A stretch of 64,000 bases of DNA from Escherichia phage nepoznato. This document shows positions 1 to 64,000 of this stretch, in pieces (the stretch's first letter is position 1; each line of letters begins with the position of its first letter). The stretch is from sequence record NC_052658.1. One strand, written 5' to 3'. The notes beneath the pieces were generated by a model. That model saw nothing but the letters and a program-made list of their open reading frames with translations, had not been told where the DNA came from and made no database searches. The position numbers were made by a program, and so were the translations under genes.

Positions 1-178
1 CAGCTTTAGCAGCTTCAGTGTTGTCAGCTTTCAGGATAGAACCAATTTTCATGGTTGCTGTTTTAACCAGGTTAACTTCACGTACACAGTGTCCAAGGTC
101 AGAGCTAAACACTCCACCCAGAACCAGGTGTCCGAATTCCTGGCGAGAGTTAGATAAAGTAATTCCTTTAGCCATTTA
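1..178 (-). CDS. major capsid protein-like, N-terminal part (gene runs past window start)
   Basis: Minus-strand ORF starting ATG at 178 after RBS AGGAGA; translation MAKGITLSNSRQEFGHLVLGG...; sits downstream of scaffold-like gene. Identity is positional inference only. Confidence 0.35.
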
Positions 179-194
179 ATTTAATCTCCTAAGA

Positions 195-1310
195 TTATTG
201 TTTCTGGGCTTTTTTAAGTTCAGCAGCTTTCTGACTAATCAGTTCAGAAGAAGATTTAGCTACAGGTTGAGTATTGATCACATCAACACCACGTTCTGCT
301 CCAAATTCTTTCTTAACTGCGTCCACTTCTGCACGTGCTTTTTCGAATGCTTTGACGATAGTTTCAGCGATATCTTTATTGTCTACCAGATATTTAACGA
401 GAGCTTCAACTTTGTCTTCTTCTACGAAAGAATAGGATTTAACAACAGTTGTATATTCTTCTTCGATACGAGCTTGTTCAGCTTTACGAAGTTCTTCTGC
501 TTCCTGTTCTGCCTTAGCGATTTTTTCCTGTGCTTCAAGTTCTGCGGCTGCACGTGCATCTGCGGCTGCTTTTTCTACAGCTTCAGCGATCTGTGCTTTC
601 ATCAGTTCTTGGAATTCAGCAGATTTCAGGAATTCTTCTTTGTTGATATTTTCCAAAGGGGTTTCTCCTTTATTGATTCCAGTTGTGTTTGCAGATTTAT
701 CACCTGCGGGGTTAGCCTCTGCATCCACAGAGTTTGTATTAGCTTTAGCGTGAGCTTTCACTAAATAATCTTTAACTTGACTTTGTTTCAAGGAACTCTT
801 AACGAGATTACTCAAAGCATCGTCTAAAACGTCCTCAAAGAAATCAATGGAGATCATTACATCACCATCAACAACTTGATAATCAGTAACACGAACAACA
901 GGTTTAGCAACCTCTTCAACTTCAACATTCAGTCCGTCAACTTTAAAGCCAACAGAGAACATACCGTTATCTGAACAGAAAATTGCAACGTTCGCATCGA
1001 AGTCAGCATCAATAACGTAAACCCAATCCCAACCAGCTTCAAATTTTTCACGCACTTTTTCAGAAATGCGATCCATCACTTGTTGAATATAGCTTTTACG
1101 TAACTCTGTAACATCTTCTCCCATTTTAGTGAGAGCTTCTAACTTTTCAAAAGTTATGTCTGGAGATCCGTCTGACTTAAATAAAAGGGGGGTATTATAA
1201 CCAGATGCCGCTCCACCTTGAAAATCAAAAGTGTAAGCAATATGAGCACCTAGTGACTCTTCCGTAGCTTTTCCTGAAAAGTCTACGTTAGTTAAATATG
1301 TATTTGCCAC
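195..1310 (-). CDS. head scaffolding-like protein
   Basis: 371 aa; C-terminal third is an Ala/Glu/Lys-rich predicted coiled coil typical of scaffolds; lies between portal-like and capsid-like genes. Confidence 0.4.
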   Translation of the reverse strand: MANTYLTNVDFSGKATEESLGAHIAYTFDFQGGAASGYNTPLLFKSDGSPDITFEKLEALTKMGEDVTELRKSYIQQVMDRISEKVREKFEAGWDWVYVIDADFDANVAIFCSDNGMFSVGFKVDGLNVEVEEVAKPVVRVTDYQVVDGDVMISIDFFEDVLDDALSNLVKSSLKQSQVKDYLVKAHAKANTNSVDAEANPAGDKSANTTGINKGETPLENINKEEFLKSAEFQELMKAQIAEAVEKAAADARAAAELEAQEKIAKAEQEAEELRKAEQARIEEEYTTVVKSYSFVEEDKVEALVKYLVDNKDIAETIVKAFEKARAEVDAVKKEFGAERGVDVINTQPVAKSSSELISQKAAELKKAQKQ

Positions 1311-1312
1311 GA

Positions 1313-1792
1313 TTAGTCCTTCTTGACTTTAACGCCCATTGCGCCTATACTCAAACCTTTAAGAACGCCGTCTTTACGAGCTTGATATAATTCAGGGTCG
1401 TTGAATTGGATTTTAACGAGGGGAGTTCCTTCCACAACGAGTTCGTCACCAATGTAACAATCGACTTCATTTACCCAAGCTTTAATTGGAGAAAACTTAT
1501 CGGTGTTCTTCATGTGACCAAGATTACCACTAATGTTGGTAATATTCTCATTGAAGTTGTCAACCATCTTCCTGATTTCCAAATCAGACATGCGCTCTCC
1601 GTGGAGATCGTCTTCTTCAGGTGGACAATACAAGACCTCAATAACCTGCATCTTTTCTTCATCAAATTTATTTTGTTTGACTAGAGTTTCAGGTTTTTGA
1701 GATGGTATAGAATCTTGTTGGGATTCAGAATTCTCTTTAAAACCAGCGAAGGTTTTGAAGAGTTCCCACAGTGTATCTTTATTGAGTTCCAT
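1313..1792 (-). CDS. hypothetical head-morphogenesis protein
   Basis: 159 aa ORF directly downstream of promoter at 1829-1857 and upstream of scaffold-like gene; no recognisable motif. Confidence 0.35.
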   Translation of the reverse strand: MELNKDTLWELFKTFAGFKENSESQQDSIPSQKPETLVKQNKFDEEKMQVIEVLYCPPEEDDLHGERMSDLEIRKMVDNFNENITNISGNLGHMKNTDKFSPIKAWVNEVDCYIGDELVVEGTPLVKIQFNDPELYQARKDGVLKGLSIGAMGVKVKKD

Positions 1793-1828
1793 TTGAAACC
1801 TCTTAAAAACAGATATCCCATAAATCTT

Positions 1829-1857
1829 AGTCTACAGGATATTTGTTGTTTTGTCAA
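1829..1857 (-). promoter_or_regulatory. sigma70-like promoter (TTGACA, 17 bp spacer, TAGACT) with CTATTGACA context
   Basis: Minus-strand reading ...TTTTTCTATTGACAAAACAACAAATATCCTGTAGACT...; upstream of CDS 1313-1792. Confidence 0.5.
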
Positions 1858-1885
1858 TAGAAAAATTAAAAAATATTAAATATTT

Positions 1886-3451
1886 TTAATTCGACAGGTT
1901 TTGTGCTGAAGGATCTAAAGCAGAAACAGTATCAGACGTTCCAGTTCCCGCTGTAGCTAAACCATCTCCTGATCGTGAAGTTTTGTCAGGCATATAGTTA
2001 TCCATGAATTCAAAGAATTTCTCTTTATTGGCAACAATATCGTCAGGGATGCGATATTCAAAACCAATTTTTTCAAGGAACTCGTTAATAACTTCTGGGG
2101 TTAAAGGTATTGCACCAGAGGCTACCAACTGTTGAATAGCTTTAGCATTTACTTCAATATCAGGATCACCCATTTCACCACTGACAAACTTAGGCATATC
2201 TTCATCAGAAAGGAAGATATTGTTTAGTCGTAGTGTTTGAGGGATCAGTTGAGAGTTTATAGCTTCTACAACAATATCTACATCTCGCTCAATAAAATGA
2301 GACAATAGTGTTTGTTTGTTGTCAGAGAGCGCAAAACTTCCTGCATCACCATCACCCATAATCAACACACCCGCACCAAAGCGGTTATAAATATCTAGTT
2401 TGCGTTGTTTGATTAGTGCTTGAGTGTCAAACTGTTTACCCGTGCCATCAACACCTTGGAATACAAGATCGTATTGACGCATCACTGTACCTTCATAAAC
2501 GTCTGAAGGCAATACCATGTAGGCTTGCTCACCAGAGTGCAGGTTAGCGATGTTGGCTTGGAGAACTCGAAGAGATTGTGCTTCATCCCCAGCAGGATCT
2601 AAAGATGCCCTGTTTAGAATGTCACTTGGAACCTTAAGAACTGGCATACCGCCTAAATCTTTAGATACCCCAATAACCTCAAATTCCTGAATAAGAGATT
2701 TTTCACGCCAGCTACGATATACAGCTAAAAGCGGACTAACTCCTAGTGGGTTATTTTCTGTAATGTTGCTACCAACAAATAAAACTTTACTGAAAGGAAT
2801 TTCTTTAATACCAGTTTCTAAAGTTGTATTCCCTGGGGCTAACATTGTATTGGTGATATTCTGGTTAACAGACAAGATAGAACGTCCGTCTGCCGAATAT
2901 GTAAAAGGTTGAGCCATGTGAAGAGTATCTTGTGGTCTAAAAGCCAGCTTAGTTAATCGCCAATACCCAAAGTAAGGACTCTTAGGATCTTCATCCAACT
3001 CATAAACTTTTTCTGCGAATGCAAACCCATATTGCTTATATGTCAAAAGTGATCTAACATATTGACGTAGAGGGGCTTGCATATTACGTAACATATAATC
3101 AATAAACTTAGCAGCTTTTCTTGACTTTGCCGAGTTTACATTGTATTTTATCTTGAAATCAAAGAATGCTCTATCTACAAAGATATATGTAGCGTCAAGA
3201 GCAGTAGCTACATCAGGGTCTTCACCCATCTCTTTAAAAGTGCGAATACATTCTGGGAAACGAGTCTCATAAGGTTGCATGAAATTCGTAAATGCTTTGA
3301 TTGAGTTTAATCCGATCGTTCCTATTTCAGGTGACAGGAGTAACGTTTTCTCTTTCTCTGCCTCTTTTGTTGGAGAGAGAGCAGCTTTATTTGCAGCACC
3401 TTTGTCCCAGTATTCTGACTTTTTAGTGTACGTTCTTTTTCCTGTTGACAC
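1886..3451 (-). CDS. portal protein (putative)
   Basis: 521 aa ORF between terminase and scaffold genes, the usual portal position; size fits; no motif verified by eye. Confidence 0.45.
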   Translation of the reverse strand: MSTGKRTYTKKSEYWDKGAANKAALSPTKEAEKEKTLLLSPEIGTIGLNSIKAFTNFMQPYETRFPECIRTFKEMGEDPDVATALDATYIFVDRAFFDFKIKYNVNSAKSRKAAKFIDYMLRNMQAPLRQYVRSLLTYKQYGFAFAEKVYELDEDPKSPYFGYWRLTKLAFRPQDTLHMAQPFTYSADGRSILSVNQNITNTMLAPGNTTLETGIKEIPFSKVLFVGSNITENNPLGVSPLLAVYRSWREKSLIQEFEVIGVSKDLGGMPVLKVPSDILNRASLDPAGDEAQSLRVLQANIANLHSGEQAYMVLPSDVYEGTVMRQYDLVFQGVDGTGKQFDTQALIKQRKLDIYNRFGAGVLIMGDGDAGSFALSDNKQTLLSHFIERDVDIVVEAINSQLIPQTLRLNNIFLSDEDMPKFVSGEMGDPDIEVNAKAIQQLVASGAIPLTPEVINEFLEKIGFEYRIPDDIVANKEKFFEFMDNYMPDKTSRSGDGLATAGTGTSDTVSALDPSAQNLSN

Positions 3452-3552
3452 TTGTTCCTCCAGTCAGGTATAAAATCGTTAAGGCAAGGCTGTATTATAT
3501 ACAACCTCACCTATCTAGTTATAATACACTTTAAAGTGACTTTTGTCAACAA

Positions 3553-4380
3553 TTATCTTTTACGGACACTATACGGTTGGTGAAATCCGCTGTTCATTCT
3601 ACTGTATCCTGTAGGAGCATTTGTTGTTGCAGGGATAGCTACTGCTTTGAAAGTATTCTCTTTTGACAGAGTATTGAAACAAGAAGCAGCAGCATCGGGA
3701 ATGTCATCTTTAATAGTGGCTGTAGATCTTTCACCATTGAAAGATTCCAATTCTTTATAAAAGTGGGTTAAAGTTTCCACATTAGGGAAAGAATCTTCAA
3801 CAATATAAACAAAACCGTTTTGACACGCACTACTAAAAGGCATAAAACGCTGAAGCTTTTTCTTGTTGCCTGGCATAGCATCTGGTTTAACAACAAAACC
3901 CTCTAGAATAAGTTTCTTTGCAGACTCTGTATATTCTATTGTCCCAGCACCAGATGGGTCTTTAGGAAGAACTACTGTAACTTCTGGTCCATCAATCTTA
4001 CATTGATTTAGAATCAGGTTATCCCTTTCCCCAGGTAATCTTCGAAACCTTCCGAAAATTTTACTTTTCTCATCCACAGCATCATAATCATAGTCACCAA
4101 AGATGTAGATATTACCATCTTGGTCTTTACCCATTTTGACAGATGTTGTATAGTCTGGATAACGATAAGTTTCTGTAGGAACTGAAACAGCTTTATCCCA
4201 TGCTCGCATTAGTTTAAGATTATTAGGAACATCTTTATAAGATATCTTATGCAACCATTCACGTTGGAAGAAAGACTCTTTCTGTATACGTGCAAACCAA
4301 CAGCCGTCCAAGAGTTGTGCTCTTTTGATTGCTGTTTGTGATTTAAGCTGTGCTAAATAATTAGGGTTAAGCCTAATCAA
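3553..4380 (-). CDS. terL: terminase large subunit, C-terminal nuclease segment
   Basis: 275 aa; track start is TTG with no RBS; reading frame stays open upstream to an in-frame TAG at 4423-4425; C-terminal ...IKDDIPDAAAS... resembles terminase nuclease-domain end; same strand as ATPase segment 5356-6597. Confidence 0.5.
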   Translation of the reverse strand: MIRLNPNYLAQLKSQTAIKRAQLLDGCWFARIQKESFFQREWLHKISYKDVPNNLKLMRAWDKAVSVPTETYRYPDYTTSVKMGKDQDGNIYIFGDYDYDAVDEKSKIFGRFRRLPGERDNLILNQCKIDGPEVTVVLPKDPSGAGTIEYTESAKKLILEGFVVKPDAMPGNKKKLQRFMPFSSACQNGFVYIVEDSFPNVETLTHFYKELESFNGERSTATIKDDIPDAAASCFNTLSKENTFKAVAIPATTNAPTGYSRMNSGFHQPYSVRKR

Positions 4381-4559
4381 TTCTGGGTTATCAAATCTTT
4401 TTATTCTGGAGTAGTCGCAACTCTACTCCACGTTCTCTTATGAACTGCTGCACATCACTGTGCAGAATAGACTATATCATCATCTCCTAAGAGATGCTTT
4501 GCTTTTCGAGCAGCATTTGCTTCTGCCCTACTCCCTTTCGGGATAGTCGTTGAACTACA

Positions 4560-5240
4560 TCACCAATTGTAGTTATTAGATAAGTACGTATAGGTTTTCC
4601 TATCTTTAATACTCTTAACTACATTAAAACTTACACCGTATTTTTTAGCTATTTTATTTATTGATAGAATATTTTCTTGCAGCTTTTCACAAATCCCTAA
4701 GACTTTATCTTCACTTATTCTGTTGGAAGAGGGTATTTTTCTAAAGTTAAAGTCTTGTGAAATGTCTTTATATGTTCTGCCAGCTTTTATATCACTAACA
4801 ACAGATTGTGCCACATTATACATCTGACAGATATCTTTGTTACGTGATCCTTGCTCTAACAGTTTGCAAATTTCCACAGCAACAGTGTCTGGAATAGGTC
4901 TGTAGTCATTTATGACTTCTGTTCGTCTTAACCCTGTGGACATAGCATGAAGAGTATTCTCTTGTTCTGTTGTCCACTCAAGATTGTCTGCACAATTATT
5001 AAGTTTGTTGCCATCTTTGTGATTAACAAAAGGCTTATTTTCAGGGTTAGGCACAAATGCTTTTGCTATCAACCTGTGCTGTAATTCTTCTATCCTACTA
5101 CCATTTTCACAAATGGTTACTCCCTTGTAATCTCCAAGCATCTTATTTTCGCTTAGGAATTTTTGGGTGTATAAACTAAAAATACGACCATCGTATGTGG
5201 CGCAATAATGCGGGTATCCGATGAAACCTAAGTTTTTCAT
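4560..5240 (-). CDS. HNH homing endonuclease
   Basis: 226 aa; His-Me finger motif ...NHKDGNKLNNCADNLEWTTEQENTLHA; own promoter and RBS; inserted between the two terminase segments. Confidence 0.7.
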   Translation of the reverse strand: MKNLGFIGYPHYCATYDGRIFSLYTQKFLSENKMLGDYKGVTICENGSRIEELQHRLIAKAFVPNPENKPFVNHKDGNKLNNCADNLEWTTEQENTLHAMSTGLRRTEVINDYRPIPDTVAVEICKLLEQGSRNKDICQMYNVAQSVVSDIKAGRTYKDISQDFNFRKIPSSNRISEDKVLGICEKLQENILSINKIAKKYGVSFNVVKSIKDRKTYTYLSNNYNW

Positions 5241-5272
5241 TTTACTCTCCTACTAATATTTTTGGAGAAGTG

Positions 5273-5301
5273 ATTATAGCTGCTGATTATCTATTTGTCA
5301 A
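5273..5301 (-). promoter_or_regulatory. strong sigma70-like promoter (TTGACA, 17 bp, TATAAT) for the HNH gene
   Basis: Minus-strand reading GTCTATTGACAAATAGATAATCAGCAGCTATAAT, followed by RBS and the ATG at 5240. Confidence 0.6.
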
Positions 5302-5355
5302 TAGACTTCCCAGCAATTAACAAAGTTATTCGATGTGCATCGCTGCACAAAGCCA

Positions 5356-6597
5356 CTATTGATTAATGGTTCCACCAATGAACACAAATGTTTGTGGTTC
5401 AATAACCACTGTTTCACCTGTATTAGGGTTTTCCATGAAACAGTTTTCTGGATATTTTTCTTTCAGTTCTTCAGGTGTGTCAGCAAAAACAGGTTCATCG
5501 TTAACAATGATGAAATATTTTTGTTTACCACACATATCTTCTCTAGGATAACCGCCCTCATCGAGATAAGGTAATACCCAATTCAAAACCCAACTATCTG
5601 CATCGGGGTTACATGTGCACAACATGAAGCTTGTTTCTGATTCTGAACGCATACGTCCCAGAAGATAGAGCATTTCATATTGCGTGAAGTGGGTTAACTC
5701 GTCAAAACCTACCATTGAATACTGTGTACCCTGATGGTTTGTTTCTGCTGTTACGTTATCATTTTCCAAATGATCGAATTTGAGGGTTCCACCACCAGTG
5801 GCTTCAAAAATGATATCCATTGTACTTTCTTTTACGTGTGGTTGTAAAGGAAGATACAAACGTTTTGCTTCTGTAAACAGACCACCTGGTTTACGGTGAG
5901 CAGTGGTGTTCTTACGGAAAAGTATTCCACCAAACAAAGGATCTTTGTAGGCGTATTTTAAAGCTTTCAGCAATAGCAGACGAGACTTGCCGCTATTCCC
6001 AGTAACGAAGCAGTGATCGCCACGTCTAAAGACAATATAGCTGCTTGGAGTCTCAAAACAATATTTCTTATCATCTGTTGAAATAACCTCGTGTATTTTT
6101 AAGTAAGTGCTCTTTTTACCAGGTATGTTAAAAGGAACACGTTTACCGAATGGATTTTCTACATAACCTTGAAGTGGTTTTCCTATTTGCTGTAATGCAA
6201 TAAGATCTCCTACAAGAATCTCGAAATGTTTCTTTGATTTCTTTTTCTTATAGAATACAAAACGGTGTTCCATACTAAGTTCTTGGAACAATCCTACACC
6301 ATTTGTTATTCTGTATAGGTTATCTCCATTTAAATCGTATTCTACAAAATAAGGTGTTACCAATTCTAAACGCTTATTCTTAGGGTTGTATTGGTAAATA
6401 TCCTCTCCCGAATATTCACTAATCTGTCTCCAACCATCTTTTGTAAGATATTCCGTTTCAGCAGAAACACATCCAGCGGCACCACCATAAATCATAACTT
6501 CTGGCATTAAATCCATTGCAAGAGTCTGTTTACCTGGTTGAGCCTTTACTTCAATATCTACTCCAGCTAAACTACCTGCTGCCTTTTTCTTTGCCAC
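5356..6597 (-). CDS. terL: terminase large subunit, N-terminal ATPase segment, with putative mini-intein
   Basis: 413 aa; Walker B-like YSMVGFDELTHF; residues 43-201 start with Cys (CVSAETEYLTKDGWRQISE, Hint block A-like) and end with Asn followed by Ser; removing them joins ...YGGAAG to SGKSRLL..., giving a canonical Walker A GAAGSGKS. Confidence 0.55.
   Translation of the reverse strand: MAKKKAAGSLAGVDIEVKAQPGKQTLAMDLMPEVMIYGGAAGCVSAETEYLTKDGWRQISEYSGEDIYQYNPKNKRLELVTPYFVEYDLNGDNLYRITNGVGLFQELSMEHRFVFYKKKKSKKHFEILVGDLIALQQIGKPLQGYVENPFGKRVPFNIPGKKSTYLKIHEVISTDDKKYCFETPSSYIVFRRGDHCFVTGNSGKSRLLLLKALKYAYKDPLFGGILFRKNTTAHRKPGGLFTEAKRLYLPLQPHVKESTMDIIFEATGGGTLKFDHLENDNVTAETNHQGTQYSMVGFDELTHFTQYEMLYLLGRMRSESETSFMLCTCNPDADSWVLNWVLPYLDEGGYPREDMCGKQKYFIIVNDEPVFADTPEELKEKYPENCFMENPNTGETVVIEPQTFVFIGGTINQ
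5995..6471 (-). other. putative mini-intein (Hint domain, about 159 aa) inside terminase Walker A
   Basis: Codon 6469-6471 is TGT (Cys1); codon 5995-5997 is AAT (terminal Asn); next codon is AGC (Ser+1). Penultimate residue is Gly, not His, so splicing competence is uncertain. Confidence 0.45.
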
Positions 6598-6606
6598 ATT
6601 TCCTCC

Positions 6607-6951
6607 TTATTCAGCAATAATACCTTTTTCTTGCAGTGTTTTAATATATGTTTGTAAACCTAAAACCTTTCGTCTATCTTGCTCCCAAAGAGCGTTGTTT
6701 TGAGTTTGGTTGTTAACAACTTCAGATCTACTGACCCCTTTTGCAATTTGATTTTTAGTGTATGGCACAGGTGTCGATACTTTATCCATCAAATCAGAAT
6801 CTGGACCTCTAACCTTTTCTATTGCTACGGCCTTACACTCATCAATAAGAACTGGGGAAACTTTTGTTGATGATGAACAACCCGTCATCATTAGGGGCAA
6901 AGCAAGACATACTGCCAGAATTAGTTTTTGCATAATTCGTTGTATCCTCAT
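6607..6951 (-). CDS. o-spanin (Rz1-like outer-membrane lipoprotein)
   Basis: 114 aa; signal peptide with lipobox LMMTGC; overlaps the 3' end of the i-spanin gene in another frame, the usual Rz/Rz1 arrangement. Confidence 0.5.
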   Translation of the reverse strand: MRIQRIMQKLILAVCLALPLMMTGCSSSTKVSPVLIDECKAVAIEKVRGPDSDLMDKVSTPVPYTKNQIAKGVSRSEVVNNQTQNNALWEQDRRKVLGLQTYIKTLQEKGIIAE

Positions 6952-7234
6952 TGATCGTTTGTTTCTTCTTCTCTAAATCTGCTTTTAATTGTGCATTGTT
7001 TTTAGACAAGTTGTTTATTTGGGTATTTAATAATGCTCTTTCTTCATCTGCTCTTTTTTGAAGAACATCAAAATCCTGTTTTGCTTTTGCTTGGGCTGCT
7101 TGATATAATTGCGCTTGATAGGCAACACCATCTTTGTAGCCAGACTCATGTATCTTGTTATAAGCAAACATTCCGGCAAGAATAAGAACAACAATTAAAA
7201 CAAAACCTAATACAGTTTTAGTCTTTAGATTCAT
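6842..7234 (-). CDS. i-spanin (Rz-like)
   Basis: 130 aa; N-terminal transmembrane helix (VLGFVLIVVLILAGMFAY) followed by a long coiled-coil-type region. Confidence 0.5.
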   Translation of the reverse strand: MNLKTKTVLGFVLIVVLILAGMFAYNKIHESGYKDGVAYQAQLYQAAQAKAKQDFDVLQKRADEERALLNTQINNLSKNNAQLKADLEKKKQTINEDTTNYAKTNSGSMSCFAPNDDGLFIINKSFPSSY

Positions 7235-7433
7235 TATCTTCTACTTCCTCATAAAATTTTATTTTAGGAAGAGAAGGGGCGTTGTTAACTATCTTCTTCA
7301 CTTCCATCGGTTGAGCCTCCGCTAGGATCTCTTCCCACGTCTTCTCTGTCATCATAAAGTTCTTCCTCCAAGTTCCAAGCCCGTGTGTAATCATTCTTTT
7401 TATCTTTATGATAAGAAGAACGGTTAAAATCAT
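7218..7433 (-). CDS. hypothetical protein
   Basis: 71 aa ORF upstream of spanins; start uncertain. Confidence 0.3.
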   Translation of the reverse strand: MILTVLLIIKIKRMITHGLGTWRKNFMMTEKTWEEILAEAQPMEVKKIVNNAPSLPKIKFYEEVEDNESKD

Positions 7434-7510
7434 TTTTAACTACAAAATTGCGCATATTTTATCCTCCTCATATCTGATCTTATCACAAAAGTATATACAA
7501 TTGCAAGCAT

Positions 7511-7545
7511 TAAAAATAAAAAGCCCCTAACCTTTCGGAGAGGGG
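7511..7545 (-). terminator. intrinsic terminator-like hairpin with U-tract
   Basis: Minus-strand CCCCT...AGGGG stem followed by CTTTTTATTTTT, just after the stop of CDS 7597-7893. Confidence 0.4.
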
Positions 7546-7596
7546 TGTTAAAAATAACAAGGAGGAGGGGGGCAAAGCCCCAAGAGAGGAGAGGGA

Positions 7597-7893
7597 TTAG
7601 ATTACGATCTTTTTAGGAACGTCATCTGTATTCTGCACGGCAGGAGTTTCTTCTTCCATAGCTTCATAATGTTCTTCTAACCATTCTTCTACTTGCTCTT
7701 TAATAGCTTTAGCTGCTTGGAAGCGGAGAGGTTTTGCTGCATCCTTATCATTAACAAGTTCAACAATATATCGCATAGCTTCTAAATAATGCTCTGCAAA
7801 TAATTCTTTTACACTTGCTTGCGCCGCATCCATTGCGTAGATCTGTTGCATTTCGGCTGTTGGTCTTCCACGACCACGTTTTAGTTTAGGCAT
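7597..7893 (-). CDS. small basic DNA-binding-like protein
   Basis: 98 aa; N-terminal KRGRGRP (AT-hook-like); RBS AGGAGGA; first gene after promoter 7915-7943. A small-terminase role is possible from position but unproven. Confidence 0.35.
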   Translation of the reverse strand: MPKLKRGRGRPTAEMQQIYAMDAAQASVKELFAEHYLEAMRYIVELVNDKDAAKPLRFQAAKAIKEQVEEWLEEHYEAMEEETPAVQNTDDVPKKIVI

Positions 7894-7914
7894 AATAAAA
7901 TCCTCCTAAACTTT

Positions 7915-7943
7915 ATCTTAACATATAAAAAATAATAAGTCAA
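7915..7943 (-). promoter_or_regulatory. sigma70-like promoter (TTGACT, 17 bp, TAAGAT)
   Basis: Minus-strand reading CTATTGAATAAAACTTGACT...TAAGAT, upstream of CDS 7597-7893. Confidence 0.45.
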
Positions 7944-7960
7944 GTTTTATTCAATAGATA

Positions 7961-7985
7961 GCAAAAAGCCTCCAATAAGGAGGCT
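7961..7985 (-). terminator. intrinsic terminator closing the tRNA operon
   Basis: Hairpin AGCCTCC-TTATT-GGAGGCT followed on the minus strand by TTTTTGCT; located 3' of the last tRNA. Confidence 0.55.
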
Positions 7986-8100
7986 AGTAAATACTGTTAA
8001 GTTGAAATGCTTTATTATAATTGTGCGTTAAGGAGTCGCACCCCTCCATCTTAGAAGGAACCAGGCAAGGTCTTCAAAGATACCGCTGGCAAGCGATATT

Positions 8101-8179
8101 TGGAGGCGGGAATCGGATTTGAACCGATGATCTCCAGCATATGAAACTGGCGAGGACGACCAGACTCCTCTATCCCGCT
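8101..8179 (-). tRNA. tRNA-Met or Ile2 (anticodon CAU), CCA encoded
   Basis: Hand-folded cloverleaf: T-arm ATCGG-TTCAAAT-CCGAT, anticodon loop TTCATAT, D-stem GAGG/CCTC; A1-C72 mismatch at top of acceptor stem. Confidence 0.65.
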
Positions 8180-8185
8180 ATTATG

Positions 8186-8257
8186 TATCCCGTGCTGGAT
8201 TCGAACCAGCATCACAATAAGCTGTGGAACTCTTATCCTGTAAGTCTAACGGGAAAC
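8186..8257 (-). tRNA. tRNA-like element, anticodon arm not resolvable (possible pseudo-tRNA)
   Basis: Canonical T-arm GCTGG-TTCGAAT-CCAGC and a 6 bp acceptor pairing, but no 5+7+5 anticodon stem-loop found by hand. Confidence 0.3.
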
Positions 8258-8331
8258 TGGTTGTTTCGACAAGAATCGAACTTGTATCTCACGATTATCA
8301 GTCGTGGGTTCTACCATTGAACTACGAAACA
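8258..8331 (-). tRNA. tRNA-Ile (anticodon GAU), CCA encoded
   Basis: Acceptor TGTTTCG/CGAAACA, D-stem GTTC/GAAC, anticodon stem CACGA/TCGTG with loop CTGATAA, T-arm ACAAG-TTCGATT-CTTGT. Confidence 0.75.
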
Positions 8332-8394
8332 TTTAAAAGAATATCTCACGTCTGATACAGACTAACCTTTTGTCTGACGCATGAAATATTTAAT

Positions 8395-8471
8395 TGGTCG
8401 GAATTGCAGGATTCGAACCTGCGACCCTACGCTCCCAAAGCGTATGCTCTACCAAACTGAGCTAAATTCCG
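8395..8471 (-). tRNA. tRNA-Pro (anticodon UGG), CCA encoded
   Basis: Acceptor CGGAATT/AATTCCG, D-arm GCTC-AGTTTGGTA-GAGC, anticodon stem TACGC/GCGTA with loop TTTGGGA, T-arm GCAGG-TTCGAAT-CCTGC. The 5' end overlaps the stop of CDS 8462-8980. Confidence 0.8.
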
Positions 8472-8980
8472 TTATTAATGTGCTTCCATGTGGTGTAAGT
8501 AACAATATCCTGTATTGTCCATCTTGAAACTTCATACTTTTTTGCCAATGCTCGTTGACTAATTTTAGTAGTCTCATACTCCATACGGATTTGAATAACA
8601 TCTTTTTCTGATAACTTGGCTTTATTATTTTCTTCCCCTTTAGGATTAACAAGTAATCCTGTGCTAACAGCGTGTGTCATATTCTCATGCTGTGTCGCCC
8701 ACTCCACGTTATCCTTGTGGTTGTTAAGCTTGTTACCATCTTTGTGATTAACAGATTTCTTGTTTTCAGGATTAGGATGAAAAGCTTTACAAACCAAACG
8801 GTGAATCTTAAAACAAATACTTTTTCCTTTTCTACCGCCAATTTTTGTTGCGTGGGTATAGTAACCTGTTTTAGATATGGTTTGGGATAGTATCTTATTA
8901 GTTCTCTTACTTCTTAATCTTCCGAGGTCACTTATTTGGAAGTAATTCTCATAACCAGCTACATCACGCCATTCTTCCAT
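8462..8980 (-). CDS. HNH homing endonuclease embedded in tRNA cluster
   Basis: 172 aa; motif ...VNHKDGNKLNNHKDNVEWATQHENMTHA, closely similar to the HNH protein at 4560-5240. Confidence 0.7.
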   Translation of the reverse strand: MEEWRDVAGYENYFQISDLGRLRSKRTNKILSQTISKTGYYTHATKIGGRKGKSICFKIHRLVCKAFHPNPENKKSVNHKDGNKLNNHKDNVEWATQHENMTHAVSTGLLVNPKGEENNKAKLSEKDVIQIRMEYETTKISQRALAKKYEVSRWTIQDIVTYTTWKHINNGI

Positions 8981-9106
8981 TTATACCTACTTATACCTGA
9001 ATAAAACAATAAATCATTTAATGAAGGGCAACCAGAAGAAGTGTGAGAGAAGGAGAAAACCATGAGTAAAAGAGAAAGTTTTCTGGCAACCCTTTATTAA
9101 ATAATT

Positions 9107-9183
9107 TGGAGCGTTATATCGGATTCGAACCGATGCCACCGACTTGGAAGGACGGGATGCTGAACCGCTAACACTAATAACGC
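9107..9183 (-). tRNA. tRNA-Gly (anticodon UCC), CCA encoded
   Basis: Acceptor GCGTTAT/ATAACGC, anticodon loop CTTCCAA, T-arm ATCGG-TTCGAAT-CCGAT; one U-U mismatch in the anticodon stem. Confidence 0.7.
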
Positions 9184-9196
9184 TTTGTATATATTT

Positions 9197-9226
9197 ACTA
9201 TACTACATTTTACTATCGAATGTCAA
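9197..9226 (-). promoter_or_regulatory. sigma70-like promoter (TTGACA, 18 bp, TATAGT) for the tRNA-Gly unit
   Basis: Minus-strand reading TTAAATAACTATTGACATTCGATAGTAAAATGTAGTATAGT, immediately upstream of tRNA-Gly. Confidence 0.55.
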
Positions 9227-9501
9227 TAGTTATTTAATAGGTGGGACAGTGACGAGTATCCCATTGGGTGACTAGCCCTACGTTCGGTAAGCTAACTTAA
9301 AATAATACAAAACCAAAGTCAAATATTATTCTTCGTTGCTGTCGATGGGAGAGCCGCTTCTTCTTTTGCCCCATCCAACCCTACTCCGGTCAAGTTTCAG
9401 GTAACTCTTTTTGTGATCAACACAATACTAAGAACACTGTCTTTCGAACAGACCTTGTGCACAGGATACGACGATCAATCACAGTGCCCTTAATGTTGTG
9501 T

Positions 9502-9576
9502 TGGTGCTCCCACTCTGAATCGAACAGAGATCCACGGATTACAAAACCGTTGTAATAGCCATTATACTATAGGAGC
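9502..9576 (-). tRNA. tRNA-Thr (anticodon UGU), CCA encoded
   Basis: Acceptor GCTCCTA/TGGGAGC, anticodon stem ACGGT/TCCGT with loop TTTGTAA, T-arm CTCTG-TTCGATT-CAGAG. Confidence 0.65.
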
Positions 9577-9583
9577 AAAGCTG

Positions 9584-9657
9584 GGACTCGGCAGGATTCG
9601 ATACCTGCAATTCCAGAAGCCTATTGGCGACTGGGGGTTTACCTTAACTCTACAAGT
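9584..9657 (-). tRNA. tRNA-like element, atypical (8-nt T-loop, no clean anticodon arm)
   Basis: Acceptor GGACTTG/CGAGTCC pairs and a T-stem GCAGG/CCTGC exists, but the loop is TATCGAAT and the anticodon arm is non-canonical. Confidence 0.3.
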
Positions 9658-9666
9658 CCATAATTC

Positions 9667-9752
9667 TGGCGATGAGTATAGGATTCGAACCTATATTGTT
9701 CTTTCGAACACGGATTAACAGTCCGCCGCTTAAACCATTCAGCCAACTCATC
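9667..9752 (-). tRNA. tRNA-Asn-like (anticodon GUU) with a long variable arm, CCA encoded
   Basis: 86 nt; anticodon arm GCGGA-CTGTTAA-TCCGT; acceptor GATGAGT/ACTCATC; 15-nt variable hairpin GTTC-GAAA-GAAC; T-arm ATAGG-TTCGAAT-CCTAT. Confidence 0.55.
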
Positions 9753-9758
9753 TTAATT

Positions 9759-9846
9759 TGGTGGTGAGTGATGGAGTCGAACCACCCGAATCGCAATGAT
9801 AACAGATTTACAGTCTGCCCCGCTACCCCTACGGAATTAACTCACC
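9759..9846 (-). tRNA. tRNA-Tyr (anticodon GUA), type II, CCA encoded
   Basis: 88 nt; acceptor GGTGAGT/ACTCACC; anticodon arm GCAGA-CTGTAAA-TCTGT; long variable arm; T-arm GGTGG-TTCGACT-CCATC. Confidence 0.75.
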
Positions 9847-9976
9847 TAAATACTAATATTTAAATTCTTTTTAAAATAGCCAGTGTTCACACCACTAACT
9901 ATGAGTTATCGGTAAAGTGGTTACCGCCACTTGCCGAAGATTTACTCTGCTAAAGTAAGCTACATTAAAAAGAACT

Positions 9977-10062
9977 TGGCGGTAGATGTAGGACTCGAAC
10001 CTACACGCCGTTTCCGACTACAGTTTAGCAAACTGTCGTGGCTACCATTTCACCAATCTACC
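9977..10062 (-). tRNA. tRNA-Ser (anticodon GCU), type II, CCA encoded
   Basis: 86 nt; acceptor GGTAGAT/ATCTACC; D-stem GTG/CAC; anticodon arm ACAGT-TTGCTAA-ACTGT; long variable arm; T-loop TTCGAGT. Confidence 0.75.
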
Positions 10063-10067
10063 TAATC

Positions 10068-10158
10068 TGGTGGAAGGAGGGAGAGTCGAACTCCCAAGGC
10101 TCTTTCAAGCTCGGCGGTTTTCAAGACCGTTTTCGTCGCCACATCGATTTGCCCTTCC
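10068..10158 (-). tRNA. tRNA-Ser (anticodon UGA), type II, CCA encoded
   Basis: 91 nt; anticodon region ACGGTCTTGAAAACCG; acceptor GGAAGGG/TCCTTCC; T-arm GGGAG-TTCGACT-CTCCC. Confidence 0.7.
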
Positions 10159-10167
10159 ATACTTATA

Positions 10168-10196
10168 ATCTAACATAAAATAATGTTTGTTGTCAA
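10168..10196 (-). promoter_or_regulatory. sigma70-like promoter (TTGACA, 17 bp, TTAGAT) for the tRNA-Ser unit
   Basis: Minus-strand reading AAAAAACTATTGACAACAAACATTATTTTATGTTAGAT, upstream of tRNA-Ser(UGA). Confidence 0.5.
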
Positions 10197-10392
10197 TAGT
10201 TTTTTAAAACATTTTACCATGAATGGTGACTCCACCAACCCCCGTTCTCCACGAACGGTGCTCTTCGAGCATTTATGTCTTCTAATATAACCGTGGCCTT
10301 TGTTTATAATGTCTGACATACTTGCCTCATTCTCTGCCACCATGATCAGTAGTGGGTTCAAATCACTTGAGCTAATTCATGTTAAAATGTTC

Positions 10393-10467
10393 TGGTGTCT
10401 TTACAAGGAATCGAACCTTGACTAAGAGTTTAGAAGACTCCTGTGCTATCCATTACACCATAAAGAC
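10393..10467 (-). tRNA. tRNA-Arg (anticodon UCU), CCA encoded
   Basis: Acceptor GTCTTTA/TAAAGAC, D-arm GTGT-AATGGATA-GCAC, anticodon arm GGAGT-CTTCTAA-ACTCT, T-arm AAGG-TTCGATT-CCTT. Confidence 0.8.
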
Positions 10468-10469
10468 TT

Positions 10470-10544
10470 TGGTGGCCCTGGCTGGTTTCGATCCAGCTAC
10501 CTATCGGTTATGAGCCGACAGCTCTCCCATTGAGCTACAGGGCC
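10470..10544 (-). tRNA. tRNA-Met or Ile2 (anticodon CAU), CCA encoded
   Basis: Acceptor GGCCCTG/CAGGGCC, D-arm GCTC-AATGGGA-GAGC, anticodon arm GTCGG-CTCATAA-CCGAT, T-stem GCTGG/CCAGC with loop ATCGAAA. Confidence 0.7.
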
Positions 10545-10546
10545 AT

Positions 10547-10743
10547 AAATGTGGTAACAGAGACGCTGACGATTGTAGAGAACCGCTACATTCTCTAAGA
10601 CCAAGCCCAACTTTCAGCGTAAAAGTTCTTGAGCCGAGACTGTTCCTTTTCCTCTTTGGTAGCTAACCTCTGAAGAAGTAGTCTCTAACACTACCGCAGT
10701 GCAAGCCCCCTCTTAACAAAAGTCAACGACCCTGTTACCACAC
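10547..10743 (-). ncRNA. candidate structured leader RNA of the tRNA operon
   Basis: About 197 nt with no ORF between promoter 10756-10784 and the first tRNA; bounded by a perfect 10 bp inverted repeat GTGGTAACAG (10547-10556) / CTGTTACCAC (10734-10743). Confidence 0.3.
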
Positions 10744-10755
10744 TTGATGAACGTA

Positions 10756-10784
10756 TCCTAACATATGAAGGATACGTTTGTCAA
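10756..10784 (-). promoter_or_regulatory. sigma70-like promoter (TTGACA with weak -10) for distal tRNA unit
   Basis: Minus-strand reading TTAAATAACTATTGACAAACG...; same extended -35 context as promoter 9197-9226; -10 hexamer not confidently placed. Confidence 0.35.
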
Positions 10785-10791
10785 TAGTTAT

Positions 10792-11040
10792 TTAAGCATA
10801 TTCTGCTACTTCTTCACTATCTCTCTTTTCCAGAAGAGCAACAACCAAAGCTTCTGCGTTAAAAGTGTTAATTTCAAGATCCATCTCTCGCATCAGAGCC
10901 AAGAAATCAATAACTTTAACATCTTTAGTGATTACAATAGAAGTTGTACCATTGTTTTCAGATGTGTATTTTTCTGGATGGAAAAGAAAAACTGCATTGC
11001 CGTTACCATCTTCAAACACGTGTTTTTCTAATAGAGACAT
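10792..11040 (-). CDS. hypothetical protein
   Basis: Track ORF 10792-11106 trimmed to the ATG at 11040, which follows RBS AGGAGG (MSLLEKHVFEDGNGN...). Confidence 0.4.
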   Translation of the reverse strand: MSLLEKHVFEDGNGNAVFLFHPEKYTSENNGTTSIVITKDVKVIDFLALMREMDLEINTFNAEALVVALLEKRDSEEVAEYA

Positions 11041-11048
11041 TGTTCCTC

Positions 11049-11300
11049 CTAATCTGTTAGTTGTTCGTCCTCTACCAAGTTTGACACGAGAACGTCTGTT
11101 ATACATTGATGCTGATAAACCCTTTCGGGACTATCATCAAAAGCCAAACCTGTGCAAATAGAACAGAGGTCTGATTCCTTGATGACTCCATTTTTATCAC
11201 GTCTGGAGTGGTTTGTCAAATGCCTATTACAAGCACGGCACCTAAAATAAAAACTATTTTGCATATATCCTTCGAACCCCAAATGGGGAGTGATCGGCAT
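11049..11300 (-). CDS. hypothetical Cys-rich small protein
   Basis: 83 aa with CRACNRH...CSICTG (possible zinc-binding pairs). Confidence 0.35.
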   Translation of the reverse strand: MPITPHLGFEGYMQNSFYFRCRACNRHLTNHSRRDKNGVIKESDLCSICTGLAFDDSPERVYQHQCITDVLVSNLVEDEQLTD

Positions 11301-11337
11301 CTCCTCACTTCTAGTTTAGCACGAAGGATATCTTAAG

Positions 11338-11523
11338 TCAACTAGGAATAATTTTATCCTTTTTGGTTTCATAACCAGTCCAATCTAAATCCTCCCAGCC
11401 TTCATCATCGTCTAACACATTGTCATCGTCATAAGATGCAATGTTATAAATAGAACGTGGATTACAAGACATACAATCTTTAATAGGTACATGATGCCAT
11501 TTGCACGGATTCTCGCTAATCAT
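11338..11523 (-). CDS. hypothetical protein
   Basis: 61 aa ORF; first minus-strand gene next to the divergent control region. Confidence 0.3.
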   Translation of the reverse strand: MISENPCKWHHVPIKDCMSCNPRSIYNIASYDDDNVLDDDEGWEDLDWTGYETKKDKIIPS

Positions 11524-11569
11524 TGCACACCTCCATTCTTGTTAAGATGTTCCGTACTGTACTTCATAC

Positions 11570-11583
11570 TGATCTATAGATCA
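11570..11583. repeat. perfect 14 bp palindrome TGATCTATAGATCA in the divergent control region
   Basis: Read directly; flanked by GTACTGTAC-type inverted repeats (11552-11565 and 11720-11736) around an AT-rich core. Confidence 0.6.
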
Positions 11584-12004
11584 AGTATTATTTATAATAA
11601 TTTATTATTTTATTTTTAATTGATAGAAGTTGATCTGTACGTACCAGTTCTGATACACTGTACCTGTTTGTTAGATCTAATAATTATTTATTATTAATAT
11701 TTAATAATTATTAATCTAGTACGGAGTACAGTACTTGAGTACAGAGTACTACATCAACAACCTAAAACCTTAACTCGCTGCGCTCGTTAATAGATTTCTA
11801 GGGTAGCATACTTCGAACACAAAAGTCAAGAGTTTTATTAAAATTATTTTCTGTGTGCAAAAAACCTTGCTTAAACAGGTAGCAATAGTATAGCCTATAA
11901 CATAAGCTTCATAAGAGGCTCGTAGAGCAAGTTCACTTACTAGGTAAGGTGATTTATCATCTTATATATAAAAAGTGCGTCAGAGACGCGTTTAGGAGGC
12001 TAGA

Positions 12005-12328
12005 ATGAGATTTACAAGACAAGAGGTAGTTGTGCTGGACGAAGCAATGACAATGATCGTCTTTTACTACGAGGATATCTTCTGTGCAGCATATCATTTA
12101 AATGACATTCAGATCGAATGGCAGCAGATAGCATTTTTGTTGGACAAGAGTACTCATTTGGATGGCTTTGAGTATTTGGAATGGGATGGTGCAAAGGAAG
12201 TTAAAATTGTAGGGTTAAATCACGATCAGATTGTTGACATGCAATGTAAGTTGTGTCATTATCAGTTCTCAAACAAAGTCAAACTCGAAAGGCAATTGGA
12301 GGTGGTTAAAGATGATAGCACTAATTAG
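12005..12328 (+). CDS. hypothetical early protein
   Basis: 107 aa; RBS AGGAGG before the ATG; first plus-strand gene. Confidence 0.45.
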   Translation: MRFTRQEVVVLDEAMTMIVFYYEDIFCAAYHLNDIQIEWQQIAFLLDKSTHLDGFEYLEWDGAKEVKIVGLNHDQIVDMQCKLCHYQFSNKVKLERQLEVVKDDSTN

Positions 12329-12428
12329 TGAGAATCCAGTCCTGACAACAATTGTTCTGATTTTTGCCATGTGTGTGGTTCACGATGTTCTGGTAAGTTA
12401 TTTTGACAACAAAGGAGGTAAGAAATGA
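12312..12428 (+). CDS. hypothetical small membrane peptide
   Basis: 38 aa hydrophobic peptide (MIALISENPVLTTIVLIFAMCVV...); RBS GGAGG before the ATG at 12312. Confidence 0.3.
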   Translation: MIALISENPVLTTIVLIFAMCVVHDVLVSYFDNKGGKK

Positions 12429-12619
12429 AAGACGTTATTCAAATGGTATTCCGTGTAACTCTAGATGGTATACACGTTGTTAAAGGCACACAGAACTACA
12501 CAGAAGCGAAAGAACATTTCCTGGAATGGATTGAGACGTTGAAGACACAAAACGTTTCCTACAACCGTGTGACGCTCACTGGCGACCATACCCCAATCAT
12601 GGAGTACGTAAAGAAATGA
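12425..12619 (+). CDS. hypothetical protein
   Basis: 64 aa; RBS GGAGG; stop/start overlap with the next gene. Confidence 0.4.
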   Translation: MKDVIQMVFRVTLDGIHVVKGTQNYTEAKEHFLEWIETLKTQNVSYNRVTLTGDHTPIMEYVKK

Positions 12620-12855
12620 GCAAATATCCAATTACAGGTGTAACCTATTCTTGTGTATCAAAAGGTGGCTTATATACGGTCGTGGAATTTCCAAAACCTG
12701 CCGGAATATCTAAAGTGTTTGATCCTGTTGTTATCTATGAAGATCTTAGAACAGGTCAACGTTATTGGAGATTTGTGAATGACTTTTTAGATCGTATGGA
12801 GGTAGTAAGTGGCGAAAACACCGAAGAAGTTATCAAAGCCAAAGAACGTTACTAA
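12616..12855 (+). CDS. hypothetical protein
   Basis: 79 aa ORF, co-oriented. Confidence 0.4.
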   Translation: MSKYPITGVTYSCVSKGGLYTVVEFPKPAGISKVFDPVVIYEDLRTGQRYWRFVNDFLDRMEVVSGENTEEVIKAKERY

Positions 12856-13162
12856 GAAACCGAAAAACGAGGTTCTCAAAGTAGCCAAATCAGTTCCTAA
12901 GAAAGATAAGTTTGATACGGAGGCATTCGTCTTTGACACACCAATCGAGAAGATTGAAGAAGCGTTGCAACGTCTTGAGGAGCAGGAGGCAGATCCAATG
13001 GCTGAACCACTCACGGAAGACCAAATCTACTGGTTCGGATGGTGGACGCTCAACCTGCCCGATGCAAAGCGAAGAGGAATGACTTCAGTCCCTACTTGTG
13101 CAAAAGAGGCTGCTGTGTTAGGTTTGTATGATAAATCTAAGAAGAGGAGCAAAAAGAAATGA
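12809..13162 (+). CDS. hypothetical Lys-rich protein
   Basis: GTG start 6 nt after RBS GGAGG; Lys-rich N- and C-termini; overlaps the previous gene. Confidence 0.35.
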   Translation: MAKTPKKLSKPKNVTKKPKNEVLKVAKSVPKKDKFDTEAFVFDTPIEKIEEALQRLEEQEADPMAEPLTEDQIYWFGWWTLNLPDAKRRGMTSVPTCAKEAAVLGLYDKSKKRSKKK

Positions 13163-13440
13163 TCAAGACTTTCCTGAAGTGTGTAAAAGCAACAGATAGT
13201 GAGTGGTACTCTGGATTATTCACTGTTGGCAAGAAATATGAGATCCTCAACGGGACAGGCAAGAAGTTTTCTCTCGTTGTAAACGATGAAGGCACGAAGC
13301 AAATGGTATTTGCTGAAAGCTCTGTCTATGGTATCTTTGAAGTGGTGCAAGAAGGCTCTCCAATGATTCTGGAGTATCATGGCACTAATAAACCATATAC
13401 TGCTATGGATGTTATCAACAACAAGAGGAATGCAAAATGA
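13159..13440 (+). CDS. hypothetical protein
   Basis: 93 aa ORF with ATGA start/stop overlap. Confidence 0.4.
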   Translation: MIKTFLKCVKATDSEWYSGLFTVGKKYEILNGTGKKFSLVVNDEGTKQMVFAESSVYGIFEVVQEGSPMILEYHGTNKPYTAMDVINNKRNAK

Positions 13441-13619
13441 TTTTGCTCTATTCCGGTAAGGCAAAATACATGCAAGGTGTTAAACGCGTAGAGGTTACTA
13501 GAACAGTAACAATAGGGAAATCTTTTATCGTTTATTGTTTCCTTGTTAATGGGAAGGAGTATGCTGTAGCAAAGACCTTGGTTGATAATGGTAAAACTTG
13601 GAAAGTGGAGGCACTATGA
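13437..13619 (+). CDS. hypothetical protein
   Basis: 60 aa ORF, overlap-coupled. Confidence 0.35.
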   Translation: MILLYSGKAKYMQGVKRVEVTRTVTIGKSFIVYCFLVNGKEYAVAKTLVDNGKTWKVEAL

Positions 13620-13813
13620 TCACTGTAGCTGGGTGGGTGGTATTGGCAACACTTAATGGGAATGTTACTGTGGAGACTAAAACCATCTTCAAAGCACCAG
13701 AAGATTGCTATAACTCCTTGGTAACTTGGCCTCGTGATGAGGATGATAAGGCAGAGTATCAGTGTTTTTACATTGAGGGTAAGCCTGTAGAATTTGAGGT
13801 GAGGGTGAAATGA
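13598..13813 (+). CDS. hypothetical protein
   Basis: 71 aa ORF; N-terminal hydrophobic segment. Confidence 0.35.
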   Translation: MESGGTMITVAGWVVLATLNGNVTVETKTIFKAPEDCYNSLVTWPRDEDDKAEYQCFYIEGKPVEFEVRVK

Positions 13814-14295
13814 AAATAAAAATTACTAAAGCACATGTAGATAACCCACAATTCTTTTCTTTGAATACAAGCTACGATATTAAAAACGGAGATGAGTTTG
13901 AGGTTGTTGATATTGTAACAGATTCCGATGGCGTGGATTTTGGATATATGATTGTTCCTCCTTGTGGCGGTAGTCCTATTGTTGTATTGCGTGACGAAGC
14001 TGTAGAAGTGAGTTATGATGAATCCCAATACGACAGTCCATATATGACAGAGTGGATCGTGGCTGTAGATGTTGGAGGTATGGTTTCTGTACTGAAAGCT
14101 CCAAATCTCCACCCTAGTTTTACAGAGAACGGTAAGACAGCTTTGGATTATGGGTTGCCAGAAGATGTTGAGAATACACCGCCAGGTATGTACCGTTGGA
14201 TTTGCTCTTTCCATGAAGAGAAGGATTGGGAATCAGGGCTTGTGGAGGATTGGCATTTTGAAGTAGAGAGTTCTTTTTTAATCATGCCTGCTTAG
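13810..14295 (+). CDS. hypothetical protein
   Basis: 161 aa ORF. Confidence 0.4.
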   Translation: MKIKITKAHVDNPQFFSLNTSYDIKNGDEFEVVDIVTDSDGVDFGYMIVPPCGGSPIVVLRDEAVEVSYDESQYDSPYMTEWIVAVDVGGMVSVLKAPNLHPSFTENGKTALDYGLPEDVENTPPGMYRWICSFHEEKDWESGLVEDWHFEVESSFLIMPA

Positions 14296-14305
14296 AGGAG
14301 GTTAT

Positions 14306-14662
14306 ATGGGTACTATTATTTGGCTTGATGATTTACGTGATCCAAAAGATTATGGTTATCCAGATGCAATCTGGTTTAAAACATCACAGGAACTTCTTGC
14401 CTCTCGTTACATGAATGAGGTGCAGAAGGGTTATCGTTTTGTAGACGAGTGGCATTTTGACAACGATTTGGGTGAAGACTCTGATCGAGATGGGTATGAT
14501 GTTTTCTTACATTTGGAAGAACTCCTGATGTTTGGTAAACCTTGTTTTGGTTCACCTACTATTTTCGTGCATACTTCTAATCCCTCCGCTGGGGATAAAT
14601 TCATGCTTGCAAAAGAATCCATGCTGCGTTATGGTATTCAAATGAAGCGTGTTCACTATTAA
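14306..14662 (+). CDS. hypothetical protein
   Basis: 118 aa ORF preceded by RBS GGAGG. Confidence 0.4.
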   Translation: MGTIIWLDDLRDPKDYGYPDAIWFKTSQELLASRYMNEVQKGYRFVDEWHFDNDLGEDSDRDGYDVFLHLEELLMFGKPCFGSPTIFVHTSNPSAGDKFMLAKESMLRYGIQMKRVHY

Positions 14663-14673
14663 GGAGAAACTTA

Positions 14674-15030
14674 ATGAGCAGTATTGATCAGAACATTTGT
14701 TACCAACCTCTCACTTGGATCGGTGAGGGGCATTATGCGCAACGTGTTATCGTCTGTGCTGCGAATAAGTATATTTTGAATAATGGTGAAGAATTAATTA
14801 TTCCTTGCGTTCGACATGCAAATCCTGTACTATATGCACAGTTAAACGTGTTGAAAGAAGCAGGTGTAATCAACAAAACTTTGTGCACACCAGATAATCA
14901 AGGCTTTATCGATCAGTATTACAATTGGTGGAGTCGTGCGGATGCTTACATCATCGCGGAAAATGCTGACCAGATCGACCATGAGCGTAATGGTCACGAC
15001 CATGAATTATTTAGCGAGGGATTATACTAA
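14674..15030 (+). CDS. hypothetical protein
   Basis: 118 aa ORF. Confidence 0.4.
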   Translation: MSSIDQNICYQPLTWIGEGHYAQRVIVCAANKYILNNGEELIIPCVRHANPVLYAQLNVLKEAGVINKTLCTPDNQGFIDQYYNWWSRADAYIIAENADQIDHERNGHDHELFSEGLY

Positions 15031-15581
15031 TGTTTATTACAAGCGATTTGCATTTTATGCATAAACGTATTCGAGAGTTTGCTCCTGAATATCGTCCGTG
15101 GGAAGATATGGACCACATGACAGAAGCCTTGATCGAAGCATGGAACAAATGTGCTACTACTCCTGGTGTTAAGATGTGGCATTTGGGCGACTTCTGTTTC
15201 GGAACTGAAGAAGATACCCGTAAAATTGCTTCCCGTCTCCAAGGAGATATCACCTACTGTGTTGGGAACCATGACTACAGCAAACACCGAGAAGTGCTTG
15301 CAGAGTATGGCGAAGTGGTGTATTATGACGAAGTGAAATACCAGAAGCTGTTCTTCGTCTTAAGTCATTACCCTATTGCCTCCTGGAATAAACAAGGTCG
15401 TGGATCAATCATGCTACACGGGCATTCCCACGGATCTTTCCCTGATGAAGCTTATGGTAAAATGTTAGATGTGGGTTGGGATGCACACGGAAAAATCTTG
15501 CATTTTGATGAGATAATTTCTATGATGAGTAAACGAGATATCGTGACTGTAGACCATCACAAAATAATCAAAGGAGAGTAA
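15030..15581 (+). CDS. calcineurin-like metallophosphoesterase (candidate RNA end-healing phosphatase)
   Basis: 183 aa; metallophosphatase motifs DLHF, GDFCFG, GNHD, HGHSH; directly upstream of RNA ligase and kinase. Confidence 0.6.
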   Translation: MFITSDLHFMHKRIREFAPEYRPWEDMDHMTEALIEAWNKCATTPGVKMWHLGDFCFGTEEDTRKIASRLQGDITYCVGNHDYSKHREVLAEYGEVVYYDEVKYQKLFFVLSHYPIASWNKQGRGSIMLHGHSHGSFPDEAYGKMLDVGWDAHGKILHFDEIISMMSKRDIVTVDHHKIIKGE

Positions 15582-15582
15582 T

Positions 15583-16515
15583 GTGACTAAATTTAATTGC
15601 GACGATTTGGTTGAAAAAGGTTTAGTTCATAAGAAAACATATAAAGAAGGAGAGTATTCTGGTCTATCTGTTCTTAAGTATAAGAACAAAGTTTTCTGGG
15701 ATAACTTATGGAGTATTGATTCTCGTCTTCTAGAATGTCGCGGGATCGTTGTTGATGCTGATGACAATGTTGTTATTTGGCCTTTCACTAAGATTTTTAA
15801 TCGTTTTGAGAATGGCACAGATCTACCAGCGGATGAACTTGTAGATGTGGTTCGTAAAGTAAATGGTTTTATGGCCTCTGTAGGTGTATATAAAGGTCAA
15901 CTTATTGTATCGACAACAGGAAGCCTTGAATCAGATTTTGCAAGTATTGCAAAGAATCGTATTGTTTCAGAGTGTGATGACATAGAACATTTCATCAAAT
16001 GGACAGAGAGTGCAAAAGCAACTTTCCTTTTTGAAATCTGTGATCCTTCTGATCCGCATATTGTCGAAGAAGAACCAGGTGCATACTTAATTGGTGCCAG
16101 AATTCAAAATCCTGATGGGACAAGTTTTATGTTACCTGAAGGTGCTCTTGATGGAATTGCTTCTGTCACCAAATTTAAGCGTCCTGAAGTTCATTCGATG
16201 GTTAAGTTTTCAGATGTTGTTGAAATGTCTAAACATTGTAAACACGAAGGGTTTGTAGTTCGTGAAACAAACTATCCGTTCAACTTGCTTTTAAAAATTA
16301 AATCACCACACTATCTTACTAAGAAGTTTCTTATGCGTGGTGGAGATAAAAAGTGGGATCTGATTTGGGATAATCCAAAAAATGCCAAACAAATGGTTGA
16401 CGAAGAATATTACGCTTTGTTAGAATGGATTCGAAATAATTTTACGAAGACTCAATGGGCTGCTTTAAATCAGCAAGAGCGACGTGAAAAAATCGAAAAC
16501 TTTTTTGGAGGATAA
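15583..16515 (+). CDS. RNA ligase, Rnl1 family
   Basis: 310 aa; ECRGIVVD matches T4 Rnl1 ECRGIMFE; nucleotidyltransferase motif I VRKVNGFMASV matches T4 Rnl1 LTKEDGSLVS (KxNG variant). Confidence 0.6.
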   Translation: MTKFNCDDLVEKGLVHKKTYKEGEYSGLSVLKYKNKVFWDNLWSIDSRLLECRGIVVDADDNVVIWPFTKIFNRFENGTDLPADELVDVVRKVNGFMASVGVYKGQLIVSTTGSLESDFASIAKNRIVSECDDIEHFIKWTESAKATFLFEICDPSDPHIVEEEPGAYLIGARIQNPDGTSFMLPEGALDGIASVTKFKRPEVHSMVKFSDVVEMSKHCKHEGFVVRETNYPFNLLLKIKSPHYLTKKFLMRGGDKKWDLIWDNPKNAKQMVDEEYYALLEWIRNNFTKTQWAALNQQERREKIENFFGG

Positions 16516-16920
16516 ATGAAACAACTTATCATTTTACGTGGCGTTTCAGGTGCTGGTAAATCTACAGTAGCAGAAATTATTTCTGAAGGTTATTGGCCTA
16601 TCTGTGAGGCAGATCAATATCATTACACAGAGAGTGGTGTTTACGATTGGAAGCCAGAAAATGTAGGTAAAGCACACGCATGGTGTCAGGGTATTGTTCG
16701 TGATGCTATGGCATCTAATCTTAACAAGATTATTGTTTCTAATACTTCAACCACAGAGAAAGAACTTAAACCTTATCTAGCTCTTGCTGAAGAGTTTGGT
16801 TATCAAGTTATCTCTTTAATTGTTGAAAATAGGCACGGTAATGATTCAATTCACGAGGTTCCACAATATATCCGTGATCAGCAAGAGAAACGTCTTCGTG
16901 GTTCACTTAAACTTCAATAA
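16516..16920 (+). CDS. polynucleotide 5'-kinase (T4 Pnk kinase-domain-like)
   Basis: 134 aa; P-loop LRGVSGAGKSTVA matches T4 Pnk TIGCPGSGKSTWA; VSNTSTT matches ISDTNLN; no HAD phosphatase domain attached. Confidence 0.6.
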   Translation: MKQLIILRGVSGAGKSTVAEIISEGYWPICEADQYHYTESGVYDWKPENVGKAHAWCQGIVRDAMASNLNKIIVSNTSTTEKELKPYLALAEEFGYQVISLIVENRHGNDSIHEVPQYIRDQQEKRLRGSLKLQ

Positions 16921-16929
16921 GGAGAAATA

Positions 16930-17256
16930 ATGCAGATTTATACAGATGATCGTAAATATGAGACAATTTTAGATGAAGATACTGGACGAATTACCGTTCT
17001 CCGTCACGGTGAAGAGTGGCGTGATGAAACGGGAGACAATTATATCTTGTCTCTGATTCATCTTATTGAACAAATGCGTGATGATTACGCTGAACTGCAT
17101 TATGAAAATGAGGCTAATAAAGTAAAATTTGAAAATGAATTAGAAGAGAAAGAATCTGAAATGGTATATCTAAAAGAAGAGATCTCCCGTTTGGAGGAAG
17201 AGATTGATGCTCTTCAAGAAGAGATTTACGAACTCAACAACGAACTGAACGCTTAA
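16930..17256 (+). CDS. hypothetical coiled-coil protein
   Basis: 108 aa; C-terminal heptad-like Glu/Leu-rich segment. Confidence 0.4.
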   Translation: MQIYTDDRKYETILDEDTGRITVLRHGEEWRDETGDNYILSLIHLIEQMRDDYAELHYENEANKVKFENELEEKESEMVYLKEEISRLEEEIDALQEEIYELNNELNA

Positions 17257-17265
17257 GGAGGGATT

Positions 17266-17457
17266 ATGAAAAAAGATATCGTTGTTGTTGGTTGGCTGAC
17301 TTGCCCTTGTGGTAGTAATGACATAACTGTAAACACAGAGGGTGATAAAAATTATTTATTCTACGGGGATAAAATCACTTGCAATACCTGCGGACGTGTT
17401 GGTATTATAGAAACCGATGATTGTTGTGCTTTTGAATCTTGGGATGAAGAAGAATGA
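17266..17457 (+). CDS. hypothetical zinc-ribbon protein
   Basis: 63 aa with CPCGS...CNTCGR. Confidence 0.35.
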   Translation: MKKDIVVVGWLTCPCGSNDITVNTEGDKNYLFYGDKITCNTCGRVGIIETDDCCAFESWDEEE

Positions 17458-17675
17458 GTACTGCATTTTATGTTCGTAGCGGAGACGAGGATTTTCTAGC
17501 TACTTTTGATGACGGTGATCTTGAAGATATGTATGAAGATATGCTTGACTATGCCAAAGGGCAAGGTTTCACAAGCATTGATTATATGTTGGCAACATCT
17601 ACAACGTTACTCGACGCAGATTTGGATGAAGTGTGTAACAGATTGAAAATTTCAGTTTTTAAATGGGAGGACTAA
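17454..17675 (+). CDS. hypothetical acidic protein
   Basis: 73 aa ORF. Confidence 0.35.
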   Translation: MSTAFYVRSGDEDFLATFDDGDLEDMYEDMLDYAKGQGFTSIDYMLATSTTLLDADLDEVCNRLKISVFKWED

Positions 17676-18790
17676 TGCAACAAACAAATCAAACGCTGTA
17701 TGGTAAAGATTCAAAAGGAAAACTTAAACAGTGGACAGTGTATACAGATGGTGCAGTTGTTACTGTAGCTCATGGAAGAGTAGGTGGAAAGATCACAGAA
17801 AAATCTTATACAGCAGAAGCAAAAAACATTGGTCGTTCCAATGAAACAACACCGGAAGAACAAGCTGAACTTGAAGCTTTTGCCAAATGGACAAAACAGT
17901 TAAAGAATGGCTATTATAAAACAAAAGAAGAAGCTGAAAACCATGTTCCTTCCACACCAATGAAATGCCAGGATTATAAAGATTATCCTGAAAGGGTTGT
18001 GTTCCCTGGTTATGCACAATACAAACTGAACGGGTTACGTTCTATGATTAACATGAAAGGGGAGTGTTTATCAAAAGCTGGGGAAGTGTATAACCTGCCA
18101 CCTCATTGGAAAGGTATTCCAAACTTTATTAGTGAAGTTGTTGGTCATCCTCTTGATGGTGAAGTGTTTGCTGGGTTAGGTGTCCTTAGTCTGCAACAAA
18201 TTAACAGTGCTTGGAAGAAGCATAATGCAAATACACCTTTGCTGAATTATTACGTATACGATATTCCAGTTCCAGGTCTACCGTTTGAAAAACGTGTTGA
18301 TGCTCTTGCTGCTCTTAAGGCAGTAGTTGAAGATTATGGTCTTGACGAGCTTATTTGTGTAGTTCATACAGAGTATATTGAAAACCAAGAGCAGTTTGAC
18401 GCTTTCTATGAAAAAGCTTTACTTGAGAAAGCTGAAGGTGTAGTATATCGTAATGCTCACGGAGTTTACGAATTTGATAAACGTTCTTATGACGTTATTA
18501 AACGTAAGCCTCGCCACACCCTTGAAGTTAAAGTAACAAATTCAAAAAGCGATAAAAATGGCGATGGAGTGTTGACAGGTGAGATGGAAAATGGTAAAGT
18601 AGTCGAATTCTTAATGCGTAAAGATGCTCATGAGACTATCAATTATCGTAAAGCAGAGAATGCTTCTACCTTGATTAATCAGTTCGTTGAAATAGAGTAT
18701 GAAGAATTTTCAGATGAAGGTATTCCAACAAAACCTGTTGGTGTTCGTATTCGAGAAATGATTCCAGGCACTTGGGAACCAGCAGAGTAA
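17663..18790 (+). CDS. ATP-dependent polynucleotide ligase (DNA ligase-like, KxNGxR motif I)
   Basis: 375 aa; motif I YKLNGLR (KxDGxR with Asn in place of Asp); EGVVYRNAHG resembles motif IV; downstream KRKP resembles motif V. Confidence 0.5.
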   Translation: MGGLMQQTNQTLYGKDSKGKLKQWTVYTDGAVVTVAHGRVGGKITEKSYTAEAKNIGRSNETTPEEQAELEAFAKWTKQLKNGYYKTKEEAENHVPSTPMKCQDYKDYPERVVFPGYAQYKLNGLRSMINMKGECLSKAGEVYNLPPHWKGIPNFISEVVGHPLDGEVFAGLGVLSLQQINSAWKKHNANTPLLNYYVYDIPVPGLPFEKRVDALAALKAVVEDYGLDELICVVHTEYIENQEQFDAFYEKALLEKAEGVVYRNAHGVYEFDKRSYDVIKRKPRHTLEVKVTNSKSDKNGDGVLTGEMENGKVVEFLMRKDAHETINYRKAENASTLINQFVEIEYEEFSDEGIPTKPVGVRIREMIPGTWEPAE

Positions 18791-18799
18791 GGAGGAAAA

Positions 18800-18994
18800 A
18801 TGTTCTTAGCCATTTTAATCGTTTTCAGTGTACTTTCTTTTTATTGTATGAATGCTTCGGAAAACTTTCCTAAGAATTCAAAGAAAAGAACCGTATGTGT
18901 TGTGATTGATTCATGTATGTCTGGAGTTGGGTATGCGGTAGTTTCTTGTTTCTTAGCTTATCATTGTTCAAAATACCTGGAGGCATTTTTATGA
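18800..18994 (+). CDS. hypothetical membrane protein
   Basis: 64 aa hydrophobic ORF. Confidence 0.3.
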   Translation: MFLAILIVFSVLSFYCMNASENFPKNSKKRTVCVVIDSCMSGVGYAVVSCFLAYHCSKYLEAFL

Positions 18995-19173
18995 TAATTT
19001 TAGCAACAATTCTTATGATGCTGATAGCAATTGCTATTGTAATACTGGCATCTTTTCCAGCGGATAAATGGTATTTCAATATTCCACGTATGCTTGTTTT
19101 CGGTTTTGCAGGAATTTACATGGGTGAGTCTGTAGTAAATATTAGCAACTTTCTAGAAAGCTATTTTAAATAA
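18991..19173 (+). CDS. hypothetical membrane protein
   Basis: Track ORF 18913-19173 trimmed to the ATG at 18991 after RBS GGAGG; two predicted transmembrane segments. Confidence 0.3.
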   Translation: MIILATILMMLIAIAIVILASFPADKWYFNIPRMLVFGFAGIYMGESVVNISNFLESYFK

Positions 19174-19182
19174 GGAGTTATA

Positions 19183-19908
19183 ATGATCGAGAATTTTTTT
19201 AAAGATATTAAATTCGATACTGAATTTTTCAAAAATGCAGCGAAGCACGTGATTGATTGGAATGCTAAAGCACGAGGTGGTGAACAACCTGAATTCACTC
19301 AAGAGCTATTTATGTCCCAAATCGGATTCGTTCGTGAAGAGCTTAAAGAGTATGAAACAGCCGCGAAAGTAAACGATCATGTAGAACTCTTGGATGCAGC
19401 AGCGGATATTTTTGTAGTATCCAGTTATCTGACCTACATGTTCTTTGGTGAAGAACATACGATGAATTTCTTGGACTATGCTGTAGGCGATGTTTTTACT
19501 CCAACTGTGTATACTGATTTTGATGCTTTGGAACAAACATTTACAGAGCCAGTTCAAATGGCACTAATGGCTGCTGGTATTATGCGTATGTCTCGTGACA
19601 CTCTAATCCGTTCAAAATATCCAGAAAAGAAAATTATTAAAGAAGTATTGAAAAGTAACGATTCCAAGTATCCAACTAAACAACAGTTGCTGAAAACTTG
19701 GAAAACTTCAGATATCGATTCAGCCATTGCACAAGAATGCACTGCAATTGAAGAACGAAACGCCAATCGTCCAGAAGGAGCATACACGGGTGTTCATGCT
19801 GTTTATAATGAAAAACAGAAAGTGTATGTGTTCTTTGATGATAAAGGTAAGATCATGAAGTGGTCAGGTTTCATTAAACCTAACATTGCAGCCATTATTA
19901 ACAAGTAA
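19183..19908 (+). CDS. MazG-like nucleotide pyrophosphohydrolase (putative)
   Basis: 241 aa; helical EExxE...ELLDAAADI pattern typical of all-alpha NTP pyrophosphatases. Confidence 0.4.
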   Translation: MIENFFKDIKFDTEFFKNAAKHVIDWNAKARGGEQPEFTQELFMSQIGFVREELKEYETAAKVNDHVELLDAAADIFVVSSYLTYMFFGEEHTMNFLDYAVGDVFTPTVYTDFDALEQTFTEPVQMALMAAGIMRMSRDTLIRSKYPEKKIIKEVLKSNDSKYPTKQQLLKTWKTSDIDSAIAQECTAIEERNANRPEGAYTGVHAVYNEKQKVYVFFDDKGKIMKWSGFIKPNIAAIINK

Positions 19909-19964
19909 TGTTGTAAGCCGCCCTTTACGGGCGGTAATGTGAGATGTATTAAATAGGAGGAAAC

Positions 19965-20843
19965 ATGTTTGTAAAATCTTTTAAATCCGCTCTGCCTATG
20001 GTTGTTGGTGACAATGCTTCTGTAGCATCCCTTAACAGCATTACAGATATTCCTCTGGAATTTGTAACAGCAGAAGGCTCCCAGTCACACACTATCGGTC
20101 TTGTTCGTTTCGAAGATGACTCTAAATTTGTAAAAGAGTTTTCAGATCTTGAACTGCTTAATGTAGGTCAATCTGTGAAGAAGGTAGATAAAAAGAAAGT
20201 TAAACGTATTCTGAATGAACGTCTAGAAGAAATGCGTCAGGACATGGAGAGCGAAGGTAAAGAGTTTTATGTCGATAAAGAAGTAGTCAAAGCAATGAAA
20301 GAAGATATTGAATTTGCACTATTGCCTGAAACAGAACCTGAAGATTTCTTTAACTATGTTGTCTTGGATAAAACTACGAATCTTCTTTATGTTCTTAATG
20401 GAAGTAAGAAGGTTGCAGAAGAGATTACTTCTTTCCTCCGTTCCGTCCTGGGGACTTTCCCTTCGGTAGGTTTTAGTGTGCACGAAGAAGCTATTGTAAA
20501 AGGTTTTGGTGAATTGCTGGAGAATCACGAAGCAGATCGTATTACTCTCGGAAATTATATCAAAATGGAGGATAGCGAGGGCGTTGTTGTTTGGAGTAAA
20601 GAATCTCTATACGAGTCTAAAGCTGTCGAACTAAAAGAAGATGGTAAAGATGTTGTTGCAATCGGTCTTGAATATGACGGTGTTGTAGATTTTGTAGTGG
20701 ATAAAGAGTTTAAACTTTCTAAACTACGTTTTCCGAAATATTTTGCAGACGAAGAAGGTAGTATTGAAGCTTCAGTCCTTCTGTGCTTCAATGAGATTCG
20801 AGGTCTGATGGAAGATTTAACCAAAGCAACAATCCTTAAATAA
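19965..20843 (+). CDS. RdgC-like recombination-associated protein (putative)
   Basis: 292 aa; ...KEDIEFALLPETEPEDFFNYVVLDKTTNLLYV... resembles E. coli RdgC ...[31 protein letters not shown].... Confidence 0.4.
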   Translation: MFVKSFKSALPMVVGDNASVASLNSITDIPLEFVTAEGSQSHTIGLVRFEDDSKFVKEFSDLELLNVGQSVKKVDKKKVKRILNERLEEMRQDMESEGKEFYVDKEVVKAMKEDIEFALLPETEPEDFFNYVVLDKTTNLLYVLNGSKKVAEEITSFLRSVLGTFPSVGFSVHEEAIVKGFGELLENHEADRITLGNYIKMEDSEGVVVWSKESLYESKAVELKEDGKDVVAIGLEYDGVVDFVVDKEFKLSKLRFPKYFADEEGSIEASVLLCFNEIRGLMEDLTKATILK

Positions 20844-20847
20844 GTTC

Positions 20848-20876
20848 TTGACTTGCGGGATTAGTTATGATATTAT
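20848..20876 (+). promoter_or_regulatory. sigma70-like promoter (TTGACT, 17 bp, TATTAT)
   Basis: cTTGACTtgcgggattagttatgaTATTAT; overlaps the upstream flank of terminator 20877-20905. Confidence 0.45.
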
Positions 20877-20905
20877 GCCTACCTACTTAATGAGGTAGGC
20901 TTTTT
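20877..20905 (+). terminator. intrinsic terminator
   Basis: Hairpin GCCTACCT-acttaatg-AGGTAGGC followed by TTTTT. Confidence 0.6.
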
Positions 20906-20915
20906 AGGAGGCGTT

Positions 20916-21125
20916 ATGAAAAAGATTCTGACAGTCGTTCTTTTAGCTTTTAGTTTCACAGTAGCAGCAGGTCAAATTACTTTAATCTTGTCTGATTCTG
21001 AAGTTAATGGCAACACAAAATATTGCTACTATTCTAACGCTAACCAAGATGAAGTTATAGCAATCCCGAAAAGTCGTCAATGTCCGTATACTAAAACATT
21101 CTCAACAGAGGATGACGATGAATAA
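20916..21125 (+). CDS. small secreted protein (signal peptide)
   Basis: 69 aa; N-terminal MKKILTVVLLAFSFTVAAG signal-like segment; RBS AGGAGG; ends with TAA at 21123-21125 in the same frame as the RNase H-like gene. Confidence 0.4.
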   Translation: MKKILTVVLLAFSFTVAAGQITLILSDSEVNGNTKYCYYSNANQDEVIAIPKSRQCPYTKTFSTEDDDE

Positions 21126-21137
21126 TTAGGGGGAAAT

Positions 21138-22256
21138 ATTAGCGGTTATATTTTAATTAAACCTGAAGATCTTCATTTATATGTCAACGAAGAAACAATA
21201 GCTGCAATTGATTATGATCAGATCGCTTTCCAAGCAGCGTCTGCATTAGAGAAAAGAACAATCATTGCGAAGCACATCCCTTCAGGTGCTCAAAAGGAAT
21301 TTAAAAATAAGACAGAGTTTTGGGGTAAAAGCAAGACTAAAATTGGAGGTTGGCTAGGAGATACAAATGCAGAAAGAGCCTCCAAAAACAAACGTCCCTT
21401 CACAAAGGAAGAGTTCGAAATCATTGATAAGCAATATCCGCCAGAAGATATCGGACACACCTTCCAAGCAGCTAAAACAAAAGTCTTAGGTATTCTAAAA
21501 CATCTACGTTTAGAAAAATATTGCGGAGTTATTGGCGTAGGAAAAACTTTCAGACACGCCTTCAAAATGCCTGTAGAATATAAATCTGAACGATTAGATA
21601 TCAAACCACTCCAGCTTTCAGAAACCAAAGATTATCTTGTGGAGTTCCACAATGGTGATGTTGTTACTGTAATAGAAGCTGATGATGAGTTAGAGAAGTA
21701 TGGTTTCCAAGGTTATAAAGATTATAAAAGAACGGGTAAATTTTCTTATATCGTAGTGTCTATAGATAAAGATAGTTTACATACTCCTAGTATTCTTTTT
21801 AATTTCTATAAAGAAGATGGAGTCTTTAAAAACCCAGATATAATTCTTATTGATGAATCTATTGGCGACATATGGATCGTAGATAAAGGTAAAAAGAAAG
21901 AAGTTAAAGGTTGGGGCAGTTACTGGTTAGCATATCAGATGCTAATGGGAGATAAAACAGATAGTATCCGACCTTATCAAGATTTTGATATTAAGTTTGG
22001 AGATATTACTTGTTTTAATCTTCTTTCAGCTTGTAAAACTCAAGCAGAGCTTTTCCAAACAGTTAAAGATACTTACTACTCATGGTTCCCAGATGGTGTT
22101 AATTTTACTTCTTGGGATGGAGAAGAAGTCCATATGACAACAGATGAATGGATAGAAACAATTTTCCAGTTGGTATACATGAAACGCTGGGATAATGACG
22201 ATACAACATTTGAGAGTATGCTTCAGTCATACATCTCGCAACAGGAGGAAGAGTGA
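21138..22256 (+). CDS. RNase H / flap endonuclease (T4 RNase H-like 5'-3' exonuclease); start codon not canonical
   Basis: The frame of track ORF 21567-22256 is open back to 21126. N-terminal IAAIDYDQIAF matches T4 RNase H ICLIDFSQIAL; also TFRHAFKMPVEYKSER, EADD, SIDKD and LMGDKTDSI. No in-frame ATG, GTG or TTG before 21567. Confidence 0.55.
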   Translation: MSGYILIKPEDLHLYVNEETIAAIDYDQIAFQAASALEKRTIIAKHIPSGAQKEFKNKTEFWGKSKTKIGGWLGDTNAERASKNKRPFTKEEFEIIDKQYPPEDIGHTFQAAKTKVLGILKHLRLEKYCGVIGVGKTFRHAFKMPVEYKSERLDIKPLQLSETKDYLVEFHNGDVVTVIEADDELEKYGFQGYKDYKRTGKFSYIVVSIDKDSLHTPSILFNFYKEDGVFKNPDIILIDESIGDIWIVDKGKKKEVKGWGSYWLAYQMLMGDKTDSIRPYQDFDIKFGDITCFNLLSACKTQAELFQTVKDTYYSWFPDGVNFTSWDGEEVHMTTDEWIETIFQLVYMKRWDNDDTTFESMLQSYISQQEEE

Positions 22257-23212
22257 GCAGATTAACAGAAGAGCAGAAAGCAGATATCCTTAGTATGAGT
22301 GCAGAGGGTATGTCTTCTCGCAATATTGCAGCAATTGTTTTAGGTAGTCCAACAAGAAAAAGCACAGTGAACGATTTCCTTGCACGATTCGGAGCAAGTA
22401 AACAAGAGCCAGTTAAAAAGAAACAACCAGTTATTAAAATTATTGATGTTGAAACTGCACCAGAGATTGCATATACTTTCCGTCGATTCAAAGCCTTCAT
22501 TTCTCCAGATCAAGTAATTCGTAGGGGTTATTTGTTATCTTACTCTTCTGCTGACCTGTATACTGGTGAAGTGGAAGGTAAGAACTTGTCTTCTTATCCT
22601 CTTTTTGATATTGATCATACAGATGATTGGGAGCTTTGCCAAGATCTTTGGAACCTTCTAAATGAGGCAGATGTAGTTGTGGCACACAACGGATACAAGT
22701 TTGACCGTGCATATATTAACCAACGATTTGCATATCATGATATGGCTCCTCCTTCTAACTATGTAGTTGTTGATACATTGAAGGCAGCTAAGAAACAATT
22801 TGCACTTCCTTCCAACTCCCTTAAAGAAATGGGAGCATATTTCGAAACAGAAAGTGAAAAACTGGATAACGAGGGGTTCCCTTTATGGAAAGCATGTTGT
22901 GAAGGTGATCGTGATGCTTTTGAACGTATGCAGATTTACAATGACGGTGATGTTGTTTCACTCCGCGATTTGTATATGAAAATCCTTCCGTGGATTCCAC
23001 AACATCCTAACTTATCCGCTTATTATCCAGATGAGAAGGTCCGTTGTTCTCGTTGTGGCAGTGATCACGTTCACGTTGTTACTGGTAAGCAATACCACAC
23101 TGCGGTAAGTTCTTTCGATATCATTCGTTGTGAATCTTGCGGAGGTTTGTCACGTAGTAGAGCAAACACCAGATCCAAGGATAAACGAGCAGCAACTATC
23201 ATCGGAATCTAA
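22253..23212 (+). CDS. DnaQ-like 3'-5' exonuclease (DEDD family) with C-terminal zinc ribbon
   Basis: 319 aa; Exo I IIDVETAPE, Exo II VVAHNGYKFD, Exo III YNDGD; C-terminal CSRCGS...CESCGG. Confidence 0.55.
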   Translation: MSRLTEEQKADILSMSAEGMSSRNIAAIVLGSPTRKSTVNDFLARFGASKQEPVKKKQPVIKIIDVETAPEIAYTFRRFKAFISPDQVIRRGYLLSYSSADLYTGEVEGKNLSSYPLFDIDHTDDWELCQDLWNLLNEADVVVAHNGYKFDRAYINQRFAYHDMAPPSNYVVVDTLKAAKKQFALPSNSLKEMGAYFETESEKLDNEGFPLWKACCEGDRDAFERMQIYNDGDVVSLRDLYMKILPWIPQHPNLSAYYPDEKVRCSRCGSDHVHVVTGKQYHTAVSSFDIIRCESCGGLSRSRANTRSKDKRAATIIGI

Positions 23213-23218
23213 TAATAA

Positions 23219-23241
23219 GGGAGCTTCTTGCTCCCTTTTTT
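23219..23241 (+). terminator. intrinsic terminator
   Basis: Hairpin GGGAGC-ttctt-GCTCCC followed by TTTTTT. Confidence 0.65.
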
Positions 23242-23242
23242 A

Positions 23243-23271
23243 TTGACAAAAATTTGATATTAGTGTATACT
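23243..23271 (+). promoter_or_regulatory. sigma70-like promoter (TTGACA, 17 bp, TATACT)
   Basis: tTATTGACAaaaatttgatattagtgTATACT, followed by RBS AGGAGG and the ATG at 23299. Confidence 0.55.
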
Positions 23272-23298
23272 CTGCTAACCACAATAAAAGGAGGAAAT

Positions 23299-23526
23299 AT
23301 GAGCATTACATTAACAGGTAACGAAATTTTCGAACTGTTTGAAATGTTAGGTTTGAACTATACCATCGAGAAAGACCCAGATTTACTTGACGTTGAAATA
23401 ACAATTCAAGAAGATACAGCAATCTACAATAACGATGGTGATGTTATCTATCAAGGTAGGGTAGCTTATTATACAGACTACCCAGAAGAAGGCGCAGTAG
23501 GAATTCAGGAGGAAAATTATGTCTAA
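23299..23526 (+). CDS. hypothetical protein
   Basis: Track ORF 23254-23526 trimmed to the ATG at 23299, which follows an RBS and lies downstream of the promoter. Confidence 0.4.
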   Translation: MSITLTGNEIFELFEMLGLNYTIEKDPDLLDVEITIQEDTAIYNNDGDVIYQGRVAYYTDYPEEGAVGIQEENYV

Positions 23527-23914
23527 TGCTTTTGATAATCAGGTTGACGGTGATCACTACACAAAAATGGCAATGCAACCTATCGAATTAGCTTATTTGG
23601 TTGGTGGCACACCTTGTTTTTGCAAATTGGCAAAATACGCAACACGTATTAAAGGTGAGCGTCAGATTAACCTGGATAAAGCTATCCATTGTATTGAACT
23701 GGAAAGAACGCTCATGGAAAATAACACGTATATGGTTCGTGAAAATTATCCGTCTATGACTAGTGCAGCTAAACATGATCAAGCTATGCTTCTTATCGAT
23801 TTCTTCACAAAAGATCCTTTAATCCGAGTAGCACTGAAACACATGTATAACTCTTCTTATGTAGATGCAATCGAAGCTATTAAACAACTTAAGGAACGTA
23901 TTAGTGGCGAGTAA
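23519..23914 (+). CDS. hypothetical protein
   Basis: 131 aa ORF. Confidence 0.4.
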   Translation: MSNAFDNQVDGDHYTKMAMQPIELAYLVGGTPCFCKLAKYATRIKGERQINLDKAIHCIELERTLMENNTYMVRENYPSMTSAAKHDQAMLLIDFFTKDPLIRVALKHMYNSSYVDAIEAIKQLKERISGE

Positions 23915-24087
23915 TACTAAACAATATGGAGCAGGAGAAGTTTATAAAATATTCAACCGCAAAGGTGATAAACTTTTACTAACTTTGACTATTCCAGAAA
24001 CAATGTGCAAGGCGGGGTTAGACCGCCTTTTGTTTTTTAAACATAATATCCCACCAGGGGAATATACAGCTAAAAAGGTGAGCAATA

Positions 24088-24663
24088 TTGGCAGGTGAAC
24101 CAAAAATAATGTGGGGTGAAGGAACACCCTGGAAAACACAAGCTGAATTTTATACTTATCTTAGGGGATGTTTTAGAAAAGCATGGATGAGACACCCTAA
24201 TAAAATTAAGGTTATCAATGCAAGGCGTTTTAAAGTTGATCGTGTAGATAAAGACGGCAATGTAATGATAGACAAGAAAACTGGAAAACCAAAACAAGTT
24301 TGGAATTGTGAGTGTGAAATATGTGGACATAAAGGAGGAATGAAAGACTTCCAAGTGGATCATATTCACGCAGCAAAACAACTTCAATGTTTTGATGATA
24401 TTCCTCTTTTTGTTTTCCGTTTAATCTATGTGAAAGAAGAAGATTTGCGCATGGTTTGTAAATTGTGCAACTCTATTCTTGCTTATGCAGACAAACAAGG
24501 TATATCTTTTGAAGAAGCGAAAGCTGAAAAAGAAGCGATAGCTTTGTGTAGAGCTAAGAAAGATAAAGCTTGGTTGAAGAAGCGTAAAATAGAACCTGAA
24601 AGCACAGTAGCGAAACGCCGTAAACAAATAGTCAAAATCCTATTGCAGGAAATTGAAAGTTAG
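24088..24663 (+). CDS. endonuclease VII-like Holliday junction resolvase (putative)
   Basis: 191 aa (track start is TTG); CECEICGH...FQVDHIH...MVCKLCN matches T4 gp49 CLICQ...HLDHDH...LLCNLCN. Confidence 0.5.
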   Translation: MAGEPKIMWGEGTPWKTQAEFYTYLRGCFRKAWMRHPNKIKVINARRFKVDRVDKDGNVMIDKKTGKPKQVWNCECEICGHKGGMKDFQVDHIHAAKQLQCFDDIPLFVFRLIYVKEEDLRMVCKLCNSILAYADKQGISFEEAKAEKEAIALCRAKKDKAWLKKRKIEPESTVAKRRKQIVKILLQEIES

Positions 24664-24699
24664 TATAAGATAACTATACTAAAAGAGAGAGGAGGTTTT

Positions 24700-25308
24700 A
24701 TGCAGATCGTATGTGATTGGGATTTAGTTGTGGCTCCATTAGATGTTGCTTGGTTAGAATGGTTGAATAAGATTAGTGGACTTGGTGTTAAGATAGACAC
24801 ATTCACAAAAAATGCAGACTACGATCTTACCAACTACTTCCCTGGTTTCAGGGAGGAGTTCAATATAGATCCTTACGGATTCCTGGATAATCCTCATCTC
24901 TATGATACAATGGGTTTTGTTACAGGTATGCCGGATTTCTTAAAATATGTTTCAAGAAAAGGTAGCAATCTTTTGATCGCAAGTGTTACAAAAGGTGGTC
25001 ACTTAAGTTCTAAACATAAACATGTTTTAAGAACATTAGATACGATTGATTTTAGCAAAGGATCTGGTAACGGCTTTTTTGCTACAAAAGAAAAATATTT
25101 ATTGCCTTGTGATATAGCAATAGATGACAGGGCTGATAACCTACTATATTTTCCAGATGAAGTGGTTAAAATATATTTTAATACACCTTATAAAGATAAC
25201 CATCTAGAAGAACTAAAGAAAAAACCAAATGTTGTGATCACAGGTTTAGAAGATCAGTGGCTAACATGTTTGGATGTTTTTAACACTTTGAACAATTTTA
25301 AAAACTAA
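24700..25308 (+). CDS. HAD-superfamily 5'-deoxyribonucleotidase-like phosphatase
   Basis: 202 aa; N-terminal MQIVCDWDLVV (DxD motif I); RBS GGAGG. Confidence 0.45.
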   Translation: MQIVCDWDLVVAPLDVAWLEWLNKISGLGVKIDTFTKNADYDLTNYFPGFREEFNIDPYGFLDNPHLYDTMGFVTGMPDFLKYVSRKGSNLLIASVTKGGHLSSKHKHVLRTLDTIDFSKGSGNGFFATKEKYLLPCDIAIDDRADNLLYFPDEVVKIYFNTPYKDNHLEELKKKPNVVITGLEDQWLTCLDVFNTLNNFKN

Positions 25309-25317
25309 GGAGAAAAA

Positions 25318-26316
25318 ATGACAAAACAGATTTCGGCTAGTATTATTGCGCATTCCATCACTGAAGACGGAAAAGAGATTGTAACTTTTGAACTGGAATA
25401 TCCACGTATTATTCATTCAGAATTGATGACTCACCGCCTGTTCAGTCGTAATGCTGCTTCTAGCCGTGCTATACCTGTTAAAACACTGATTGAAATGGTG
25501 CGAAATCAGCCTGCTCGTCCTTATCGTTTTGGGGCTAACCAACCTGGTATGCAGGACAAAGGTGTTGACCATGATGCTCTTATTGATGCAGGTTATACTG
25601 CTCAAGAGTGGTGGGATCTTGCCGCGCTTAGTGCAGCACGTTTTGCAGAAGAATTCTCTTTGGCAGGGTACCACAAACAAGTTGCAAACCGTCTTCTGGA
25701 ACCTTTCCAACGAATTAAAACAGTTCTGACAGCAACAGAATATGAAAATTTCTGGTGGCTACGTGATGACAAAGAAGCCGATCCTACTATCGAAGCTTTG
25801 GCTAAAGAGATGCACAAAGAGTATGAAGGATCTACACCAGAAGTGCTGAAACCAGGGCAATGGCACACACCTTATGTAGACCATTTCTATGATAGTATTG
25901 GCACAGAAGGTGACGATCATTTTGTTTTTGGTGGATACTACGTTCAAGATGAATCTGGAGAAGTTGTTGTGCTTACTTTGGAAGAAGCCAAAGCTATTTC
26001 AGCTTCGTGTTGTGCACAGGTTAGCTATCGTCGTTTAAATGCAACTAAAGATAAAGCTTTAGATATCTATGGTCGTTTGCTGACTGGGCGTAAGGTTCAT
26101 GCTTCTCCGTTTGAACATCAAGCTACTCCAATGCAAGAAACATGCGAACAATATGGAGAGAACTGTTTTGAAGATTTGTTTATCAATGCTCCTTGGGATT
26201 TTAACTCTTGGGAACCAGGTATTACCCATGTAGATCGTAATGGTAAGTTTTGGTCTGGCAATTTCAAAGGCTGGATTCAACATCGTCAACTTTTAACAAA
26301 TCATACTAAATGGTGA
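25318..26316 (+). CDS. ThyX-like protein (flavin-dependent thymidylate synthase family)
   Basis: 332 aa; ELMTHRLFSRNAASSRAIP resembles the ThyX RHRx7S motif but first Arg is Thr and the protein is longer than typical ThyX. Confidence 0.45.
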   Translation: MTKQISASIIAHSITEDGKEIVTFELEYPRIIHSELMTHRLFSRNAASSRAIPVKTLIEMVRNQPARPYRFGANQPGMQDKGVDHDALIDAGYTAQEWWDLAALSAARFAEEFSLAGYHKQVANRLLEPFQRIKTVLTATEYENFWWLRDDKEADPTIEALAKEMHKEYEGSTPEVLKPGQWHTPYVDHFYDSIGTEGDDHFVFGGYYVQDESGEVVVLTLEEAKAISASCCAQVSYRRLNATKDKALDIYGRLLTGRKVHASPFEHQATPMQETCEQYGENCFEDLFINAPWDFNSWEPGITHVDRNGKFWSGNFKGWIQHRQLLTNHTKW

Positions 26317-26332
26317 TCTGTTTAAATAGTTA

Positions 26333-26360
26333 TTGACTTTAGTATTAGTTTTAGTATAAT
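26333..26360 (+). promoter_or_regulatory. sigma70-like promoter (TTGACT, 16 bp, TATAAT)
   Basis: aaatagttaTTGACTttagtattagttttagTATAAT, upstream of CDS 26414-26825. Confidence 0.55.
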
Positions 26361-26413
26361 ATAGCACAATACTGGGAGGAGGTGAGTTCTCCCATTCAAA
26401 ATGAAGGAGAAAA

Positions 26414-26825
26414 TATGTCATTAGTAAATACTACAACTTGGGCTACCGTAAGCATGTCTACTGTAATGTCTACCCCTATCTGGAAACTAGAATCAAATAA
26501 ACACAATGGCAATATCCCACACGAGAAACAAAATGCTGTTATTAGAGCGTCGCTTGTAATGCTGGGTATGGCTGAAGATTCACACTATTCTGTTGAGCGT
26601 AATGTGAATATCCGAAGCAATAACGATAAGCGAGTAGTGTTTGCAAATACAACGCTTTTCACTTTCCCTGTTTCACCTAATTGTGGTTTTAAACGAATCT
26701 ACCAAGAAAATGATATTTTTCATTTTGGTGATGAAGAATTTACAGGTTGGGGTGCGTCACATATTAAGATGGATGATTTCGGTAACTCTTATGATCCTGC
26801 GAAAGCAGATGATACTAATCAATGA
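26414..26825 (+). CDS. hypothetical protein
   Basis: Track ORF 26382-26825; start more likely the ATG at 26414 after RBS GGAGAA. Confidence 0.35.
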
Positions 26826-27076
26826 GAGGGACAATGACTGATAATAAATATGAAGGCTGTGAAATCGAAGTCTATTTTGATGAAACTGTTGGTTGTAATG
26901 TAACTGTAATTCTAGACACTTCAAAACGTTTATCTCCTAAAAGACAAGAAGCAGACCGTCGAGCAAAAGCAAAAGGGTTTGATGACATAACTCATTTTGA
27001 AGGTTTTCTATATGCTAATGGACTTTTTAATGAAATGAAGTTCGGTTATGATGTAGATGTTTTGAATATGCATTAA
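26822..27076 (+). CDS. hypothetical protein
   Basis: 84 aa ORF. Confidence 0.35.
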   Translation: MRGTMTDNKYEGCEIEVYFDETVGCNVTVILDTSKRLSPKRQEADRRAKAKGFDDITHFEGFLYANGLFNEMKFGYDVDVLNMH

Positions 27077-27092
27077 TAATAGGGAGGAGAAG

Positions 27093-29333
27093 TTGATTCG
27101 TTTTGTAACTAAATCTAATGGTAAGACAGAGGAGTTTAATCCAGAAAAACTTCGCAAGTGGTCTGAATTTGCAGCAGGTAAACTAAACTGGTCTGAAATT
27201 GAATTAGAAGCTGTGAAGCGGTGTTATGACGGTGTGTCTACACGTGATCTGCATAAAGCAATGATTGCAGCGTGTATTGACAAGAAAACACAAGCTTACA
27301 GTGATATGGCAGGAAGACTTCTTCTGGGTATGATTTACAAACAGGCTCATGGGGGATACCACAGTATCCCTTCACTGAATACCTTTTATCATGATATGGT
27401 AGAACGTGGACATTGGGCTAAAATGGATTATACTGATGAAGAGATCAAAGAAATCGGTAAGATTGTAAAGCATAATAAAAATCTAACTTATGGTTATTCT
27501 GTTTTACGTCAGATGGTAGATAAATATCTTATTCGAGATGCAGTAAACGATGTGGTGCATGAGTCTCCACAGTTTCTTTTCATTGGTATCGCAATGAAGG
27601 TTATGGAGATCCAACCAAAAGAACGCCGTATAGAAGATATTAAAAAACTTTATACTTATGTTAGCGATCTTAAGATTAATCTGCCATCGCCGTATCTGAC
27701 AACTCTACGAACTCCAATCAAAGGAAGTGCGTCTTGTTGTTTATTCCGTGCAGACGATACGGCAGAATCTTTAGCCATTGCTAATTACTTAGCTCATGAG
27801 TATACGTTGAATAACGCAGGTATTGGTGTTAATCTTCAAACTCGTGCCACTGGTCAAGGTGTTAAGAATAATCGTATTATTCATGGTGGTCTTCTTCCGT
27901 ATCTGAAATGGATGGAAGATAGTGTTGGAGCTTCGAAACAAGCAAGCCGTGGAGGTAGTGCTACAGTTACCTTTACCATACTTGAACCAGACTTCGACGA
28001 TCTGATTCGACTGAAGAATCCAACAACACCTATAGATAAACGAGTAGACAAACTGGATTATTCTATTGTTGTTAACCGTTCGTTCTTGCGTCGAGCAGCA
28101 AAAAACGAAGATTGGATGTTAGTTAGTTGTGATGATGCTCCTGAACTTTATGAAGCTTTGTATAAAAGTGAAGAAGAGTTTGATGCAGTTTATGACAAAG
28201 TAAGCCGTCGTCGCATTAAGAAAAAATTTGTTAAGGCTCGTGATCTTCTGACAGAGATTATTGTTCAACGTGCAGAAACAGGACGTATTTACATGTTCTT
28301 TGCTGACAACGTTAACAACCATACACCTTTCTTGGATACGGTGTATCAATCAAACCTGTGTCAAGAGATCTTCTTACCAACTAAAGCTTTCCACAGTATG
28401 CCGGATCTCTTTACTGGTGAGAATACAGAAGATCAAGAATTGGCTTTATGCTTCTTATCTTCTATTGTTGCTGGTCGTGTCTTACCTGAAGAATATGAGG
28501 ATGTTGCATACTACACTGTATTGACAATTGACAACGTTATTGAAACAATGGATTATCCATTTAAACATAACGAAATAACTGCTAAAGCACGTAGATCTAT
28601 TGGTGTAGGCATTACAAACTTAGCGCATTACTTGGCAAGTAATTTTGTAAATTATTCAGATGCTTATGCTAAAAAATTAATGCATGAACTTGCAGAACGT
28701 CATTACTTTTGGTTGGCAAAAGCCTCTCTGCGTCTGGCTAAGGAAAAAGGTAATGCGGAATGGATCGATAAAACCAAATGGCCTCAAGGTTGGCTACCAA
28801 TTGACACTTATGCTAAAACAGTAGATAGTATCGGTAATTTTGATCTTAAAATGGACTGGGAAGGCTTACGTGCTGAAATCATTGAACAAGGTGGTATCCG
28901 TAACAGTGTCTTGGCTGCTATTGCACCTAATGAGTCCAGCAGTTTGGTAAGCAATACTACTAACTCTCTGTACCCTGTTCGTGATACTATTATGTATAAA
29001 CAAAGTCAGAAAGGTAGCGTATTATTTATTGTTCCAGACTACGAAAAACTGAAAATGTTCTACCAATCCGCCTGGGATACTCCGGCTAAAGACCTTGCAG
29101 AAATGTATGGTATCTTTACCAAGTTTACGGACCAAGGAATTTCTTGTGATTCTTGGCTAGATTATTCTAAATTGGTAGGTGGACGTTTATCAGTGAAAGC
29201 CGAGATGCAGTTTATTCTGAATTTTGCTAGATTGGGTGGCAAGTCGTTGTATTATCTTAACAGTAGAACGAAATCAGCAGATTCTTTAGCACAAGAAGAT
29301 TCTGATGGCGGTTGTGAAGCTTGCAAGATGTGA
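27093..29333 (+). CDS. nrdA: ribonucleotide reductase large subunit (class I NrdA-like)
   Basis: 746 aa; TTG start after RBS AGGGAGGAG; N-terminal ATP-cone-like region; NLCQEIFLP motif; C-terminal Cys pair ...GGCEACKM. Confidence 0.8.
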   Translation: MIRFVTKSNGKTEEFNPEKLRKWSEFAAGKLNWSEIELEAVKRCYDGVSTRDLHKAMIAACIDKKTQAYSDMAGRLLLGMIYKQAHGGYHSIPSLNTFYHDMVERGHWAKMDYTDEEIKEIGKIVKHNKNLTYGYSVLRQMVDKYLIRDAVNDVVHESPQFLFIGIAMKVMEIQPKERRIEDIKKLYTYVSDLKINLPSPYLTTLRTPIKGSASCCLFRADDTAESLAIANYLAHEYTLNNAGIGVNLQTRATGQGVKNNRIIHGGLLPYLKWMEDSVGASKQASRGGSATVTFTILEPDFDDLIRLKNPTTPIDKRVDKLDYSIVVNRSFLRRAAKNEDWMLVSCDDAPELYEALYKSEEEFDAVYDKVSRRRIKKKFVKARDLLTEIIVQRAETGRIYMFFADNVNNHTPFLDTVYQSNLCQEIFLPTKAFHSMPDLFTGENTEDQELALCFLSSIVAGRVLPEEYEDVAYYTVLTIDNVIETMDYPFKHNEITAKARRSIGVGITNLAHYLASNFVNYSDAYAKKLMHELAERHYFWLAKASLRLAKEKGNAEWIDKTKWPQGWLPIDTYAKTVDSIGNFDLKMDWEGLRAEIIEQGGIRNSVLAAIAPNESSSLVSNTTNSLYPVRDTIMYKQSQKGSVLFIVPDYEKLKMFYQSAWDTPAKDLAEMYGIFTKFTDQGISCDSWLDYSKLVGGRLSVKAEMQFILNFARLGGKSLYYLNSRTKSADSLAQEDSDGGCEACKM

Positions 29334-29341
29334 TGAAACTA

Positions 29342-29361
29342 GGGGCTTCGGCCCCTTTTTA
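29342..29361 (+). terminator. intrinsic terminator (GGGGC-UUCG-GCCCC)
   Basis: Hairpin followed by TTTTTATT. Confidence 0.6.
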
Positions 29362-29377
29362 TTGAGGAGAATTTTAA

Positions 29378-30463
29378 ATGGCAGCAATTAATTTACACAA
29401 TGAAGTTTACAAGACAGGGAAATATCCAGTATTTTTGGGGGAGCAATTAGGGATCTTTGATTCTGTTAACGTGACTTATCCAGAAATGCACAAACTCTAC
29501 AAACTTCAAAAAGCACAAGATTGGGATGAAAACGAAGTTAACTTGGATCAGACACGTAAAGATTTCGTAGCTTGTTCTAAAAACAACTATGATGTTATGA
29601 TTAAAAACTTATCGTTCCAATGGGAAAATGATTCTCTTGCAAAATCAATCATCACTTTGTTCTCTCCATTCTTGAGTAACAATGAAGCCTGTGCTATGAT
29701 GATGAAGCAGAGTGAAATGGAAGTTCTCCATGCGTTAACGTATTCTGAAATAATCCGTCAATGTACTCCAGATCCAATCGAAGTCATCAATCAGATTATG
29801 ATTAATGATAAAATTTTCAATCGTATGGGTATCATTGCTGATATCATGGGTCAGTTGGAAGAAGCTGGTCATAAGTATGCTCTAGGATTGATTGAAGCTA
29901 ACGATGAACTTCGACTGCTGATTCTTAAAGGGATGGTAGCCCTGATTGGGTTAGAAGGTATCCAGTTTATATCTTCCTTCTCTGCTACTTTTGCTATGGC
30001 AGAACAACAACTGTTTGTTGGAGCTTGTAAACTGATCCAGAAAATTATGCTAGATGAAATCTTGCATGTTAAGATGGATTATGCTGTAATTGATGCATTG
30101 ATGCATGACCCAATTTGGCGTAAAATTTACGAAGACAACATTGAAGAGTTGACTTTGATCCTCGACACTGTTGTTGAACAAGAGGAACAGTGGTGTGACT
30201 ACCTGTTTAGTGAAGGTCGTTTTATTGTAGGTCTTAACGCCGAATTGTCTAAACAGTGGGTTTATTTCAATGCTGCTCCTATTTATCGTCGATTGAAAAT
30301 GAAAGCCAAGTTTAAAGCACCTAAACATAGTCCTTTAGCTTGGATGGAAAAATGGTTGAATCCTGATTTGATTCAGTCAGCAGCCCAAGAGATTCAGTTA
30401 ACTAATTACAAATTGAATTCAGCTAACAAAGATCTCTCTGATGATGAGGAGCTTGACTTCTAA
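29378..30463 (+). CDS. nrdB: ribonucleotide reductase small subunit (NrdB-like)
   Basis: 361 aa immediately after nrdA; size and position fit a class I R2 subunit; iron-ligand motifs not individually verified. Confidence 0.75.
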   Translation: MAAINLHNEVYKTGKYPVFLGEQLGIFDSVNVTYPEMHKLYKLQKAQDWDENEVNLDQTRKDFVACSKNNYDVMIKNLSFQWENDSLAKSIITLFSPFLSNNEACAMMMKQSEMEVLHALTYSEIIRQCTPDPIEVINQIMINDKIFNRMGIIADIMGQLEEAGHKYALGLIEANDELRLLILKGMVALIGLEGIQFISSFSATFAMAEQQLFVGACKLIQKIMLDEILHVKMDYAVIDALMHDPIWRKIYEDNIEELTLILDTVVEQEEQWCDYLFSEGRFIVGLNAELSKQWVYFNAAPIYRRLKMKAKFKAPKHSPLAWMEKWLNPDLIQSAAQEIQLTNYKLNSANKDLSDDEELDF

Positions 30464-30672
30464 TGATTTTGAGATGTGTTGGTATAATCGACACATTCAA
30501 AGACGTTTTTGACAAAGGGGCTTCTTATGAAGCCTCCGAAATGAAGAATGGTTTTTGTGATGTATTCGGTAAACGCCTGAAGAAAAACGGCGATCCTTGG
30601 CTAGGAGTTATGTCTTGTGGTCATATTATTGTAAATGGTGTTGCCAAGTTTGAAATAATTAAGGAGGAATAA
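30463..30672 (+). CDS. hypothetical protein
   Basis: 69 aa ORF with ATGA overlap to nrdB stop. Confidence 0.35.
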   Translation: MILRCVGIIDTFKDVFDKGASYEASEMKNGFCDVFGKRLKKNGDPWLGVMSCGHIIVNGVAKFEIIKEE

Positions 30673-30818
30673 TGGCTGAAAAACTTATTTTTTGTCCTGT
30701 GTGCGGTGGGACTGGACAGATGGAAGTGGAAATTATGGTAACATTTCCTTGCCTGAATTGTCATGGTGAGGGACGAGTAGTAGTCTTTGAAAAAGAAGAG
30801 GTGGAAGATGGAGAATGA
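30672..30818 (+). CDS. small DnaJ-type zinc-finger protein
   Basis: 48 aa (below track cutoff): MAEKLIFCPVCGGTGQ...CLNCHGEG, two CxxCxGxG repeats; RBS AAGGAGG. Confidence 0.35.
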   Translation: MAEKLIFCPVCGGTGQMEVEIMVTFPCLNCHGEGRVVVFEKEEVEDGE

Positions 30819-30961
30819 AAAAGAGTATGTCCGTATTCCACGAGAATTAACAGATCACATTGCAGAAGCAATAGCTTTCGAAGCTAGATGTTGTGGAGGC
30901 ATTGCTTACGATATTTATGAAGCAATTATTAAAGCTGCTCAAGAAGAGGAGGAGATGAAAA

Positions 30962-31288
30962 ATGGGTATTGATATCGAATGGCGTATGTTACAGGGTGCA
31001 CCTTTTAATAAGTGGGAAGAGGCTGTAGGAGAAGATCCTAGAATTGAAGAAGAATTTGATGGAGATTTTAACTGGTTCTTACAAGAAGGTCTTGACTTAA
31101 GTCGCATCTCTCCTTTCTACGATGCGGATGAGTCTTATTGCATATATGGCATTTATTTAGAAGGTGGAGAAGGAAGCGTAGCTGTAGATCTTGAACAACT
31201 AAATGCAAATGCAAAAGAAGCCTATGCAGAGCTACTTGAAAAATATAACATTAAAACGGAGACTATTATTTCTCAACATGTCTGGTAA
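30962..31288 (+). CDS. hypothetical acidic protein
   Basis: 108 aa ORF. Confidence 0.35.
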   Translation: MGIDIEWRMLQGAPFNKWEEAVGEDPRIEEEFDGDFNWFLQEGLDLSRISPFYDADESYCIYGIYLEGGEGSVAVDLEQLNANAKEAYAELLEKYNIKTETIISQHVW

Positions 31289-31297
31289 GGAGAGAAA

Positions 31298-31864
31298 ATG
31301 AAAGTAGAAAAAACAAAAATTGAAGGTGCGGTAATTATCAAACCAGACGTTTATAAAGATGATCGTGGTTTCTTTTTAGAAACATACAATGAACAAAAAT
31401 ACGAAGATATCATTGGTAAACAGACTTTCGTTCAAGATAATATGTCTAAATCAAACTTCGGTGTTTTGCGAGGAATGCACTTTCAAACAAATAATCCGCA
31501 AGGTAAGCTTGTTCGTTGTGTAAGTGGGGAAGTATTGGATTTCGCTGTAGACTTACGTAAAGACAGTCCAACTTACGGTGCTTGGGACGGTGTTGTTCTT
31601 CGTGCACGACACCATACGCAGTTTTGGCTTCCTCCTGGTTTGGCACATGGTTTTATAGTTTTGAGTATGGATGCGATCTTTGAATACAAATGCACAACTC
31701 CATACGACCCTTCTAGTGAACAAAGTTTACGTTGGGATGATCCTGACATAGGGATCGATTGGGGCTTCGATATGATTTTTGACGAAGGTTTTAAACCTAT
31801 CTTATCAACAAAAGATGCAATGGCTAAATCTTTTCAACAGTTACGTAGCGAGGGTGTATGCTAA
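31298..31864 (+). CDS. rmlC: dTDP-4-dehydrorhamnose 3,5-epimerase (RmlC-like cupin)
   Basis: 188 aa; strings shared with E. coli RmlC: DDRGFF, VLRG.HFQ, KLVRCV.GEVLDFAVDLRK.SPTYG, HGF.VLS, WDDPDIGI.W. Confidence 0.75.
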   Translation: MKVEKTKIEGAVIIKPDVYKDDRGFFLETYNEQKYEDIIGKQTFVQDNMSKSNFGVLRGMHFQTNNPQGKLVRCVSGEVLDFAVDLRKDSPTYGAWDGVVLRARHHTQFWLPPGLAHGFIVLSMDAIFEYKCTTPYDPSSEQSLRWDDPDIGIDWGFDMIFDEGFKPILSTKDAMAKSFQQLRSEGVC

Positions 31865-32700
31865 CATATCTGGTATTGGGCGGTAATGGACAACTGGGAC
31901 AAGCTTTACGTAAAGTGGTTCCTTCAAATGTATCTTTAATTTATCCTAAAGAACGTGTAGATATTACAAATTTTGAAGCTGTGCGAAACACTATTGTTGA
32001 AGATTATGTAGATGGTGTTATTAATTGCGCCGCTTATACGGCTGTAGATAAGGCAGAACATGATTTTGCTACTGCTTTGGCTGTTAATGCGTATGGACCT
32101 GCAAATATTGCGGCAGTGTGCAGCAAACTTAAAATTGATTTTGTGCATATTTCTACAGATTATATTTTTAATTATTCTCATCCTATTTTTGAAGATACTA
32201 CACCTAACCCAATAAACAATTATGGGTATACGAAAGAACTTGGTGAAAAAATGGTGCGAGGAGTTAACCCAAATGCATATATTATTCGAACAACCTCGGT
32301 ATATAGAGAATTTGGAAATAACTTTCTAAAAACCATGTTGTCTCGCTATAATGATGGACAACGTGATTTTATTATTGTTGCTGATCAGTTCTCTTGTCCA
32401 ACATATGCTCCAGATTTAGCAGAAGCTATTTTTGAAGTATTAAAAACAGGTTGGTCAAGGTCTGTTAAGACTTACCATTTTGCAGGAAGCCATCTTATTT
32501 CTTGGGCGGAGTTTGCGGAAAAGATCTTGACACAGATGCCAGAACCTGTTAAGATATCGGCGGTATCAGCTTCAACCTATAATGCTCCAGCAGCACGTCC
32601 GGTGAAGTCACAACTAGTAACCAGTCACTATCTTACAAAATCAGATTTAAATAAAGGTATTGAACAGTCTTTAGCAGTATTACTTAATAAGGAGAGGTAA
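31858..32700 (+). CDS. rmlD: dTDP-4-dehydrorhamnose reductase (RmlD-like)
   Basis: 280 aa; GGNGQLG Rossmann motif, AAYTAVDKAE, STDYIF, YGYTKELGEK, NNFLKTML, PTYAPDLAEA, all alignable to E. coli RfbD. Confidence 0.75.
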   Translation: MLTYLVLGGNGQLGQALRKVVPSNVSLIYPKERVDITNFEAVRNTIVEDYVDGVINCAAYTAVDKAEHDFATALAVNAYGPANIAAVCSKLKIDFVHISTDYIFNYSHPIFEDTTPNPINNYGYTKELGEKMVRGVNPNAYIIRTTSVYREFGNNFLKTMLSRYNDGQRDFIIVADQFSCPTYAPDLAEAIFEVLKTGWSRSVKTYHFAGSHLISWAEFAEKILTQMPEPVKISAVSASTYNAPAARPVKSQLVTSHYLTKSDLNKGIEQSLAVLLNKER

Positions 32701-32960
32701 TGGAATTTGTAATTTTTGGTAAACCTAACTGTCAATTTTGCGAAATGTCAAAACAACTATTAACCATGCGCAATAAACAGTTTGAATATTTAAGTCTTGA
32801 TCAAGACTATGATTTAGAATCAATGACTAAAACAGTTGTTGATCTTACCGGAGTTCCTCCACGCACATTTCCACAAATTCTGTCTGAAGTGAACGGGGAG
32901 GTAACATACGTAGGCGGTTTTACCGAACTGCGTGATCTCATGGCTCAAATTGCGGAGTAA
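32700..32960 (+). CDS. glutaredoxin / NrdH-like redoxin
   Basis: 86 aa; MEFVIFGKPNCQFCEM with CxxC active site. Confidence 0.55.
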   Translation: MEFVIFGKPNCQFCEMSKQLLTMRNKQFEYLSLDQDYDLESMTKTVVDLTGVPPRTFPQILSEVNGEVTYVGGFTELRDLMAQIAE

Positions 32961-32965
32961 CAATT

Positions 32966-33115
32966 ATGAAAAGTAAACAGAAACGTAAGATCTTTTCTCG
33001 TGCTTTGGCAAATGAGCTGAAGTCCAACATAAAGAAAACGAAACCAAAACGTGAAACTTCTCCAGAACATCTGTTGTTTAACGAGTTGGATCACGGAGTA
33101 GGAGACGACGAATAG
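32966..33115 (+). CDS. hypothetical small basic protein
   Basis: 49 aa (below track cutoff), MKSKQKRKIFSRALANELKSNIKK...; weak RBS. Confidence 0.25.
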   Translation: MKSKQKRKIFSRALANELKSNIKKTKPKRETSPEHLLFNELDHGVGDDE

Positions 33116-33122
33116 GAAGTAA

Positions 33123-33623
33123 ATGGCTAAAGTAGTAGATGAGTTTGATATGCTACGAGTCGATGAAGGACTGAAGCTTACTGTTTATCAAGACCATCTT
33201 GGTTATTGGACAGTCGGCATAGGACACCTTCTGACTAAAATAAAAGATAAAGCAAAGGCTATTCAAATCTTAGATAATCTTCTTGGTCGTAAGACTAATG
33301 GAGTTATCACAGAAAAAGAAGCCCGTCAAATCTTTGCTGACGATGTTGCAAAAGTGAAGAGAGACATAAAAAACAGTGCTATCTTATCACCAATCTATGA
33401 TAAGGTGAGTGATACTCGTAAATTGGGAATAATTAACATGGTTTTCCAGTTGGGGTTAAAAGGTGCTGAAGGGTTTCAAAATAGCTTGACTTTAATCAGC
33501 AATGCATATTATACTCAAGCAGGTAAAAACATGCGTAAAAGCCGATGGTATAGCCAGACGCCAAACCGTGCTGAACGAGTAATTAAAGTTCTGACTTCTG
33601 GAACTTTAGATGCTTACAACTAA
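33123..33623 (+). CDS. endolysin, T4 lysozyme (gene e)-like
   Basis: 166 aa; [28 protein letters not shown] matches T4 lysozyme [44 protein letters not shown] matches KSRWYNQTPNRAKRVI. Confidence 0.8.
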   Translation: [166 protein letters not shown]

Positions 33624-33627
33624 TAAA

Positions 33628-33645
33628 GGGGCTTCGGCCCCTTCT
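33628..33645 (+). terminator. hairpin GGGGC-UUCG-GCCCC with weak U-tract (partial terminator or processing site)
   Basis: Same hairpin as at 29342 and 47124 but followed by TTCT only. Confidence 0.35.
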
Positions 33646-33660
33646 AAAAGGAGTGCTACT

Positions 33661-34419
33661 ATGGGAAATAAAACCGCAGCTAAAACACAACGGCAGAAAC
33701 TGGCTAATTCAGCAAAGATTGAAAGCCGTTATGCAGCAAAAGCGGTAGGTAATGACGATTACCGTTTAGATGAATTTATGCCTGAAGGGGACCAAAATAA
33801 GATTGTTCAAAGCATGATTTGGAATGATCTGACTGTTGTAAATGCTCCGGCAGGGACTGGTAAAACCTCTGTTGCTTTATGGAAAGCTTTGCAGATGCTT
33901 CGTTCAGGAGACTTCCGTAAACTACTTTTTATCAAGAACCCTACTGAAGTAGGAGATGATCAGATTGGTTTCTTGTCTGGGGATAAAACAGATAAACTAG
34001 CAGCACACTATGAATCTACAAAACGTATTTTCCAGCAATTCATGACAGCCAACAAATTGGAAAACGATATTGGATCAGGTAAGATCGAATTGAATATTCC
34101 TAACTATTTGTTGGGAGCTACCCTGGATAATACAATTGTCATTATTGACGAAGCACAACTTATGTCAACAGAAACACTTAAACTTCTTATTGAACGTGCA
34201 GGTATTAATACGCATGTTATTGTATTAGGCGATGTTCGCCAGACATATGCAATTAAAAAACGTAGCAATGGTCTGCATCAAATTTTGGAACTTTTATATC
34301 CAGAAAATGAAGAAGGTGTTCGTGAGCCAATTGTAGATTTTATTGGATATGTTGAACTGACAACGGACGATAATAAACGTGGACGTTTGTCTAAACTGAT
34401 TACTGAAGTGTTTATTTAA
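33661..34419 (+). CDS. phoH: PhoH-like ATPase
   Basis: Track ORF 33610-34419 trimmed to the ATG at 33661 after RBS AAGGAG; Walker A APAGTGKTS; Walker B-like IVIIDEAQ. Confidence 0.7.
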   Translation: MGNKTAAKTQRQKLANSAKIESRYAAKAVGNDDYRLDEFMPEGDQNKIVQSMIWNDLTVVNAPAGTGKTSVALWKALQMLRSGDFRKLLFIKNPTEVGDDQIGFLSGDKTDKLAAHYESTKRIFQQFMTANKLENDIGSGKIELNIPNYLLGATLDNTIVIIDEAQLMSTETLKLLIERAGINTHVIVLGDVRQTYAIKKRSNGLHQILELLYPENEEGVREPIVDFIGYVELTTDDNKRGRLSKLITEVFI

Positions 34420-34451
34420 TAACGTGGCAGGGAAGCCATTTATAAGGAGGA

Positions 34452-34955
34452 TTGATGGGTGTAGCAACAATAGCTATCGGAAGAAGCGGTATAGATGAGT
34501 GCTATCAAACGGGACTCGTAAAACCTAACGAATTTCGTCAAATTTGTGTAAACCATATTGAAAAAGAGATTGCTCTTACTTTAGAGAATATGACCCTCCG
34601 AGATAAACTGGAAATGTTTAAATGTTGGTGTCTAGGAGAAGATTGGCTTTTAAACCATTTTCAAGAACTTTCTGATAGTAAAGAAAGCTTGTTTGATTGT
34701 ATAATAGGAATAGCTGGCTCCGATCCCAGCCTTCTGCACATAACAGAAGAAGAGGCGAAGTTACTGTTCTTAAGTAATTTGTTTAATAAGAAAGCACTGC
34801 TTGTTCGTGATTGTAGTGATCTTCTTAATAACCCGCTCGCAACGTCTGATCAAATTTTTGTTGACAAAGAGACACTACGTGCGATAGAATACATCTGCAA
34901 ATATGTGAATGGCGGGAAAGCGGTTCTTAAAACATTAACAGAGGAGGAAGAATAG
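34452..34955 (+). CDS. hypothetical protein
   Basis: 167 aa ORF; RBS AGGAGG. Confidence 0.4.
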   Translation: MMGVATIAIGRSGIDECYQTGLVKPNEFRQICVNHIEKEIALTLENMTLRDKLEMFKCWCLGEDWLLNHFQELSDSKESLFDCIIGIAGSDPSLLHITEEEAKLLFLSNLFNKKALLVRDCSDLLNNPLATSDQIFVDKETLRAIEYICKYVNGGKAVLKTLTEEEE

Positions 34956-35647
34956 TGACGACAATTATTGCAACCAAGAATAAGATTTTGAGTGATGGTA
35001 AGGTAACTTTTGGCGGACGTGTAGATTCTATTAATTTCAAAAAGGTCCGAAAAATTGGAGATTACCTTGTAGGTGGTGCTGGTCGTCTGACCTCCGTGCT
35101 TTCTTTCTTTCAATGGTTTGAACAAAACCTACAGTGCGAAGCAGCACGTGATGCTGTCCCTGGTTTGATGATTCATTCTGATCCAGACAAAGAAGATGAA
35201 GAGTTTATTGCGCTTGTTGTTCATCCAGACGGACGTATTTTCCTGCACGAAGGTAACAATCCAACACGTGCATATCCGATTGATGAAGAATATTATGCAG
35301 TAGGAAGTGGGTCAGACTTTGCTTTAGCTGCTCTTGATGCAGGGGCAACACCAGAACAAGCTATGGAAGTAGCTAAAAAGCGAGATGCTTTTTCTGGTGG
35401 TGAAACATTTATTGAAGAACAAGACGAGATTATTGAATTAACAGACGATGATTTAGAAAACTTCTCCAAAGAAGAATTAATCAATCTTTTGAAATTCGGT
35501 AATCCCTACGGTGAAGAAGAACCTCGTAACGTGGCAGGTAACGAGGCGGATACTGAAGAAAAATCTGTTGCAGAAAACAACTTGACTTCTAAATCTGAAA
35601 ATATTAATCTCGTAAATGTGGCGGATTTCGAAGGAACCGCTATTTAA
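34955..35647 (+). CDS. HslV-like Ntn-hydrolase peptidase (putative)
   Basis: 230 aa; MTTIIATKNKILSDGKVTFGG...KKVRKIGDYLVGGAG resembles E. coli HslV MTTIVSVRRNG...KKVRRL...AGFAGG, with Thr directly after the initiator Met; acidic C-terminal extension. Confidence 0.5.
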   Translation: MTTIIATKNKILSDGKVTFGGRVDSINFKKVRKIGDYLVGGAGRLTSVLSFFQWFEQNLQCEAARDAVPGLMIHSDPDKEDEEFIALVVHPDGRIFLHEGNNPTRAYPIDEEYYAVGSGSDFALAALDAGATPEQAMEVAKKRDAFSGGETFIEEQDEIIELTDDDLENFSKEELINLLKFGNPYGEEEPRNVAGNEADTEEKSVAENNLTSKSENINLVNVADFEGTAI

Positions 35648-35653
35648 CAAACT

Positions 35654-35676
35654 GCCCCTTCGGGGGCATTTCTTAA
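35654..35676 (+). terminator. intrinsic terminator-like hairpin
   Basis: GCCCC-ttcg-GGGGC followed by ATTTCTT. Confidence 0.45.
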
Positions 35677-35692
35677 ACATAGGAGATTAATA

Positions 35693-36127
35693 ATGTTACA
35701 AGTTCCTGCTAAGTTTGTTGAAGGCGCTATCCACTCTTACCGTCAAACATGTAAGAGGGCAAGAAACTGTTTAGATGGTCTGGTGGCAAAAACCTATACT
35801 GTTGAAAAGAAGAAACGTTGGTTTGGCAAAGATGTTTACGAAGTTAATATTTTTGGTGAACATAAACTAAACCACGATACTCCTGAAAACATGTTAGAAA
35901 TATTTCTAAGAGATGACAAAATATCTCCTATGGATTACCAACTTTTAAAATTTTATGATTCTTCTTTGGCTATTGATAAGTTTGTTGAGGATATTCTGTC
36001 TAGAAAAACAGATAAAAACACTTATCCTCTAGAGGCTGATCAAATAGGATTATTAAACGAGATTTCATCTTTTAAAGAGTTGGATAATATTACAAAAGAG
36101 GAGATTTTAGATGGCATTAGATTATGA
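35693..36127 (+). CDS. hypothetical protein
   Basis: 144 aa ORF. Confidence 0.4.
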   Translation: MLQVPAKFVEGAIHSYRQTCKRARNCLDGLVAKTYTVEKKKRWFGKDVYEVNIFGEHKLNHDTPENMLEIFLRDDKISPMDYQLLKFYDSSLAIDKFVEDILSRKTDKNTYPLEADQIGLLNEISSFKELDNITKEEILDGIRL

Positions 36128-36620
36128 TCGCCCAACGAGCGATTATTATCCAACACCGCAAAAAGCAATCAATAGTTTGTTTAGTGTTATAGATTTCAAA
36201 AATCTAAAGGAAGAAGGTTGGGTTTTTGCAGAACCTTGCAGAGGTGAAGCTGAAGCGATTTATCGCCATTTTCCTGAAGGTTCAGAATATTGTGAACTTG
36301 AAGAAGGTAAGGATTATTTTAGTCACGAGTGGGAAAATCGTCCCGACATTATAATCACAAACCCTCCATTTAAGTTAGCAATGGAGTTCTTGGAAAAGAG
36401 CTTAAAAGAGGCGGATGTTTGTATTTATCTTCTTCGGTTGGGCTTCTTGGAGTCAAAGAAACGACGAGAGTTCCATCAAAAGAATCCACCGACAAACCTT
36501 ATAGTTCTTTCAGAACGGCCTTCGTTTGTTGCAGGTGGAACAGATAAGACAGCATACGCTTGGTATGTATACGACCCAAAGAATCGTTTGGGCCTCTCTC
36601 AACCATTTTATTTTGTTTAA
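36111..36620 (+). CDS. DNA N6-adenine (or N4-cytosine) methyltransferase-like
   Basis: 169 aa; DYYPTP near N-terminus and catalytic-type IIITNPPF. Confidence 0.5.
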   Translation: MALDYDRPTSDYYPTPQKAINSLFSVIDFKNLKEEGWVFAEPCRGEAEAIYRHFPEGSEYCELEEGKDYFSHEWENRPDIIITNPPFKLAMEFLEKSLKEADVCIYLLRLGFLESKKRREFHQKNPPTNLIVLSERPSFVAGGTDKTAYAWYVYDPKNRLGLSQPFYFV

Positions 36621-36632
36621 GGAGTGTGAACT

Positions 36633-36869
36633 ATGGGTAAACTAATTATGACAGTGGCTATTGATTTTGATGAAGTAGATGAAAGCCTCAACCTTTCACT
36701 TTCTACTGATGTAGAGGGTGAAATGGATAATATTGAAGCAGCTACTGCTCTTTTCTTCAAAAAAGCTATTGAAGTTTATGCCGAACATGCTGCAAACCAA
36801 GCAGTAGACTATGGCGGCATCGTGCGAGCTTTGGTTCACTCTACCGAGGACAATGACTGGGAAGACTAA
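36633..36869 (+). CDS. hypothetical acidic protein
   Basis: 78 aa ORF. Confidence 0.35.
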   Translation: MGKLIMTVAIDFDEVDESLNLSLSTDVEGEMDNIEAATALFFKKAIEVYAEHAANQAVDYGGIVRALVHSTEDNDWED

Positions 36870-37072
36870 TGGCTTACAATTATTACTGCATTTATGCACA
36901 TGAAAAGAAAAAAGGTGACACTGGGACTAACGTTTATGCGGAGTCTGAATCTCATGCAAAAGAGATTGGTGCTATCCTTCTATCACGCTGGACTGGAAAT
37001 AATTACAGTGCAGAAGATATGTTTGCAGAAGTAGATTCTGGTATCCAAGAAGACAACATAACAACTACGTGA
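36869..37072 (+). CDS. hypothetical protein
   Basis: 67 aa ORF. Confidence 0.35.
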   Translation: MAYNYYCIYAHEKKKGDTGTNVYAESESHAKEIGAILLSRWTGNNYSAEDMFAEVDSGIQEDNITTT

Positions 37073-37080
37073 TATACTTA

Positions 37081-37106
37081 TACTCCCTTCTCGGAGGGAG
37101 TATTTT
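37081..37106 (+). terminator. intrinsic terminator
   Basis: Perfect 8 bp stem TACTCCCT/AGGGAGTA followed by TTTTAAGG. Confidence 0.55.
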
Positions 37107-37117
37107 AAGGAGGGATT

Positions 37118-37312
37118 ATGCAGAGCGGAGAAGAACTTTTAGAGAAACAATTCTCAACGCGTCAACAAGCTTTAAGTTATATGGTTTTTCTAAGCAATCT
37201 TGATGTGAATGAGATACTTTTACGGCGCGAAGGTAATTTCTGGAGCGTTAAATATCATGCAACAAGGTCTGTAATCTACCTGGAAGAGGCGGAATTCTCT
37301 TTGGTAGAATGA
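37118..37312 (+). CDS. hypothetical protein
   Basis: 64 aa ORF. Confidence 0.35.
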   Translation: MQSGEELLEKQFSTRQQALSYMVFLSNLDVNEILLRREGNFWSVKYHATRSVIYLEEAEFSLVE

Positions 37313-37899
37313 TCCGAGGAGTAGTTATGCGTTCAACTTTCACTGGCAAAATAAACGCTGGTTTGATTTTTACCGCAGTAAGCATTCTTAGCAAAAAGTT
37401 TAAAGTTGTTAACTTACCTGTGTGTGTCGATTTCGATCATGTTTTTGATCCTTCGAACCCCACTCGTTGCATAGTAAGGAGTAATGTTGAAAACCCAACA
37501 GAAAATCTTTTTTATGTAACAAAACCATCTCAAAGCATACTTAACCAGGTTGAGGCGAAATTGATACCTAACGGTAAATATTACTCCTTTTTACCTTGTA
37601 AGTCGGTTGAAGTAGAGAATAGCAGTACTTTCGCTAACAACTTGTCTGTATTCGTTTTCTTTGTTTCGCACGAAGATGAAACAGATGAAATGGTAGCAAC
37701 AGTGAGATCACTTTATGACTCTTTAGGGGTTGTTTATAGACAACAAGTGTGCGAAAATAATAAAGCCTGTGTAGATTTCATTATCAACGGTATTTGTGTT
37801 TGTAGAGTAGAATCTTTTTGGCTGCACGATACATATGTGACTGTAGCAGAGGTTATATCTGAACCAAAATTTAGTCATGCTGTTTCGTTAATAATTTGA
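37309..37899 (+). CDS. hypothetical protein
   Basis: 196 aa ORF. Confidence 0.4.
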   Translation: MIRGVVMRSTFTGKINAGLIFTAVSILSKKFKVVNLPVCVDFDHVFDPSNPTRCIVRSNVENPTENLFYVTKPSQSILNQVEAKLIPNGKYYSFLPCKSVEVENSSTFANNLSVFVFFVSHEDETDEMVATVRSLYDSLGVVYRQQVCENNKACVDFIINGICVCRVESFWLHDTYVTVAEVISEPKFSHAVSLII

Positions 37900-37909
37900 G
37901 GAGGAAGGA

Positions 37910-38239
37910 ATGGAAATTACTACAGAACAAGCCCTTATCGACGAGGGTCGTAAAATCTTAGAAAAGCATTTAGGGGAGATTCATAAAACTCCTGGCTATT
38001 TGGGTTGGAGAATTGTTGAAGCTGTAGATTTCCTTCCTCGTAACAGTAAAAGCGTCGAAATGCGATCTCTTTTCTTATTAGTAAAGGTGGATGGGGATAC
38101 ACCTTTTAAAGATGCCGCAGAGCATATTGAAAAAGTTGAAGAGAAAGCTTATGCAGAATTTGCCGATCTTGTTTTAGAACAAGAGATTGAAGGAAAGGTG
38201 AATATTTTTATTTTCTTAGATTTTGAGGAGGATAAGTGA
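37910..38239 (+). CDS. hypothetical protein
   Basis: 109 aa ORF; RBS GGAGGAAGG. Confidence 0.4.
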   Translation: MEITTEQALIDEGRKILEKHLGEIHKTPGYLGWRIVEAVDFLPRNSKSVEMRSLFLLVKVDGDTPFKDAAEHIEKVEEKAYAEFADLVLEQEIEGKVNIFIFLDFEEDK

Positions 38240-38979
38240 TCATACATAGAGAAATTACTGTTAAAAGCGATCAAGATCTTTTTATAATTGGAGATCTACA
38301 CGGTTGTTATAATTTGTATGAAAAAGGAAAGGCAAAGTTAGGTATCCGAGATACAGATGTAGTTGTATCTTTAGGAGATCTTACTGACCGTGGAAAGCAA
38401 AACTTTCGTTGTGTTTTAGAATTTACTCGTAAACACAATCGCTACGCTATTCGTGGAAATCATGAAGACATGATGATTAAAGGTATGCTGGAAGGAGATC
38501 GTAGCTACTTCGAGTGTTGGTATCAAAATGGAGGATATACAGTCCTTGAAGAATGTGGTGAAGAAGGAGCTACAGCCTTAGCAATGATGACAGAAGATTT
38601 ACCTGTTGTTCTCATTGTTAACTACAGAGGCATGAAACTTGCGTTTATTCATGGTGGGTATCCATCTTCTTTGGAATATCTCCCTGTAACAGATATTCCA
38701 GAATACACTTTGAAGATGACAAAAACACAGGAAAACCGTTTTGCTGAAGCACTTATGTGGGACAGAGATATGGTGGACTGTGCTAAAGAGGGAATGAAAC
38801 TTCCTGTTGTGATGGGTGTGGACTATGTGTTTCATGGACACTCTTATGTAAAAACACCTATTATCAATGCGAATCGTGTTTATATGGATACTGGATCTGT
38901 GTTCAATAATAACTTAACATTTGCTTATTTCGATATGGACGGTGGTCTTCAATTTTATTCAACTCTTGAGGAGGATTAA
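38236..38979 (+). CDS. Ser/Thr protein phosphatase (lambda-phosphatase-like metallophosphoesterase)
   Basis: 247 aa; GDLHGCY, GDLTDRG, RGNHE and later HGH motifs. Confidence 0.65.
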   Translation: MIIHREITVKSDQDLFIIGDLHGCYNLYEKGKAKLGIRDTDVVVSLGDLTDRGKQNFRCVLEFTRKHNRYAIRGNHEDMMIKGMLEGDRSYFECWYQNGGYTVLEECGEEGATALAMMTEDLPVVLIVNYRGMKLAFIHGGYPSSLEYLPVTDIPEYTLKMTKTQENRFAEALMWDRDMVDCAKEGMKLPVVMGVDYVFHGHSYVKTPIINANRVYMDTGSVFNNNLTFAYFDMDGGLQFYSTLEED

Positions 38980-39287
38980 TGTATAAGATTACAATTATTC
39001 AAAGTGTAGGTAATATCCGTAAAGAAGTTATCTTAGAAACAGAAGATGTTAATCTTGTTCGTGAGATTGTTTTTAAGGAAGATAACCTGCAAACTGTAGA
39101 ATCGGATGCACCGAATCTTATGGTGGATCAAGAATATTCTGAACTTCGTCGTATTTTTGAAGAGATTCAGAAGAAAGAAACACAACCTACCATAAAACCT
39201 TTTGGTCCTTATGATCCGAGCAATCCTAGCAGTCCTTGGATCATGAGAAATACGGAACCCTATACACCTTTTGAAATTACTTGTTGA
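38979..39287 (+). CDS. hypothetical protein
   Basis: 102 aa ORF. Confidence 0.35.
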   Translation: MYKITIIQSVGNIRKEVILETEDVNLVREIVFKEDNLQTVESDAPNLMVDQEYSELRRIFEEIQKKETQPTIKPFGPYDPSNPSSPWIMRNTEPYTPFEITC

Positions 39288-39294
39288 GGTGATT

Positions 39295-39876
39295 ATGGCA
39301 GAACTGTTCTATACGGGAGTTGGAAGTAGAGACATATCTGAAGAAGAGTGGGCTTTGATGGTAGGCATAGGAAAATGGCTTTCAAACCTTGGGTTTAAAT
39401 TAAGGTCTGGGAAGGCAGAGGGTAGTGATTCTGCTTTTGAAACAGGTGTCCAAGAGTCTGAAAATCCTACTAACAAGGAGATTTATGTTCCTTGGGAAAA
39501 TTTCAAAGGTAATCAGATTCCAGGTGATGTTATTGTTCTTGCAAAACCAGATACAATGAACTATGCTATCTCTGTGCAATGGATCAAAGATGTTCACCCA
39601 GCTTATGAAAAGCTTAAGCAGGGTGCTAGAAAATTGCACCAACGTAATGTGCATCAGGTGTTAGGCAGAGATTTGGAGAATCCTGCTCCATCGTGTTTCT
39701 TGTTGGCTTGTGCTAATACTGATAAACATGGGGATGCAAAAGGTGGAACAGCTACGGCTTGGAAGATAGCTAAAGCCAATAATGTTCCTTGTTTAAACAT
39801 TCGTGGGAAAACAAAACAAGAGATTTACGATTTTCTACGACCTTTGGTAATGAGGGCAATAACAAGTGATTCCTAA
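39295..39876 (+). CDS. DprA/SLOG-like Rossmann-fold protein
   Basis: Track ORF 39271-39876 trimmed to the ATG at 39295 after RBS GAGGTGA; YTGVGSR and LRSGKAEGSDSAFETG resemble the DprA/Smf signature. Confidence 0.4.
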   Translation: MAELFYTGVGSRDISEEEWALMVGIGKWLSNLGFKLRSGKAEGSDSAFETGVQESENPTNKEIYVPWENFKGNQIPGDVIVLAKPDTMNYAISVQWIKDVHPAYEKLKQGARKLHQRNVHQVLGRDLENPAPSCFLLACANTDKHGDAKGGTATAWKIAKANNVPCLNIRGKTKQEIYDFLRPLVMRAITSDS

Positions 39877-40378
39877 ACGTAAACGTGGTGAACAAAGAAC
39901 AAATTTGGCAGAAATCTTAGATTACAACATGGTTAATGATGTGACAAAAGAAATTCTCCCTATTGTAGAAGATATTCTTCGTAGAGGGTTACGATTCTGC
40001 TCGGATCGGGTACATTTCATGTGGACACATAAAAGTGACTCCGCTTTGAATTTCTATCCTTTAGATTATACTCTGAACAATACAGAGATGAAAGATATCA
40101 ACAAATACTTAATGGGATATAAAGATATAACCGAAACTGTTCTTGGAGAATTGGCAGAGATCTTGGCTAATGATATCCTTAGAAATATTAATAAGGCTCT
40201 TGACAGAAGTCCAGCAGGAGTAGTAGTATCTTTTGCTGTGCCAGATATGGTTAAATATGAGTCTACAATACCTAATAAAGCTTATGCCTTTCTTCGGAGA
40301 GACGTTCGTGGAAATGTGTTGGAGATGGAGTCAAACTACAAGATTGAGGAGGTTTTATGGCAGAGTTCGGATCAGTAA
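39866..40378 (+). CDS. hypothetical protein
   Basis: 170 aa ORF. Confidence 0.4.
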   Translation: MIPKRKRGEQRTNLAEILDYNMVNDVTKEILPIVEDILRRGLRFCSDRVHFMWTHKSDSALNFYPLDYTLNNTEMKDINKYLMGYKDITETVLGELAEILANDILRNINKALDRSPAGVVVSFAVPDMVKYESTIPNKAYAFLRRDVRGNVLEMESNYKIEEVLWQSSDQ

Positions 40379-40647
40379 CAAGTTTTGAAAGTAACTTCGT
40401 TACCGCTTGGGAAGCTTGGGATGAAATGGGTGTTGGGGAACTTTATTTTTACAATGTAACACTACGTCCAGAGTATGCTTACCTGGTACCAGAAGGAACA
40501 GTTCAAATTGGCATGTATTTGTCTTCTCAAGACGGTGTTGTTCAATTTGAGTTTTATTCTAACACAACGGACAACGAATTTACATACCGCGCATTTCATG
40601 TCAACATGTCTTTAGGAGAGGAGAAATTTTATGACGACCAAGTTTAA
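40357..40647 (+). CDS. hypothetical protein
   Basis: 96 aa ORF. Confidence 0.35.
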   Translation: MAEFGSVTSFESNFVTAWEAWDEMGVGELYFYNVTLRPEYAYLVPEGTVQIGMYLSSQDGVVQFEFYSNTTDNEFTYRAFHVNMSLGEEKFYDDQV

Positions 40648-40828
40648 AACAGTAGAAGAAGCCGTAAAAGCAGCTTATGAGGCTTTAGCGGAAGCAGAGC
40701 AGTTAGCAGATGAGACTGGTAAAGGTTTCCGTTTCTCCCCTGAATATGGGATGGGTGGTTATTATGATCCAGAAGACGAAAATGAGAACACTGGAACAAA
40801 TTGGCATCCATCTTCTTTAAGTTGTTAA
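40631..40828 (+). CDS. small acidic protein, W-x-S-S-x-x-C C-terminal family member 1
   Basis: 65 aa ending ...TGTNWHPSSLSC. Confidence 0.4.
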   Translation: MTTKFKTVEEAVKAAYEALAEAEQLADETGKGFRFSPEYGMGGYYDPEDENENTGTNWHPSSLSC

Positions 40829-41109
40829 TAGGAGGTAAAGTGGGAATCGAAGATATCAAAGGTTATAAACCGCATACCGATGACAAAATTGGTAAAGTGA
40901 ATGCTATTAAAGATGCTGAAGTTCGATTAGGATTAATCTTTGATGCTCTAATGTCTGAATTGTGGGCTGAACTGGATGATTGTGAAGATTTGGAAGAGTC
41001 TACCAATATATCCACCCGCCTTGACCAAATTTCAATAGCAAAGACTAAGTTGAAAGAAGCTTCTATGTGGGCCTGTCGTTCCGTTTTCCAACCAGAGGAG
41101 AAATACTAA
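40801..41109 (+). CDS. hypothetical protein
   Basis: 102 aa ORF. Confidence 0.35.
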   Translation: MASIFFKLLIGGKVGIEDIKGYKPHTDDKIGKVNAIKDAEVRLGLIFDALMSELWAELDDCEDLEESTNISTRLDQISIAKTKLKEASMWACRSVFQPEEKY

Positions 41110-41327
41110 TGAGTGATCGTAATGTTGAAGAATTAACTGAAAAAGCCCAAGCTATTATGGCTTTAGTGGACGAACTTACAAAAGAAGCTGAAGATGCTGG
41201 TTTTGGTCTTAGTTTAGAAAATGACGCAATCTGTTTTGAAGATTGGCAATCCTCTTCTTGTTATGGTGAAGGTGATGATGGTTTCGTCGTTAATTCTCAA
41301 GGCGTTTGGCACAGTAGTAGCTGTTAA
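41109..41327 (+). CDS. small acidic protein, W-x-S-S-S-C family member 2
   Basis: Track ORF 41067-41327 trimmed to the ATG at 41109 after RBS GGAGAA; contains WQSSSC internally and ends VWHSSSC. Confidence 0.4.
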   Translation: MSDRNVEELTEKAQAIMALVDELTKEAEDAGFGLSLENDAICFEDWQSSSCYGEGDDGFVVNSQGVWHSSSC

Positions 41328-41336
41328 GGAGAGATT

Positions 41337-41609
41337 GTGGAGTCTGAAGGCGAACTGCTGATAAAAAAGAAAGTTAAAGAGATGGAACAAGCACAAAGAA
41401 AGTTTCGTAAGGAGATTGAAGAACTTTGTGAACAGTTTCAGGAACAAGCTTGGATAGGTGACTACGGTAACGGAGAAACTTATTACCCTACAGGAACGCC
41501 AGCCGCAGATCACTATATTGATTTCATTTGTGAAGATTATGGTGTAGAGTTGGATGAAAATGGTTTAACCACAAGAGGTGTTTGGATCTCTTCTTCCTCA
41601 ATGTGTTAG
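41337..41609 (+). CDS. small acidic protein, W-x-S-S-S-x-C family member 3
   Basis: GTG start after RBS AAGGAGAG; ends ...TTRGVWISSSSMC. Confidence 0.4.
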   Translation: MESEGELLIKKKVKEMEQAQRKFRKEIEELCEQFQEQAWIGDYGNGETYYPTGTPAADHYIDFICEDYGVELDENGLTTRGVWISSSSMC

Positions 41610-41619
41610 TAAATAATAA

Positions 41620-41640
41620 CCCGCTTCGGCGGGTTTTTTA
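41620..41640 (+). terminator. intrinsic terminator
   Basis: CCCGC-ttcg-GCGGG followed by TTTTTTA. Confidence 0.65.
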
Positions 41641-41669
41641 TTGACAGAAATCTGGAAGCTTGATAAACT
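41641..41669 (+). promoter_or_regulatory. sigma70-like promoter (TTGACA, 17 bp, TAAACT)
   Basis: ttttttaTTGACAgaaatctggaagcttgaTAAACT, upstream of CDS 41700-42635. Confidence 0.45.
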
Positions 41670-41699
41670 TAACCTATCAACCAATAGAGGAGAAATATT

Positions 41700-42635
41700 A
41701 TGGTGTTAATTGGTAGCCGTGCATTACAAATTCATGCTATGGATATGGGAAAAGACTTGTATCGCCCTTGTGTAGATTTAGATTACCTCTGTACAGAACA
41801 AGAATGGGAAGAATTATCAAAAATGTTCTCTCAAGATGAGTTTGTTGAACTTGTAGAGCGTAAAGGGAACAAGGGCCATGTCAAAATGATAGCTGGTGCA
41901 CATTTGGAATACGATATTGCTTCTCAAGGAGATAGCACAGAAGCTTTGATTAGTTATTGTGAAGACTCTGATGATATTCGTCGAACTTACGCTGGACACG
42001 TTGTTGCTCCTTTAGATGTGCTCTACCTTCTTAAAATGAGTCATCGTTTTAAAAAGGATAGTCCTCACTTCTTTAAAACTATGAAAGATATTCATTTCAT
42101 GCGGTCACTGGGCGCAAAGATCCCAGAAAATCTTAAGAGTATTTATGAGTTGCGTGAGAAAGAAACATACACTTACTCTCATCCAAACTTAAACGTGAGA
42201 AGTAAAGACTTCTTTAAAGGTGATGAGGTTCCGTATGTTTATGATCATGACTCTATTCATGAAGCAATCGCAGTAATGGATGCTCCAGCATATAAATCTT
42301 ATATGAAAGATGGAAGTGAAGTTATGACCAGCAAAGAAAAGTTTTTTGCTCAACCAAAACATGTGCGCCTGTTAGGTGTTTATGAAGAAGCGTGTGTTTT
42401 GGCTTTGGAACGTTCACAAATTCCTTTCGGTGAAGAGATCGGAGGTCCAACCCCTAAGCAAAGTTTTATGATGGCTTTATCTAAAGTTTGCACATCTATC
42501 ACTAGTGGTTGGTTTCGTGAATATGCCTATGAATCCTTCCATGTCGTGATGAAGCTTTATGAAAGTATGGGAGAAGATGATTACATCAAAAGATTCCACG
42601 CTAATAAACACTTACTTAAACCTTTTGAGGAATAG
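41700..42635 (+). CDS. hypothetical protein, possible nucleotidyltransferase fold
   Basis: 311 aa; N-terminal LIGSRALQIHAMDMGKD...CVDLDYL loosely resembles the GS...DxD nucleotidyltransferase signature but spacing is atypical. Confidence 0.3.
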   Translation: MVLIGSRALQIHAMDMGKDLYRPCVDLDYLCTEQEWEELSKMFSQDEFVELVERKGNKGHVKMIAGAHLEYDIASQGDSTEALISYCEDSDDIRRTYAGHVVAPLDVLYLLKMSHRFKKDSPHFFKTMKDIHFMRSLGAKIPENLKSIYELREKETYTYSHPNLNVRSKDFFKGDEVPYVYDHDSIHEAIAVMDAPAYKSYMKDGSEVMTSKEKFFAQPKHVRLLGVYEEACVLALERSQIPFGEEIGGPTPKQSFMMALSKVCTSITSGWFREYAYESFHVVMKLYESMGEDDYIKRFHANKHLLKPFEE

Positions 42636-42636
42636 T

Positions 42637-43308
42637 ATGGGGAGGAAATTAGAAAACCTGTCTGGAATGGTATTCAATGGTATAACAGTTCTTGATGTAG
42701 CAATTAAGGAGACTGGATGATCTACAAAATGGAATTGTATTTGTCATTGCGGTGAGAAGTTTGTTACTACAGCCGAAAGATTAAAATCTGGTAAAACTAA
42801 ATCTTGTGGTTGTGAGCGTTACCATTACAAGTTCATTGAGGATAGATATACATATAATTCCTACAATGCCATGATAGACAGGTGCACCAATGAGAACTCA
42901 CCGAATTATCCTAAGTATGGAGGTAGTGGAGTTTCTGTATGCTGTAGATGGTTAGAGAAGGGGGACTTAGGTTTTTTGAATTTCGTTGAGGATATGGGTA
43001 GTAGACCACAAAACACAACCTTAAACAGAATTAATTCTGCTGATGTTTATAGCAAAGAAACCTGTGAGTGGGCTTCACTCGCAATGCAATCTTATGATCA
43101 AAAACTAAGGAAAGATAATCTATCCGGTATTTGTGGGGTAAAATACAGAAAAGATAGGGGCAAATGGATTGCATACATCCGAGTCAATGGAGAGCATATT
43201 AGTTTATACTATGGTAACAGTAAAGAAGAAGCTATTCGTAAACGGAAGGAGGCAGAGATGTTATATTATGATAGGGCTAAGGTGAAACCTTACGAAGGAG
43301 GTTATTGA
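42637..43308 (+). pseudogene. AP2/HNH-family endonuclease-like gene interrupted by an in-frame TGA
   Basis: ATG at 42637 gives MGRKLENLSGMVFNGITVLDVAIKETG, then TGA at 42718-42720, then the same frame continues STKWNCICHCGEKF...KSGKTKSCGC...YGGSGVSVCCRWL... to the stop at 43308. Confidence 0.4.
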
Positions 43309-43309
43309 T

Positions 43310-43708
43310 ATGGGTTGGTGTGATCAGTCACAAAGTTACTTCAAAGTAACACATGCGGATCTCAACAAAGCAAGAGTGAAGTTGTTGAGTATCGAAAAAG
43401 AAACAGTGGCTATTGACAAACGTCTCCGAGAGAGTAAAGTGGTAATCACTTCTTGGTTTGGACTGAAACGTAAAGTCATGACGCAACGAGAGCATGTAGT
43501 TAAAAATATGCACGGTTGGGCTTGGTTCCACGATATGGCAGAACATTTGGGATACATTTCTCCTGAAGAACATGATCTCTTGGAGTTACGCTACCGCCTT
43601 CCAGATGTAGAAGATTTAGATTTGTGGATCAGTTCAGAACAGATCTTCCTAACAGAAAGTGATTGGCGTAAAGTTATGGCTTGTCTTGAATGGAGGGGTA
43701 ATGAGTAA
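43310..43708 (+). CDS. hypothetical protein
   Basis: 132 aa ORF. Confidence 0.4.
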   Translation: MGWCDQSQSYFKVTHADLNKARVKLLSIEKETVAIDKRLRESKVVITSWFGLKRKVMTQREHVVKNMHGWAWFHDMAEHLGYISPEEHDLLELRYRLPDVEDLDLWISSEQIFLTESDWRKVMACLEWRGNE

Positions 43709-44384
43709 AACAGTTTTGTCTATGTTTGACGGATCTGGGATCATGGTGTTACGTTATGCCGAAGCAGGTCACAAGTGTTTTTGTGTAAACGCTGATGAAG
43801 GGGACCACGGTAAATACGAGGTTAGGATGGAGCACCCAAACATAACCTATGTGAATGCTTGGATAGATTCTACATTCAACCCTGAAGATCATGGAATACC
43901 TAAACCCGATATTATTTTTGGATTTCCACCTTGCACTATGTTAGCAGGTAGTGGTAGCAAACACGAACGCAGCACAGAGGAATTAGATGAAGCTTTAGCT
44001 AATATTCGTGTAGTGGAAGATTTGGGTAACAAATACAATGTTCCTTGGATGATTGAGAACCCAGTAGGTAAACTTTCAACCTTATGGCGTAAACCAGATT
44101 TTTACTTTGATCCTTATGAGTATGGTGGGTATTTGTTTGAAGAGGAAGGAAGCTTTCATCCTAAAATGCCTACCCGTGATGGGTATACAAAGAAAACTTG
44201 TATTTGGCACGGCAATGGTTTTGTTCAACCAGTGAAGAAACCAGTAGATCATATAGGCTGCTTCTGGGGTTGGAAAAGCTTAGGTGGAGCTAGTGCAAAA
44301 ACAAAACAACTTAGATCACTAACCGCACGTGGTTTTGCTCGTGCAGTGTTTTTGTCTAACAATCTTCTAGATAAGGAGAAATAA
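43701..44384 (+). CDS. DNA cytosine-C5 methyltransferase-like protein
   Basis: Track ORF 43659-44384 trimmed to the ATG at 43701 after RBS GGAGGGG; motif I SMFDGSG, motif IV GFPPCT, ENP (ENV-like). Confidence 0.45.
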   Translation: MSKTVLSMFDGSGIMVLRYAEAGHKCFCVNADEGDHGKYEVRMEHPNITYVNAWIDSTFNPEDHGIPKPDIIFGFPPCTMLAGSGSKHERSTEELDEALANIRVVEDLGNKYNVPWMIENPVGKLSTLWRKPDFYFDPYEYGGYLFEEEGSFHPKMPTRDGYTKKTCIWHGNGFVQPVKKPVDHIGCFWGWKSLGGASAKTKQLRSLTARGFARAVFLSNNLLDKEK

Positions 44385-45034
44385 TGTCAAATTCAAAACC
44401 AGTGGTTGCTTATCAAGTAGATCGTAATGATGGTGAAGGAAGTGTTGTTATTTTCAGTACACACGGTCTTGAGGCTCGTCGAAAAGGTGCATATCGTTTA
44501 GAATGTGAGTTTGAAGACTGCACAAGCCACCGTGTCAAACAATTCGATCAATATGCTGATAAAGGCTTCGTCCCTATCAAAGCCTTACTGGAAGATGGTT
44601 GGTGGGTATATTCTGCTTTTGATGGTGTTAGACTCGACGAACCTGTAGGAGGTCTTGAGGCAGATTTTGATGAATGCGAAGATGGCTTGTATATTGAAGA
44701 GGATCTTGTATTCTCCCTTGACGAGAAAAGTGTGTGGAAGAACTGGGAAGAAATGGAACGTCACGCGCATTTTATCAACAATGCTTTGATTCGTAAAGCT
44801 TGGTTTATGGAGGCGGTGAAGGTAGCGTATCCGCAGTTCACCTTTACAGAGGTTTGGGGCGGTCCACACCACATCACCCATACAGCATTTTTCGACTTCC
44901 CTGGTTCACGTTACAAAGGTAATATAATGTGGGACTGGGATGAGAATAAAGTACCATCTGTTAAAGACTTTCGTTGCTATGTTTGCCAAGGTGATCAAGA
45001 AGCCCTTGACAAATACCTACAAAGTCTGGTATAG
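44384..45034 (+). CDS. hypothetical protein
   Basis: 216 aa ORF. Confidence 0.4.
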   Translation: MSNSKPVVAYQVDRNDGEGSVVIFSTHGLEARRKGAYRLECEFEDCTSHRVKQFDQYADKGFVPIKALLEDGWWVYSAFDGVRLDEPVGGLEADFDECEDGLYIEEDLVFSLDEKSVWKNWEEMERHAHFINNALIRKAWFMEAVKVAYPQFTFTEVWGGPHHITHTAFFDFPGSRYKGNIMWDWDENKVPSVKDFRCYVCQGDQEALDKYLQSLV

Positions 45035-45052
45035 TGCCAACATCTGAACAAA

Positions 45053-45080
45053 GCCTCCTGTTTCAGGGGGCTTTTCTTTT
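45053..45080 (+). terminator. intrinsic terminator
   Basis: GCCTCCTG-tttc-AGGGGGC followed by TTTTCTTTT. Confidence 0.55.
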
Positions 45081-45092
45081 ATAGGAGGGAAT

Positions 45093-45572
45093 ATGTTTCA
45101 AGTAAATATCAATGTGCATAATAGTTACTCTGATTGTGAAACGTGTGGCTATAATTCATCTAATGTTGTTCGTATTAGTGGCGATTTAGGAGAAGCTTCT
45201 TTTGGAGAAGAAGCAAGTTGCTTTAGTGGTATGGATGCAGAATGGAATGATATTGCACATTGGTTGGTGAGCAAACTAAAAGAAAAAGAGAAACCCTTTC
45301 CTACTCTGCTTGATCGTTCCTTTGTAGAAGATGCAGGTAAAGCATATGCGGATTATGCTTATGCAGACGGGAAATATTTGGAAGATGATAAGGCTAACCA
45401 TTTGCTTTATGTTTATTATGAAGCTGAATCTGCCTACGATAATTATTATAGCATGTCTAACATCCTCCGTCTATTTGCAGAGTTTGATATTTATTTTGAA
45501 GTAGAATTTTCAGAAGATGATACTTACGAATATGATTCTTATGATCCATTTGAGGAGGACGAGGGTGAATGA
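45093..45572 (+). CDS. hypothetical highly acidic protein
   Basis: 159 aa rich in Asp/Glu/Tyr; C-terminus ...EDDTYEYDSYDPFEEDEGE. Confidence 0.4.
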   Translation: MFQVNINVHNSYSDCETCGYNSSNVVRISGDLGEASFGEEASCFSGMDAEWNDIAHWLVSKLKEKEKPFPTLLDRSFVEDAGKAYADYAYADGKYLEDDKANHLLYVYYEAESAYDNYYSMSNILRLFAEFDIYFEVEFSEDDTYEYDSYDPFEEDEGE

Positions 45573-46309
45573 TAGAACGAAAACCCTTACCAGATAGAGA
45601 TTACTTGTTATCAAGGTTTAGTGTGGAGAATGGTCGTCTTGTTTGGAAACCTAAACCTTCTACAACAAAAGAGAACAAAAGGTGGAATAGCAGATACGCA
45701 GGGAAGATTGCAGGGACTATTGATAAAGTTGGTTACTCTCATGTCAAAATAGATGGTATTGTATACTTGGAGCACAGAGTTTGTTTTAAAATGTACCATA
45801 ATTACTGTCCAGATGTTATAGATCATGATGATGGCAATAAGCTTAATAATGCGGAAAGTAATTTATTGGATAGTAACTATTTATTAAATAATAACAATAG
45901 ACATGTGGATGGGTTAGAAGGTATTTATGAAAAGGATGGTGTTTTTCTTTGGGTTATAAACTACAACCAAGAAACTTTCTCTGTTTCAGGTTTCAAAACT
46001 AAAGAGGAAGCTACTGTAGCTAGAGCTTTAGCAAAACAAGAAATTTTGAAAGGATCTTATATCAAAAAAGAAAAGAAGCGTATAGATAACACTTCAGGAT
46101 TAAGTTGTGTGTTTGTGGCAACAAGAGAGAGAACATTCTTTTTCAAGTTTGTGTTTGACAAGACCACGTATTGCAAATATGGTTTCAACGATCCAGAGAG
46201 ATGTGCTATAGCTCTGGAGAAGCTAAGGTTGAAGGTGATGAAAGAAAAATATAAACCTGCAAATAAAAGCATTTGCGAAAAACATAAGGAGGAGATTTAT
46301 GCCGCGTAG
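45569..46309 (+). CDS. HNH endonuclease
   Basis: 246 aa; ...DVIDHDDGNKLNNAESNLL HNH core. Confidence 0.6.
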   Translation: MIERKPLPDRDYLLSRFSVENGRLVWKPKPSTTKENKRWNSRYAGKIAGTIDKVGYSHVKIDGIVYLEHRVCFKMYHNYCPDVIDHDDGNKLNNAESNLLDSNYLLNNNNRHVDGLEGIYEKDGVFLWVINYNQETFSVSGFKTKEEATVARALAKQEILKGSYIKKEKKRIDNTSGLSCVFVATRERTFFFKFVFDKTTYCKYGFNDPERCAIALEKLRLKVMKEKYKPANKSICEKHKEEIYAA

Positions 46310-47114
46310 AGTCATATTCATAACTGGCGCAGGACTATCTGTGGATAGCGGTATCCCAGCTTTTAGAACAGATACTTCTTCAGGGGAGGCGTTATGGTCT
46401 TCTTATAATCTTTCTGAAGTCTGTGACATTTTCAACTTCCGTGACGGTTATCAGCAAGAACAAGGTATTCTTGATGCTATGGGCGGTTTAGATGCGGAAG
46501 GATATAACCTCTACCGTAAAACTCACGACTTTTACAATAAACGTCGCGCGGAATTAGAGAAAGTTGACCCGAATCCGGCACATCTTCAGATTGGGGAATG
46601 GTTCAAAAAACATGGTGCAGAAAAGATTATTAACATCACTACTAACGTTGATGACCTCCTTGAACGAGCAGGAGTAGATAGGGAAGAAGTGCTACATGTG
46701 CATGGTTTTCTTCCTGAAATTACTTTTCAAAGAAAAGCTGGACAACCTACAATTGTAAAAGATGTTGGTTATCAAGCCATAGATGTAGATGACTACCATT
46801 ATGTAAAACCTAATGTAATCTTCTTTGGGGAAGCTGCTCCACTTTACACAGATATGTATCATATTTTTGATACACTGACGGCTCAAGATATGGTTATCGT
46901 TGTAGGCTGCTCTAACCAAGTAATCAACTTCAACTGGGAACTCTTCCCTGCCCTGAATATTGGGGTTAAGATGGTTGTAGTTAACCCAGGTTTGAATTTT
47001 GTAGAACAAACTCTCTACGAAGAACGTGGAGTGCTTGTCTACCGAGAGAAAGCAGGAACAGTCTTCAGTGATGAAGGCTTTATCAAAATGGTCGAAGACC
47101 ACTTAAACAAATAA
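46299..47114 (+). CDS. Sir2-family protein (NAD-dependent deacylase / ADP-ribosyltransferase-like)
   Basis: 271 aa; ITGAGLSVDSGIPAFR, TTNVDDLLERAG, LHVHG, NVIFFGEAAP; no CxxC zinc module. Confidence 0.65.
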   Translation: MPRRVIFITGAGLSVDSGIPAFRTDTSSGEALWSSYNLSEVCDIFNFRDGYQQEQGILDAMGGLDAEGYNLYRKTHDFYNKRRAELEKVDPNPAHLQIGEWFKKHGAEKIINITTNVDDLLERAGVDREEVLHVHGFLPEITFQRKAGQPTIVKDVGYQAIDVDDYHYVKPNVIFFGEAAPLYTDMYHIFDTLTAQDMVIVVGCSNQVINFNWELFPALNIGVKMVVVNPGLNFVEQTLYEERGVLVYREKAGTVFSDEGFIKMVEDHLNK

Positions 47115-47123
47115 ACCACTCAA

Positions 47124-47146
47124 GGGGCTTCGGCCCCTTTCTTATT
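47124..47146 (+). terminator. intrinsic terminator (GGGGC-UUCG-GCCCC)
   Basis: Hairpin followed by TTTCTTATT. Confidence 0.55.
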
Positions 47147-47157
47147 AGGAGAATAAA

Positions 47158-47430
47158 ATGACTGAAGAAATCCGTGATTACTACCTTGCACATTACGTTT
47201 ACTACTTTGCTAATGCTACACAAAAAGGGGAAGGTAATCTTTACTTGGCAACAGGGCATGGAACAGGTGTTAGGAAATCAAATATTGATAATGCCTTGGC
47301 TCAAGTGGCTGCTGGGCTAGAAGATAAACTTAAAACACCTGTAGTTGTAGTGATGCAAAACATAAGTTACCTAGCAAGTTGTACTGAAACCGAATTTAAC
47401 GCGTCTGAAACGCAATCTAACGAAGAATAA
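47158..47430 (+). CDS. hypothetical protein
   Basis: 90 aa ORF; last plus-strand gene before the convergent terminator. Confidence 0.4.
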   Translation: MTEEIRDYYLAHYVYYFANATQKGEGNLYLATGHGTGVRKSNIDNALAQVAAGLEDKLKTPVVVVMQNISYLASCTETEFNASETQSNEE

Positions 47431-47440
47431 AATAAAGGCA

Positions 47441-47475
47441 CCCACTTGGGTGCCTTTCCTATTTTAGAGCGTCTC
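47441..47475. terminator. bidirectional intrinsic terminator at the convergence point
   Basis: Hairpin GGCACCC-actt-GGGTGCC with T-run downstream on the plus strand and A-run upstream. Confidence 0.6.
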
Positions 47476-47499
47476 TGTTTGATTTAGGTGGGTTCTAGC

Positions 47500-47730
47500 T
47501 TACTTGTGTAGTGCTCTCTCGTATAACTCAATAATCAATTCATCCTCTACTGTAATACGCGCCATTTGATCCGTCTTAAGGATTGTTGGTTGGTAGTGGT
47601 GCATTTCACTATTGATACTACAATCCCATTCGTCATTACCTAAATACTCTCCTATGTGGATCTTAACCATAAACGGAAACGGGTTATCTACCAAAAATGC
47701 CATACAACCTTCTTCGATTTTATTTAACAC
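47500..47730 (-). CDS. hypothetical protein
   Basis: 76 aa ORF. Confidence 0.35.
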   Translation of the reverse strand: MLNKIEEGCMAFLVDNPFPFMVKIHIGEYLGNDEWDCSINSEMHHYQPTILKTDQMARITVEDELIIELYERALHK

Positions 47731-47821
47731 ACGACCTCCTATTGCTACAGATATGAAAAAACCCGCCGAAGCGGGTTCTATTGCTACGATAGAATCACTA
47801 TCCTATAGTATTGTTTCTGTG

Positions 47822-48103
47822 TCAAGCCTTAGCGTAGAAAAACTTCTCATATTCAGCTTTTGTTACGATTGTGGGGCAACCTTTTGTTCCATCCTCGATA
47901 ACAGGGGCTTCTACCATTCTGGTGTTGAATAAGCAATAATTTCCACGCATGTAAATACCCAGTTTTGTTTCTACGATGTGCTCTTTACTTACACTTGAAA
48001 ACTTAATCTCACCATCGGAGTCTCTTATAGCAATAAGCGCATGTTCGGGCCAATCTTTTCCTTTTGCTCCTAAAGCATTATACAATTCTTGAACGAGTTC
48101 CAT
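47822..48103 (-). CDS. hypothetical protein
   Basis: 93 aa ORF. Confidence 0.35.
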   Translation of the reverse strand: MELVQELYNALGAKGKDWPEHALIAIRDSDGEIKFSSVSKEHIVETKLGIYMRGNYCLFNTRMVEAPVIEDGTKGCPTIVTKAEYEKFFYAKA

Positions 48104-48115
48104 ATGACCTCCTTA

Positions 48116-48316
48116 TTAAATAACAAATTTTTCTTCTTCTGGCTTATCGTAATCTGGAGAATAAACATGTGCGGGATTAAAACCTTTAAAATTTCCGCGA
48201 CCTTTACGTGGACAGTTGAATGTGCGAGCTTGATGATCCCCAAAAGATTTCCCACAATGCATACATTTAAAATCAGTGCGTTTAGTCATGCCATATCTCC
48301 TTTTAAAAGGCTGCAC
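48116..48316 (-). CDS. hypothetical zinc-ribbon protein
   Basis: 66 aa with CMHCGK...FNCPRKG. Confidence 0.35.
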   Translation of the reverse strand: MQPFKRRYGMTKRTDFKCMHCGKSFGDHQARTFNCPRKGRGNFKGFNPAHVYSPDYDKPEEEKFVI

Positions 48317-48452
48317 CTATTGAAGATGCAGCTTTGATAGATTATTTAGATGAGTCTAAAATGTCTTTTACTTTTGCCGTGATAACGTCTTGATATTTGT
48401 TAATAAGATAGCCTACAACTACACCTACGATAAATGAAACCATTATTTCTCC

Positions 48453-49061
48453 TTATTTAAGTGGTGAGAGAACAATCTCTCGGTTTTTTAAGAACCAAAG
48501 CATGTCATCTTGATCATAGTCTGATCCCTCTGTAGTAGAATTTTTGATAGAATCAAAAAACCAACGAGGTATGCCAAAACAACTTCCAGATGACTGCACG
48601 TCTTTCTGCGACATTTTAAATGTGATTGGAAAATCACAATTCTCAATCTCTCGGATATCTGCTGAAGATAATATTGTAACTTCAACCAGTTCGTCGTTAG
48701 ATGTAGTATCGTTGTCTTCCTCAATAATGTCAAGTGCTTTTTGCACATCTTTTACATCTAATGTTAAACCTGTGGCTTTCTGAAAAGCCGAAACAAAAAT
48801 GAGAGCTTCTTCAGAGCAAGGGGCTTCCAGCAAATGAGCCATAATAGGTGACAAGCAAATGTTAAGATCTTTGTCATACCAACGAACAATCCACACAGGT
48901 GTTGATCCGTTTTGTTTGTCACGAGCCAAAATTGTAACGTGCTGACCCTCTTCTGGTATATGATACAAACCAGAAAAACCAGGGCCTGTAGTAGATTTTT
49001 TGACACGTGCTACATGTCCCACTTCTAAAGGATCTTTACCATCCCAAATCTTCTCTTCCAT
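48453..49061 (-). CDS. hypothetical protein
   Basis: 202 aa ORF. Confidence 0.4.
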   Translation of the reverse strand: MEEKIWDGKDPLEVGHVARVKKSTTGPGFSGLYHIPEEGQHVTILARDKQNGSTPVWIVRWYDKDLNICLSPIMAHLLEAPCSEEALIFVSAFQKATGLTLDVKDVQKALDIIEEDNDTTSNDELVEVTILSSADIREIENCDFPITFKMSQKDVQSSGSCFGIPRWFFDSIKNSTTEGSDYDQDDMLWFLKNREIVLSPLK

Positions 49062-49069
49062 ATAACCTC

Positions 49070-49333
49070 CTAAATAACATCTTTGAAATAGTGAATCACT
49101 TCAATATTATGATACAAAGTGCTTCGCTCTTTTGTGTACTCTGTTTTAGTAACAAACACTTTTGCAATACCGTACTTATGTGCTGGTAGGTTTGGATTAG
49201 TTTGCATAATTTCTTTCACTACGCTTATAGTTTCGTGCTCGGATTCCCAATAAGTGAAGTAACCCTCACTATCAACGATTAAAGACTCGTTTTCAAGATC
49301 TACAAAACAGAAAAATATTGACGGATGGCTCAT
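49070..49333 (-). CDS. hypothetical protein
   Basis: 87 aa ORF. Confidence 0.35.
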   Translation of the reverse strand: MSHPSIFFCFVDLENESLIVDSEGYFTYWESEHETISVVKEIMQTNPNLPAHKYGIAKVFVTKTEYTKERSTLYHNIEVIHYFKDVI

Positions 49334-49497
49334 TCTTTTTCTTCAACCTTCCTCAAAGCTTTTTGATCGAATATGGCGTGTTGCAATTCCCCGTTTTCAT
49401 CGAACCAAGTTACTTTACAAGATTCACCATAACTTTCTATTACTGTCATTTGTTTGTTTGCACCTTTAAGGCAAACCACATCACCTACTTGCATCAT
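49330..49497 (-). CDS. hypothetical small protein
   Basis: 55 aa (below track cutoff), MMQVGDVVCLKGANKQMTVIESYGESCKVTWFDENGELQHAIFDQKALRKVEEKE; ATGA overlaps with both neighbours. Confidence 0.35.
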   Translation of the reverse strand: MMQVGDVVCLKGANKQMTVIESYGESCKVTWFDENGELQHAIFDQKALRKVEEKE

Positions 49498-49943
49498 GAT
49501 TGAGTTCCTTTTTGTTTTTCAATAGCTGCACGAATTTCTGCTAAAGGTTCTGCTACCAAGTCTTCAACTTCTTGGATTTGTTCATTCATCACATCACGAA
49601 CCATTTGAATACGCTCTTCAAGGGAAACAGCAAGTTCATCTGCATAAGCCATATTAAGAACGTGGTAGAAATTTTCTTGTGCACTTAAAGCACCAGATAA
49701 CAAATAATCCTGATCTTCCTCTGGTAAAAGCATGTGTTGCTCATATTCAGCAAAAGTGTTTTTGTTAATCTCAAGCAAAGCACCCATCATAACATCATAC
49801 TGATAATCTTTATGACCAGGATTGTTTAAAATAATATCTTCAAAGATATTAAGAAGAATCTTAGTAACAAAAGCATTGTTTTCGGCACCTTCCATCTGAC
49901 GGATTACCGTGATTACTTCTTTTTCTTTAGCGTTTTGGCTCAT
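49494..49943 (-). CDS. hypothetical protein
   Basis: 149 aa ORF. Confidence 0.4.
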   Translation of the reverse strand: MSQNAKEKEVITVIRQMEGAENNAFVTKILLNIFEDIILNNPGHKDYQYDVMMGALLEINKNTFAEYEQHMLLPEEDQDYLLSGALSAQENFYHVLNMAYADELAVSLEERIQMVRDVMNEQIQEVEDLVAEPLAEIRAAIEKQKGTQS

Positions 49944-50133
49944 AGTGTTTCTCCTCTGATTCTATTTCGATATAGCCTGTGGTTTTGCACGGGTTACACT
50001 CGTAAATTTGACCTACATCCGCCATAACATATCCTGCACCACCACAATAGGGGCAAGGCATAGGAGGACAAGGTATGGACGTAGTGATTGTTACGACATT
50101 ATCAATTTCCAACATTTTCGCCATTATTACCAT
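49927..50133 (-). CDS. hypothetical Cys-rich protein
   Basis: 68 aa with CPPMPCPYCGG...CNPCKTTG. Confidence 0.35.
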   Translation of the reverse strand: MVIMAKMLEIDNVVTITTSIPCPPMPCPYCGGAGYVMADVGQIYECNPCKTTGYIEIESEEKHYEPKR

Positions 50134-50372
50134 TCCGCTATTAACGTCAAACCAAGTGCATCGTTAAAACGCTCAACATTTGAGTATAGGTATGGAGGGG
50201 TTATTTGCTCTAAAATTTGTGCTGCTTCCACTTGGTGCTCTATGTTTTGAGAAGTTCGGGCATAAACTAAGACACCCATTTTATTCAAAATAAAAACAGA
50301 ATCAGACCCATCCAGCTTATCAACGGCTGCATACATTTTAGTCATATTTTCTCCTGGATTACCATTCAGCAA
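50127..50372 (-). CDS. hypothetical protein
   Basis: 81 aa ORF. Confidence 0.35.
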   Translation of the reverse strand: MLNGNPGENMTKMYAAVDKLDGSDSVFILNKMGVLVYARTSQNIEHQVEAAQILEQITPPYLYSNVERFNDALGLTLIAEW

Positions 50373-50574
50373 TAAGACTAGGATTCATAGCAAAAGCTTT
50401 GAAAGTTGTTATGTCATGACTAACATTAAAACTAACGCCTTTTACTTTCTCTAGTATTTGAACTTTCGTCTCTCCGTCCCACGGTAGTATGATAACACCA
50501 TCTTCTGTGATCAACCACCAATGGTTCTCTCCATCTCGTGAATCTTTTGCTTTGTATAGAAAATTGGAACTCAT
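50359..50574 (-). CDS. hypothetical protein
   Basis: 71 aa ORF after RBS AGGAGGAAG; first gene after promoter 50613-50641. Confidence 0.4.
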   Translation of the reverse strand: MSSNFLYKAKDSRDGENHWWLITEDGVIILPWDGETKVQILEKVKGVSFNVSHDITTFKAFAMNPSLIAEW

Positions 50575-50612
50575 TCTTCCTCCTGTTCGGTATTATTCAC
50601 TTGTGAGACACA

Positions 50613-50641
50613 ATGTAACACAAGCTTTGTGAGTTTGTCAA
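50613..50641 (-). promoter_or_regulatory. sigma70-like promoter (TTGACA, 17 bp, TTACAT) with operator-like inverted repeat in spacer
   Basis: Minus-strand reading CCTTGACAAACTCACAAAGCTTGTGTTACAT; spacer contains CACAAAGCTTGTG. Confidence 0.45.
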
Positions 50642-50934
50642 GGATCTAATTACATTCTACAGAAGAAGAGGGTTAATAACTATAGGAATAGTCTTACTAT
50701 AGGTGCAATACTAGTTAAGAGTTAGATTGATAGGTAAGATTTATCTTAAACACATAATTGATAGGTGAACCAGCATTGACTTTTTCAAAAAAATATGGTA
50801 CCCTAAACATATGTTTACGAGCGATAGCGAGTAGTAGATTTCTATATAATAATGTTTCATGTTACTCACGATAGTGAGGTATGAAACGTAAGTGAAGGTA
50901 GATAAACTATGATCATCTATCTACCATCTATTAA

Positions 50935-51144
50935 TCAGTATAGATCTAATGTTAGACTAACAGTTATCCAACAAACAATAACAGTCCATATAACAAGTAA
51001 TGATCTACAAAATACATCCCATTCAAATACATTGTATGTTAACCATTCTCCCATCACAACAGAAGAACCTAACCAACATCCAACAATAACTATAATCCAA
51101 TAAAAGAATCCTACAGTGGAGTATATAGCAAAAGCTTTTAACAT
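50935..51144 (-). CDS. hypothetical small membrane protein
   Basis: 69 aa with two hydrophobic segments. Confidence 0.35.
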   Translation of the reverse strand: MLKAFAIYSTVGFFYWIIVIVGCWLGSSVVMGEWLTYNVFEWDVFCRSLLVIWTVIVCWITVSLTLDLY

Positions 51145-51557
51145 CTTTCCTCCAGAAGTTGTTCAACAGTTTGACGAGTATGATTGTCCCAGTAAACCTT
51201 AGTGAAGTCAAGAGTTCCTTGTTCGTTTCTCTTAGTTTCGAAGAAGTATCCGCCTTCTCTTTCTACTCTGTCTCTAATGTGCTCTATGAGGTGCTTTTTA
51301 CAAGATGCTGATAAACAGTAGTCATACTCCCCACGAAGTAACGCTATAGCTGCAAGTCTGTTATCACCAACTTGAGATATTGTCCAAGAAAGCATACTAC
51401 CTTCTATACCTAAAGGTGTTTGTCGGATTGAATATCCACCATACCGACTGATAGAAATTATGGAGAGTGGTTCTCCTGTTAGAGATCTTCCTAATGCACC
51501 TTCTGTTGGACTTCCTTCAATAATACGTTTGAAAAAAGCTTTGATCTTACCTAACAT
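51138..51557 (-). CDS. hypothetical protein
   Basis: 139 aa ORF. Confidence 0.4.
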   Translation of the reverse strand: MLGKIKAFFKRIIEGSPTEGALGRSLTGEPLSIISISRYGGYSIRQTPLGIEGSMLSWTISQVGDNRLAAIALLRGEYDYCLSASCKKHLIEHIRDRVEREGGYFFETKRNEQGTLDFTKVYWDNHTRQTVEQLLEERC

Positions 51558-51701
51558 AAGTCCCCCTTAAAAACTTACTTGTTTAAAGTATCTCTTACTT
51601 GTTCTGCTTGACGTTTAGTAATAAAAGTTCCAACAGAAACATTAAACTCATTGACTACAGAGAACGATCCATCACGATTCTCACGAATATTAAACAACTT
51701 C

Positions 51702-51905
51702 TTACTCATTACTACCTCCTTCAATGCTTTGTGCCGTACCGTCCCAAGACATTAGAATGTTTGCCAATAGTTCACGAGGCTCTTTAAACCAAACTTCCAT
51801 CTCATCTAGAATCTCGTCCGTGTCGTAAGTATAACCTGGAACACCAAGTTCACATTTCTTAAGGTAGCTTTCTAACCAACGGTGATAATTCTTAACCCCA
51901 TTCAT
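51702..51905 (-). CDS. hypothetical protein
   Basis: 67 aa ORF. Confidence 0.35.
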   Translation of the reverse strand: MNGVKNYHRWLESYLKKCELGVPGYTYDTDEILDEMEVWFKEPRELLANILMSWDGTAQSIEGGSNE

Positions 51906-52230
51906 ACTGTGCTACCTTTTCTTTTACCCAATTTACACGATCTTTGTCATAATGTTGAGTGCCAATGAAAAGAGCATTGTGGAAGCTTTCAGCACCGAAA
52001 GGGTAGATTGGATCTAAACCATCTTCTTCAAATAACATTTTTAGTCTCTTTGATGTAGATTTCTTAGTTTCTGAATCGTAGCTTGTGGTTATAAGCCAAT
52101 CTTCCAAACAACGACATAACCCTTGACGAGAATCCCAAGGAAAAACACAATCTCCGACAGGAGCTTGTTCAGCCCATTTCAACCAGCCTTTAAAAAAGTT
52201 ATACAATATGTAGTCTTCAGTGTAATACAT
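51892..52230 (-). CDS. paralog family member A (GLCxCL / [YL]PF / WVK[DE]R motif family)
   Basis: Track ORF 51892-52278 trimmed to the second Met at 52230, which follows RBS AAGGAGG and matches the starts of the paralogs. Confidence 0.45.
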   Translation of the reverse strand: MYYTEDYILYNFFKGWLKWAEQAPVGDCVFPWDSRQGLCRCLEDWLITTSYDSETKKSTSKRLKMLFEEDGLDPIYPFGAESFHNALFIGTQHYDKDRVNWVKEKVAQYEWG

Positions 52231-52245
52231 TAGCGCCTCCTTTAC

Positions 52246-52276
52246 GTATACAATAACACCCCGCAGAACGGGGTGC
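52246..52276 (-). terminator. intrinsic terminator/attenuator hairpin
   Basis: Minus-strand CACCCCG-TTCTG-CGGGGTG followed by TTATTGTAT; between CDS 52282-52893 and CDS 51892-52230. Confidence 0.45.
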
Positions 52277-52281
52277 AACTA

Positions 52282-52893
52282 TTATTTAATCTGTTTAAAA
52301 ATTTCGTTTGGAACGGTACCGTTTAAAATACCTTCTACGATCTCTTGTGCAGATGTGTAAGAGAGTCCAAAAGAAGCTACGCCTAAAATTGCCTCCTTCA
52401 AAGGATCTGGCAGGGGTTCAAAATTACCTGCAACAAAGCCACCTGCACAAGCAGCGCCTTCATCATCCCAGAAAACAACTGCTACATCGTTACCATGCGA
52501 AGTTGTGCGATGTGCAATAACTTCAACTTCTGTTCCTTCTTTAGGAACAGAATAAGAACTGTCCCAAGAATATCTTTCCAAATCAGGAACAAAGATAACC
52601 TTTTCACCTACTGGCGGCAGTTCACAACGATAATACCAAGAATTTTTTTCGTTCATTGTTTTATTTTCCTCCACGTCTTCAAAAGTAACGATCCAATCGT
52701 AGCCGTAAGAAAACGGATATTTTAGATCTAAAGAATAAGTTTGACCTAGATCGTCCTCAACAAGAACCATCCTGTCAAAGTTTGCGATGTTAGGATTATG
52801 TTTAATGACAGGGTATGTTTCCCCTACAGTAAATTGTCCCAAATGGTAAAGTTCATCTCTCCAAGTAATTTGGATATGAGTGCATTGAATCAT
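52282..52893 (-). CDS. hypothetical protein
   Basis: 203 aa ORF. Confidence 0.4.
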   Translation of the reverse strand: MIQCTHIQITWRDELYHLGQFTVGETYPVIKHNPNIANFDRMVLVEDDLGQTYSLDLKYPFSYGYDWIVTFEDVEENKTMNEKNSWYYRCELPPVGEKVIFVPDLERYSWDSSYSVPKEGTEVEVIAHRTTSHGNDVAVVFWDDEGAACAGGFVAGNFEPLPDPLKEAILGVASFGLSYTSAQEIVEGILNGTVPNEIFKQIK

Positions 52894-52897
52894 AAAA

Positions 52898-53170
52898 TCA
52901 CCCCCAAGAAATATTTATATATCTTACAATGTTTGCACTGTCTAAAGCCATGTTTGCACCACACCCACGCTCGCGCCAATAACTAACAATACCTTCACAG
53001 ATACTCTCTTGTATCTTCTTATCACTTGGCATTTCTAGTATAAGACTTGGGTTGTGGATGTTTATGTTATAATATCCTTCCTCTGCGGCTTGAGCTACCA
53101 ATTTACTTACTTTTTCAAAGTACGGGGAATTAGTGGCATCTGCCATTGCTTTTAAGGTTTGTCTATCCAT
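52898..53170 (-). CDS. hypothetical protein
   Basis: 90 aa ORF. Confidence 0.35.
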   Translation of the reverse strand: MDRQTLKAMADATNSPYFEKVSKLVAQAAEEGYYNINIHNPSLILEMPSDKKIQESICEGIVSYWRERGCGANMALDSANIVRYINISWG

Positions 53171-53568
53171 TATTCTGCCTCATCATAGAAGAAATCCAAC
53201 TCTTGTTCCAGTTGTTTAACTCGCTCCTTAACCCACTGTACACGTTTTTCATTAAACATGCAACGTTTTTCCTTACACTCTTGCTCAAAAGATTTTGCTG
53301 TGTTAAACGGGAAAGTTGTATCTAAACCAGCATTTTCAAAACTGGCTAATTGCATACCATAAACAGAATATGCTAAAGAATGATCGGCTCGAAATTCATC
53401 ACTTATATACATACGTAGACCTCGGCATAAGCCAACATCAGCGTAACCACTTTCTCGTGGAAAGAGACGGAGGTGTTCTAACCAATTATTATAGAAATCT
53501 AAAAGAATCCTCTTACACTTCAAATCAATTGTCATAAAAAGTTTCTCCTTCATCGAACAAGTTGGCAA
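53170..53568 (-). CDS. paralog family member B
   Basis: 132 aa; shares LLDFYNNWL...GLCRGL...FPF...RVQWVKERV with members A, C, D, E. Confidence 0.45.
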   Translation of the reverse strand: MPTCSMKEKLFMTIDLKCKRILLDFYNNWLEHLRLFPRESGYADVGLCRGLRMYISDEFRADHSLAYSVYGMQLASFENAGLDTTFPFNTAKSFEQECKEKRCMFNEKRVQWVKERVKQLEQELDFFYDEAE

Positions 53569-53935
53569 GATTGTTCACCGCAATTTGGGTGGAAAGAAGA
53601 CAACTGTTTGCAGACACATAAGCACGGGCTATTTTGTAAACATAAACTTTCGTATTGCAATCTTCTAAAATCGGAAGACTTTCATCGATAGCATCTATAA
53701 CACTAAACATCACATCTAAAACTTTAATTGTAAGTATTGTATCTATATCTTCGTAACCTTTTTCAATCCGACCTGAATAGAAAGTATAGTCCTCAACAGT
53801 TCGTCGTTTAAATTGGCGCATAAAATCAGAACCATCTGTAGCAGAATTGAACAAATTTTCAAAAAATACCTCCCATCCGGCAAAAAGGGCTGACAGCATG
53901 ATTAAGTGATCTACAGATTCATTTTCTTGTTTCAT
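53525..53935 (-). CDS. hypothetical protein
   Basis: 136 aa ORF. Confidence 0.4.
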   Translation of the reverse strand: MKQENESVDHLIMLSALFAGWEVFFENLFNSATDGSDFMRQFKRRTVEDYTFYSGRIEKGYEDIDTILTIKVLDVMFSVIDAIDESLPILEDCNTKVYVYKIARAYVSANSCLLSTQIAVNNLANLFDEGETFYDN

Positions 53936-53943
53936 ATCCTCTC

Positions 53944-54621
53944 CTATTTAATGTTCAATCTAGCACACAAGCGAGAAACAGTTTTAGCATCCCACTTACC
54001 ACCACGTGCTGTTGCGATTTTCTTACTATTGAATTTTTCAGCAATAGTTTTGTAAGGTGTATTTAAATCTCTAAGGATTTCTAAGCGTTCACGGAATGTC
54101 TCTGCAAAAGCATCTGCTTTAACAGAATTGTATTCCATTTTTCCTTTTCTACGTGCAGCGGCAGTTTTAGGATTAGCACTGCCTAATAAAACACCTTTGC
54201 TTTTTGCTACAGCAAGACCCTTTTTAATACGATCAGCAATACCTCTGACTTCTTGTTCAGCCAAAACAGACAGAAGCTGTATAACCATTTTATCTGCGTC
54301 TGGCATGATGGCTATCTTAACATCGATCATTTCTAGAAGAGTTGCTACGGAGGCGTTGTTACGACCCAAGCGGTCAACTTTAGCTACCAATAAAGTTGCT
54401 CCGGTAGCTTTACACATTTCAACCGCTTTAACCAGTTCCTTACGTTGCTTCCAATCGCCCTTACCAGAATAGTATTCAGAAAATTGACCAATAACTTCAG
54501 CATCAGGCACAGAGTCTAAGAAGTAACGGATATCGTTCTCTTGGCTCTCCATACCATATTGTGCCTCACCTTTTTTCTGTTTAGAAAGACGACTGTAAAC
54601 AACAAACTTTTTCATAACCAC
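53944..54621 (-). CDS. serine recombinase (resolvase/invertase family)
   Basis: 225 aa; catalytic-domain VVYSRLSKQ (YxRxS), VDRLGRN, LAEQEVRGIADRIKKG; C-terminal HTH-like segment; own promoter at 54645-54673. Confidence 0.65.
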   Translation of the reverse strand: MVMKKFVVYSRLSKQKKGEAQYGMESQENDIRYFLDSVPDAEVIGQFSEYYSGKGDWKQRKELVKAVEMCKATGATLLVAKVDRLGRNNASVATLLEMIDVKIAIMPDADKMVIQLLSVLAEQEVRGIADRIKKGLAVAKSKGVLLGSANPKTAAARRKGKMEYNSVKADAFAETFRERLEILRDLNTPYKTIAEKFNSKKIATARGGKWDAKTVSRLCARLNIK

Positions 54622-54644
54622 TCCTAAACCATTGCTGTATTCTC

Positions 54645-54673
54645 ACTTTACAAAACGAATAAACACTTGTCAA
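54645..54673 (-). promoter_or_regulatory. sigma70-like promoter (TTGACA, 17 bp, TAAAGT) for the serine recombinase gene
   Basis: Minus-strand reading CCTTGACAAGTGTTTATTCGTTTTGTAAAGT, then RBS TAGGAG and the ATG at 54621. Confidence 0.5.
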
Positions 54674-54685
54674 GGTATTTATTAT

Positions 54686-54898
54686 TTACAGCCATTCTAC
54701 TTTTAAGCAGTATTCTTCGACATGTTGTTTACGCTTGTTTTTGTCTATGTAAGTGTATTCAACAAATGTCCCAAGATAATCCTTGTCCACATTGTGTTGG
54801 CTATTAATTGGACATTTAGTACGACAAACCCGTTGCCACTGACGAAGAATTACGGCTTTGTTTTTAGGATCAAAGGGATGAGGGTAATGTGCCTTCAT
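54686..54898 (-). CDS. hypothetical protein
   Basis: 70 aa ORF. Confidence 0.35.
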   Translation of the reverse strand: MKAHYPHPFDPKNKAVILRQWQRVCRTKCPINSQHNVDKDYLGTFVEYTYIDKNKRKQHVEEYCLKVEWL

Positions 54899-55222
54899 TC
54901 ACGCCTCCTGTTTTAGTCGAAAAATATTTTGAATAACGAGAGATGTATAGTTATCACTTAGTCCCATAAGTTCTACTTCCAAGTTTCGAATATCTTCCAC
55001 CGTAGGAGGATATGTTGGTAAAAATGCTTGAGCATTACCAGATCCAACCTCATTGCTGTAAGCAGTTGTAAAATTGTAAGATACAAAACATGAAACACCT
55101 TTTTGTCGGTACCCGATTAATCGACGAATACACCAGATAAGAGCCAAACCTATGAGAACACCTCCTAAACCAGCTAACAAGAAGGATAAGTTCATAATAG
55201 CTTCGTTAACAACTGCTTGCAT
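54899..55222 (-). CDS. hypothetical membrane protein
   Basis: 107 aa; N-terminal transmembrane segment (LLAGLGGVLIGLALIWCI). Confidence 0.35.
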   Translation of the reverse strand: MQAVVNEAIMNLSFLLAGLGGVLIGLALIWCIRRLIGYRQKGVSCFVSYNFTTAYSNEVGSGNAQAFLPTYPPTVEDIRNLEVELMGLSDNYTSLVIQNIFRLKQEA

Positions 55223-55232
55223 TCTTTTCTCC

Positions 55233-55580
55233 TTAGTTGTGTAAACCCAAATGTGCTACAACTTCTCTACGATAAGATAACTGCATAGCGATTTTATAGC
55301 CAGGATGAAAACCATTTACATCAATGTCATCAAACCAAACCTCAAATGAACCGTGTTTAAGAGTCATTAAGTTAATATACCATTCAATAGTATAATGATC
55401 GTTAGCAATACCTTCGATGTAAAATTCTCGACAACAGTGAGATAAATCTTCACTTGTTTCACGTTTCCAGTCTTTGATAGCACCCTTCTCTTTGGCTTTA
55501 TTCAGAATGTGGATCAGGTCTTCAACTTGCATATTCTCTCCTTTAGTTCCAACTAATAATAATGTGTTTGATAATCCCAA
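55233..55580 (-). CDS. hypothetical protein
   Basis: 115 aa ORF. Confidence 0.35.
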   Translation of the reverse strand: MGLSNTLLLVGTKGENMQVEDLIHILNKAKEKGAIKDWKRETSEDLSHCCREFYIEGIANDHYTIEWYINLMTLKHGSFEVWFDDIDVNGFHPGYKIAMQLSYRREVVAHLGLHN

Positions 55581-56097
55581 AAATACTGTGCTCTGCGGTT
55601 GCCAATGTTACATCCAAACCTTTTGCACGTAGCATTGTAGCTACAACATTTGCCCCTCTTTTCTGTTCACTTATCTGTTCATAAGAAGAAGGGTTATTGC
55701 ACAAACCAAAACTGGAAGGTTCAAAGTATTTTTCAAACTTCCCTTGTTCCGCACAATCTTCAATCTCTAATAGAACGGCGTCTACCATTTCAGTAAAATG
55801 GGAATTTGCTTGCAGTGCTTTATTACGCAGTTTATCACGTAAACTTCCCGTAGATTCTTCCTGCTCTTCTGTCTGTCCATCTTCACAGAAAGGATGAAGT
55901 TCAGCCCAGTCCCAAGCATCTCCTTCTAAAGCAAATAGAGTGTTGTAATTGAAGAAAGTGCAGCGCGGATATTCCCCGTTGAAAGAATCTTTCAGCAGAA
56001 TATATTTCTTACCGTTTGCATGGAAGAGTTCTCCTTTGATAACCTTACCTACAAGGATATCACTGTTAGTGGAACGGGTGCAAATAAACTTTTTCAT
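55543..56097 (-). CDS. hypothetical protein
   Basis: 184 aa ORF after RBS AGGAGAAAA; downstream of promoter 56127-56155. Confidence 0.4.
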   Translation of the reverse strand: MKKFICTRSTNSDILVGKVIKGELFHANGKKYILLKDSFNGEYPRCTFFNYNTLFALEGDAWDWAELHPFCEDGQTEEQEESTGSLRDKLRNKALQANSHFTEMVDAVLLEIEDCAEQGKFEKYFEPSSFGLCNNPSSYEQISEQKRGANVVATMLRAKGLDVTLATAEHSIFGIIKHIIISWN

Positions 56098-56126
56098 GAT
56101 TTTCTCCTCTTTGTTTCGATGAGATG

Positions 56127-56155
56127 ATTATGACAAAGACAGATCCTTCTGTCAA
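56127..56155 (-). promoter_or_regulatory. sigma70-like promoter (TTGACA, 17 bp, CATAAT) with inverted repeat in spacer
   Basis: Minus-strand reading AAATAGTTGACAGAAGGATCTGTCTTTGTCATAAT. Confidence 0.5.
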
Positions 56156-56159
56156 CTAT

Positions 56160-56381
56160 TTATTTCCATTCCCCTTGGTGTTCTTTGATCTCATAAGAGT
56201 AGTATTCGAACATGCTCATACAAACCACACCAGACATTTCTAAACAAAGAGGTTTACTATTATAAAAGGCACTTATCATTCTTCCAGCTTTATCTGCTGA
56301 CTCTTTAGTATCACATCCACAAACTGTTCTCACCCAAGGATCAGGGCCATCATATTTAAGACGCACAATCCACATGATCAT
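56160..56381 (-). CDS. hypothetical protein
   Basis: 73 aa ORF. Confidence 0.35.
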   Translation of the reverse strand: MIMWIVRLKYDGPDPWVRTVCGCDTKESADKAGRMISAFYNSKPLCLEMSGVVCMSMFEYYSYEIKEHQGEWK

Positions 56382-56605
56382 TCTTCCATCTCAAACCATT
56401 CAGGGAACACTTTGCGGAAGACCCGCGTGTTTTCTAAGAGAAATTCCAACTCTTTTTCCAAATCTGCGTTCCAACCGTTTATTTTAACACGGATTGCCAA
56501 TGCACTTGCACGGCGACTCAATTCTTGACAGATTGGATCACGCAGAACTATTGAGTCATAAAACTGACAAACAGCCTCAAGTTCATACCAGTTATAATCC
56601 GACAT
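56378..56605 (-). CDS. hypothetical protein
   Basis: 75 aa ORF. Confidence 0.35.
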   Translation of the reverse strand: MSDYNWYELEAVCQFYDSIVLRDPICQELSRRASALAIRVKINGWNADLEKELEFLLENTRVFRKVFPEWFEMEE

Positions 56606-56931
56606 TATTCATCCTCCTCTGCAATACGATCTCTTACCCAATTAATCCTGTCCACGTTCAGGTGACATACCTCTGCATCTGATTCTAAGACATATGCATC
56701 GTAGTTCTCATTGAAAGGGAGTGCTTGACTCAACCCTTTGTGGTAAAACTGTGCGTGCATTTCATCTGACAAGGTTGTTATAAGGGGATTGTAATTACCT
56801 CTGTGCACATAATCGAACAAGTTGGCACACAAACCACAATCCCGCCGAAAAGGTTTACCATCAGGAGCACCAACATCAATCCATGCTAGATAAATTTTAT
56901 AAAACTCCATCAACCTTGTGCTTGTTTTCAT
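56605..56931 (-). CDS. paralog family member C
   Basis: 108 aa; EFYKIYLAWI...GLCANL...LPFNENYD...RINWVRDRI. Confidence 0.45.
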   Translation of the reverse strand: MKTSTRLMEFYKIYLAWIDVGAPDGKPFRRDCGLCANLFDYVHRGNYNPLITTLSDEMHAQFYHKGLSQALPFNENYDAYVLESDAEVCHLNVDRINWVRDRIAEEDE

Positions 56932-57169
56932 TTAGCCACCTCGTTAGTTTTTCTTGCTCTTTGTTTGCGCGTTCTAAGCTTCTGAACTTTAAACAGAGGG
57001 AACGAGAATCCCTACCCATGCACAAGCTTTCATCTAAGCTGTGCTCCCCAACCAACCAAAGAGAGTATGTTTGAACATCTAACCCATAGTTTCTGTCTTT
57101 CCATAATCTCACCCCAAGAACATCAAAAGGAGCTTCCGCGACTAAAGAAAGAAACCGATCTTTATTCAT
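56897..57169 (-). CDS. hypothetical protein
   Basis: 90 aa ORF. Confidence 0.35.
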   Translation of the reverse strand: MNKDRFLSLVAEAPFDVLGVRLWKDRNYGLDVQTYSLWLVGEHSLDESLCMGRDSRSLCLKFRSLERANKEQEKLTRWLNENKHKVDGVL

Positions 57170-57231
57170 ATTACACCACCTTGCTCACGTTGATAATGTA
57201 TGTATACCATACATAAAATAAATGTCAAGGC

Positions 57232-57432
57232 TTATCGACACAGATAGTTGTAACGATCTGCTTTATCCTCGGCTTCAGCAAAGTCAGCAATCAAGGAAGT
57301 TTTGAGTTCTTCCAACTCTTTCACCCAAGAGTCGTAATCGTTCTGTGTTTCTCCAATAGTTTGGAGAAAACAATCGTCGTAGCCAATAGACATGGCTAAC
57401 TCGATAATACGTTCCAGTTTTTCTTCCATCAC
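57232..57432 (-). CDS. hypothetical protein
   Basis: 66 aa ORF. Confidence 0.35.
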   Translation of the reverse strand: MMEEKLERIIELAMSIGYDDCFLQTIGETQNDYDSWVKELEELKTSLIADFAEAEDKADRYNYLCR

Positions 57433-57798
57433 TTCTCTCCTTCTACAGACTTCTGTTTAACATAAAAGTAAGCACCACGAGCAAGATACAAATCATGTTC
57501 AATATCGCTCACAGGAAAACCATCTGGATTTTTAAAACCGTCTTCTACAGCCAAAATGAGAGATCGTAAACTGATAGCTAACAACTCCATTTGATCTTGT
57601 AGTTTTCTATTTTCTGCATAAAGGTTTTTGCATTTTTGTTCTGCATTTTTCCATTGTTCTAATGCATGATCATAGTTTCGCATAAGGATAGCTTTTTCTT
57701 GTTCACGTTTAAAAGTTTCTTCACAAATGAAACCCGTGCCTAAACCAGTTTCTTCATCTTTGACAAACACTTCAACAAAATCTTTAGACATATTATCT
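57429..57798 (-). CDS. hypothetical protein
   Basis: Track ORF 57429-57923 trimmed to the ATG at 57798 after RBS AGGAGAT (MSKDFVEVF...); avoids overlap with the upstream gene. Confidence 0.35.
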
Positions 57799-58056
57799 CC
57801 TATTTGCTTTTGGATACTCCCAACCCTCTGGGAGATCTTCTTTACACATCCACTCAAAAGGCCAGCGACAATAACTGTGCCACTTTCCATCGAGATACAA
57901 GCAATCTTCATCCACTGGTCCACAAGGGTTGATAACTACAACACACCCTTTTGCTCGCCAATATTGAACTATTTCAGGGTAAAAACAAGAAACGTCGGTC
58001 CACTCCCAAATACGTTCATCATTCAAACGGTATGCTGCTGGCAATGTCTCTTTCAT
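57793..58056 (-). CDS. hypothetical Cys/Trp-rich protein
   Basis: 87 aa ORF. Confidence 0.35.
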   Translation of the reverse strand: MKETLPAAYRLNDERIWEWTDVSCFYPEIVQYWRAKGCVVVINPCGPVDEDCLYLDGKWHSYCRWPFEWMCKEDLPEGWEYPKANRR

Positions 58057-58060
58057 ATTA

Positions 58061-58507
58061 TTAAACCTCTGTCAAAGAGAAACGCCAATCCTTACTACTA
58101 CCTACACCAAGGAAGATATAGTCTCCGGTACTAACGGAATATCTCCAAGCGGGAATCCAATCAGGAATCTCTGGCTTATGGCTGTAGCCATAACGCTCGC
58201 CACTCGAATCTGTTGCAATATAATTAACAAATTCAGGAACCTCTAAAGTTTCACCTTGATACTCTACACGCTTGAAGCCATCTTCCACTTCTTTCTCACC
58301 TTCTACCAGAAGGGCAAGAAGTTTGATGTGAGGGCAAGTGAAATCTTGTCCTGGATAACGTGAACGGATATCTGTTAACAATGCGACTACAGCATCCGAT
58401 AACTCTTTATAATCCTCATATCTTACAAATGTACCTTCTGTCGGATCATCAGGACACAAACGCCAAACATCGTTGCAGTTTACAGCATAATGTCTCATTT
58501 TAGTCAT
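58061..58507 (-). CDS. hypothetical protein
   Basis: 148 aa ORF. Confidence 0.4.
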   Translation of the reverse strand: MTKMRHYAVNCNDVWRLCPDDPTEGTFVRYEDYKELSDAVVALLTDIRSRYPGQDFTCPHIKLLALLVEGEKEVEDGFKRVEYQGETLEVPEFVNYIATDSSGERYGYSHKPEIPDWIPAWRYSVSTGDYIFLGVGSSKDWRFSLTEV

Positions 58508-58579
58508 AAATACCTCTATTCATATATTAAGAAACCCAAAATAATAACCAGAACAATGAAAATGATAGTCTCTATCATA

Positions 58580-58828
58580 TTACCAAGCTGCCACTACCCC
58601 AGTGCGTAGGGTTTCTTCATACCCCCAAATATCTGCACTAAGAGCAACAGCAGTCCATTCTGGGGACCAAGTAAAACCCAACAGATCTGTCATCTTTTCA
58701 GCATCTTTTTTAATGCTTTCTTCATCAGAGAAAACACGGTAAAGATCTTCCAACTCTTTTGTAATCTCTGCACGTTCTTCTTCGGTAATCGGTGTTCCTA
58801 CACGATCAGTAGTAAAAACATTCAGCAT
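58580..58828 (-). CDS. hypothetical protein
   Basis: 82 aa ORF. Confidence 0.35.
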   Translation of the reverse strand: MLNVFTTDRVGTPITEEERAEITKELEDLYRVFSDEESIKKDAEKMTDLLGFTWSPEWTAVALSADIWGYEETLRTGVVAAW

Positions 58829-58837
58829 AATATCCCC

Positions 58838-59236
58838 TTATCGTTGCGTACAATCAGCTTCTAGAGTAAGAACATTCGTTATTGTTTTATCATTTTTTAG
58901 AAATGCAAACCAAGCCAAAGTGTCTCGATACTCTGTGCGCATCATCACAACTTCGGTAGTGCCAATAAACTGCTGTGAACCGTACATAGAACTTCCATCT
59001 TTACTCTTTCCTCCTGTGTTTTGAAGAATACCGCTCATCAAAGCACCACCCGAATTTTTAAGGATAAAAGAGTTATCTTTATTAATGACAACAGAAGCCA
59101 TTTTCTTAGGACCAGAAATCACTTCACCTTTCAGATTTTTAACAACTACATCTGATACACACTCATAAACTTGAGACGCATTTGCTGTTCCAAGAGATGC
59201 AATGAGTAACAATAAACCTACGATAATCTTTTTCAT
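58838..59236 (-). CDS. secreted/periplasmic protein with signal peptide
   Basis: 132 aa; MKKIIVGLLLLIASLGTANA then SQVYE (signal peptidase I-type site, no lipobox). Confidence 0.4.
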   Translation of the reverse strand: MKKIIVGLLLLIASLGTANASQVYECVSDVVVKNLKGEVISGPKKMASVVINKDNSFILKNSGGALMSGILQNTGGKSKDGSSMYGSQQFIGTTEVVMMRTEYRDTLAWFAFLKNDKTITNVLTLEADCTQR

Positions 59237-59331
59237 ATAAACTCTCCTCTTTGTTTACCCGATGCGCCCCTGTTGGGCGGAAAGGGTTGTACGCAAAATT
59301 TTTAGCTCCAATCGTCGGGTGTCCCGACTCC

Positions 59332-59538
59332 TTACGCTTTTAATGTTTTAACAGAATGACAAGCTTTGCAAACCATAACCGGAACAAGTTCGTCTCCACT
59401 ATCCGCATAAATCACTGTTTTCTTCATTCTGCCACCACATGAACAATACTCTGTATGATCCGCTGGAATATTAAATATTCCGTAATCACTTTCATACTGT
59501 TTCTTACATATGGACACTGCTTTTGTAAAACAAGACAT
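59332..59538 (-). CDS. hypothetical zinc-ribbon protein
   Basis: 68 aa with CSCGG...CKACH. Confidence 0.35.
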   Translation of the reverse strand: MSCFTKAVSICKKQYESDYGIFNIPADHTEYCSCGGRMKKTVIYADSGDELVPVMVCKACHSVKTLKA

Positions 59539-59540
59539 AC

Positions 59541-59762
59541 CTACTCCGAAAGAACATTCACTTCGTCAGAGAAAAATACGTAATCACAACCTTCCCAAAC
59601 ATCTTCTTCAAACCACTCCCATCCCTCAACTTTGGACATTTCTTCTATCGTAACAAAGAATGTTGTCATATCATCACTAACAAGATGTGCTTCAACAACA
59701 AAAGGAATCTGAACATTCTCAAAACCAACATAACCCAATACATCACAAACTCTAATTTTCAT
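59541..59762 (-). CDS. hypothetical protein
   Basis: 73 aa ORF. Confidence 0.35.
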   Translation of the reverse strand: MKIRVCDVLGYVGFENVQIPFVVEAHLVSDDMTTFFVTIEEMSKVEGWEWFEEDVWEGCDYVFFSDEVNVLSE

Positions 59763-59763
59763 A

Positions 59764-59964
59764 TTATGCTCCTTTGTAGATTATGTTGGTGCGTTCACAC
59801 TCTGCCACCAGCAAGCGATTAGCAATGTTGTCCATAGGAACATCAATCTCTACGCTCCAGGCATTGATATACACTTCTTCAATCTTTGCTCCAAGCATTT
59901 GTGCGATCAGAGCAACAGCCCCAGCATATTCAAGTTTAATCTCAATTACCATTTTGCACCTCAA
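59764..59964 (-). CDS. hypothetical protein
   Basis: 66 aa ORF. Confidence 0.35.
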   Translation of the reverse strand: MRCKMVIEIKLEYAGAVALIAQMLGAKIEEVYINAWSVEIDVPMDNIANRLLVAECERTNIIYKGA

Positions 59965-59966
59965 GG

Positions 59967-60203
59967 TTATTTATCTTGCTTATATCTTACAAGGCGATCA
60001 CACTCCAGGTCAAGAAATTTCTCCGCATTTCGTTCATGTTTGAGCACAATACATTGTTCTTTCAAGTCTGTAGCTCTTTGCTGCGCGGCTCCTGGGTCAA
60101 AATCCCAAAGCCATGCGGCGAAAAGAACAACCATAACAATTGCCAAGAAAACAAACACTATAGGCATTGCACATCCTCCTGTGTAGCATGATCTTTTACC
60201 CAT
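59967..60203 (-). CDS. hypothetical membrane protein
   Basis: 78 aa; one transmembrane segment (IVFVFLAIVMVVLFAAWLW). Confidence 0.35.
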   Translation of the reverse strand: MGKRSCYTGGCAMPIVFVFLAIVMVVLFAAWLWDFDPGAAQQRATDLKEQCIVLKHERNAEKFLDLECDRLVRYKQDK

Positions 60204-60472
60204 TTTATACGGGCAGCATTCAAATGCAATAGCCCGTTTCTTTGTGCAAAATCATATTTAAACCAGTCTCCGTCATCAAACGGGTATTCTTCAGACAACC
60301 CTGCTTCTCGAAATTGCATTTGCATTTCATAATTTAGGTCATCATAACCACCAGACCAAAGATAGAGGCAACTACATAATCCTTTATCATGCCAGAAAGG
60401 ATTATTATCTGGAGCACCAGCTAATAGCCAGTTATGATATGCCTGATAAAATTCTTTAAGTTCCTCTGACAT
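60158..60472 (-). CDS. paralog family member D
   Basis: 104 aa; EFYQAYHNWL...GLCSCL...YPFDD...RIKWVKDH. Confidence 0.45.
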   Translation of the reverse strand: MSEELKEFYQAYHNWLLAGAPDNNPFWHDKGLCSCLYLWSGGYDDLNYEMQMQFREAGLSEEYPFDDGDWFKYDFAQRNGLLHLNAARIKWVKDHATQEDVQCL

Positions 60473-60649
60473 TTAACCTCCTGTATGCAGTGTTGAAAGA
60501 TACGCAGCAAAAGCATTCTCGGCTGTTTTCACCTCCTCTTCAAGATCTTCACGCTCTGCTGGCGTTAATGCATTCCGCACAGCAGCGTCTGCTTCTCGGA
60601 TTTTTCTTACTAAACGTGAAACATCTTTCAATTGTTGAAAAGTAGCCAT
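60473..60649 (-). CDS. hypothetical small helical protein
   Basis: 58 aa (below track cutoff), MATFQQLKDVSRLVRKIREADAAV...; RBS GGAGAAAG. Confidence 0.3.
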   Translation of the reverse strand: MATFQQLKDVSRLVRKIREADAAVRNALTPAEREDLEEEVKTAENAFAAYLSTLHTGG

Positions 60650-60664
60650 AATCTTTCTCCTGTT

Positions 60665-60949
60665 TTAGTTAGTGTCACGCCATTCGGCAATCTCTTCGGC
60701 TAAACGATCACAAGAATCGAAAGCCACTTTACCTTTAGTCTGATTTTCATGTCGTACTTCCTTCAATGCGAGTAATGCGTTCACCAGATTATCAACACCT
60801 TGATCATCCAGTGCGATAACATCGAAGTTAAACCCTGTATCAGTTGGGACTTTACGTTTTATGGTGTAATAGTCTCCTTCATGACGTTCAACATACGCGT
60901 ATGGGTAACTGCTGTTTGGATCATGTTTCACGCGAATAGATGTTTTCAT
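60665..60949 (-). CDS. hypothetical protein
   Basis: 94 aa ORF. Confidence 0.35.
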   Translation of the reverse strand: MKTSIRVKHDPNSSYPYAYVERHEGDYYTIKRKVPTDTGFNFDVIALDDQGVDNLVNALLALKEVRHENQTKGKVAFDSCDRLAEEIAEWRDTN

Positions 60950-60964
60950 GTTTTGTTCTCCTCT

Positions 60965-61216
60965 TTAATCAAACCAGTTGTATTCGGAAGGGTAACGAGC
61001 GTAGTTTGGCTTGTACCCCAGTCTTTTCATCTTAACAGACATACGAGTGAAGCCAAAAGTTGTTTTGCCCTTAGACATAAACTTCTTCCCACTCTTCATT
61101 GGCTTCTTAGGGTTTTTGATCGTCTGGTGTAACGCTCGCGCAAGCCACAAAGTGTATGCGCTAGGCACTTGATTAACTTTCATCTTGTTACCTTTCATCA
61201 TTTCACCTCGGACCAA
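60965..61216 (-). CDS. hypothetical basic protein
   Basis: 83 aa Lys-rich ORF. Confidence 0.35.
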   Translation of the reverse strand: MVRGEMMKGNKMKVNQVPSAYTLWLARALHQTIKNPKKPMKSGKKFMSKGKTTFGFTRMSVKMKRLGYKPNYARYPSEYNWFD

Positions 61217-61497
61217 TCAATAGTGATCCACTCATATGCTCCGTTTAGGTCCATTTCTTTATAAACAACAAGCCCACGCTCACGAAGAATTGCTACTGCT
61301 TCATCCATCCATTTCACCTGATTGTAGATTTCCCCTGGGTGGGTAGGGGAATTATCCAGACCAAAATCGGATGGCGTGAAATTCCTTGAAGAGTTTCCCG
61401 CTCGTGCTTCAGCAAAACAAGTCTCGATCACTTCTTCAACAGGGAAGTTGAAGGAAGCTTCTTTTGCAATACGGCGTAACTGTTCAGTCAGATTCAT
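61198..61497 (-). CDS. hypothetical protein
   Basis: 99 aa ORF. Confidence 0.35.
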   Translation of the reverse strand: MNLTEQLRRIAKEASFNFPVEEVIETCFAEARAGNSSRNFTPSDFGLDNSPTHPGEIYNQVKWMDEAVAILRERGLVVYKEMDLNGAYEWITIDWSEVK

Positions 61498-61524
61498 CTT
61501 ATTCTCCTTTCGTTGTGTGAAACA

Positions 61525-61962
61525 TTATAACAGATCTAATGCTTTCAACTCTTCTTTCAATGATTCAAGCAGGTCACATTCAACGTCAATCAGAGATAAC
61601 AAGTGACCAACAATGCCTTCCAGATGTTGATACTCACTATAACTTATAAATTCAGAATTGTAAACAGAAACATCCTTAGTTTCTTTCACAACTTCCCCCG
61701 CAGACACGCAAATAAAAAAGTTACGCTCTCCGCGAGCTAACAATATCTCCCAACTTCTGAACGGATACTGTCCAGCCTCAATAATATCCCCGCTGTCCAA
61801 TAAAGTCAATGAGCAAACAGACCCTGATTCACTAACATCTTCGACGCGGAAACAAGACCCGTCAATCAAAGCCGCCATTTTGAAATTTTCATCAGAGATC
61901 ATAGAGAAAGCTTCACATGCAGCTTTACTTTTGAAACAGTAAACAGCATTAACTTTAAACAT
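61525..61962 (-). CDS. hypothetical protein
   Basis: 145 aa ORF. Confidence 0.4.
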   Translation of the reverse strand: MFKVNAVYCFKSKAACEAFSMISDENFKMAALIDGSCFRVEDVSESGSVCSLTLLDSGDIIEAGQYPFRSWEILLARGERNFFICVSAGEVVKETKDVSVYNSEFISYSEYQHLEGIVGHLLSLIDVECDLLESLKEELKALDLL

Positions 61963-62050
61963 AACATTCCCCTTTTAAACAAAAGACACACCGATGGTAG
62001 CAACAACCAGACGCTTATAAACTTCAACCTCTTCTGTAGGATTAGCCATT

Positions 62051-62503
62051 TTATGCTCTGCCTAGTTCATCATACCATTTCAAAGCGTCTTTTGGAAGCA
62101 TACCAAAATCTTCTTTTAGTTCTTTTTCAATCTCTTCTTTCAGTTCATTCAACACTTGCAGTTGGCGTATTTTCTTCCGTAACAAAGCTTCCCGTTCACT
62201 GTTGCTTGGTGTTACTTCATTTCCTGCTATCATCACATATCCTGTCGGAGAGCAAGGAAGATAGTCATCAATATCTTCTAAAGCATAACGATAATTGGAG
62301 TCCAGGAAGTTTACATGCACACGATCACATCCAAACAAGGTAGCACGGAATACTTCGTAACGAGTTTCAGATAGGATATGTTGCACACAGACAATACCTA
62401 CATCATTTTGCACTGCACAGGTTACATCCAACAAACTTGAATGTTCTTTGACATAATCTGCAACACATTGCACATGTGCTTCCAGTATAGATAGTTGTTT
62501 CAT
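62051..62503 (-). CDS. hypothetical protein
   Basis: 150 aa ORF. Confidence 0.4.
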   Translation of the reverse strand: MKQLSILEAHVQCVADYVKEHSSLLDVTCAVQNDVGIVCVQHILSETRYEVFRATLFGCDRVHVNFLDSNYRYALEDIDDYLPCSPTGYVMIAGNEVTPSNSEREALLRKKIRQLQVLNELKEEIEKELKEDFGMLPKDALKWYDELGRA

Positions 62504-62748
62504 TTTCTACCTCCCCATAATGCTAACATTTTATTGAAAATGGAAACGCGTCGTGCGCGAGATGCCATATCATAATTCATTCTTTCCGTCTCTGCAAGAA
62601 ATTGATCTACTGTAATCAACGCTTTTGTCTTCTCTTTCAGAGTTTGCATATTCATCCATTCACATTCAGAGTACCAATTATCGAAATACAAACTATCAAG
62701 AAGATCCATTGCTGCTTCATTCTGTTGTGGTGTGATCATTGCACACAA
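62500..62748 (-). CDS. hypothetical protein
   Basis: 82 aa ORF. Confidence 0.35.
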   Translation of the reverse strand: MCAMITPQQNEAAMDLLDSLYFDNWYSECEWMNMQTLKEKTKALITVDQFLAETERMNYDMASRARRVSIFNKMLALWGGRK

Positions 62749-62751
62749 CCT

Positions 62752-62982
62752 TTAATAAACAATTTCATATTCGTGAGGAAAGAAAACATAATCTTCTCCT
62801 TCTCGTGCATCTATCTCGTCCCAAAACCATTCCTGCACTTCCATCATCTTCGAGAATCGCACATGAGCAAGTCCACTGTATTCCACCGTAGCTTCCAGCA
62901 CAAGTGGAAATTTTGCATGTGCCAAGCCTTTATAACCACCATCATTCTCAATACGAATTTTCATGCGTTTCATGTTATGCAT
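62752..62982 (-). CDS. hypothetical protein
   Basis: 76 aa ORF. Confidence 0.35.
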   Translation of the reverse strand: MHNMKRMKIRIENDGGYKGLAHAKFPLVLEATVEYSGLAHVRFSKMMEVQEWFWDEIDAREGEDYVFFPHEYEIVY

Positions 62983-63184
62983 CCTTCAGACCCTTAATAA
63001 AGTAACGACCAACCGGATTCCCTCGGAAGTATTCGTTAATGAAATCGATAACACACGTTTCACTGCCTGTCACAACGGACGGCTTACAGTTTTGGAATTC
63101 TACAGCTACACGGCTGGCTTTAGCCAGTGCTTGCACACGTGTAGGATTAGTCAAGAACATTGTGACAGTTTTCAAATTCTTCAT
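62975..63184 (-). CDS. hypothetical protein
   Basis: 69 aa ORF. Confidence 0.35.
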   Translation of the reverse strand: MKNLKTVTMFLTNPTRVQALAKASRVAVEFQNCKPSVVTGSETCVIDFINEYFRGNPVGRYFIKGLKDA

Positions 63185-63242
63185 TTCATCTCCTCATTAA
63201 CTGTTTGTTATGCGCGGTATGCAAACTATCATACAAACATCT

Positions 63243-63617
63243 TTATTCAATGCAAGCATTATTTGCATCTTCAATTCTGTCTTTCACCCACTGAAGACGT
63301 AACGTGTTGGTATGACACGCCAAGTTTATACACTCTGAAAGGTAATCCATGCAATCTGCATTGAACGGAAGATTGTAGTCCAGCCCTGCACATGTAAATT
63401 GTTTCCTCATTTCATATTTCAAACGGTCTAACAAATGATCACGCCATCTTCTATCTTCTTCTCTAGTTGTCTCACCAACAAAATCATCTACGTAATCTAC
63501 CAGACAACCACATAAGCCACTCGTTGTGCGATTCATTGCAGGATAGTTGGCAATCCATGCTTTATAGAAGCGAAGCAATGTTGCACTACTCAACGGAACA
63601 TTTTTACTCTCTTGCAC
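63243..63617 (-). CDS. paralog family member E
   Basis: 124 aa; RFYKAWIANYP...GLCGCL...LPFNADCMDY...RLQWVKDRI. Confidence 0.45.
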   Translation of the reverse strand: MQESKNVPLSSATLLRFYKAWIANYPAMNRTTSGLCGCLVDYVDDFVGETTREEDRRWRDHLLDRLKYEMRKQFTCAGLDYNLPFNADCMDYLSECINLACHTNTLRLQWVKDRIEDANNACIE

Positions 63618-63803
63618 GATAATCTCCTCTCATCATTAGCCATCTTTCATGGCAATCATCAATCACCAACATCATACGATCAATCTTCGGCAATTACAAT
63701 CGAATTATCATAGGGGATTCCTATCAATTATCCCATATATACTGATTATTTTTGACACCCCACTCTTGTATAAAAAGTAACCCAAAATATCTACGGGGAG
63801 AGA

Positions 63804-63998
63804 TTATTTCGGGACACCCTGTTTCATGGCAATCATGGCAAGAATATCTAATAGAATCAATATCATATGGCAAAAATCATGGCGTATACGTAAGAAGTGC
63901 TTAACGCGAATTTTCGGGCCGTCAGGTCCACGCAGCGACAATTCCCAAATATCATGCGAATGAGAATAATTATCATTCGTATTCAATGACTTATGCAA
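63804..63998 (-). CDS. hypothetical protein
   Basis: 64 aa ORF at window edge inside a repeat-containing non-coding stretch; weak support. Confidence 0.25.
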   Translation of the reverse strand: MHKSLNTNDNYSHSHDIWELSLRGPDGPKIRVKHFLRIRHDFCHMILILLDILAMIAMKQGVPK

Positions 63999-64000
63999 GG

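Follow-up and report, generated by a model that had tools for sequence, protein, structure and literature searches.

Close to one terminus of a Phapecoctavirus genome (a phAPEC8-like myovirus of E. coli; Escherichia phage nepoznato, NC_052658.1) lies a block of small minus-strand genes, at 47.5-64 kb of the stretch analysed. It includes five ORFs, here termed paralogs A to E, all of which public records label "hypothetical protein". An earlier note, made from sequence alone, had read these ORFs as diverged copies of one family, of a type seen in host takeover or anti-defence. The locus thus raises the question of whether the five ORFs are truly related, how far such a family extends, and what a phage gains from carrying several copies. 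Here, we address this question in the window, i.e., the whole 64-kb stretch of DNA analysed, and in related phage genomes.

Five paralogs in a terminal gene block

All five minus-strand ORFs are present at the positions the earlier note had given, with only the start of B open to argument:

51892..52230, minus strand: paralog A, 112 aa; recognized as an ORF, by leave-one-out HMM and by phrog_2510; a 339-nt hypothetical CDS in relatives
53170..53568, minus strand: paralog B, 132 aa from a TTG at 53568 or 121 aa from an ATG at 53535
56605..56931, minus strand: paralog C, 108 aa; recognized by leave-one-out HMM and phrog_2510; the copy used for structure modelling
60158..60472, minus strand: paralog D, 104 aa; recognized by leave-one-out HMM and phrog_2510
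63243..63617, minus strand: paralog E, 124 aa; first gene of the block, adjoining the genome terminus
63618..64000, minus strand: non-coding leader 5' of E, devoid of ORFs; contains matches to sigma-70-like promoters and a direct repeat of 20 nt

Paralog A starts with an ATG at 52230, in agreement with public annotation, and is preceded by a hairpin (52276-52256). For B, the TTG would create a 44-nt overlap with the upstream gene, and public records give a 366-nt gene from the ATG at 53535; the 121-aa protein is the more likely product. E carries a strong Shine-Dalgarno sequence, GAGAGGAG, separated by a 6-nt spacer from a GTG start. The label "goF mRNA metabolism modulator", considered as a possible identity, belongs to the neighbouring ORFs 61525-61962 and 62051-62503 and finds no backing in PHROGs.

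In pairwise BLASTP comparisons, ten of ten pairs aligned across most of their length at 24–40% identity (28–71 bits). HMMs built from four copies and searched against the 670 six-frame ORFs of the window each recovered the omitted fifth, with E-values of 3e-15 (A), 1.3e-19 (B), 5.9e-24 (C), 3.3e-21 (D), and 5.2e-18 (E), while the top non-family ORF reached at most 9.6 bits. All five copies also matched phrog_2510 (A 5.7e-27, B 5.3e-26, C 4.8e-32, D 6.4e-29, E 2.3e-25) over profile positions ~5-113. The five ORFs are confirmed as genuine paralogs and, with their 24–40% identity, are old ones. No sixth copy was found within the window.

A widespread phage domain with a predicted helical fold

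Scans of A to E against Pfam, NCBIfam, and PADLOC gave no match above curated thresholds, and no family recurred when 122 members were compared with Pfam at E<=1. This bears out the earlier impression that no named domain is involved as far as these resources are concerned. The proteins are, however, already catalogued as a sequence family: by profile match they belong to PHROG 2510, the "N4 gp3-like" family, which has no functional annotation and is related to phrog_6418, phrog_27059, and phrog_2176. Its profile spans 219 positions as opposed to the single-domain copies of the window and therefore apparently takes in tandem or extended members. N4 gp3 itself (EF056009.1, bases 1214-1528, 104 aa) consists of the same domain at the same length, is ~31% identical to paralog C, and scores 62.8 and 85.8 bits against 25- and 122-sequence profiles seeded from the window copies. 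It shares the GLC...PFN...CHLN..R..W signature and is likewise an early gene near the left genome end, present in N4 as a single copy.

The family comprises 1,723 representatives and, when clustered at 50% identity, no fewer than 1,700 clusters, in phages of Escherichia, Salmonella, Klebsiella, Erwinia, Pectobacterium, Pseudomonas, Burkholderia, Delftia, Achromobacter, Ralstonia, and Rhizobium. Tandem domains occur in ~10% of these representatives, and fusions join the domain to DUF551, to transmembrane segments, or to other uncharacterized N-terminal regions. As a clue to function, the fusion partners offered only DUF551 and further uncharacterized regions. The DUF551 fusion (P0177, phage Av-05 group), together with an Ead_Ea22 gene adjoining a family member, both in accessory positions of early regions, recalls the modular accessory proteins of lambdoid and other enterobacterial phages; Ead/Ea22 and DUF551 are nevertheless domains separate from the one studied here, and their own function is likewise unassigned. 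Further word-indexed searches of proteins brought up no additional names or architectures, and the literature on phrog_2510, N4 gp3, CRISPRi-ART screens, and Phapecoctavirus transcriptomes yielded no functional data for any member.

Across 225 domains, the family-wide signature reads, in paralog C numbering, L6, F9-Y10, W16, G32-L33-C34, E56, Q60-F61, G65-L66, P71-F72-N73, Y79, E82, H89, N91, R94, and W97-V98. All five copies hold it with small departures (GLCANL in C, YPFG and a WVKEK end in A, RL.WV in E), so that the ordered motifs proposed earlier are real, if slightly over-specified. For paralog C, AlphaFold2 returned a confident model (pLDDT 93.7, pTM 0.86) with five helices. The domain is accordingly modelled as a single-domain protein of ~105 aa with a five-helix fold that would have no solved relative, and the same fold is predicted for many uncharacterized proteins of proteobacterial phages. 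Profile searches of the PDB, based on either the 25- or the 122-sequence alignment, gave no match by sequence. A tandem-domain protein, modelled with a view to a fixed pseudo-dimer, reached a pLDDT of 91.8 and a pTM of 0.67.

Two properties of the proteins suggested candidate functions that we discarded. Their richness in cysteine pointed to a structural zinc-binding domain, yet four Cys/His ligands do not co-vary family-wide: the C34/C36/C83/C88/H89 pattern is confined to an E-type subgroup (14 of the 225 domains), and only C34 is general. Acidity pointed to a DNA mimic of the Ocr or ArdA type. The gene block is acidic as a whole, but the trait is not family-wide (median pI 5.65, with 17% of domains above 8), and no structural match was found.

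The main rival to the reading that we favour below comes from residue conservation. In this explanation, which we consider rather unlikely, the domain is an enzyme or small-ligand binder, e.g., a sponge that captures a nucleotide of host immune signalling or some other metabolite. Its paralogs would differ in substrate or ligand, and its site would be built from C34 and R94 with Q60, N91, E56, E82, and Y79. In line with such a site, C34 and R94 are conserved in 92% and 99% of the 225 domains, and among 122 diverse members C35, P72, F73, and R95 (alignment numbering) are invariant while Q61 and N92 are kept in at least 90%. In the paralog C model, C34 is placed at the N-terminal end of helix 2, where reactive cysteines are often found. 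The existence of tandem forms also fits, as does size and timing, since known phage sponges are small early proteins. More generally, ten polar positions (C34, N36, E56, Q60, N73, Y79, E82, H89, N91, and R94) are kept across phages of alpha-, beta-, and gamma-proteobacteria. This exceeds the needs of a pure scaffold, and these positions, which count against the scaffold model, could mark a catalytic or ligand site. The family showed no structural similarity to the solved nucleotide-signal sponge folds (Acb2, Tad1, Tad2, and others).

Genome position and turnover of the copies

The leader 5' of E contains promoter-like sites at 63832-63803, 63774-63745, and 63699-63671, and its 20-nt direct repeat lies at 63640-63659 and 63817-63836. 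In 66 records, the leader is 95–99% conserved and unannotated; it is present in two copies in some end-arranged records and adjoins the terminal repeat in relatives. In phi92, the left terminal repeat (DTR-L) occupies 1-343 and a remnant of E 566-616, i.e., the block begins directly after the repeat. As to a possible invertible segment around the serine recombinase, only a weak inverted repeat (38 nt, 74%) was found.

N4-like, T7-like, phi92-like, and temperate phages all carry family members in regions that are early or accessory. In N4-like and T7-like genomes these members fall into the first ~4 kb, and in a temperate Salmonella prophage and other phages they occupy accessory positions. N4 gp3 is located among gp1-gp14, which are transcribed by the injected virion RNA polymerase (PMC4496689). 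Position near the terminal repeat and analogy to the N4 early region suggest that the block is transcribed early in phAPEC8-like phages as well; a literature search for Phapecoctavirus transcriptomes found none.

Alternatively, the proteins might serve the phage's own programme and not target host functions, e.g., as cofactors or regulators in replication or in the switch from early to middle transcription. Most block neighbours fall into high-numbered PHROGs, whereas the family is phrog_2510; if PHROG numbering follows family size, as we assume, its distribution is much wider than that of these neighbours. In N4, gp3 directly follows gp1 and gp2, cofactors of N4 RNAP II (PMC4496689). Core regulators, however, are normally single-copy and universal, in contrast to the one to nine copies and many absences seen here; the domain is also present in accessory regions of temperate prophages and is found fused to other accessory modules, and structure comparison of the family model detected no DNA-binding fold. 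We regard a role of this kind as improbable.

Copy number varies widely: N4 has one copy, phi92 two, the phAPEC8 group five to six, and phiWec188 nine, with counts of 1, 2, 5, 5, 6, 8, and 9 across the phages compared. Among the 177 records that share the block, D is present in 60, C in 64, and E in 115, and individual copies are absent from many near-identical genomes. The most variable copy is E. Its alleles form 21 distinct protein clusters at a 90% identity cut-off, at 47–98% identity; their C-terminus is conserved and residues 41-60 vary. In phi92-like phages only the last 51 nt of E are left. By these sequence comparisons, E is a mosaic, highly variable locus, and copies are gained, lost, and replaced quickly across phages. 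The duplication and diversification proposed in the earlier note is well supported by this picture of old paralogs, copy numbers of one to nine in related phages, patchy presence, and a mosaic E.

Close orthologs show dN/dS values of about 0.01-0.4, which are ordinary, similar to those of neighbour genes, and mark the copies as real genes. With no excess of non-synonymous change in this range, positive selection was rejected; diversity arises instead as whole genes are gained, lost, or replaced. Purifying selection is clear for A, B, D, and E (dN/dS 0.01-0.17; A 0.17, B 0.08, D 0.01-0.11). These values bear on the possibility that the copies are neutral or selfish passengers, spread by recombination in hyperplastic early regions with little effect on fitness. 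Presence/absence polymorphism and mosaicism would be expected of passengers, and C has a relaxed dN/dS (0.38-1.0, resting on few changes). Purifying selection on the other four copies speaks against it, as do the strict signature kept over 1,723 representatives in distant phage lineages, the strong ribosome-binding sites, and the compact, confidently predicted fold, and we consider it very improbable.

Expandable early binders as the favoured reading

We are highly confident that this is a real family, specific to phages, early or accessory in placement, and uncharacterized. As to its role, we tentatively favour, at somewhat less than even confidence, that A to E are early proteins that bind host or defence components and form a set that can expand. 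The domain would serve as a stable helical scaffold whose conserved residues mainly hold the fold: an aromatic/Leu core, the G-L-C helix start, the P-F-N turn, and the N91 helix cap. R94, E56, and E82 may also be fold-holding, a role of polar residues read from helix periodicity only. Sequence variation is concentrated in the helix 2-helix 3 region with the family signature retained, and the variable helix 2-helix 3 loop and helix 4 surface would make contact with host proteins. With expression starting right after infection, every paralog would neutralize or divert a host factor of its own, the most plausible targets being components of anti-phage defence or of host housekeeping machinery, and the composition of the array would track the host strains that a phage has met.

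Precedents exist for genes in this position. T7 gp0.3 (Ocr) and the T5 pre-early genes encode early anti-defence or host-takeover proteins at the leading genome end. By analogy, A to E resemble them in being small, adjacent to the terminal repeat, read inward, accessory, and variable, but have no sequence or structural similarity to Ocr or the T5 pre-early proteins, and acidity is not a trait of the family. An anti-defence gene reported for Phapecoctavirus and Justusliebigvirus, Atd1 (anti-TIR; PMC11724313), is a MazG-like (p)ppGpp pyrophosphatase (bioRxiv 10.1101/2022.06.09.495361) and occurs in the same phage genera. Identity with Atd1 was rejected: the family has no MazG Pfam match, and the paired EXXE catalytic motifs of MazG proteins have no counterpart among its conserved positions. 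As the family matches neither MazG nor any other Pfam entry, it is unrelated to Atd1. Sequence and structure comparison, PADLOC included, found no homology of the family to any known anti-defence protein. The suggestion of host takeover or anti-defence thus fits the early, terminus-proximal placement and the dynamics of gain and loss, and draws no support from homology or from the ordinary dN/dS values.

A broader possibility, which we hold to be doubtful, is that this unrecognized fold represents a new, very widespread anti-defence or host-takeover family. In phages of Proteobacteria, it would act either as a general early effector scaffold, with up to nine paralogs directed at different immune or housekeeping targets, or, by way of the invariant Cys and Arg, through capture or modification of a conserved host molecule. 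N4 gp3 would then be its tractable model-phage member.

The family is large, spans phages of many proteobacterial hosts, has a confidently predicted fold with no solved relative, and probably sits where several types of phage have their first-expressed genes. With one copy in N4 (gp3) and five to nine in therapeutic-type phAPEC8-like coliphages, its function is an experimentally tractable question. Should the paralogs prove to be ordinary accessory proteins, a recurrent phage domain that lacks annotation would still have gained a clean one. If they act in anti-defence or takeover, paralog content could help to explain why near-identical therapeutic phages differ in host range, and to predict such differences.

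Five paralogs in a block of small genes

The window shares 96-97% identity with phAPEC8-like coliphages, myoviruses of ~150 kb in the genus Phapecoctavirus, subfamily Stephanstirmvirinae. GC skew and ORF orientation delimit a run of minus-strand small genes that extends from ~47.5 kb to the window end. Between it and a plus-strand block, at the convergent junction where GC skew flips sign, stands a bidirectional terminator (47434-47457), a hairpin whose 10-bp stem is perfect and which scores as a terminator on both strands. An earlier note had proposed a five-member paralogous family among these small genes, and ORF calls recovered all five members, here termed paralogs A-E in coordinate order.

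Family members in the window
51892-52230, minus, paralog A, 112 aa
53170-53568, minus, paralog B, 132 aa
56605-56931, minus, paralog C, 108 aa
60158-60472, minus, paralog D, 104 aa
63243-63617, minus, paralog E, 124 aa

All 10 pairs align over most of their length by BLASTP (24-40% identity, 28-71 bits). The relationship is real: when profiles built from four copies were run against 670 six-frame window ORFs, the held-out fifth was found at E 3e-15 to 6e-24, the best unrelated ORF scored at most 9.6 bits, and no sixth copy appeared in the window. The motif order described in the earlier note is real, but its regular expressions were somewhat over-strict, as C carries GLCANL, A has YPFG and a WVKEK end, and E reads RL.WV. 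Paralog B probably starts at ATG 53535 (121 aa), matching public records, rather than at TTG 53568, and a strong Shine-Dalgarno sequence precedes the GTG start of E. Directly upstream of the paralog A start (ATG 52230), within the longer ORF read from a TTG, is a GC-rich hairpin with a T-run behind it (52256-52276, minus), which may act between 52282-52893 and A as a terminator or in RNA processing or stability.

Every public record inspected labels A-E 'hypothetical protein'. Among 20 scanned block neighbours, 18 match PHROGs without functional annotation, 60665-60949 has no PHROG match, and the last is a serine recombinase/DNA invertase. Several further features lie in the block or elsewhere in the window.

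Other features
53944-54621, minus, serine recombinase/DNA invertase (phrog_125, E 1e-32)
61525-61962 and 62051-62503 or neighbours, minus, labelled 'goF mRNA metabolism modulator' in some records (phrog_22975, phrog_14944)
55543-56097 and 61198-61497, minus, second, unrelated paralog pair
4560-5240 and 8462-8980, minus, and 45569-46309, plus, third paralog set
8101-10544, minus, nine-tRNA cluster (Met, Ile, Pro, Gly, Thr, Asn, Ser, Arg, Met)
58838-59236, 54899-55222, 59967-60203 and 50935-51144, minus, one signal-peptide protein and several small predicted-TM proteins

The invertase, mislabelled 'ABC transporter ATP-binding protein' in many public records, is embedded in the block two genes downstream of paralog B in coordinate order, with 53525-53935 between. 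A 38-nt inverted repeat (52915-52952 / 55051-55088) brackets the invertase and B; at 74% complementarity it is too weak to support an invertible segment. The goF label falls on neighbouring ORFs and was not adopted for the family; since PHROGs places both ORFs in families without annotated function, it looks like annotation carry-over. In the second pair, the C-terminal ~100 aa of a 184-aa protein align with a 99-aa protein (37.7 bits), and each cross-matches the other's PHROG (phrog_37387 and phrog_15686, both without annotated function). The first two members of the third set score 88.6 bits against each other and 32 bits to 45569-46309; two members of this set flank the tRNA cluster. The signal-peptide protein has a clear N-terminal signal peptide, MKKIIVGLLLLIASLGTANA; this and the predicted transmembrane helices were read by eye from the translations.

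Family extent, conserved positions and predicted fold

Paralogs A-E all match phrog_2510, which has no annotated function, at E 2e-25 to 5e-32, with weaker matches to phrog_6418, phrog_27059 and phrog_2176. The earlier note had recognised no named domain. This holds for Pfam, NCBIfam and PADLOC, where nothing reached threshold and no well-characterised domain emerged, but the sequences are public and already clustered as PHROG 2510, so the sequence family as such is not new. When 122 diverse members were scanned against Pfam at E<=1, no weak match recurred; we found no Pfam entry, solved structure or characterised member, and no functional name for any member in any source searched. An exhaustive profile search over 1.84 billion cluster representatives returned 1,723 proteins at E<=1e-3, of which 733 pass E<=1e-10. 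Most consist of one domain and are 95-135 aa long; ~10% have two or three domains in tandem, one example being a 344-aa protein that the Burkholderia jumbo phages BcepSaruman and BcepSauron encode, and a few are fused to DUF551, transmembrane helices or uncharacterised N-terminal regions.

Across 225 domains, the signature in paralog-C numbering is L6, F9-Y10, W16, G32-L33-C34, (N36)-L37, E56, Q60-F61, A64-G65-L66, P71-F72-N73, Y79, E82, H89, N91, R94 and W97-V98; Cys35, Pro72, Phe73 and Arg95 (alignment numbering) are invariant in a 122-sequence alignment. Ten conserved polar positions in 105 residues, kept across phages of three proteobacterial classes, are many for a pure scaffold, and they make the main rival to a scaffold role an enzyme or a binder of small ligands, with the invariant Cys and Arg at its centre and conserved Gln, Asn, Glu and Tyr alongside. 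We consider it rather unlikely, as His89 is not conserved, the candidate metal ligands do not covary, the structure matches no known sponge or enzyme, and nine copies in one genome would be odd. Paralog E is Cys-rich (7/124 residues), and a C34/C36/C83/C88/H89 pattern common to E-type proteins, present in 14/225 domains, could from its sequence form a subgroup-specific metal site; across all 225 domains the pattern shows no covariation.

Paralog C was modelled confidently by AlphaFold2 from a 25-sequence alignment (pLDDT 93.7, pTM 0.86), with predicted helices at 5-19, 34-42, 50-64, 77-85 and 93-107; a natural two-domain member, which might form a fixed pseudo-dimer, was modelled at pLDDT 91.8 and pTM 0.67. 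Foldseek against 350,542 PDB chains gave a best E of 2.6 (TM 0.28) and sequence-profile searches of the PDB returned nothing, so no solved structure resembles the domain, and the modelled fold is apparently unsolved. In a viral predicted-structure library it recurs at E<1e-3 in 18 entries, each titled 'Uncharacterized protein', whose source phages infect Rhizobium, Burkholderia, Achromobacter, Delftia, Pectobacterium, Klebsiella, Erwinia, Shigella and Escherichia, with weaker matches (E 0.02-0.8) in Pseudomonas phages.

Copy number, turnover and genome position

An HMM run on six-frame ORFs of fetched loci revealed widely differing copy numbers.

Family copies per genome or locus
This window, 5
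vB_Ec-G1, 5
phAPEC8_ev052, 6
phiWec188 (7326-23389), 9
Metagenomic relative (11-11904), 8 domains in 7 ORFs, including one natural tandem two-domain protein
phi92, 2
N4, 1
Salmonella prophage, 1

Matches to the 13-kb block come from 177 phage records; only 60 of them hold paralog D, 64 hold C and 115 hold E, the last at full length in 78. E-type proteins (47-98% identity) fall into 21 distinct 90%-identity clusters, compared with 9 for C, 3 for B and one each for A and D, and their conservation runs from ~90% at the C-terminus to ~45% at residues 41-60. With 24-40% identity between paralogs, 1-9 copies and 21 clusters for E, the duplication and diversification suggested in the earlier note is borne out. 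The phi92-like phages retain the last 51 nt of E alone (phi92 566-616 against window 63243-63293, 94-100% identical). This remnant, which precedes gp001 and lies immediately inside the left terminal repeat, is a relic of gene replacement at a terminus-proximal locus.

Against close relatives, A, B, D and E show dN/dS of 0.01-0.17, and C, from few changes, 0.38-1.0. Each copy is under purifying selection, with values similar to those of neighbouring genes, and family diversity thus stems from gene gain, loss and cassette-like replacement, not rapid point substitution. This selection and the strict signature contradict a neutral passenger, which we regard as very improbable.

Upstream of paralog E lies a conserved leader.

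63618-64000, putative promoter-bearing leader, 383 bp

It is non-coding, 95-99% identical in 66 records and annotated in none. Two copies of a 20-nt direct repeat (63640-63659 and 63817-63836) are spaced 177 nt apart, and there is a third, partial one; on the minus strand the repeat includes a -35-like TTGCCA. Judging from these elements, the leader may house early promoters that have an upstream element in common, adjoining the terminal repeat. Several relatives' records begin ~160-230 bp past the window end, which together with the leader places E first in the block, nearest the terminus. In phi92 (curated record), the homologous block starts directly after a 343-bp left direct terminal repeat.

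A tblastn survey placed the domain in 236 phage records, N4 included. Its gp3 (bases 1214-1528) clearly belongs to the family (62.8 and 85.8 bits) and lies within gp1-gp14, upstream of the RNAP II genes. The N4 early region is transcribed by the injected virion RNA polymerase (PMC4496689). The domain also lies in the first ~4 kb of the N4-like Gutmeister and Axy10 and of the T7-like or other podophages RSB1, RHph_TM38 and RHEph02. A temperate Salmonella prophage carries a fused member in its early-right accessory region, and in two other phage contigs members occur in small-ORF runs adjoining replication modules, in one beside an Ead/Ea22-like gene. Genome position suggests early expression in phAPEC8-like phages too. 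A regulatory role inside the phage's own programme would agree with the N4 gene order but fits poorly with presence/absence polymorphism, and we judge it improbable. Our literature search found no transcriptome of phAPEC8-like phages, no function for N4 gp3 and no description of multi-copy arrays.

A possible early accessory repertoire

Early or terminus-proximal placement, accessory distribution, copy-number dynamics, the mosaic E locus and modular fusions lead us to favour, tentatively, a helical scaffold that binds host proteins. The domain would be a stable scaffold whose conserved residues are mostly fold determinants, while the variable helix 2-helix 3 loop and the helix 4 surface would engage host proteins at an early stage of infection. 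The array of paralogs could then offer an expandable set of proteins directed at host defence or housekeeping targets. Acidity was discarded as a clue, being not family-wide and shared by the entire block. The only anti-defence gene reported for Phapecoctavirus, Atd1, encodes an unrelated, MazG-like enzyme.

Large phages commonly carry early-gene families of uncharacterised paralogs, and this one is not yet mechanistically surprising. The single-copy model offered by N4 gp3 and the natural copy-number variants nonetheless make it a good testable lead. In function it would most resemble the known early accessory proteins, small and variable, that virulent phages encode at the leading genome end; by this analogy, the family would be a new and unusually widespread example of them.

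Follow-up and report, generated by a model that had tools for sequence, protein, structure and literature searches.

A conserved small serine recombinase gene in lytic Phapecoctaviruses and the search for its target

Background

The described systems that come closest to the gene studied here are the resolvases of Tn3 and gamma-delta together with Sin, the invertases Gin (phage Mu), Cin (phage P1) and Hin/Pin, and the large serine integrases such as Bxb1, phiC31, A118 and TP901-1. In gamma-delta resolvase, the active-site cluster is formed by Y6, R8, S10, D67, R68 and R71.

We analysed a stretch of 64,000 nucleotides from Escherichia phage nepoznato (NC_052658.1), which we call the window. It belongs to Phapecoctavirus (phAPEC8-like phages of the Stephanstirmvirinae, about 150 kb, lytic on E. 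coli). Like Tn3/gamma-delta resolvase and Sin, the recombinase encoded there has the same catalytic domain with the same active-site residues, followed by the long helix E and then by a small DNA-binding domain. Unlike them (the identity is about 20-25%), it has a C-terminal domain of the PF07508 type and not HTH_7, its gene has no multi-subsite res upstream, and it lies neither in a transposon nor on a plasmid. With Gin, Cin and Hin/Pin it has in common that it is a phage-borne small serine recombinase of similar size, and the PHROG family that it matches best is named for these enzymes. On the other hand, the similarity to them is weak, there is no HTH_7, the gene is not beside tail-fibre genes, the phage is lytic, and neither inverted crossover sites nor an invertible segment or isoforms were found in about 60 genomes. 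With the large serine integrases it shares the catalytic domain and the helix-turn-helix that opens the recombinase domain, including the motif I-A-x-x-L/F-N ... T-x-R-G-x-x-W. However, these integrases are more than 400 aa long; the phage protein has 223 aa, that is, under half their length, it is without the rest of the recombinase domain, the zinc-ribbon and the coiled coil, and no integrated copies of the phage were found in 5,426 complete E. coli genomes.

The gene was already known and is of a known type, and its annotation as a recombinase predates our analysis: several GenBank records call it serine recombinase, resolvase, DNA invertase or 'gin'. Many public records label the same gene (53944-54615) 'methionine ABC transporter ATP-binding protein', and its upstream neighbour of 70 aa (54686-54898, Pfam DUF7202) is labelled 'putative ABC transporter ATP-binding protein'; neither name is supported. 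A literature search gave no paper in which a studied serine recombinase is linked to Phapecoctavirus, phAPEC8 or ICP1. One phage description asserts, without data, a 'resolvase keeping concatemers as single genomes' (PMC10282059).

Results

Position of the gene in the phage genome

The minus-strand ORF at 53944-54621 was confirmed in the window (ORF list). The GTG at 54621 was rejected as the start, as it overlaps the AGGAG at 54625-54621. The true start is the ATG at 54615, giving a protein of 223 aa; this agrees with GenBank, where AVZ45439.1 (labelled 'serine recombinase') shares the start.

53944-54615, minus strand: small serine recombinase coding sequence, 223 aa plus stop (ORF, PF00239, PHROG 125, GenBank start)
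54621-54625, minus strand: predicted ribosome-binding site AGGAG, 5 nt 5' of the ATG (sequence reading; invariant in six relatives)

The window is collinear with positions 58626-122138 of its closest relative, MH051333.1, and with Phapecoctavirus genomes in general; the first-pass annotation, made from the letters alone, had correctly placed the gene in a small-gene block of a virulent phage. As a proxy for the whole genome we used the window plus the remainder of MH051333.1. For phage Schickermooser, a direct terminal repeat of 328 bp has been reported as the physical genome ends (PMC6563267), and in the WPEC2 record the first and last 328 bp are identical. This repeat maps to 63903-64230 in window coordinates (the window ends inside it, with 63903-64000), which puts the recombinase gene about 9.3 kb in from the left end of the packaged genome. 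The gene is transcribed away from that end.

Some other features of the genome were seen on the way. Relative to MH051333.1, the window has two insertions (4397-5365 and 8337-9002), each with an HNH_3 homing-endonuclease gene (4560-5240 and 8462-8980; the two genes have a stretch of 83 nt in common). The first of these insertions divides the terminase large-subunit gene into the ORFs 3553-4380 and 5356-6597, and therefore may represent an intron or a split gene. Beyond the window, at 124.7-134.5 kb of MH051333.1 (24700-34500 of L004, our section of that record), about 14 units consisting of a sigma-70-like promoter and the hairpin GGCGGCAATGGTGCCGCC stand before small genes. These units are reminiscent of the promoter/stem-loop cassettes of T4-type phages, and the block that holds them is the most variable part of the genome among the relatives.

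Catalytic domain and fold

The Pfam Resolvase domain PF00239 matches aa 5-142 of the protein (E=5e-18, 65.9 bits, cut-off 23.3) and all 58 of the 58 aligned family members. The best phage-family match is PHROG 125, 'DNA invertase' (E=1e-32), with PHROG 95, 'integrase', as a weaker, secondary match. Among the solved structures, Tn3/gamma-delta resolvase gives the best sequence matches (E about 1e-6) and the Gin structure 4m6f matches weakly (E=0.006). The reading as a resolvase/invertase-type serine recombinase is thus upheld by PF00239, PHROG 125 and the Tn3/gamma-delta matches.

The motifs quoted for that reading, YSRLSKQ, VDRLGRN and LAEQE, are present and carry Y7/R9/S11, D81/R82/R85 and E120, respectively. 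VDRLGRN aligns with KLDRLGRD of Tn3 and gamma-delta resolvase, in an alignment that covers the query residues 47-148 only. Three alignments, with 21, 61 and 58 homologues that reach down to about 30% identity, show no variation at Y7, R9, S11, D81, R82 and R85, and E120 is invariant or nearly so in 58-61 homologues. A loss of the catalytic serine context on proper alignment, which had been considered at the outset, is not seen: S11 is invariant in the 58-61 homologues, and since the serine is retained, the identification of the protein stands.

In the AlphaFold model (58 sequences, mean pLDDT 87.5), alpha/beta strands and helices at 2-101 are followed by the long helix E (109-139) and four C-terminal helices. 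The best Foldseek matches are the catalytic domains of Sin, gamma-delta, Bxb1 and TP901-1 (E=1e-6 to 1e-5).

54190-54615, minus strand: catalytic domain and long helix E, aa 1-142, with the nucleophile Ser11 and R9, D81, R82 and R85 (Pfam, invariant residues, AlphaFold, Foldseek)
53959-54171, minus strand: C-terminal predicted DNA-binding domain of four helices, PF07508 'Recombinase' type, aa 149-219 (AlphaFold, PF07508)

It is very probable that the protein is an active serine recombinase. By its sequence, the enzyme can firmly be called intact, catalytically competent and under selection.

The C-terminal domain

A helix-turn-helix had been proposed for the C-terminus. It is present, but it is not the classical HTH_7 of resolvases, which in a Pfam profile search was matched by none of the 58 family members; rather, it corresponds to the start of PF07508, below the cut-off of that profile. 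Positions 18-48 of the 102 positions of PF07508 are matched at E=6e-4 with 20.4 bits, just under the cut-off of 21.1 (the scores for the recombinase lie at 18-20 bits), and 25/58 family members match this profile. The model places the helices at 149-172, 175-183, 188-197 and 210-219, with a pLDDT of about 90. The domain resembles the opening helix-turn-helix of PF07508 of the large serine recombinases, unlike HTH_7.

Promoter and upstream gap

The gene was also thought to have a promoter of its own, and a predicted one is indeed found in the gap of 64 bp before it.

54645-54673, minus strand: sigma-70-like promoter TTGACA-17-TAAAGT in the 64-bp upstream gap (consensus scan, 10/12 matches)

Both hexamers are kept in phage phiWec179 (where the gene is 74% identical) despite diverged flanks. 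Promoter-like matches as such are not enriched in the region (8 found vs 10.5 expected). Promoter-like sites of a comparable kind are also found ahead of the homologues of Justusliebigvirus Paula, Shewanella phage 1/40 and Vibrio phage ICP1. The recombinase would probably be expressed early, from its own host-type promoter.

The gap holds one dyad, AATAAATAC-N8-GTGTTTATT, which overlaps the -35 hexamer. We rejected it as an operator or crossover site, because it has no second copy in the genome and its right arm is unconserved in phiWec179 and Tr1. A multi-subsite res directly upstream was not found; the 64 bp are too short for a classical res of three subsites.

Search for crossover sites

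Next, we asked whether the phage genome contains sites on which the enzyme could act. A second copy of the 160 nt upstream of the gene was found nowhere in the whole-genome proxy, and no terminal repeats or duplications flank the gene. Inverted pairs in the window are at noise level, with none beyond chance and no paired site near the gene, which bears out the earlier impression that there are no target repeats within a few kb. The suggestion that went with it, that the paired target lies elsewhere in the genome, fared less well: the whole-genome proxy holds no convincing crossover-like pair, and about 90% of the genome is collinear among the relatives.

Several single candidates were considered and discarded. 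The inverted pair 52915-52952 / 55051-55088, which flanks the gene (38 nt, 74% complementary), is within coding regions and no better than two dozen other pairs at random distances. The pair 10547-10581 / 10711-10745, taken as an invertible promoter, turned out to be the closing stem of a structured RNA before tRNA genes. In the Shewanella phage 1/40, a 24-nt inverted pair is found just 5' of the homologue, with its left arm in an insertion specific to 1/40; the region in phage 1/4 is collinear.

The structured RNA is a feature in its own right. This RNA-like element of about 200 nt (10547-10745, minus strand) has a closing stem of 35 bp and lies between a promoter-like TTGACA (at about 10783) and the first tRNA genes. 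Its minimum free energy is -75.9 kcal/mol (z = -4.9 vs shuffles), and it matches no Rfam family at gathering score.

Apart from GC-rich terminators or hairpins, a genome-wide scan for repeated dyad-symmetric sites gave a single family, AATGAGAATNATTATCATT, which is AT-rich. Its palindromes are found within the terminal repeat of 328 bp and, in a non-coding stretch about 13 kb away, as an array with a period of 29 bp.

Window 63959-63977: AATGAGAATNATTATCATT Fur-box-like palindrome in the terminal repeat
L004 (part of MH051333.1) 22097, 22277, 23045 and 35084-35190: AATGAGAATNATTATCATT Fur-box-like palindromes
L020 53, 249, 1160, 1218 and 11877-11990: further AATGAGAATNATTATCATT Fur-box-like palindromes

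The motif is found at the same places in Justusliebigvirus BME3, and in our comparison with the consensus GATAATGATAATCATTATC it closely resembles the Fur box of E. coli. At least 120 unrelated viral contigs contain an exact copy of its 18-mer core, and no recombinase homologue (0) was seen in the flanks that we examined; therefore we do not regard AATGAGAATNATTATCATT as the site of the recombinase. As lox-like sites the palindromes were rejected for the same reason, and also because the block between them never inverts. Possible roles for them are as Fur sites of the host, as an origin, or as packaging signals.

Collinearity and integrated copies

If the enzyme inverted or deleted a segment of the phage genome, different isoforms could be visible among the sequenced relatives. 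We ran six megablast searches, with the whole window and with MH051333.1 1-50000 and 121001-146000, which together make up about 90% of the genome. A single collinear place on one strand was matched in every one of about 60 Phapecoctavirus records, with the entire tail-fibre module included. Thus, about 60 assemblies, compared over about 90% of the genome, show no isoforms of the kind that inversion or deletion would produce; these are independent consensus assemblies, in which minority isoforms within stocks are invisible. Inversion of a segment of the phage's own genome, which the first-pass annotation had named as one of the usual activities of such enzymes, is weakened accordingly at the level of consensus assemblies, where there are neither isoforms nor paired sites.

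The exceptions to collinearity are record ends, the repeated promoter units, and the four records WPEC1, WPEC2, WPEC4 and WPEC6, which have 10-19 'places' per query. We did not take these four for recombination products, since their assemblies are scrambled and contain repeated copies of junction fragments of about 150 bp. In PV691511.1 (WPEC2), and likewise in WPEC1, 4 and 6, large blocks are misordered or misoriented, and there are many copies of seven fragments of about 150 bp. The records look like concatenated nodes of an assembly graph rather than biology.

Furthermore, the 2.5 kb around the gene gave no blastn match in 5,426 complete E. coli genomes and their plasmids, so that neither integration nor carriage on a plasmid is indicated.

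Conservation and gene neighbourhood

About 60 public genomes encode a protein that is 100% identical to this one. Compared with three relatives, the gene has 7, 19 and 21 nucleotide differences (19 vs nieznany and 21 vs WPEC2), all of them synonymous, and this pattern in the aligned genes indicates strong purifying selection. Homologues are found in the following phages.

74% identity: phiWec179, PsgM04F
67% identity: Citrobacter Tr1
57% identity: Justusliebigvirus (phi92 gp053)
51-55% identity: Klebsiella phages
35-38% identity: Shewanella 1/4 and 1/40, Vibrio 424E50-1
30% identity: some ICP1 isolates

The related phages that bear homologues at 30-75% identity have genomes of 130-155 kb, and many further homologues are on metagenomic contigs of 130-157 kb. 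The hosts of the gene-bearing phages belong to Escherichia, Klebsiella, Serratia, Shewanella and Vibrio. In summary, the gene is near-universal in the Stephanstirmvirinae and in related lytic myoviruses of 130-155 kb.

In Justusliebigvirus, the Klebsiella phages, the Shewanella phages and two metagenomic lineages, the homologue resides in a DNA-metabolism module, with genes for PhoH, HslV, a DNA methylase, a Ser/Thr phosphatase, a DprA-like protein and a DNA ligase around it, and is usually preceded by a conserved gene of 67 aa. In the window, this module is at about 36-40 kb and includes the 67-aa gene (36869-37060), and the slot of the recombinase is empty.

37060-37327: empty ancestral recombinase slot between the 67-aa gene (36869-37060) and a 190-aa gene (37327-37890), occupied in Justusliebigvirus and the Klebsiella phages

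The empty slot suggests that the gene was relocated once, in the Phapecoctavirus/Tr1 lineage, into the small-gene block at the left end. In ICP1 the gene is accessory and lies within a variable region that is not numbered in the reference annotation. We also considered a conserved small partner gene, as the 67-aa upstream neighbour and a downstream neighbour of about 65 aa are kept in several lineages; neither accompanies the gene in Phapecoctavirus, and the idea was dropped. In none of the virulent relatives examined is the gene beside tail genes.

Relatives outside the virulent phages

Full-length homologues (35-40% identity, 95-99% coverage, C-terminal domain included) are found on small plasmids of 5.8-6.4 kb, for example Marinovum pMaD11, Klebsiella aerogenes pIIIF7SW-P1_2 and the 6.4-kb plasmids of Synechococcus elongatus, under the name 'recombinase family protein'. 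We examined two of these, pMaD11 and pIIIF7SW-P1_2 (5.8 kb each), and in both about 650 bp of non-coding DNA lie upstream of the homologue; in pMaD11 this region separates it from the ParA gene. The phage gene differs from these plasmid homologues (about 650 bp upstream, in one case with a palindrome) in that it has a gap of 64 bp and no conserved dyad. The plasmid layout is the one that would be expected for a multimer-resolution system, a function that we assume by analogy; to our knowledge, none of these plasmid homologues has been studied.

The palindrome is on the Klebsiella plasmid (L022 4323-4356). It has 34 bp with a 2-bp centre, TATCATTTGTTTGCCG-AA-CGGCAAATTTATGATA, and lies 34-67 bp before the start of the homologue, with TGATTTTTA half-sites also nearby. 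It is a candidate res site for this subfamily of recombinases.

Two other distant homologues are at prophage ends beside tail or baseplate genes, which is the classical position of an invertase. One of these prophages has the 43%-identical homologue P0071; there, two dyad-symmetric sites, TCTGAAATA-N6-TATTTCAGA (24-29 bp), flank 861 bp with four small ORFs (L013 21-49 and 911-939, about 5 kb from the recombinase gene). This segment is a candidate invertible segment, with the classical layout of an invertase system. Given the resolution-like layout on plasmids and the invertase-like layout in prophages, the family seems to include both kinds of enzyme.

Discussion

As a whole, the observations are best explained, if tentatively, by a functional small serine recombinase with a resolution-type role on phage DNA. 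Since the homologues reside in a DNA-metabolism neighbourhood in most lineages and have relatives on plasmids, resolution on replicating phage DNA appears to be the most likely job of the enzyme, and a resolution- or deletion-type reaction on the phage's own replicating DNA is possible, although by no means probable, by analogy with those relatives. By the mechanism of the family, dimers would bind a site of about 30 bp via the C-terminal helix-turn-helix, and two occupied sites would pair within a tetramer. Ser11 would then cut the four strands with a 2-nt stagger, becoming covalently joined to the DNA, and half of the tetramer would rotate by 180 degrees before the ends are rejoined. The substrate would be circular or multimeric phage intermediates, as is thought for resolvase-like genes on small plasmids.

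There are several points against resolution. No crossover site was identified in the phage, and the dyad of the 64-bp gap is unconserved. Where a lytic phage packages its DNA from concatemers, we know of no need for multimer resolution. The plasmid homologues are themselves uncharacterised, and two distant homologues sit in the position of a prophage invertase. Finally, the changed position of the gene within the subfamily and its accessory status in ICP1 agree with a dispensable gene no less than with a core one.

Maybe the substrate is not phage DNA at all, and the enzyme acts on host DNA or on a competing mobile element (invertible switches, cryptic prophages or satellites) in the course of host takeover or counter-defence. 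We consider this unlikely. It would agree with the lack of a target in the phage genome and with the location of the gene in what is probably an early block with a host-type promoter. Host Pin recombinases have recently been reported to block phage adsorption by inverting cryptic-prophage DNA (PMC12529663), so that such switches do matter to phages. On the other hand, there is no positive evidence for this substrate, the kinship with Pin, Gin and Hin is only remote, and the conservation of the gene in phages of very different hosts speaks against any one specific host locus. There is a very small chance that the recombinase is an early weapon which rearranges host switches, cryptic prophages or satellites and in this way disarms defences or reprograms the cell; if so, the absence of a target in the phage genome would be explained.

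It is improbable that the gene is a selfish or dispensable cassette with its own promoter, which persists and occasionally moves and has little role in the life cycle. It does occupy a different slot in Phapecoctavirus than in Justusliebigvirus and the Klebsiella and Shewanella phages, and the ICP1 copy is in a variable region. However, a protein that is identical in about 60 genomes, with only synonymous differences in the DNA, and near-universal in the subfamily is not what a dispensable cassette would lead one to expect; moreover, a single relocation was seen, and there are no flanking terminal repeats or duplications.

An invertase of the Gin/Cin/Hin type, flipping a phage segment (tail fibres or a promoter) between distant inverted sites, is suggested by the best PHROG match, 'DNA invertase', by the GenBank labels DNA invertase or 'gin', and by the distant prophage homologues that lie by tail or baseplate genes, one of them with a dyad pair flanking 861 bp. 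Against it, no inverted segment is seen in about 60 assemblies (about 90% of the genome with all tail-fibre genes), no inverted pair rises above chance in the window or the whole-genome proxy, the Gin match is weak (E=0.006), HTH_7 is lacking, and in the virulent relatives examined the gene is not adjacent to tail genes. Since neither a target nor isoforms were found, a tail-fibre switch of the Gin/Cin type is unlikely; judging from these comparisons of genomes, the recombinase is probably not an invertase of tail fibres or of any large segment in this genus, and we hold such an invertase role to be very unlikely. An integrase or plasmid-prophage maintenance function in a hidden temperate or carrier state, for which one could cite the secondary matches to PHROG 95 'integrase' and PF07508 and the flagging of recombinases in therapy-safety screens, is extremely unlikely for a protein of 223 aa without zinc-ribbon or coiled coil, with no match in 5,426 E. 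coli genomes and with plasmid matches that are distant homologues in other bacteria only.

Conclusions

Candidates for phage therapy commonly come from among the Phapecoctaviruses and Justusliebigviruses, and the presence of a recombinase gene is routinely taken as a warning of lysogeny. That the gene encodes a short recombinase which is not an integrase, and that no integrated copies are found in thousands of E. coli genomes, helps to read this flag. A short enzyme with an unusual DNA-binding domain may also be of interest for genome engineering once its site is known.

We know of no described role for a site-specific recombinase that is kept unchanged across a strictly lytic phage subfamily. 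What such a subfamily does with this conserved enzyme is a genuine and testable, if modest, question. Its target, once found, would reveal a new step in how lytic phages process their DNA, or else a new way of interfering with the host.
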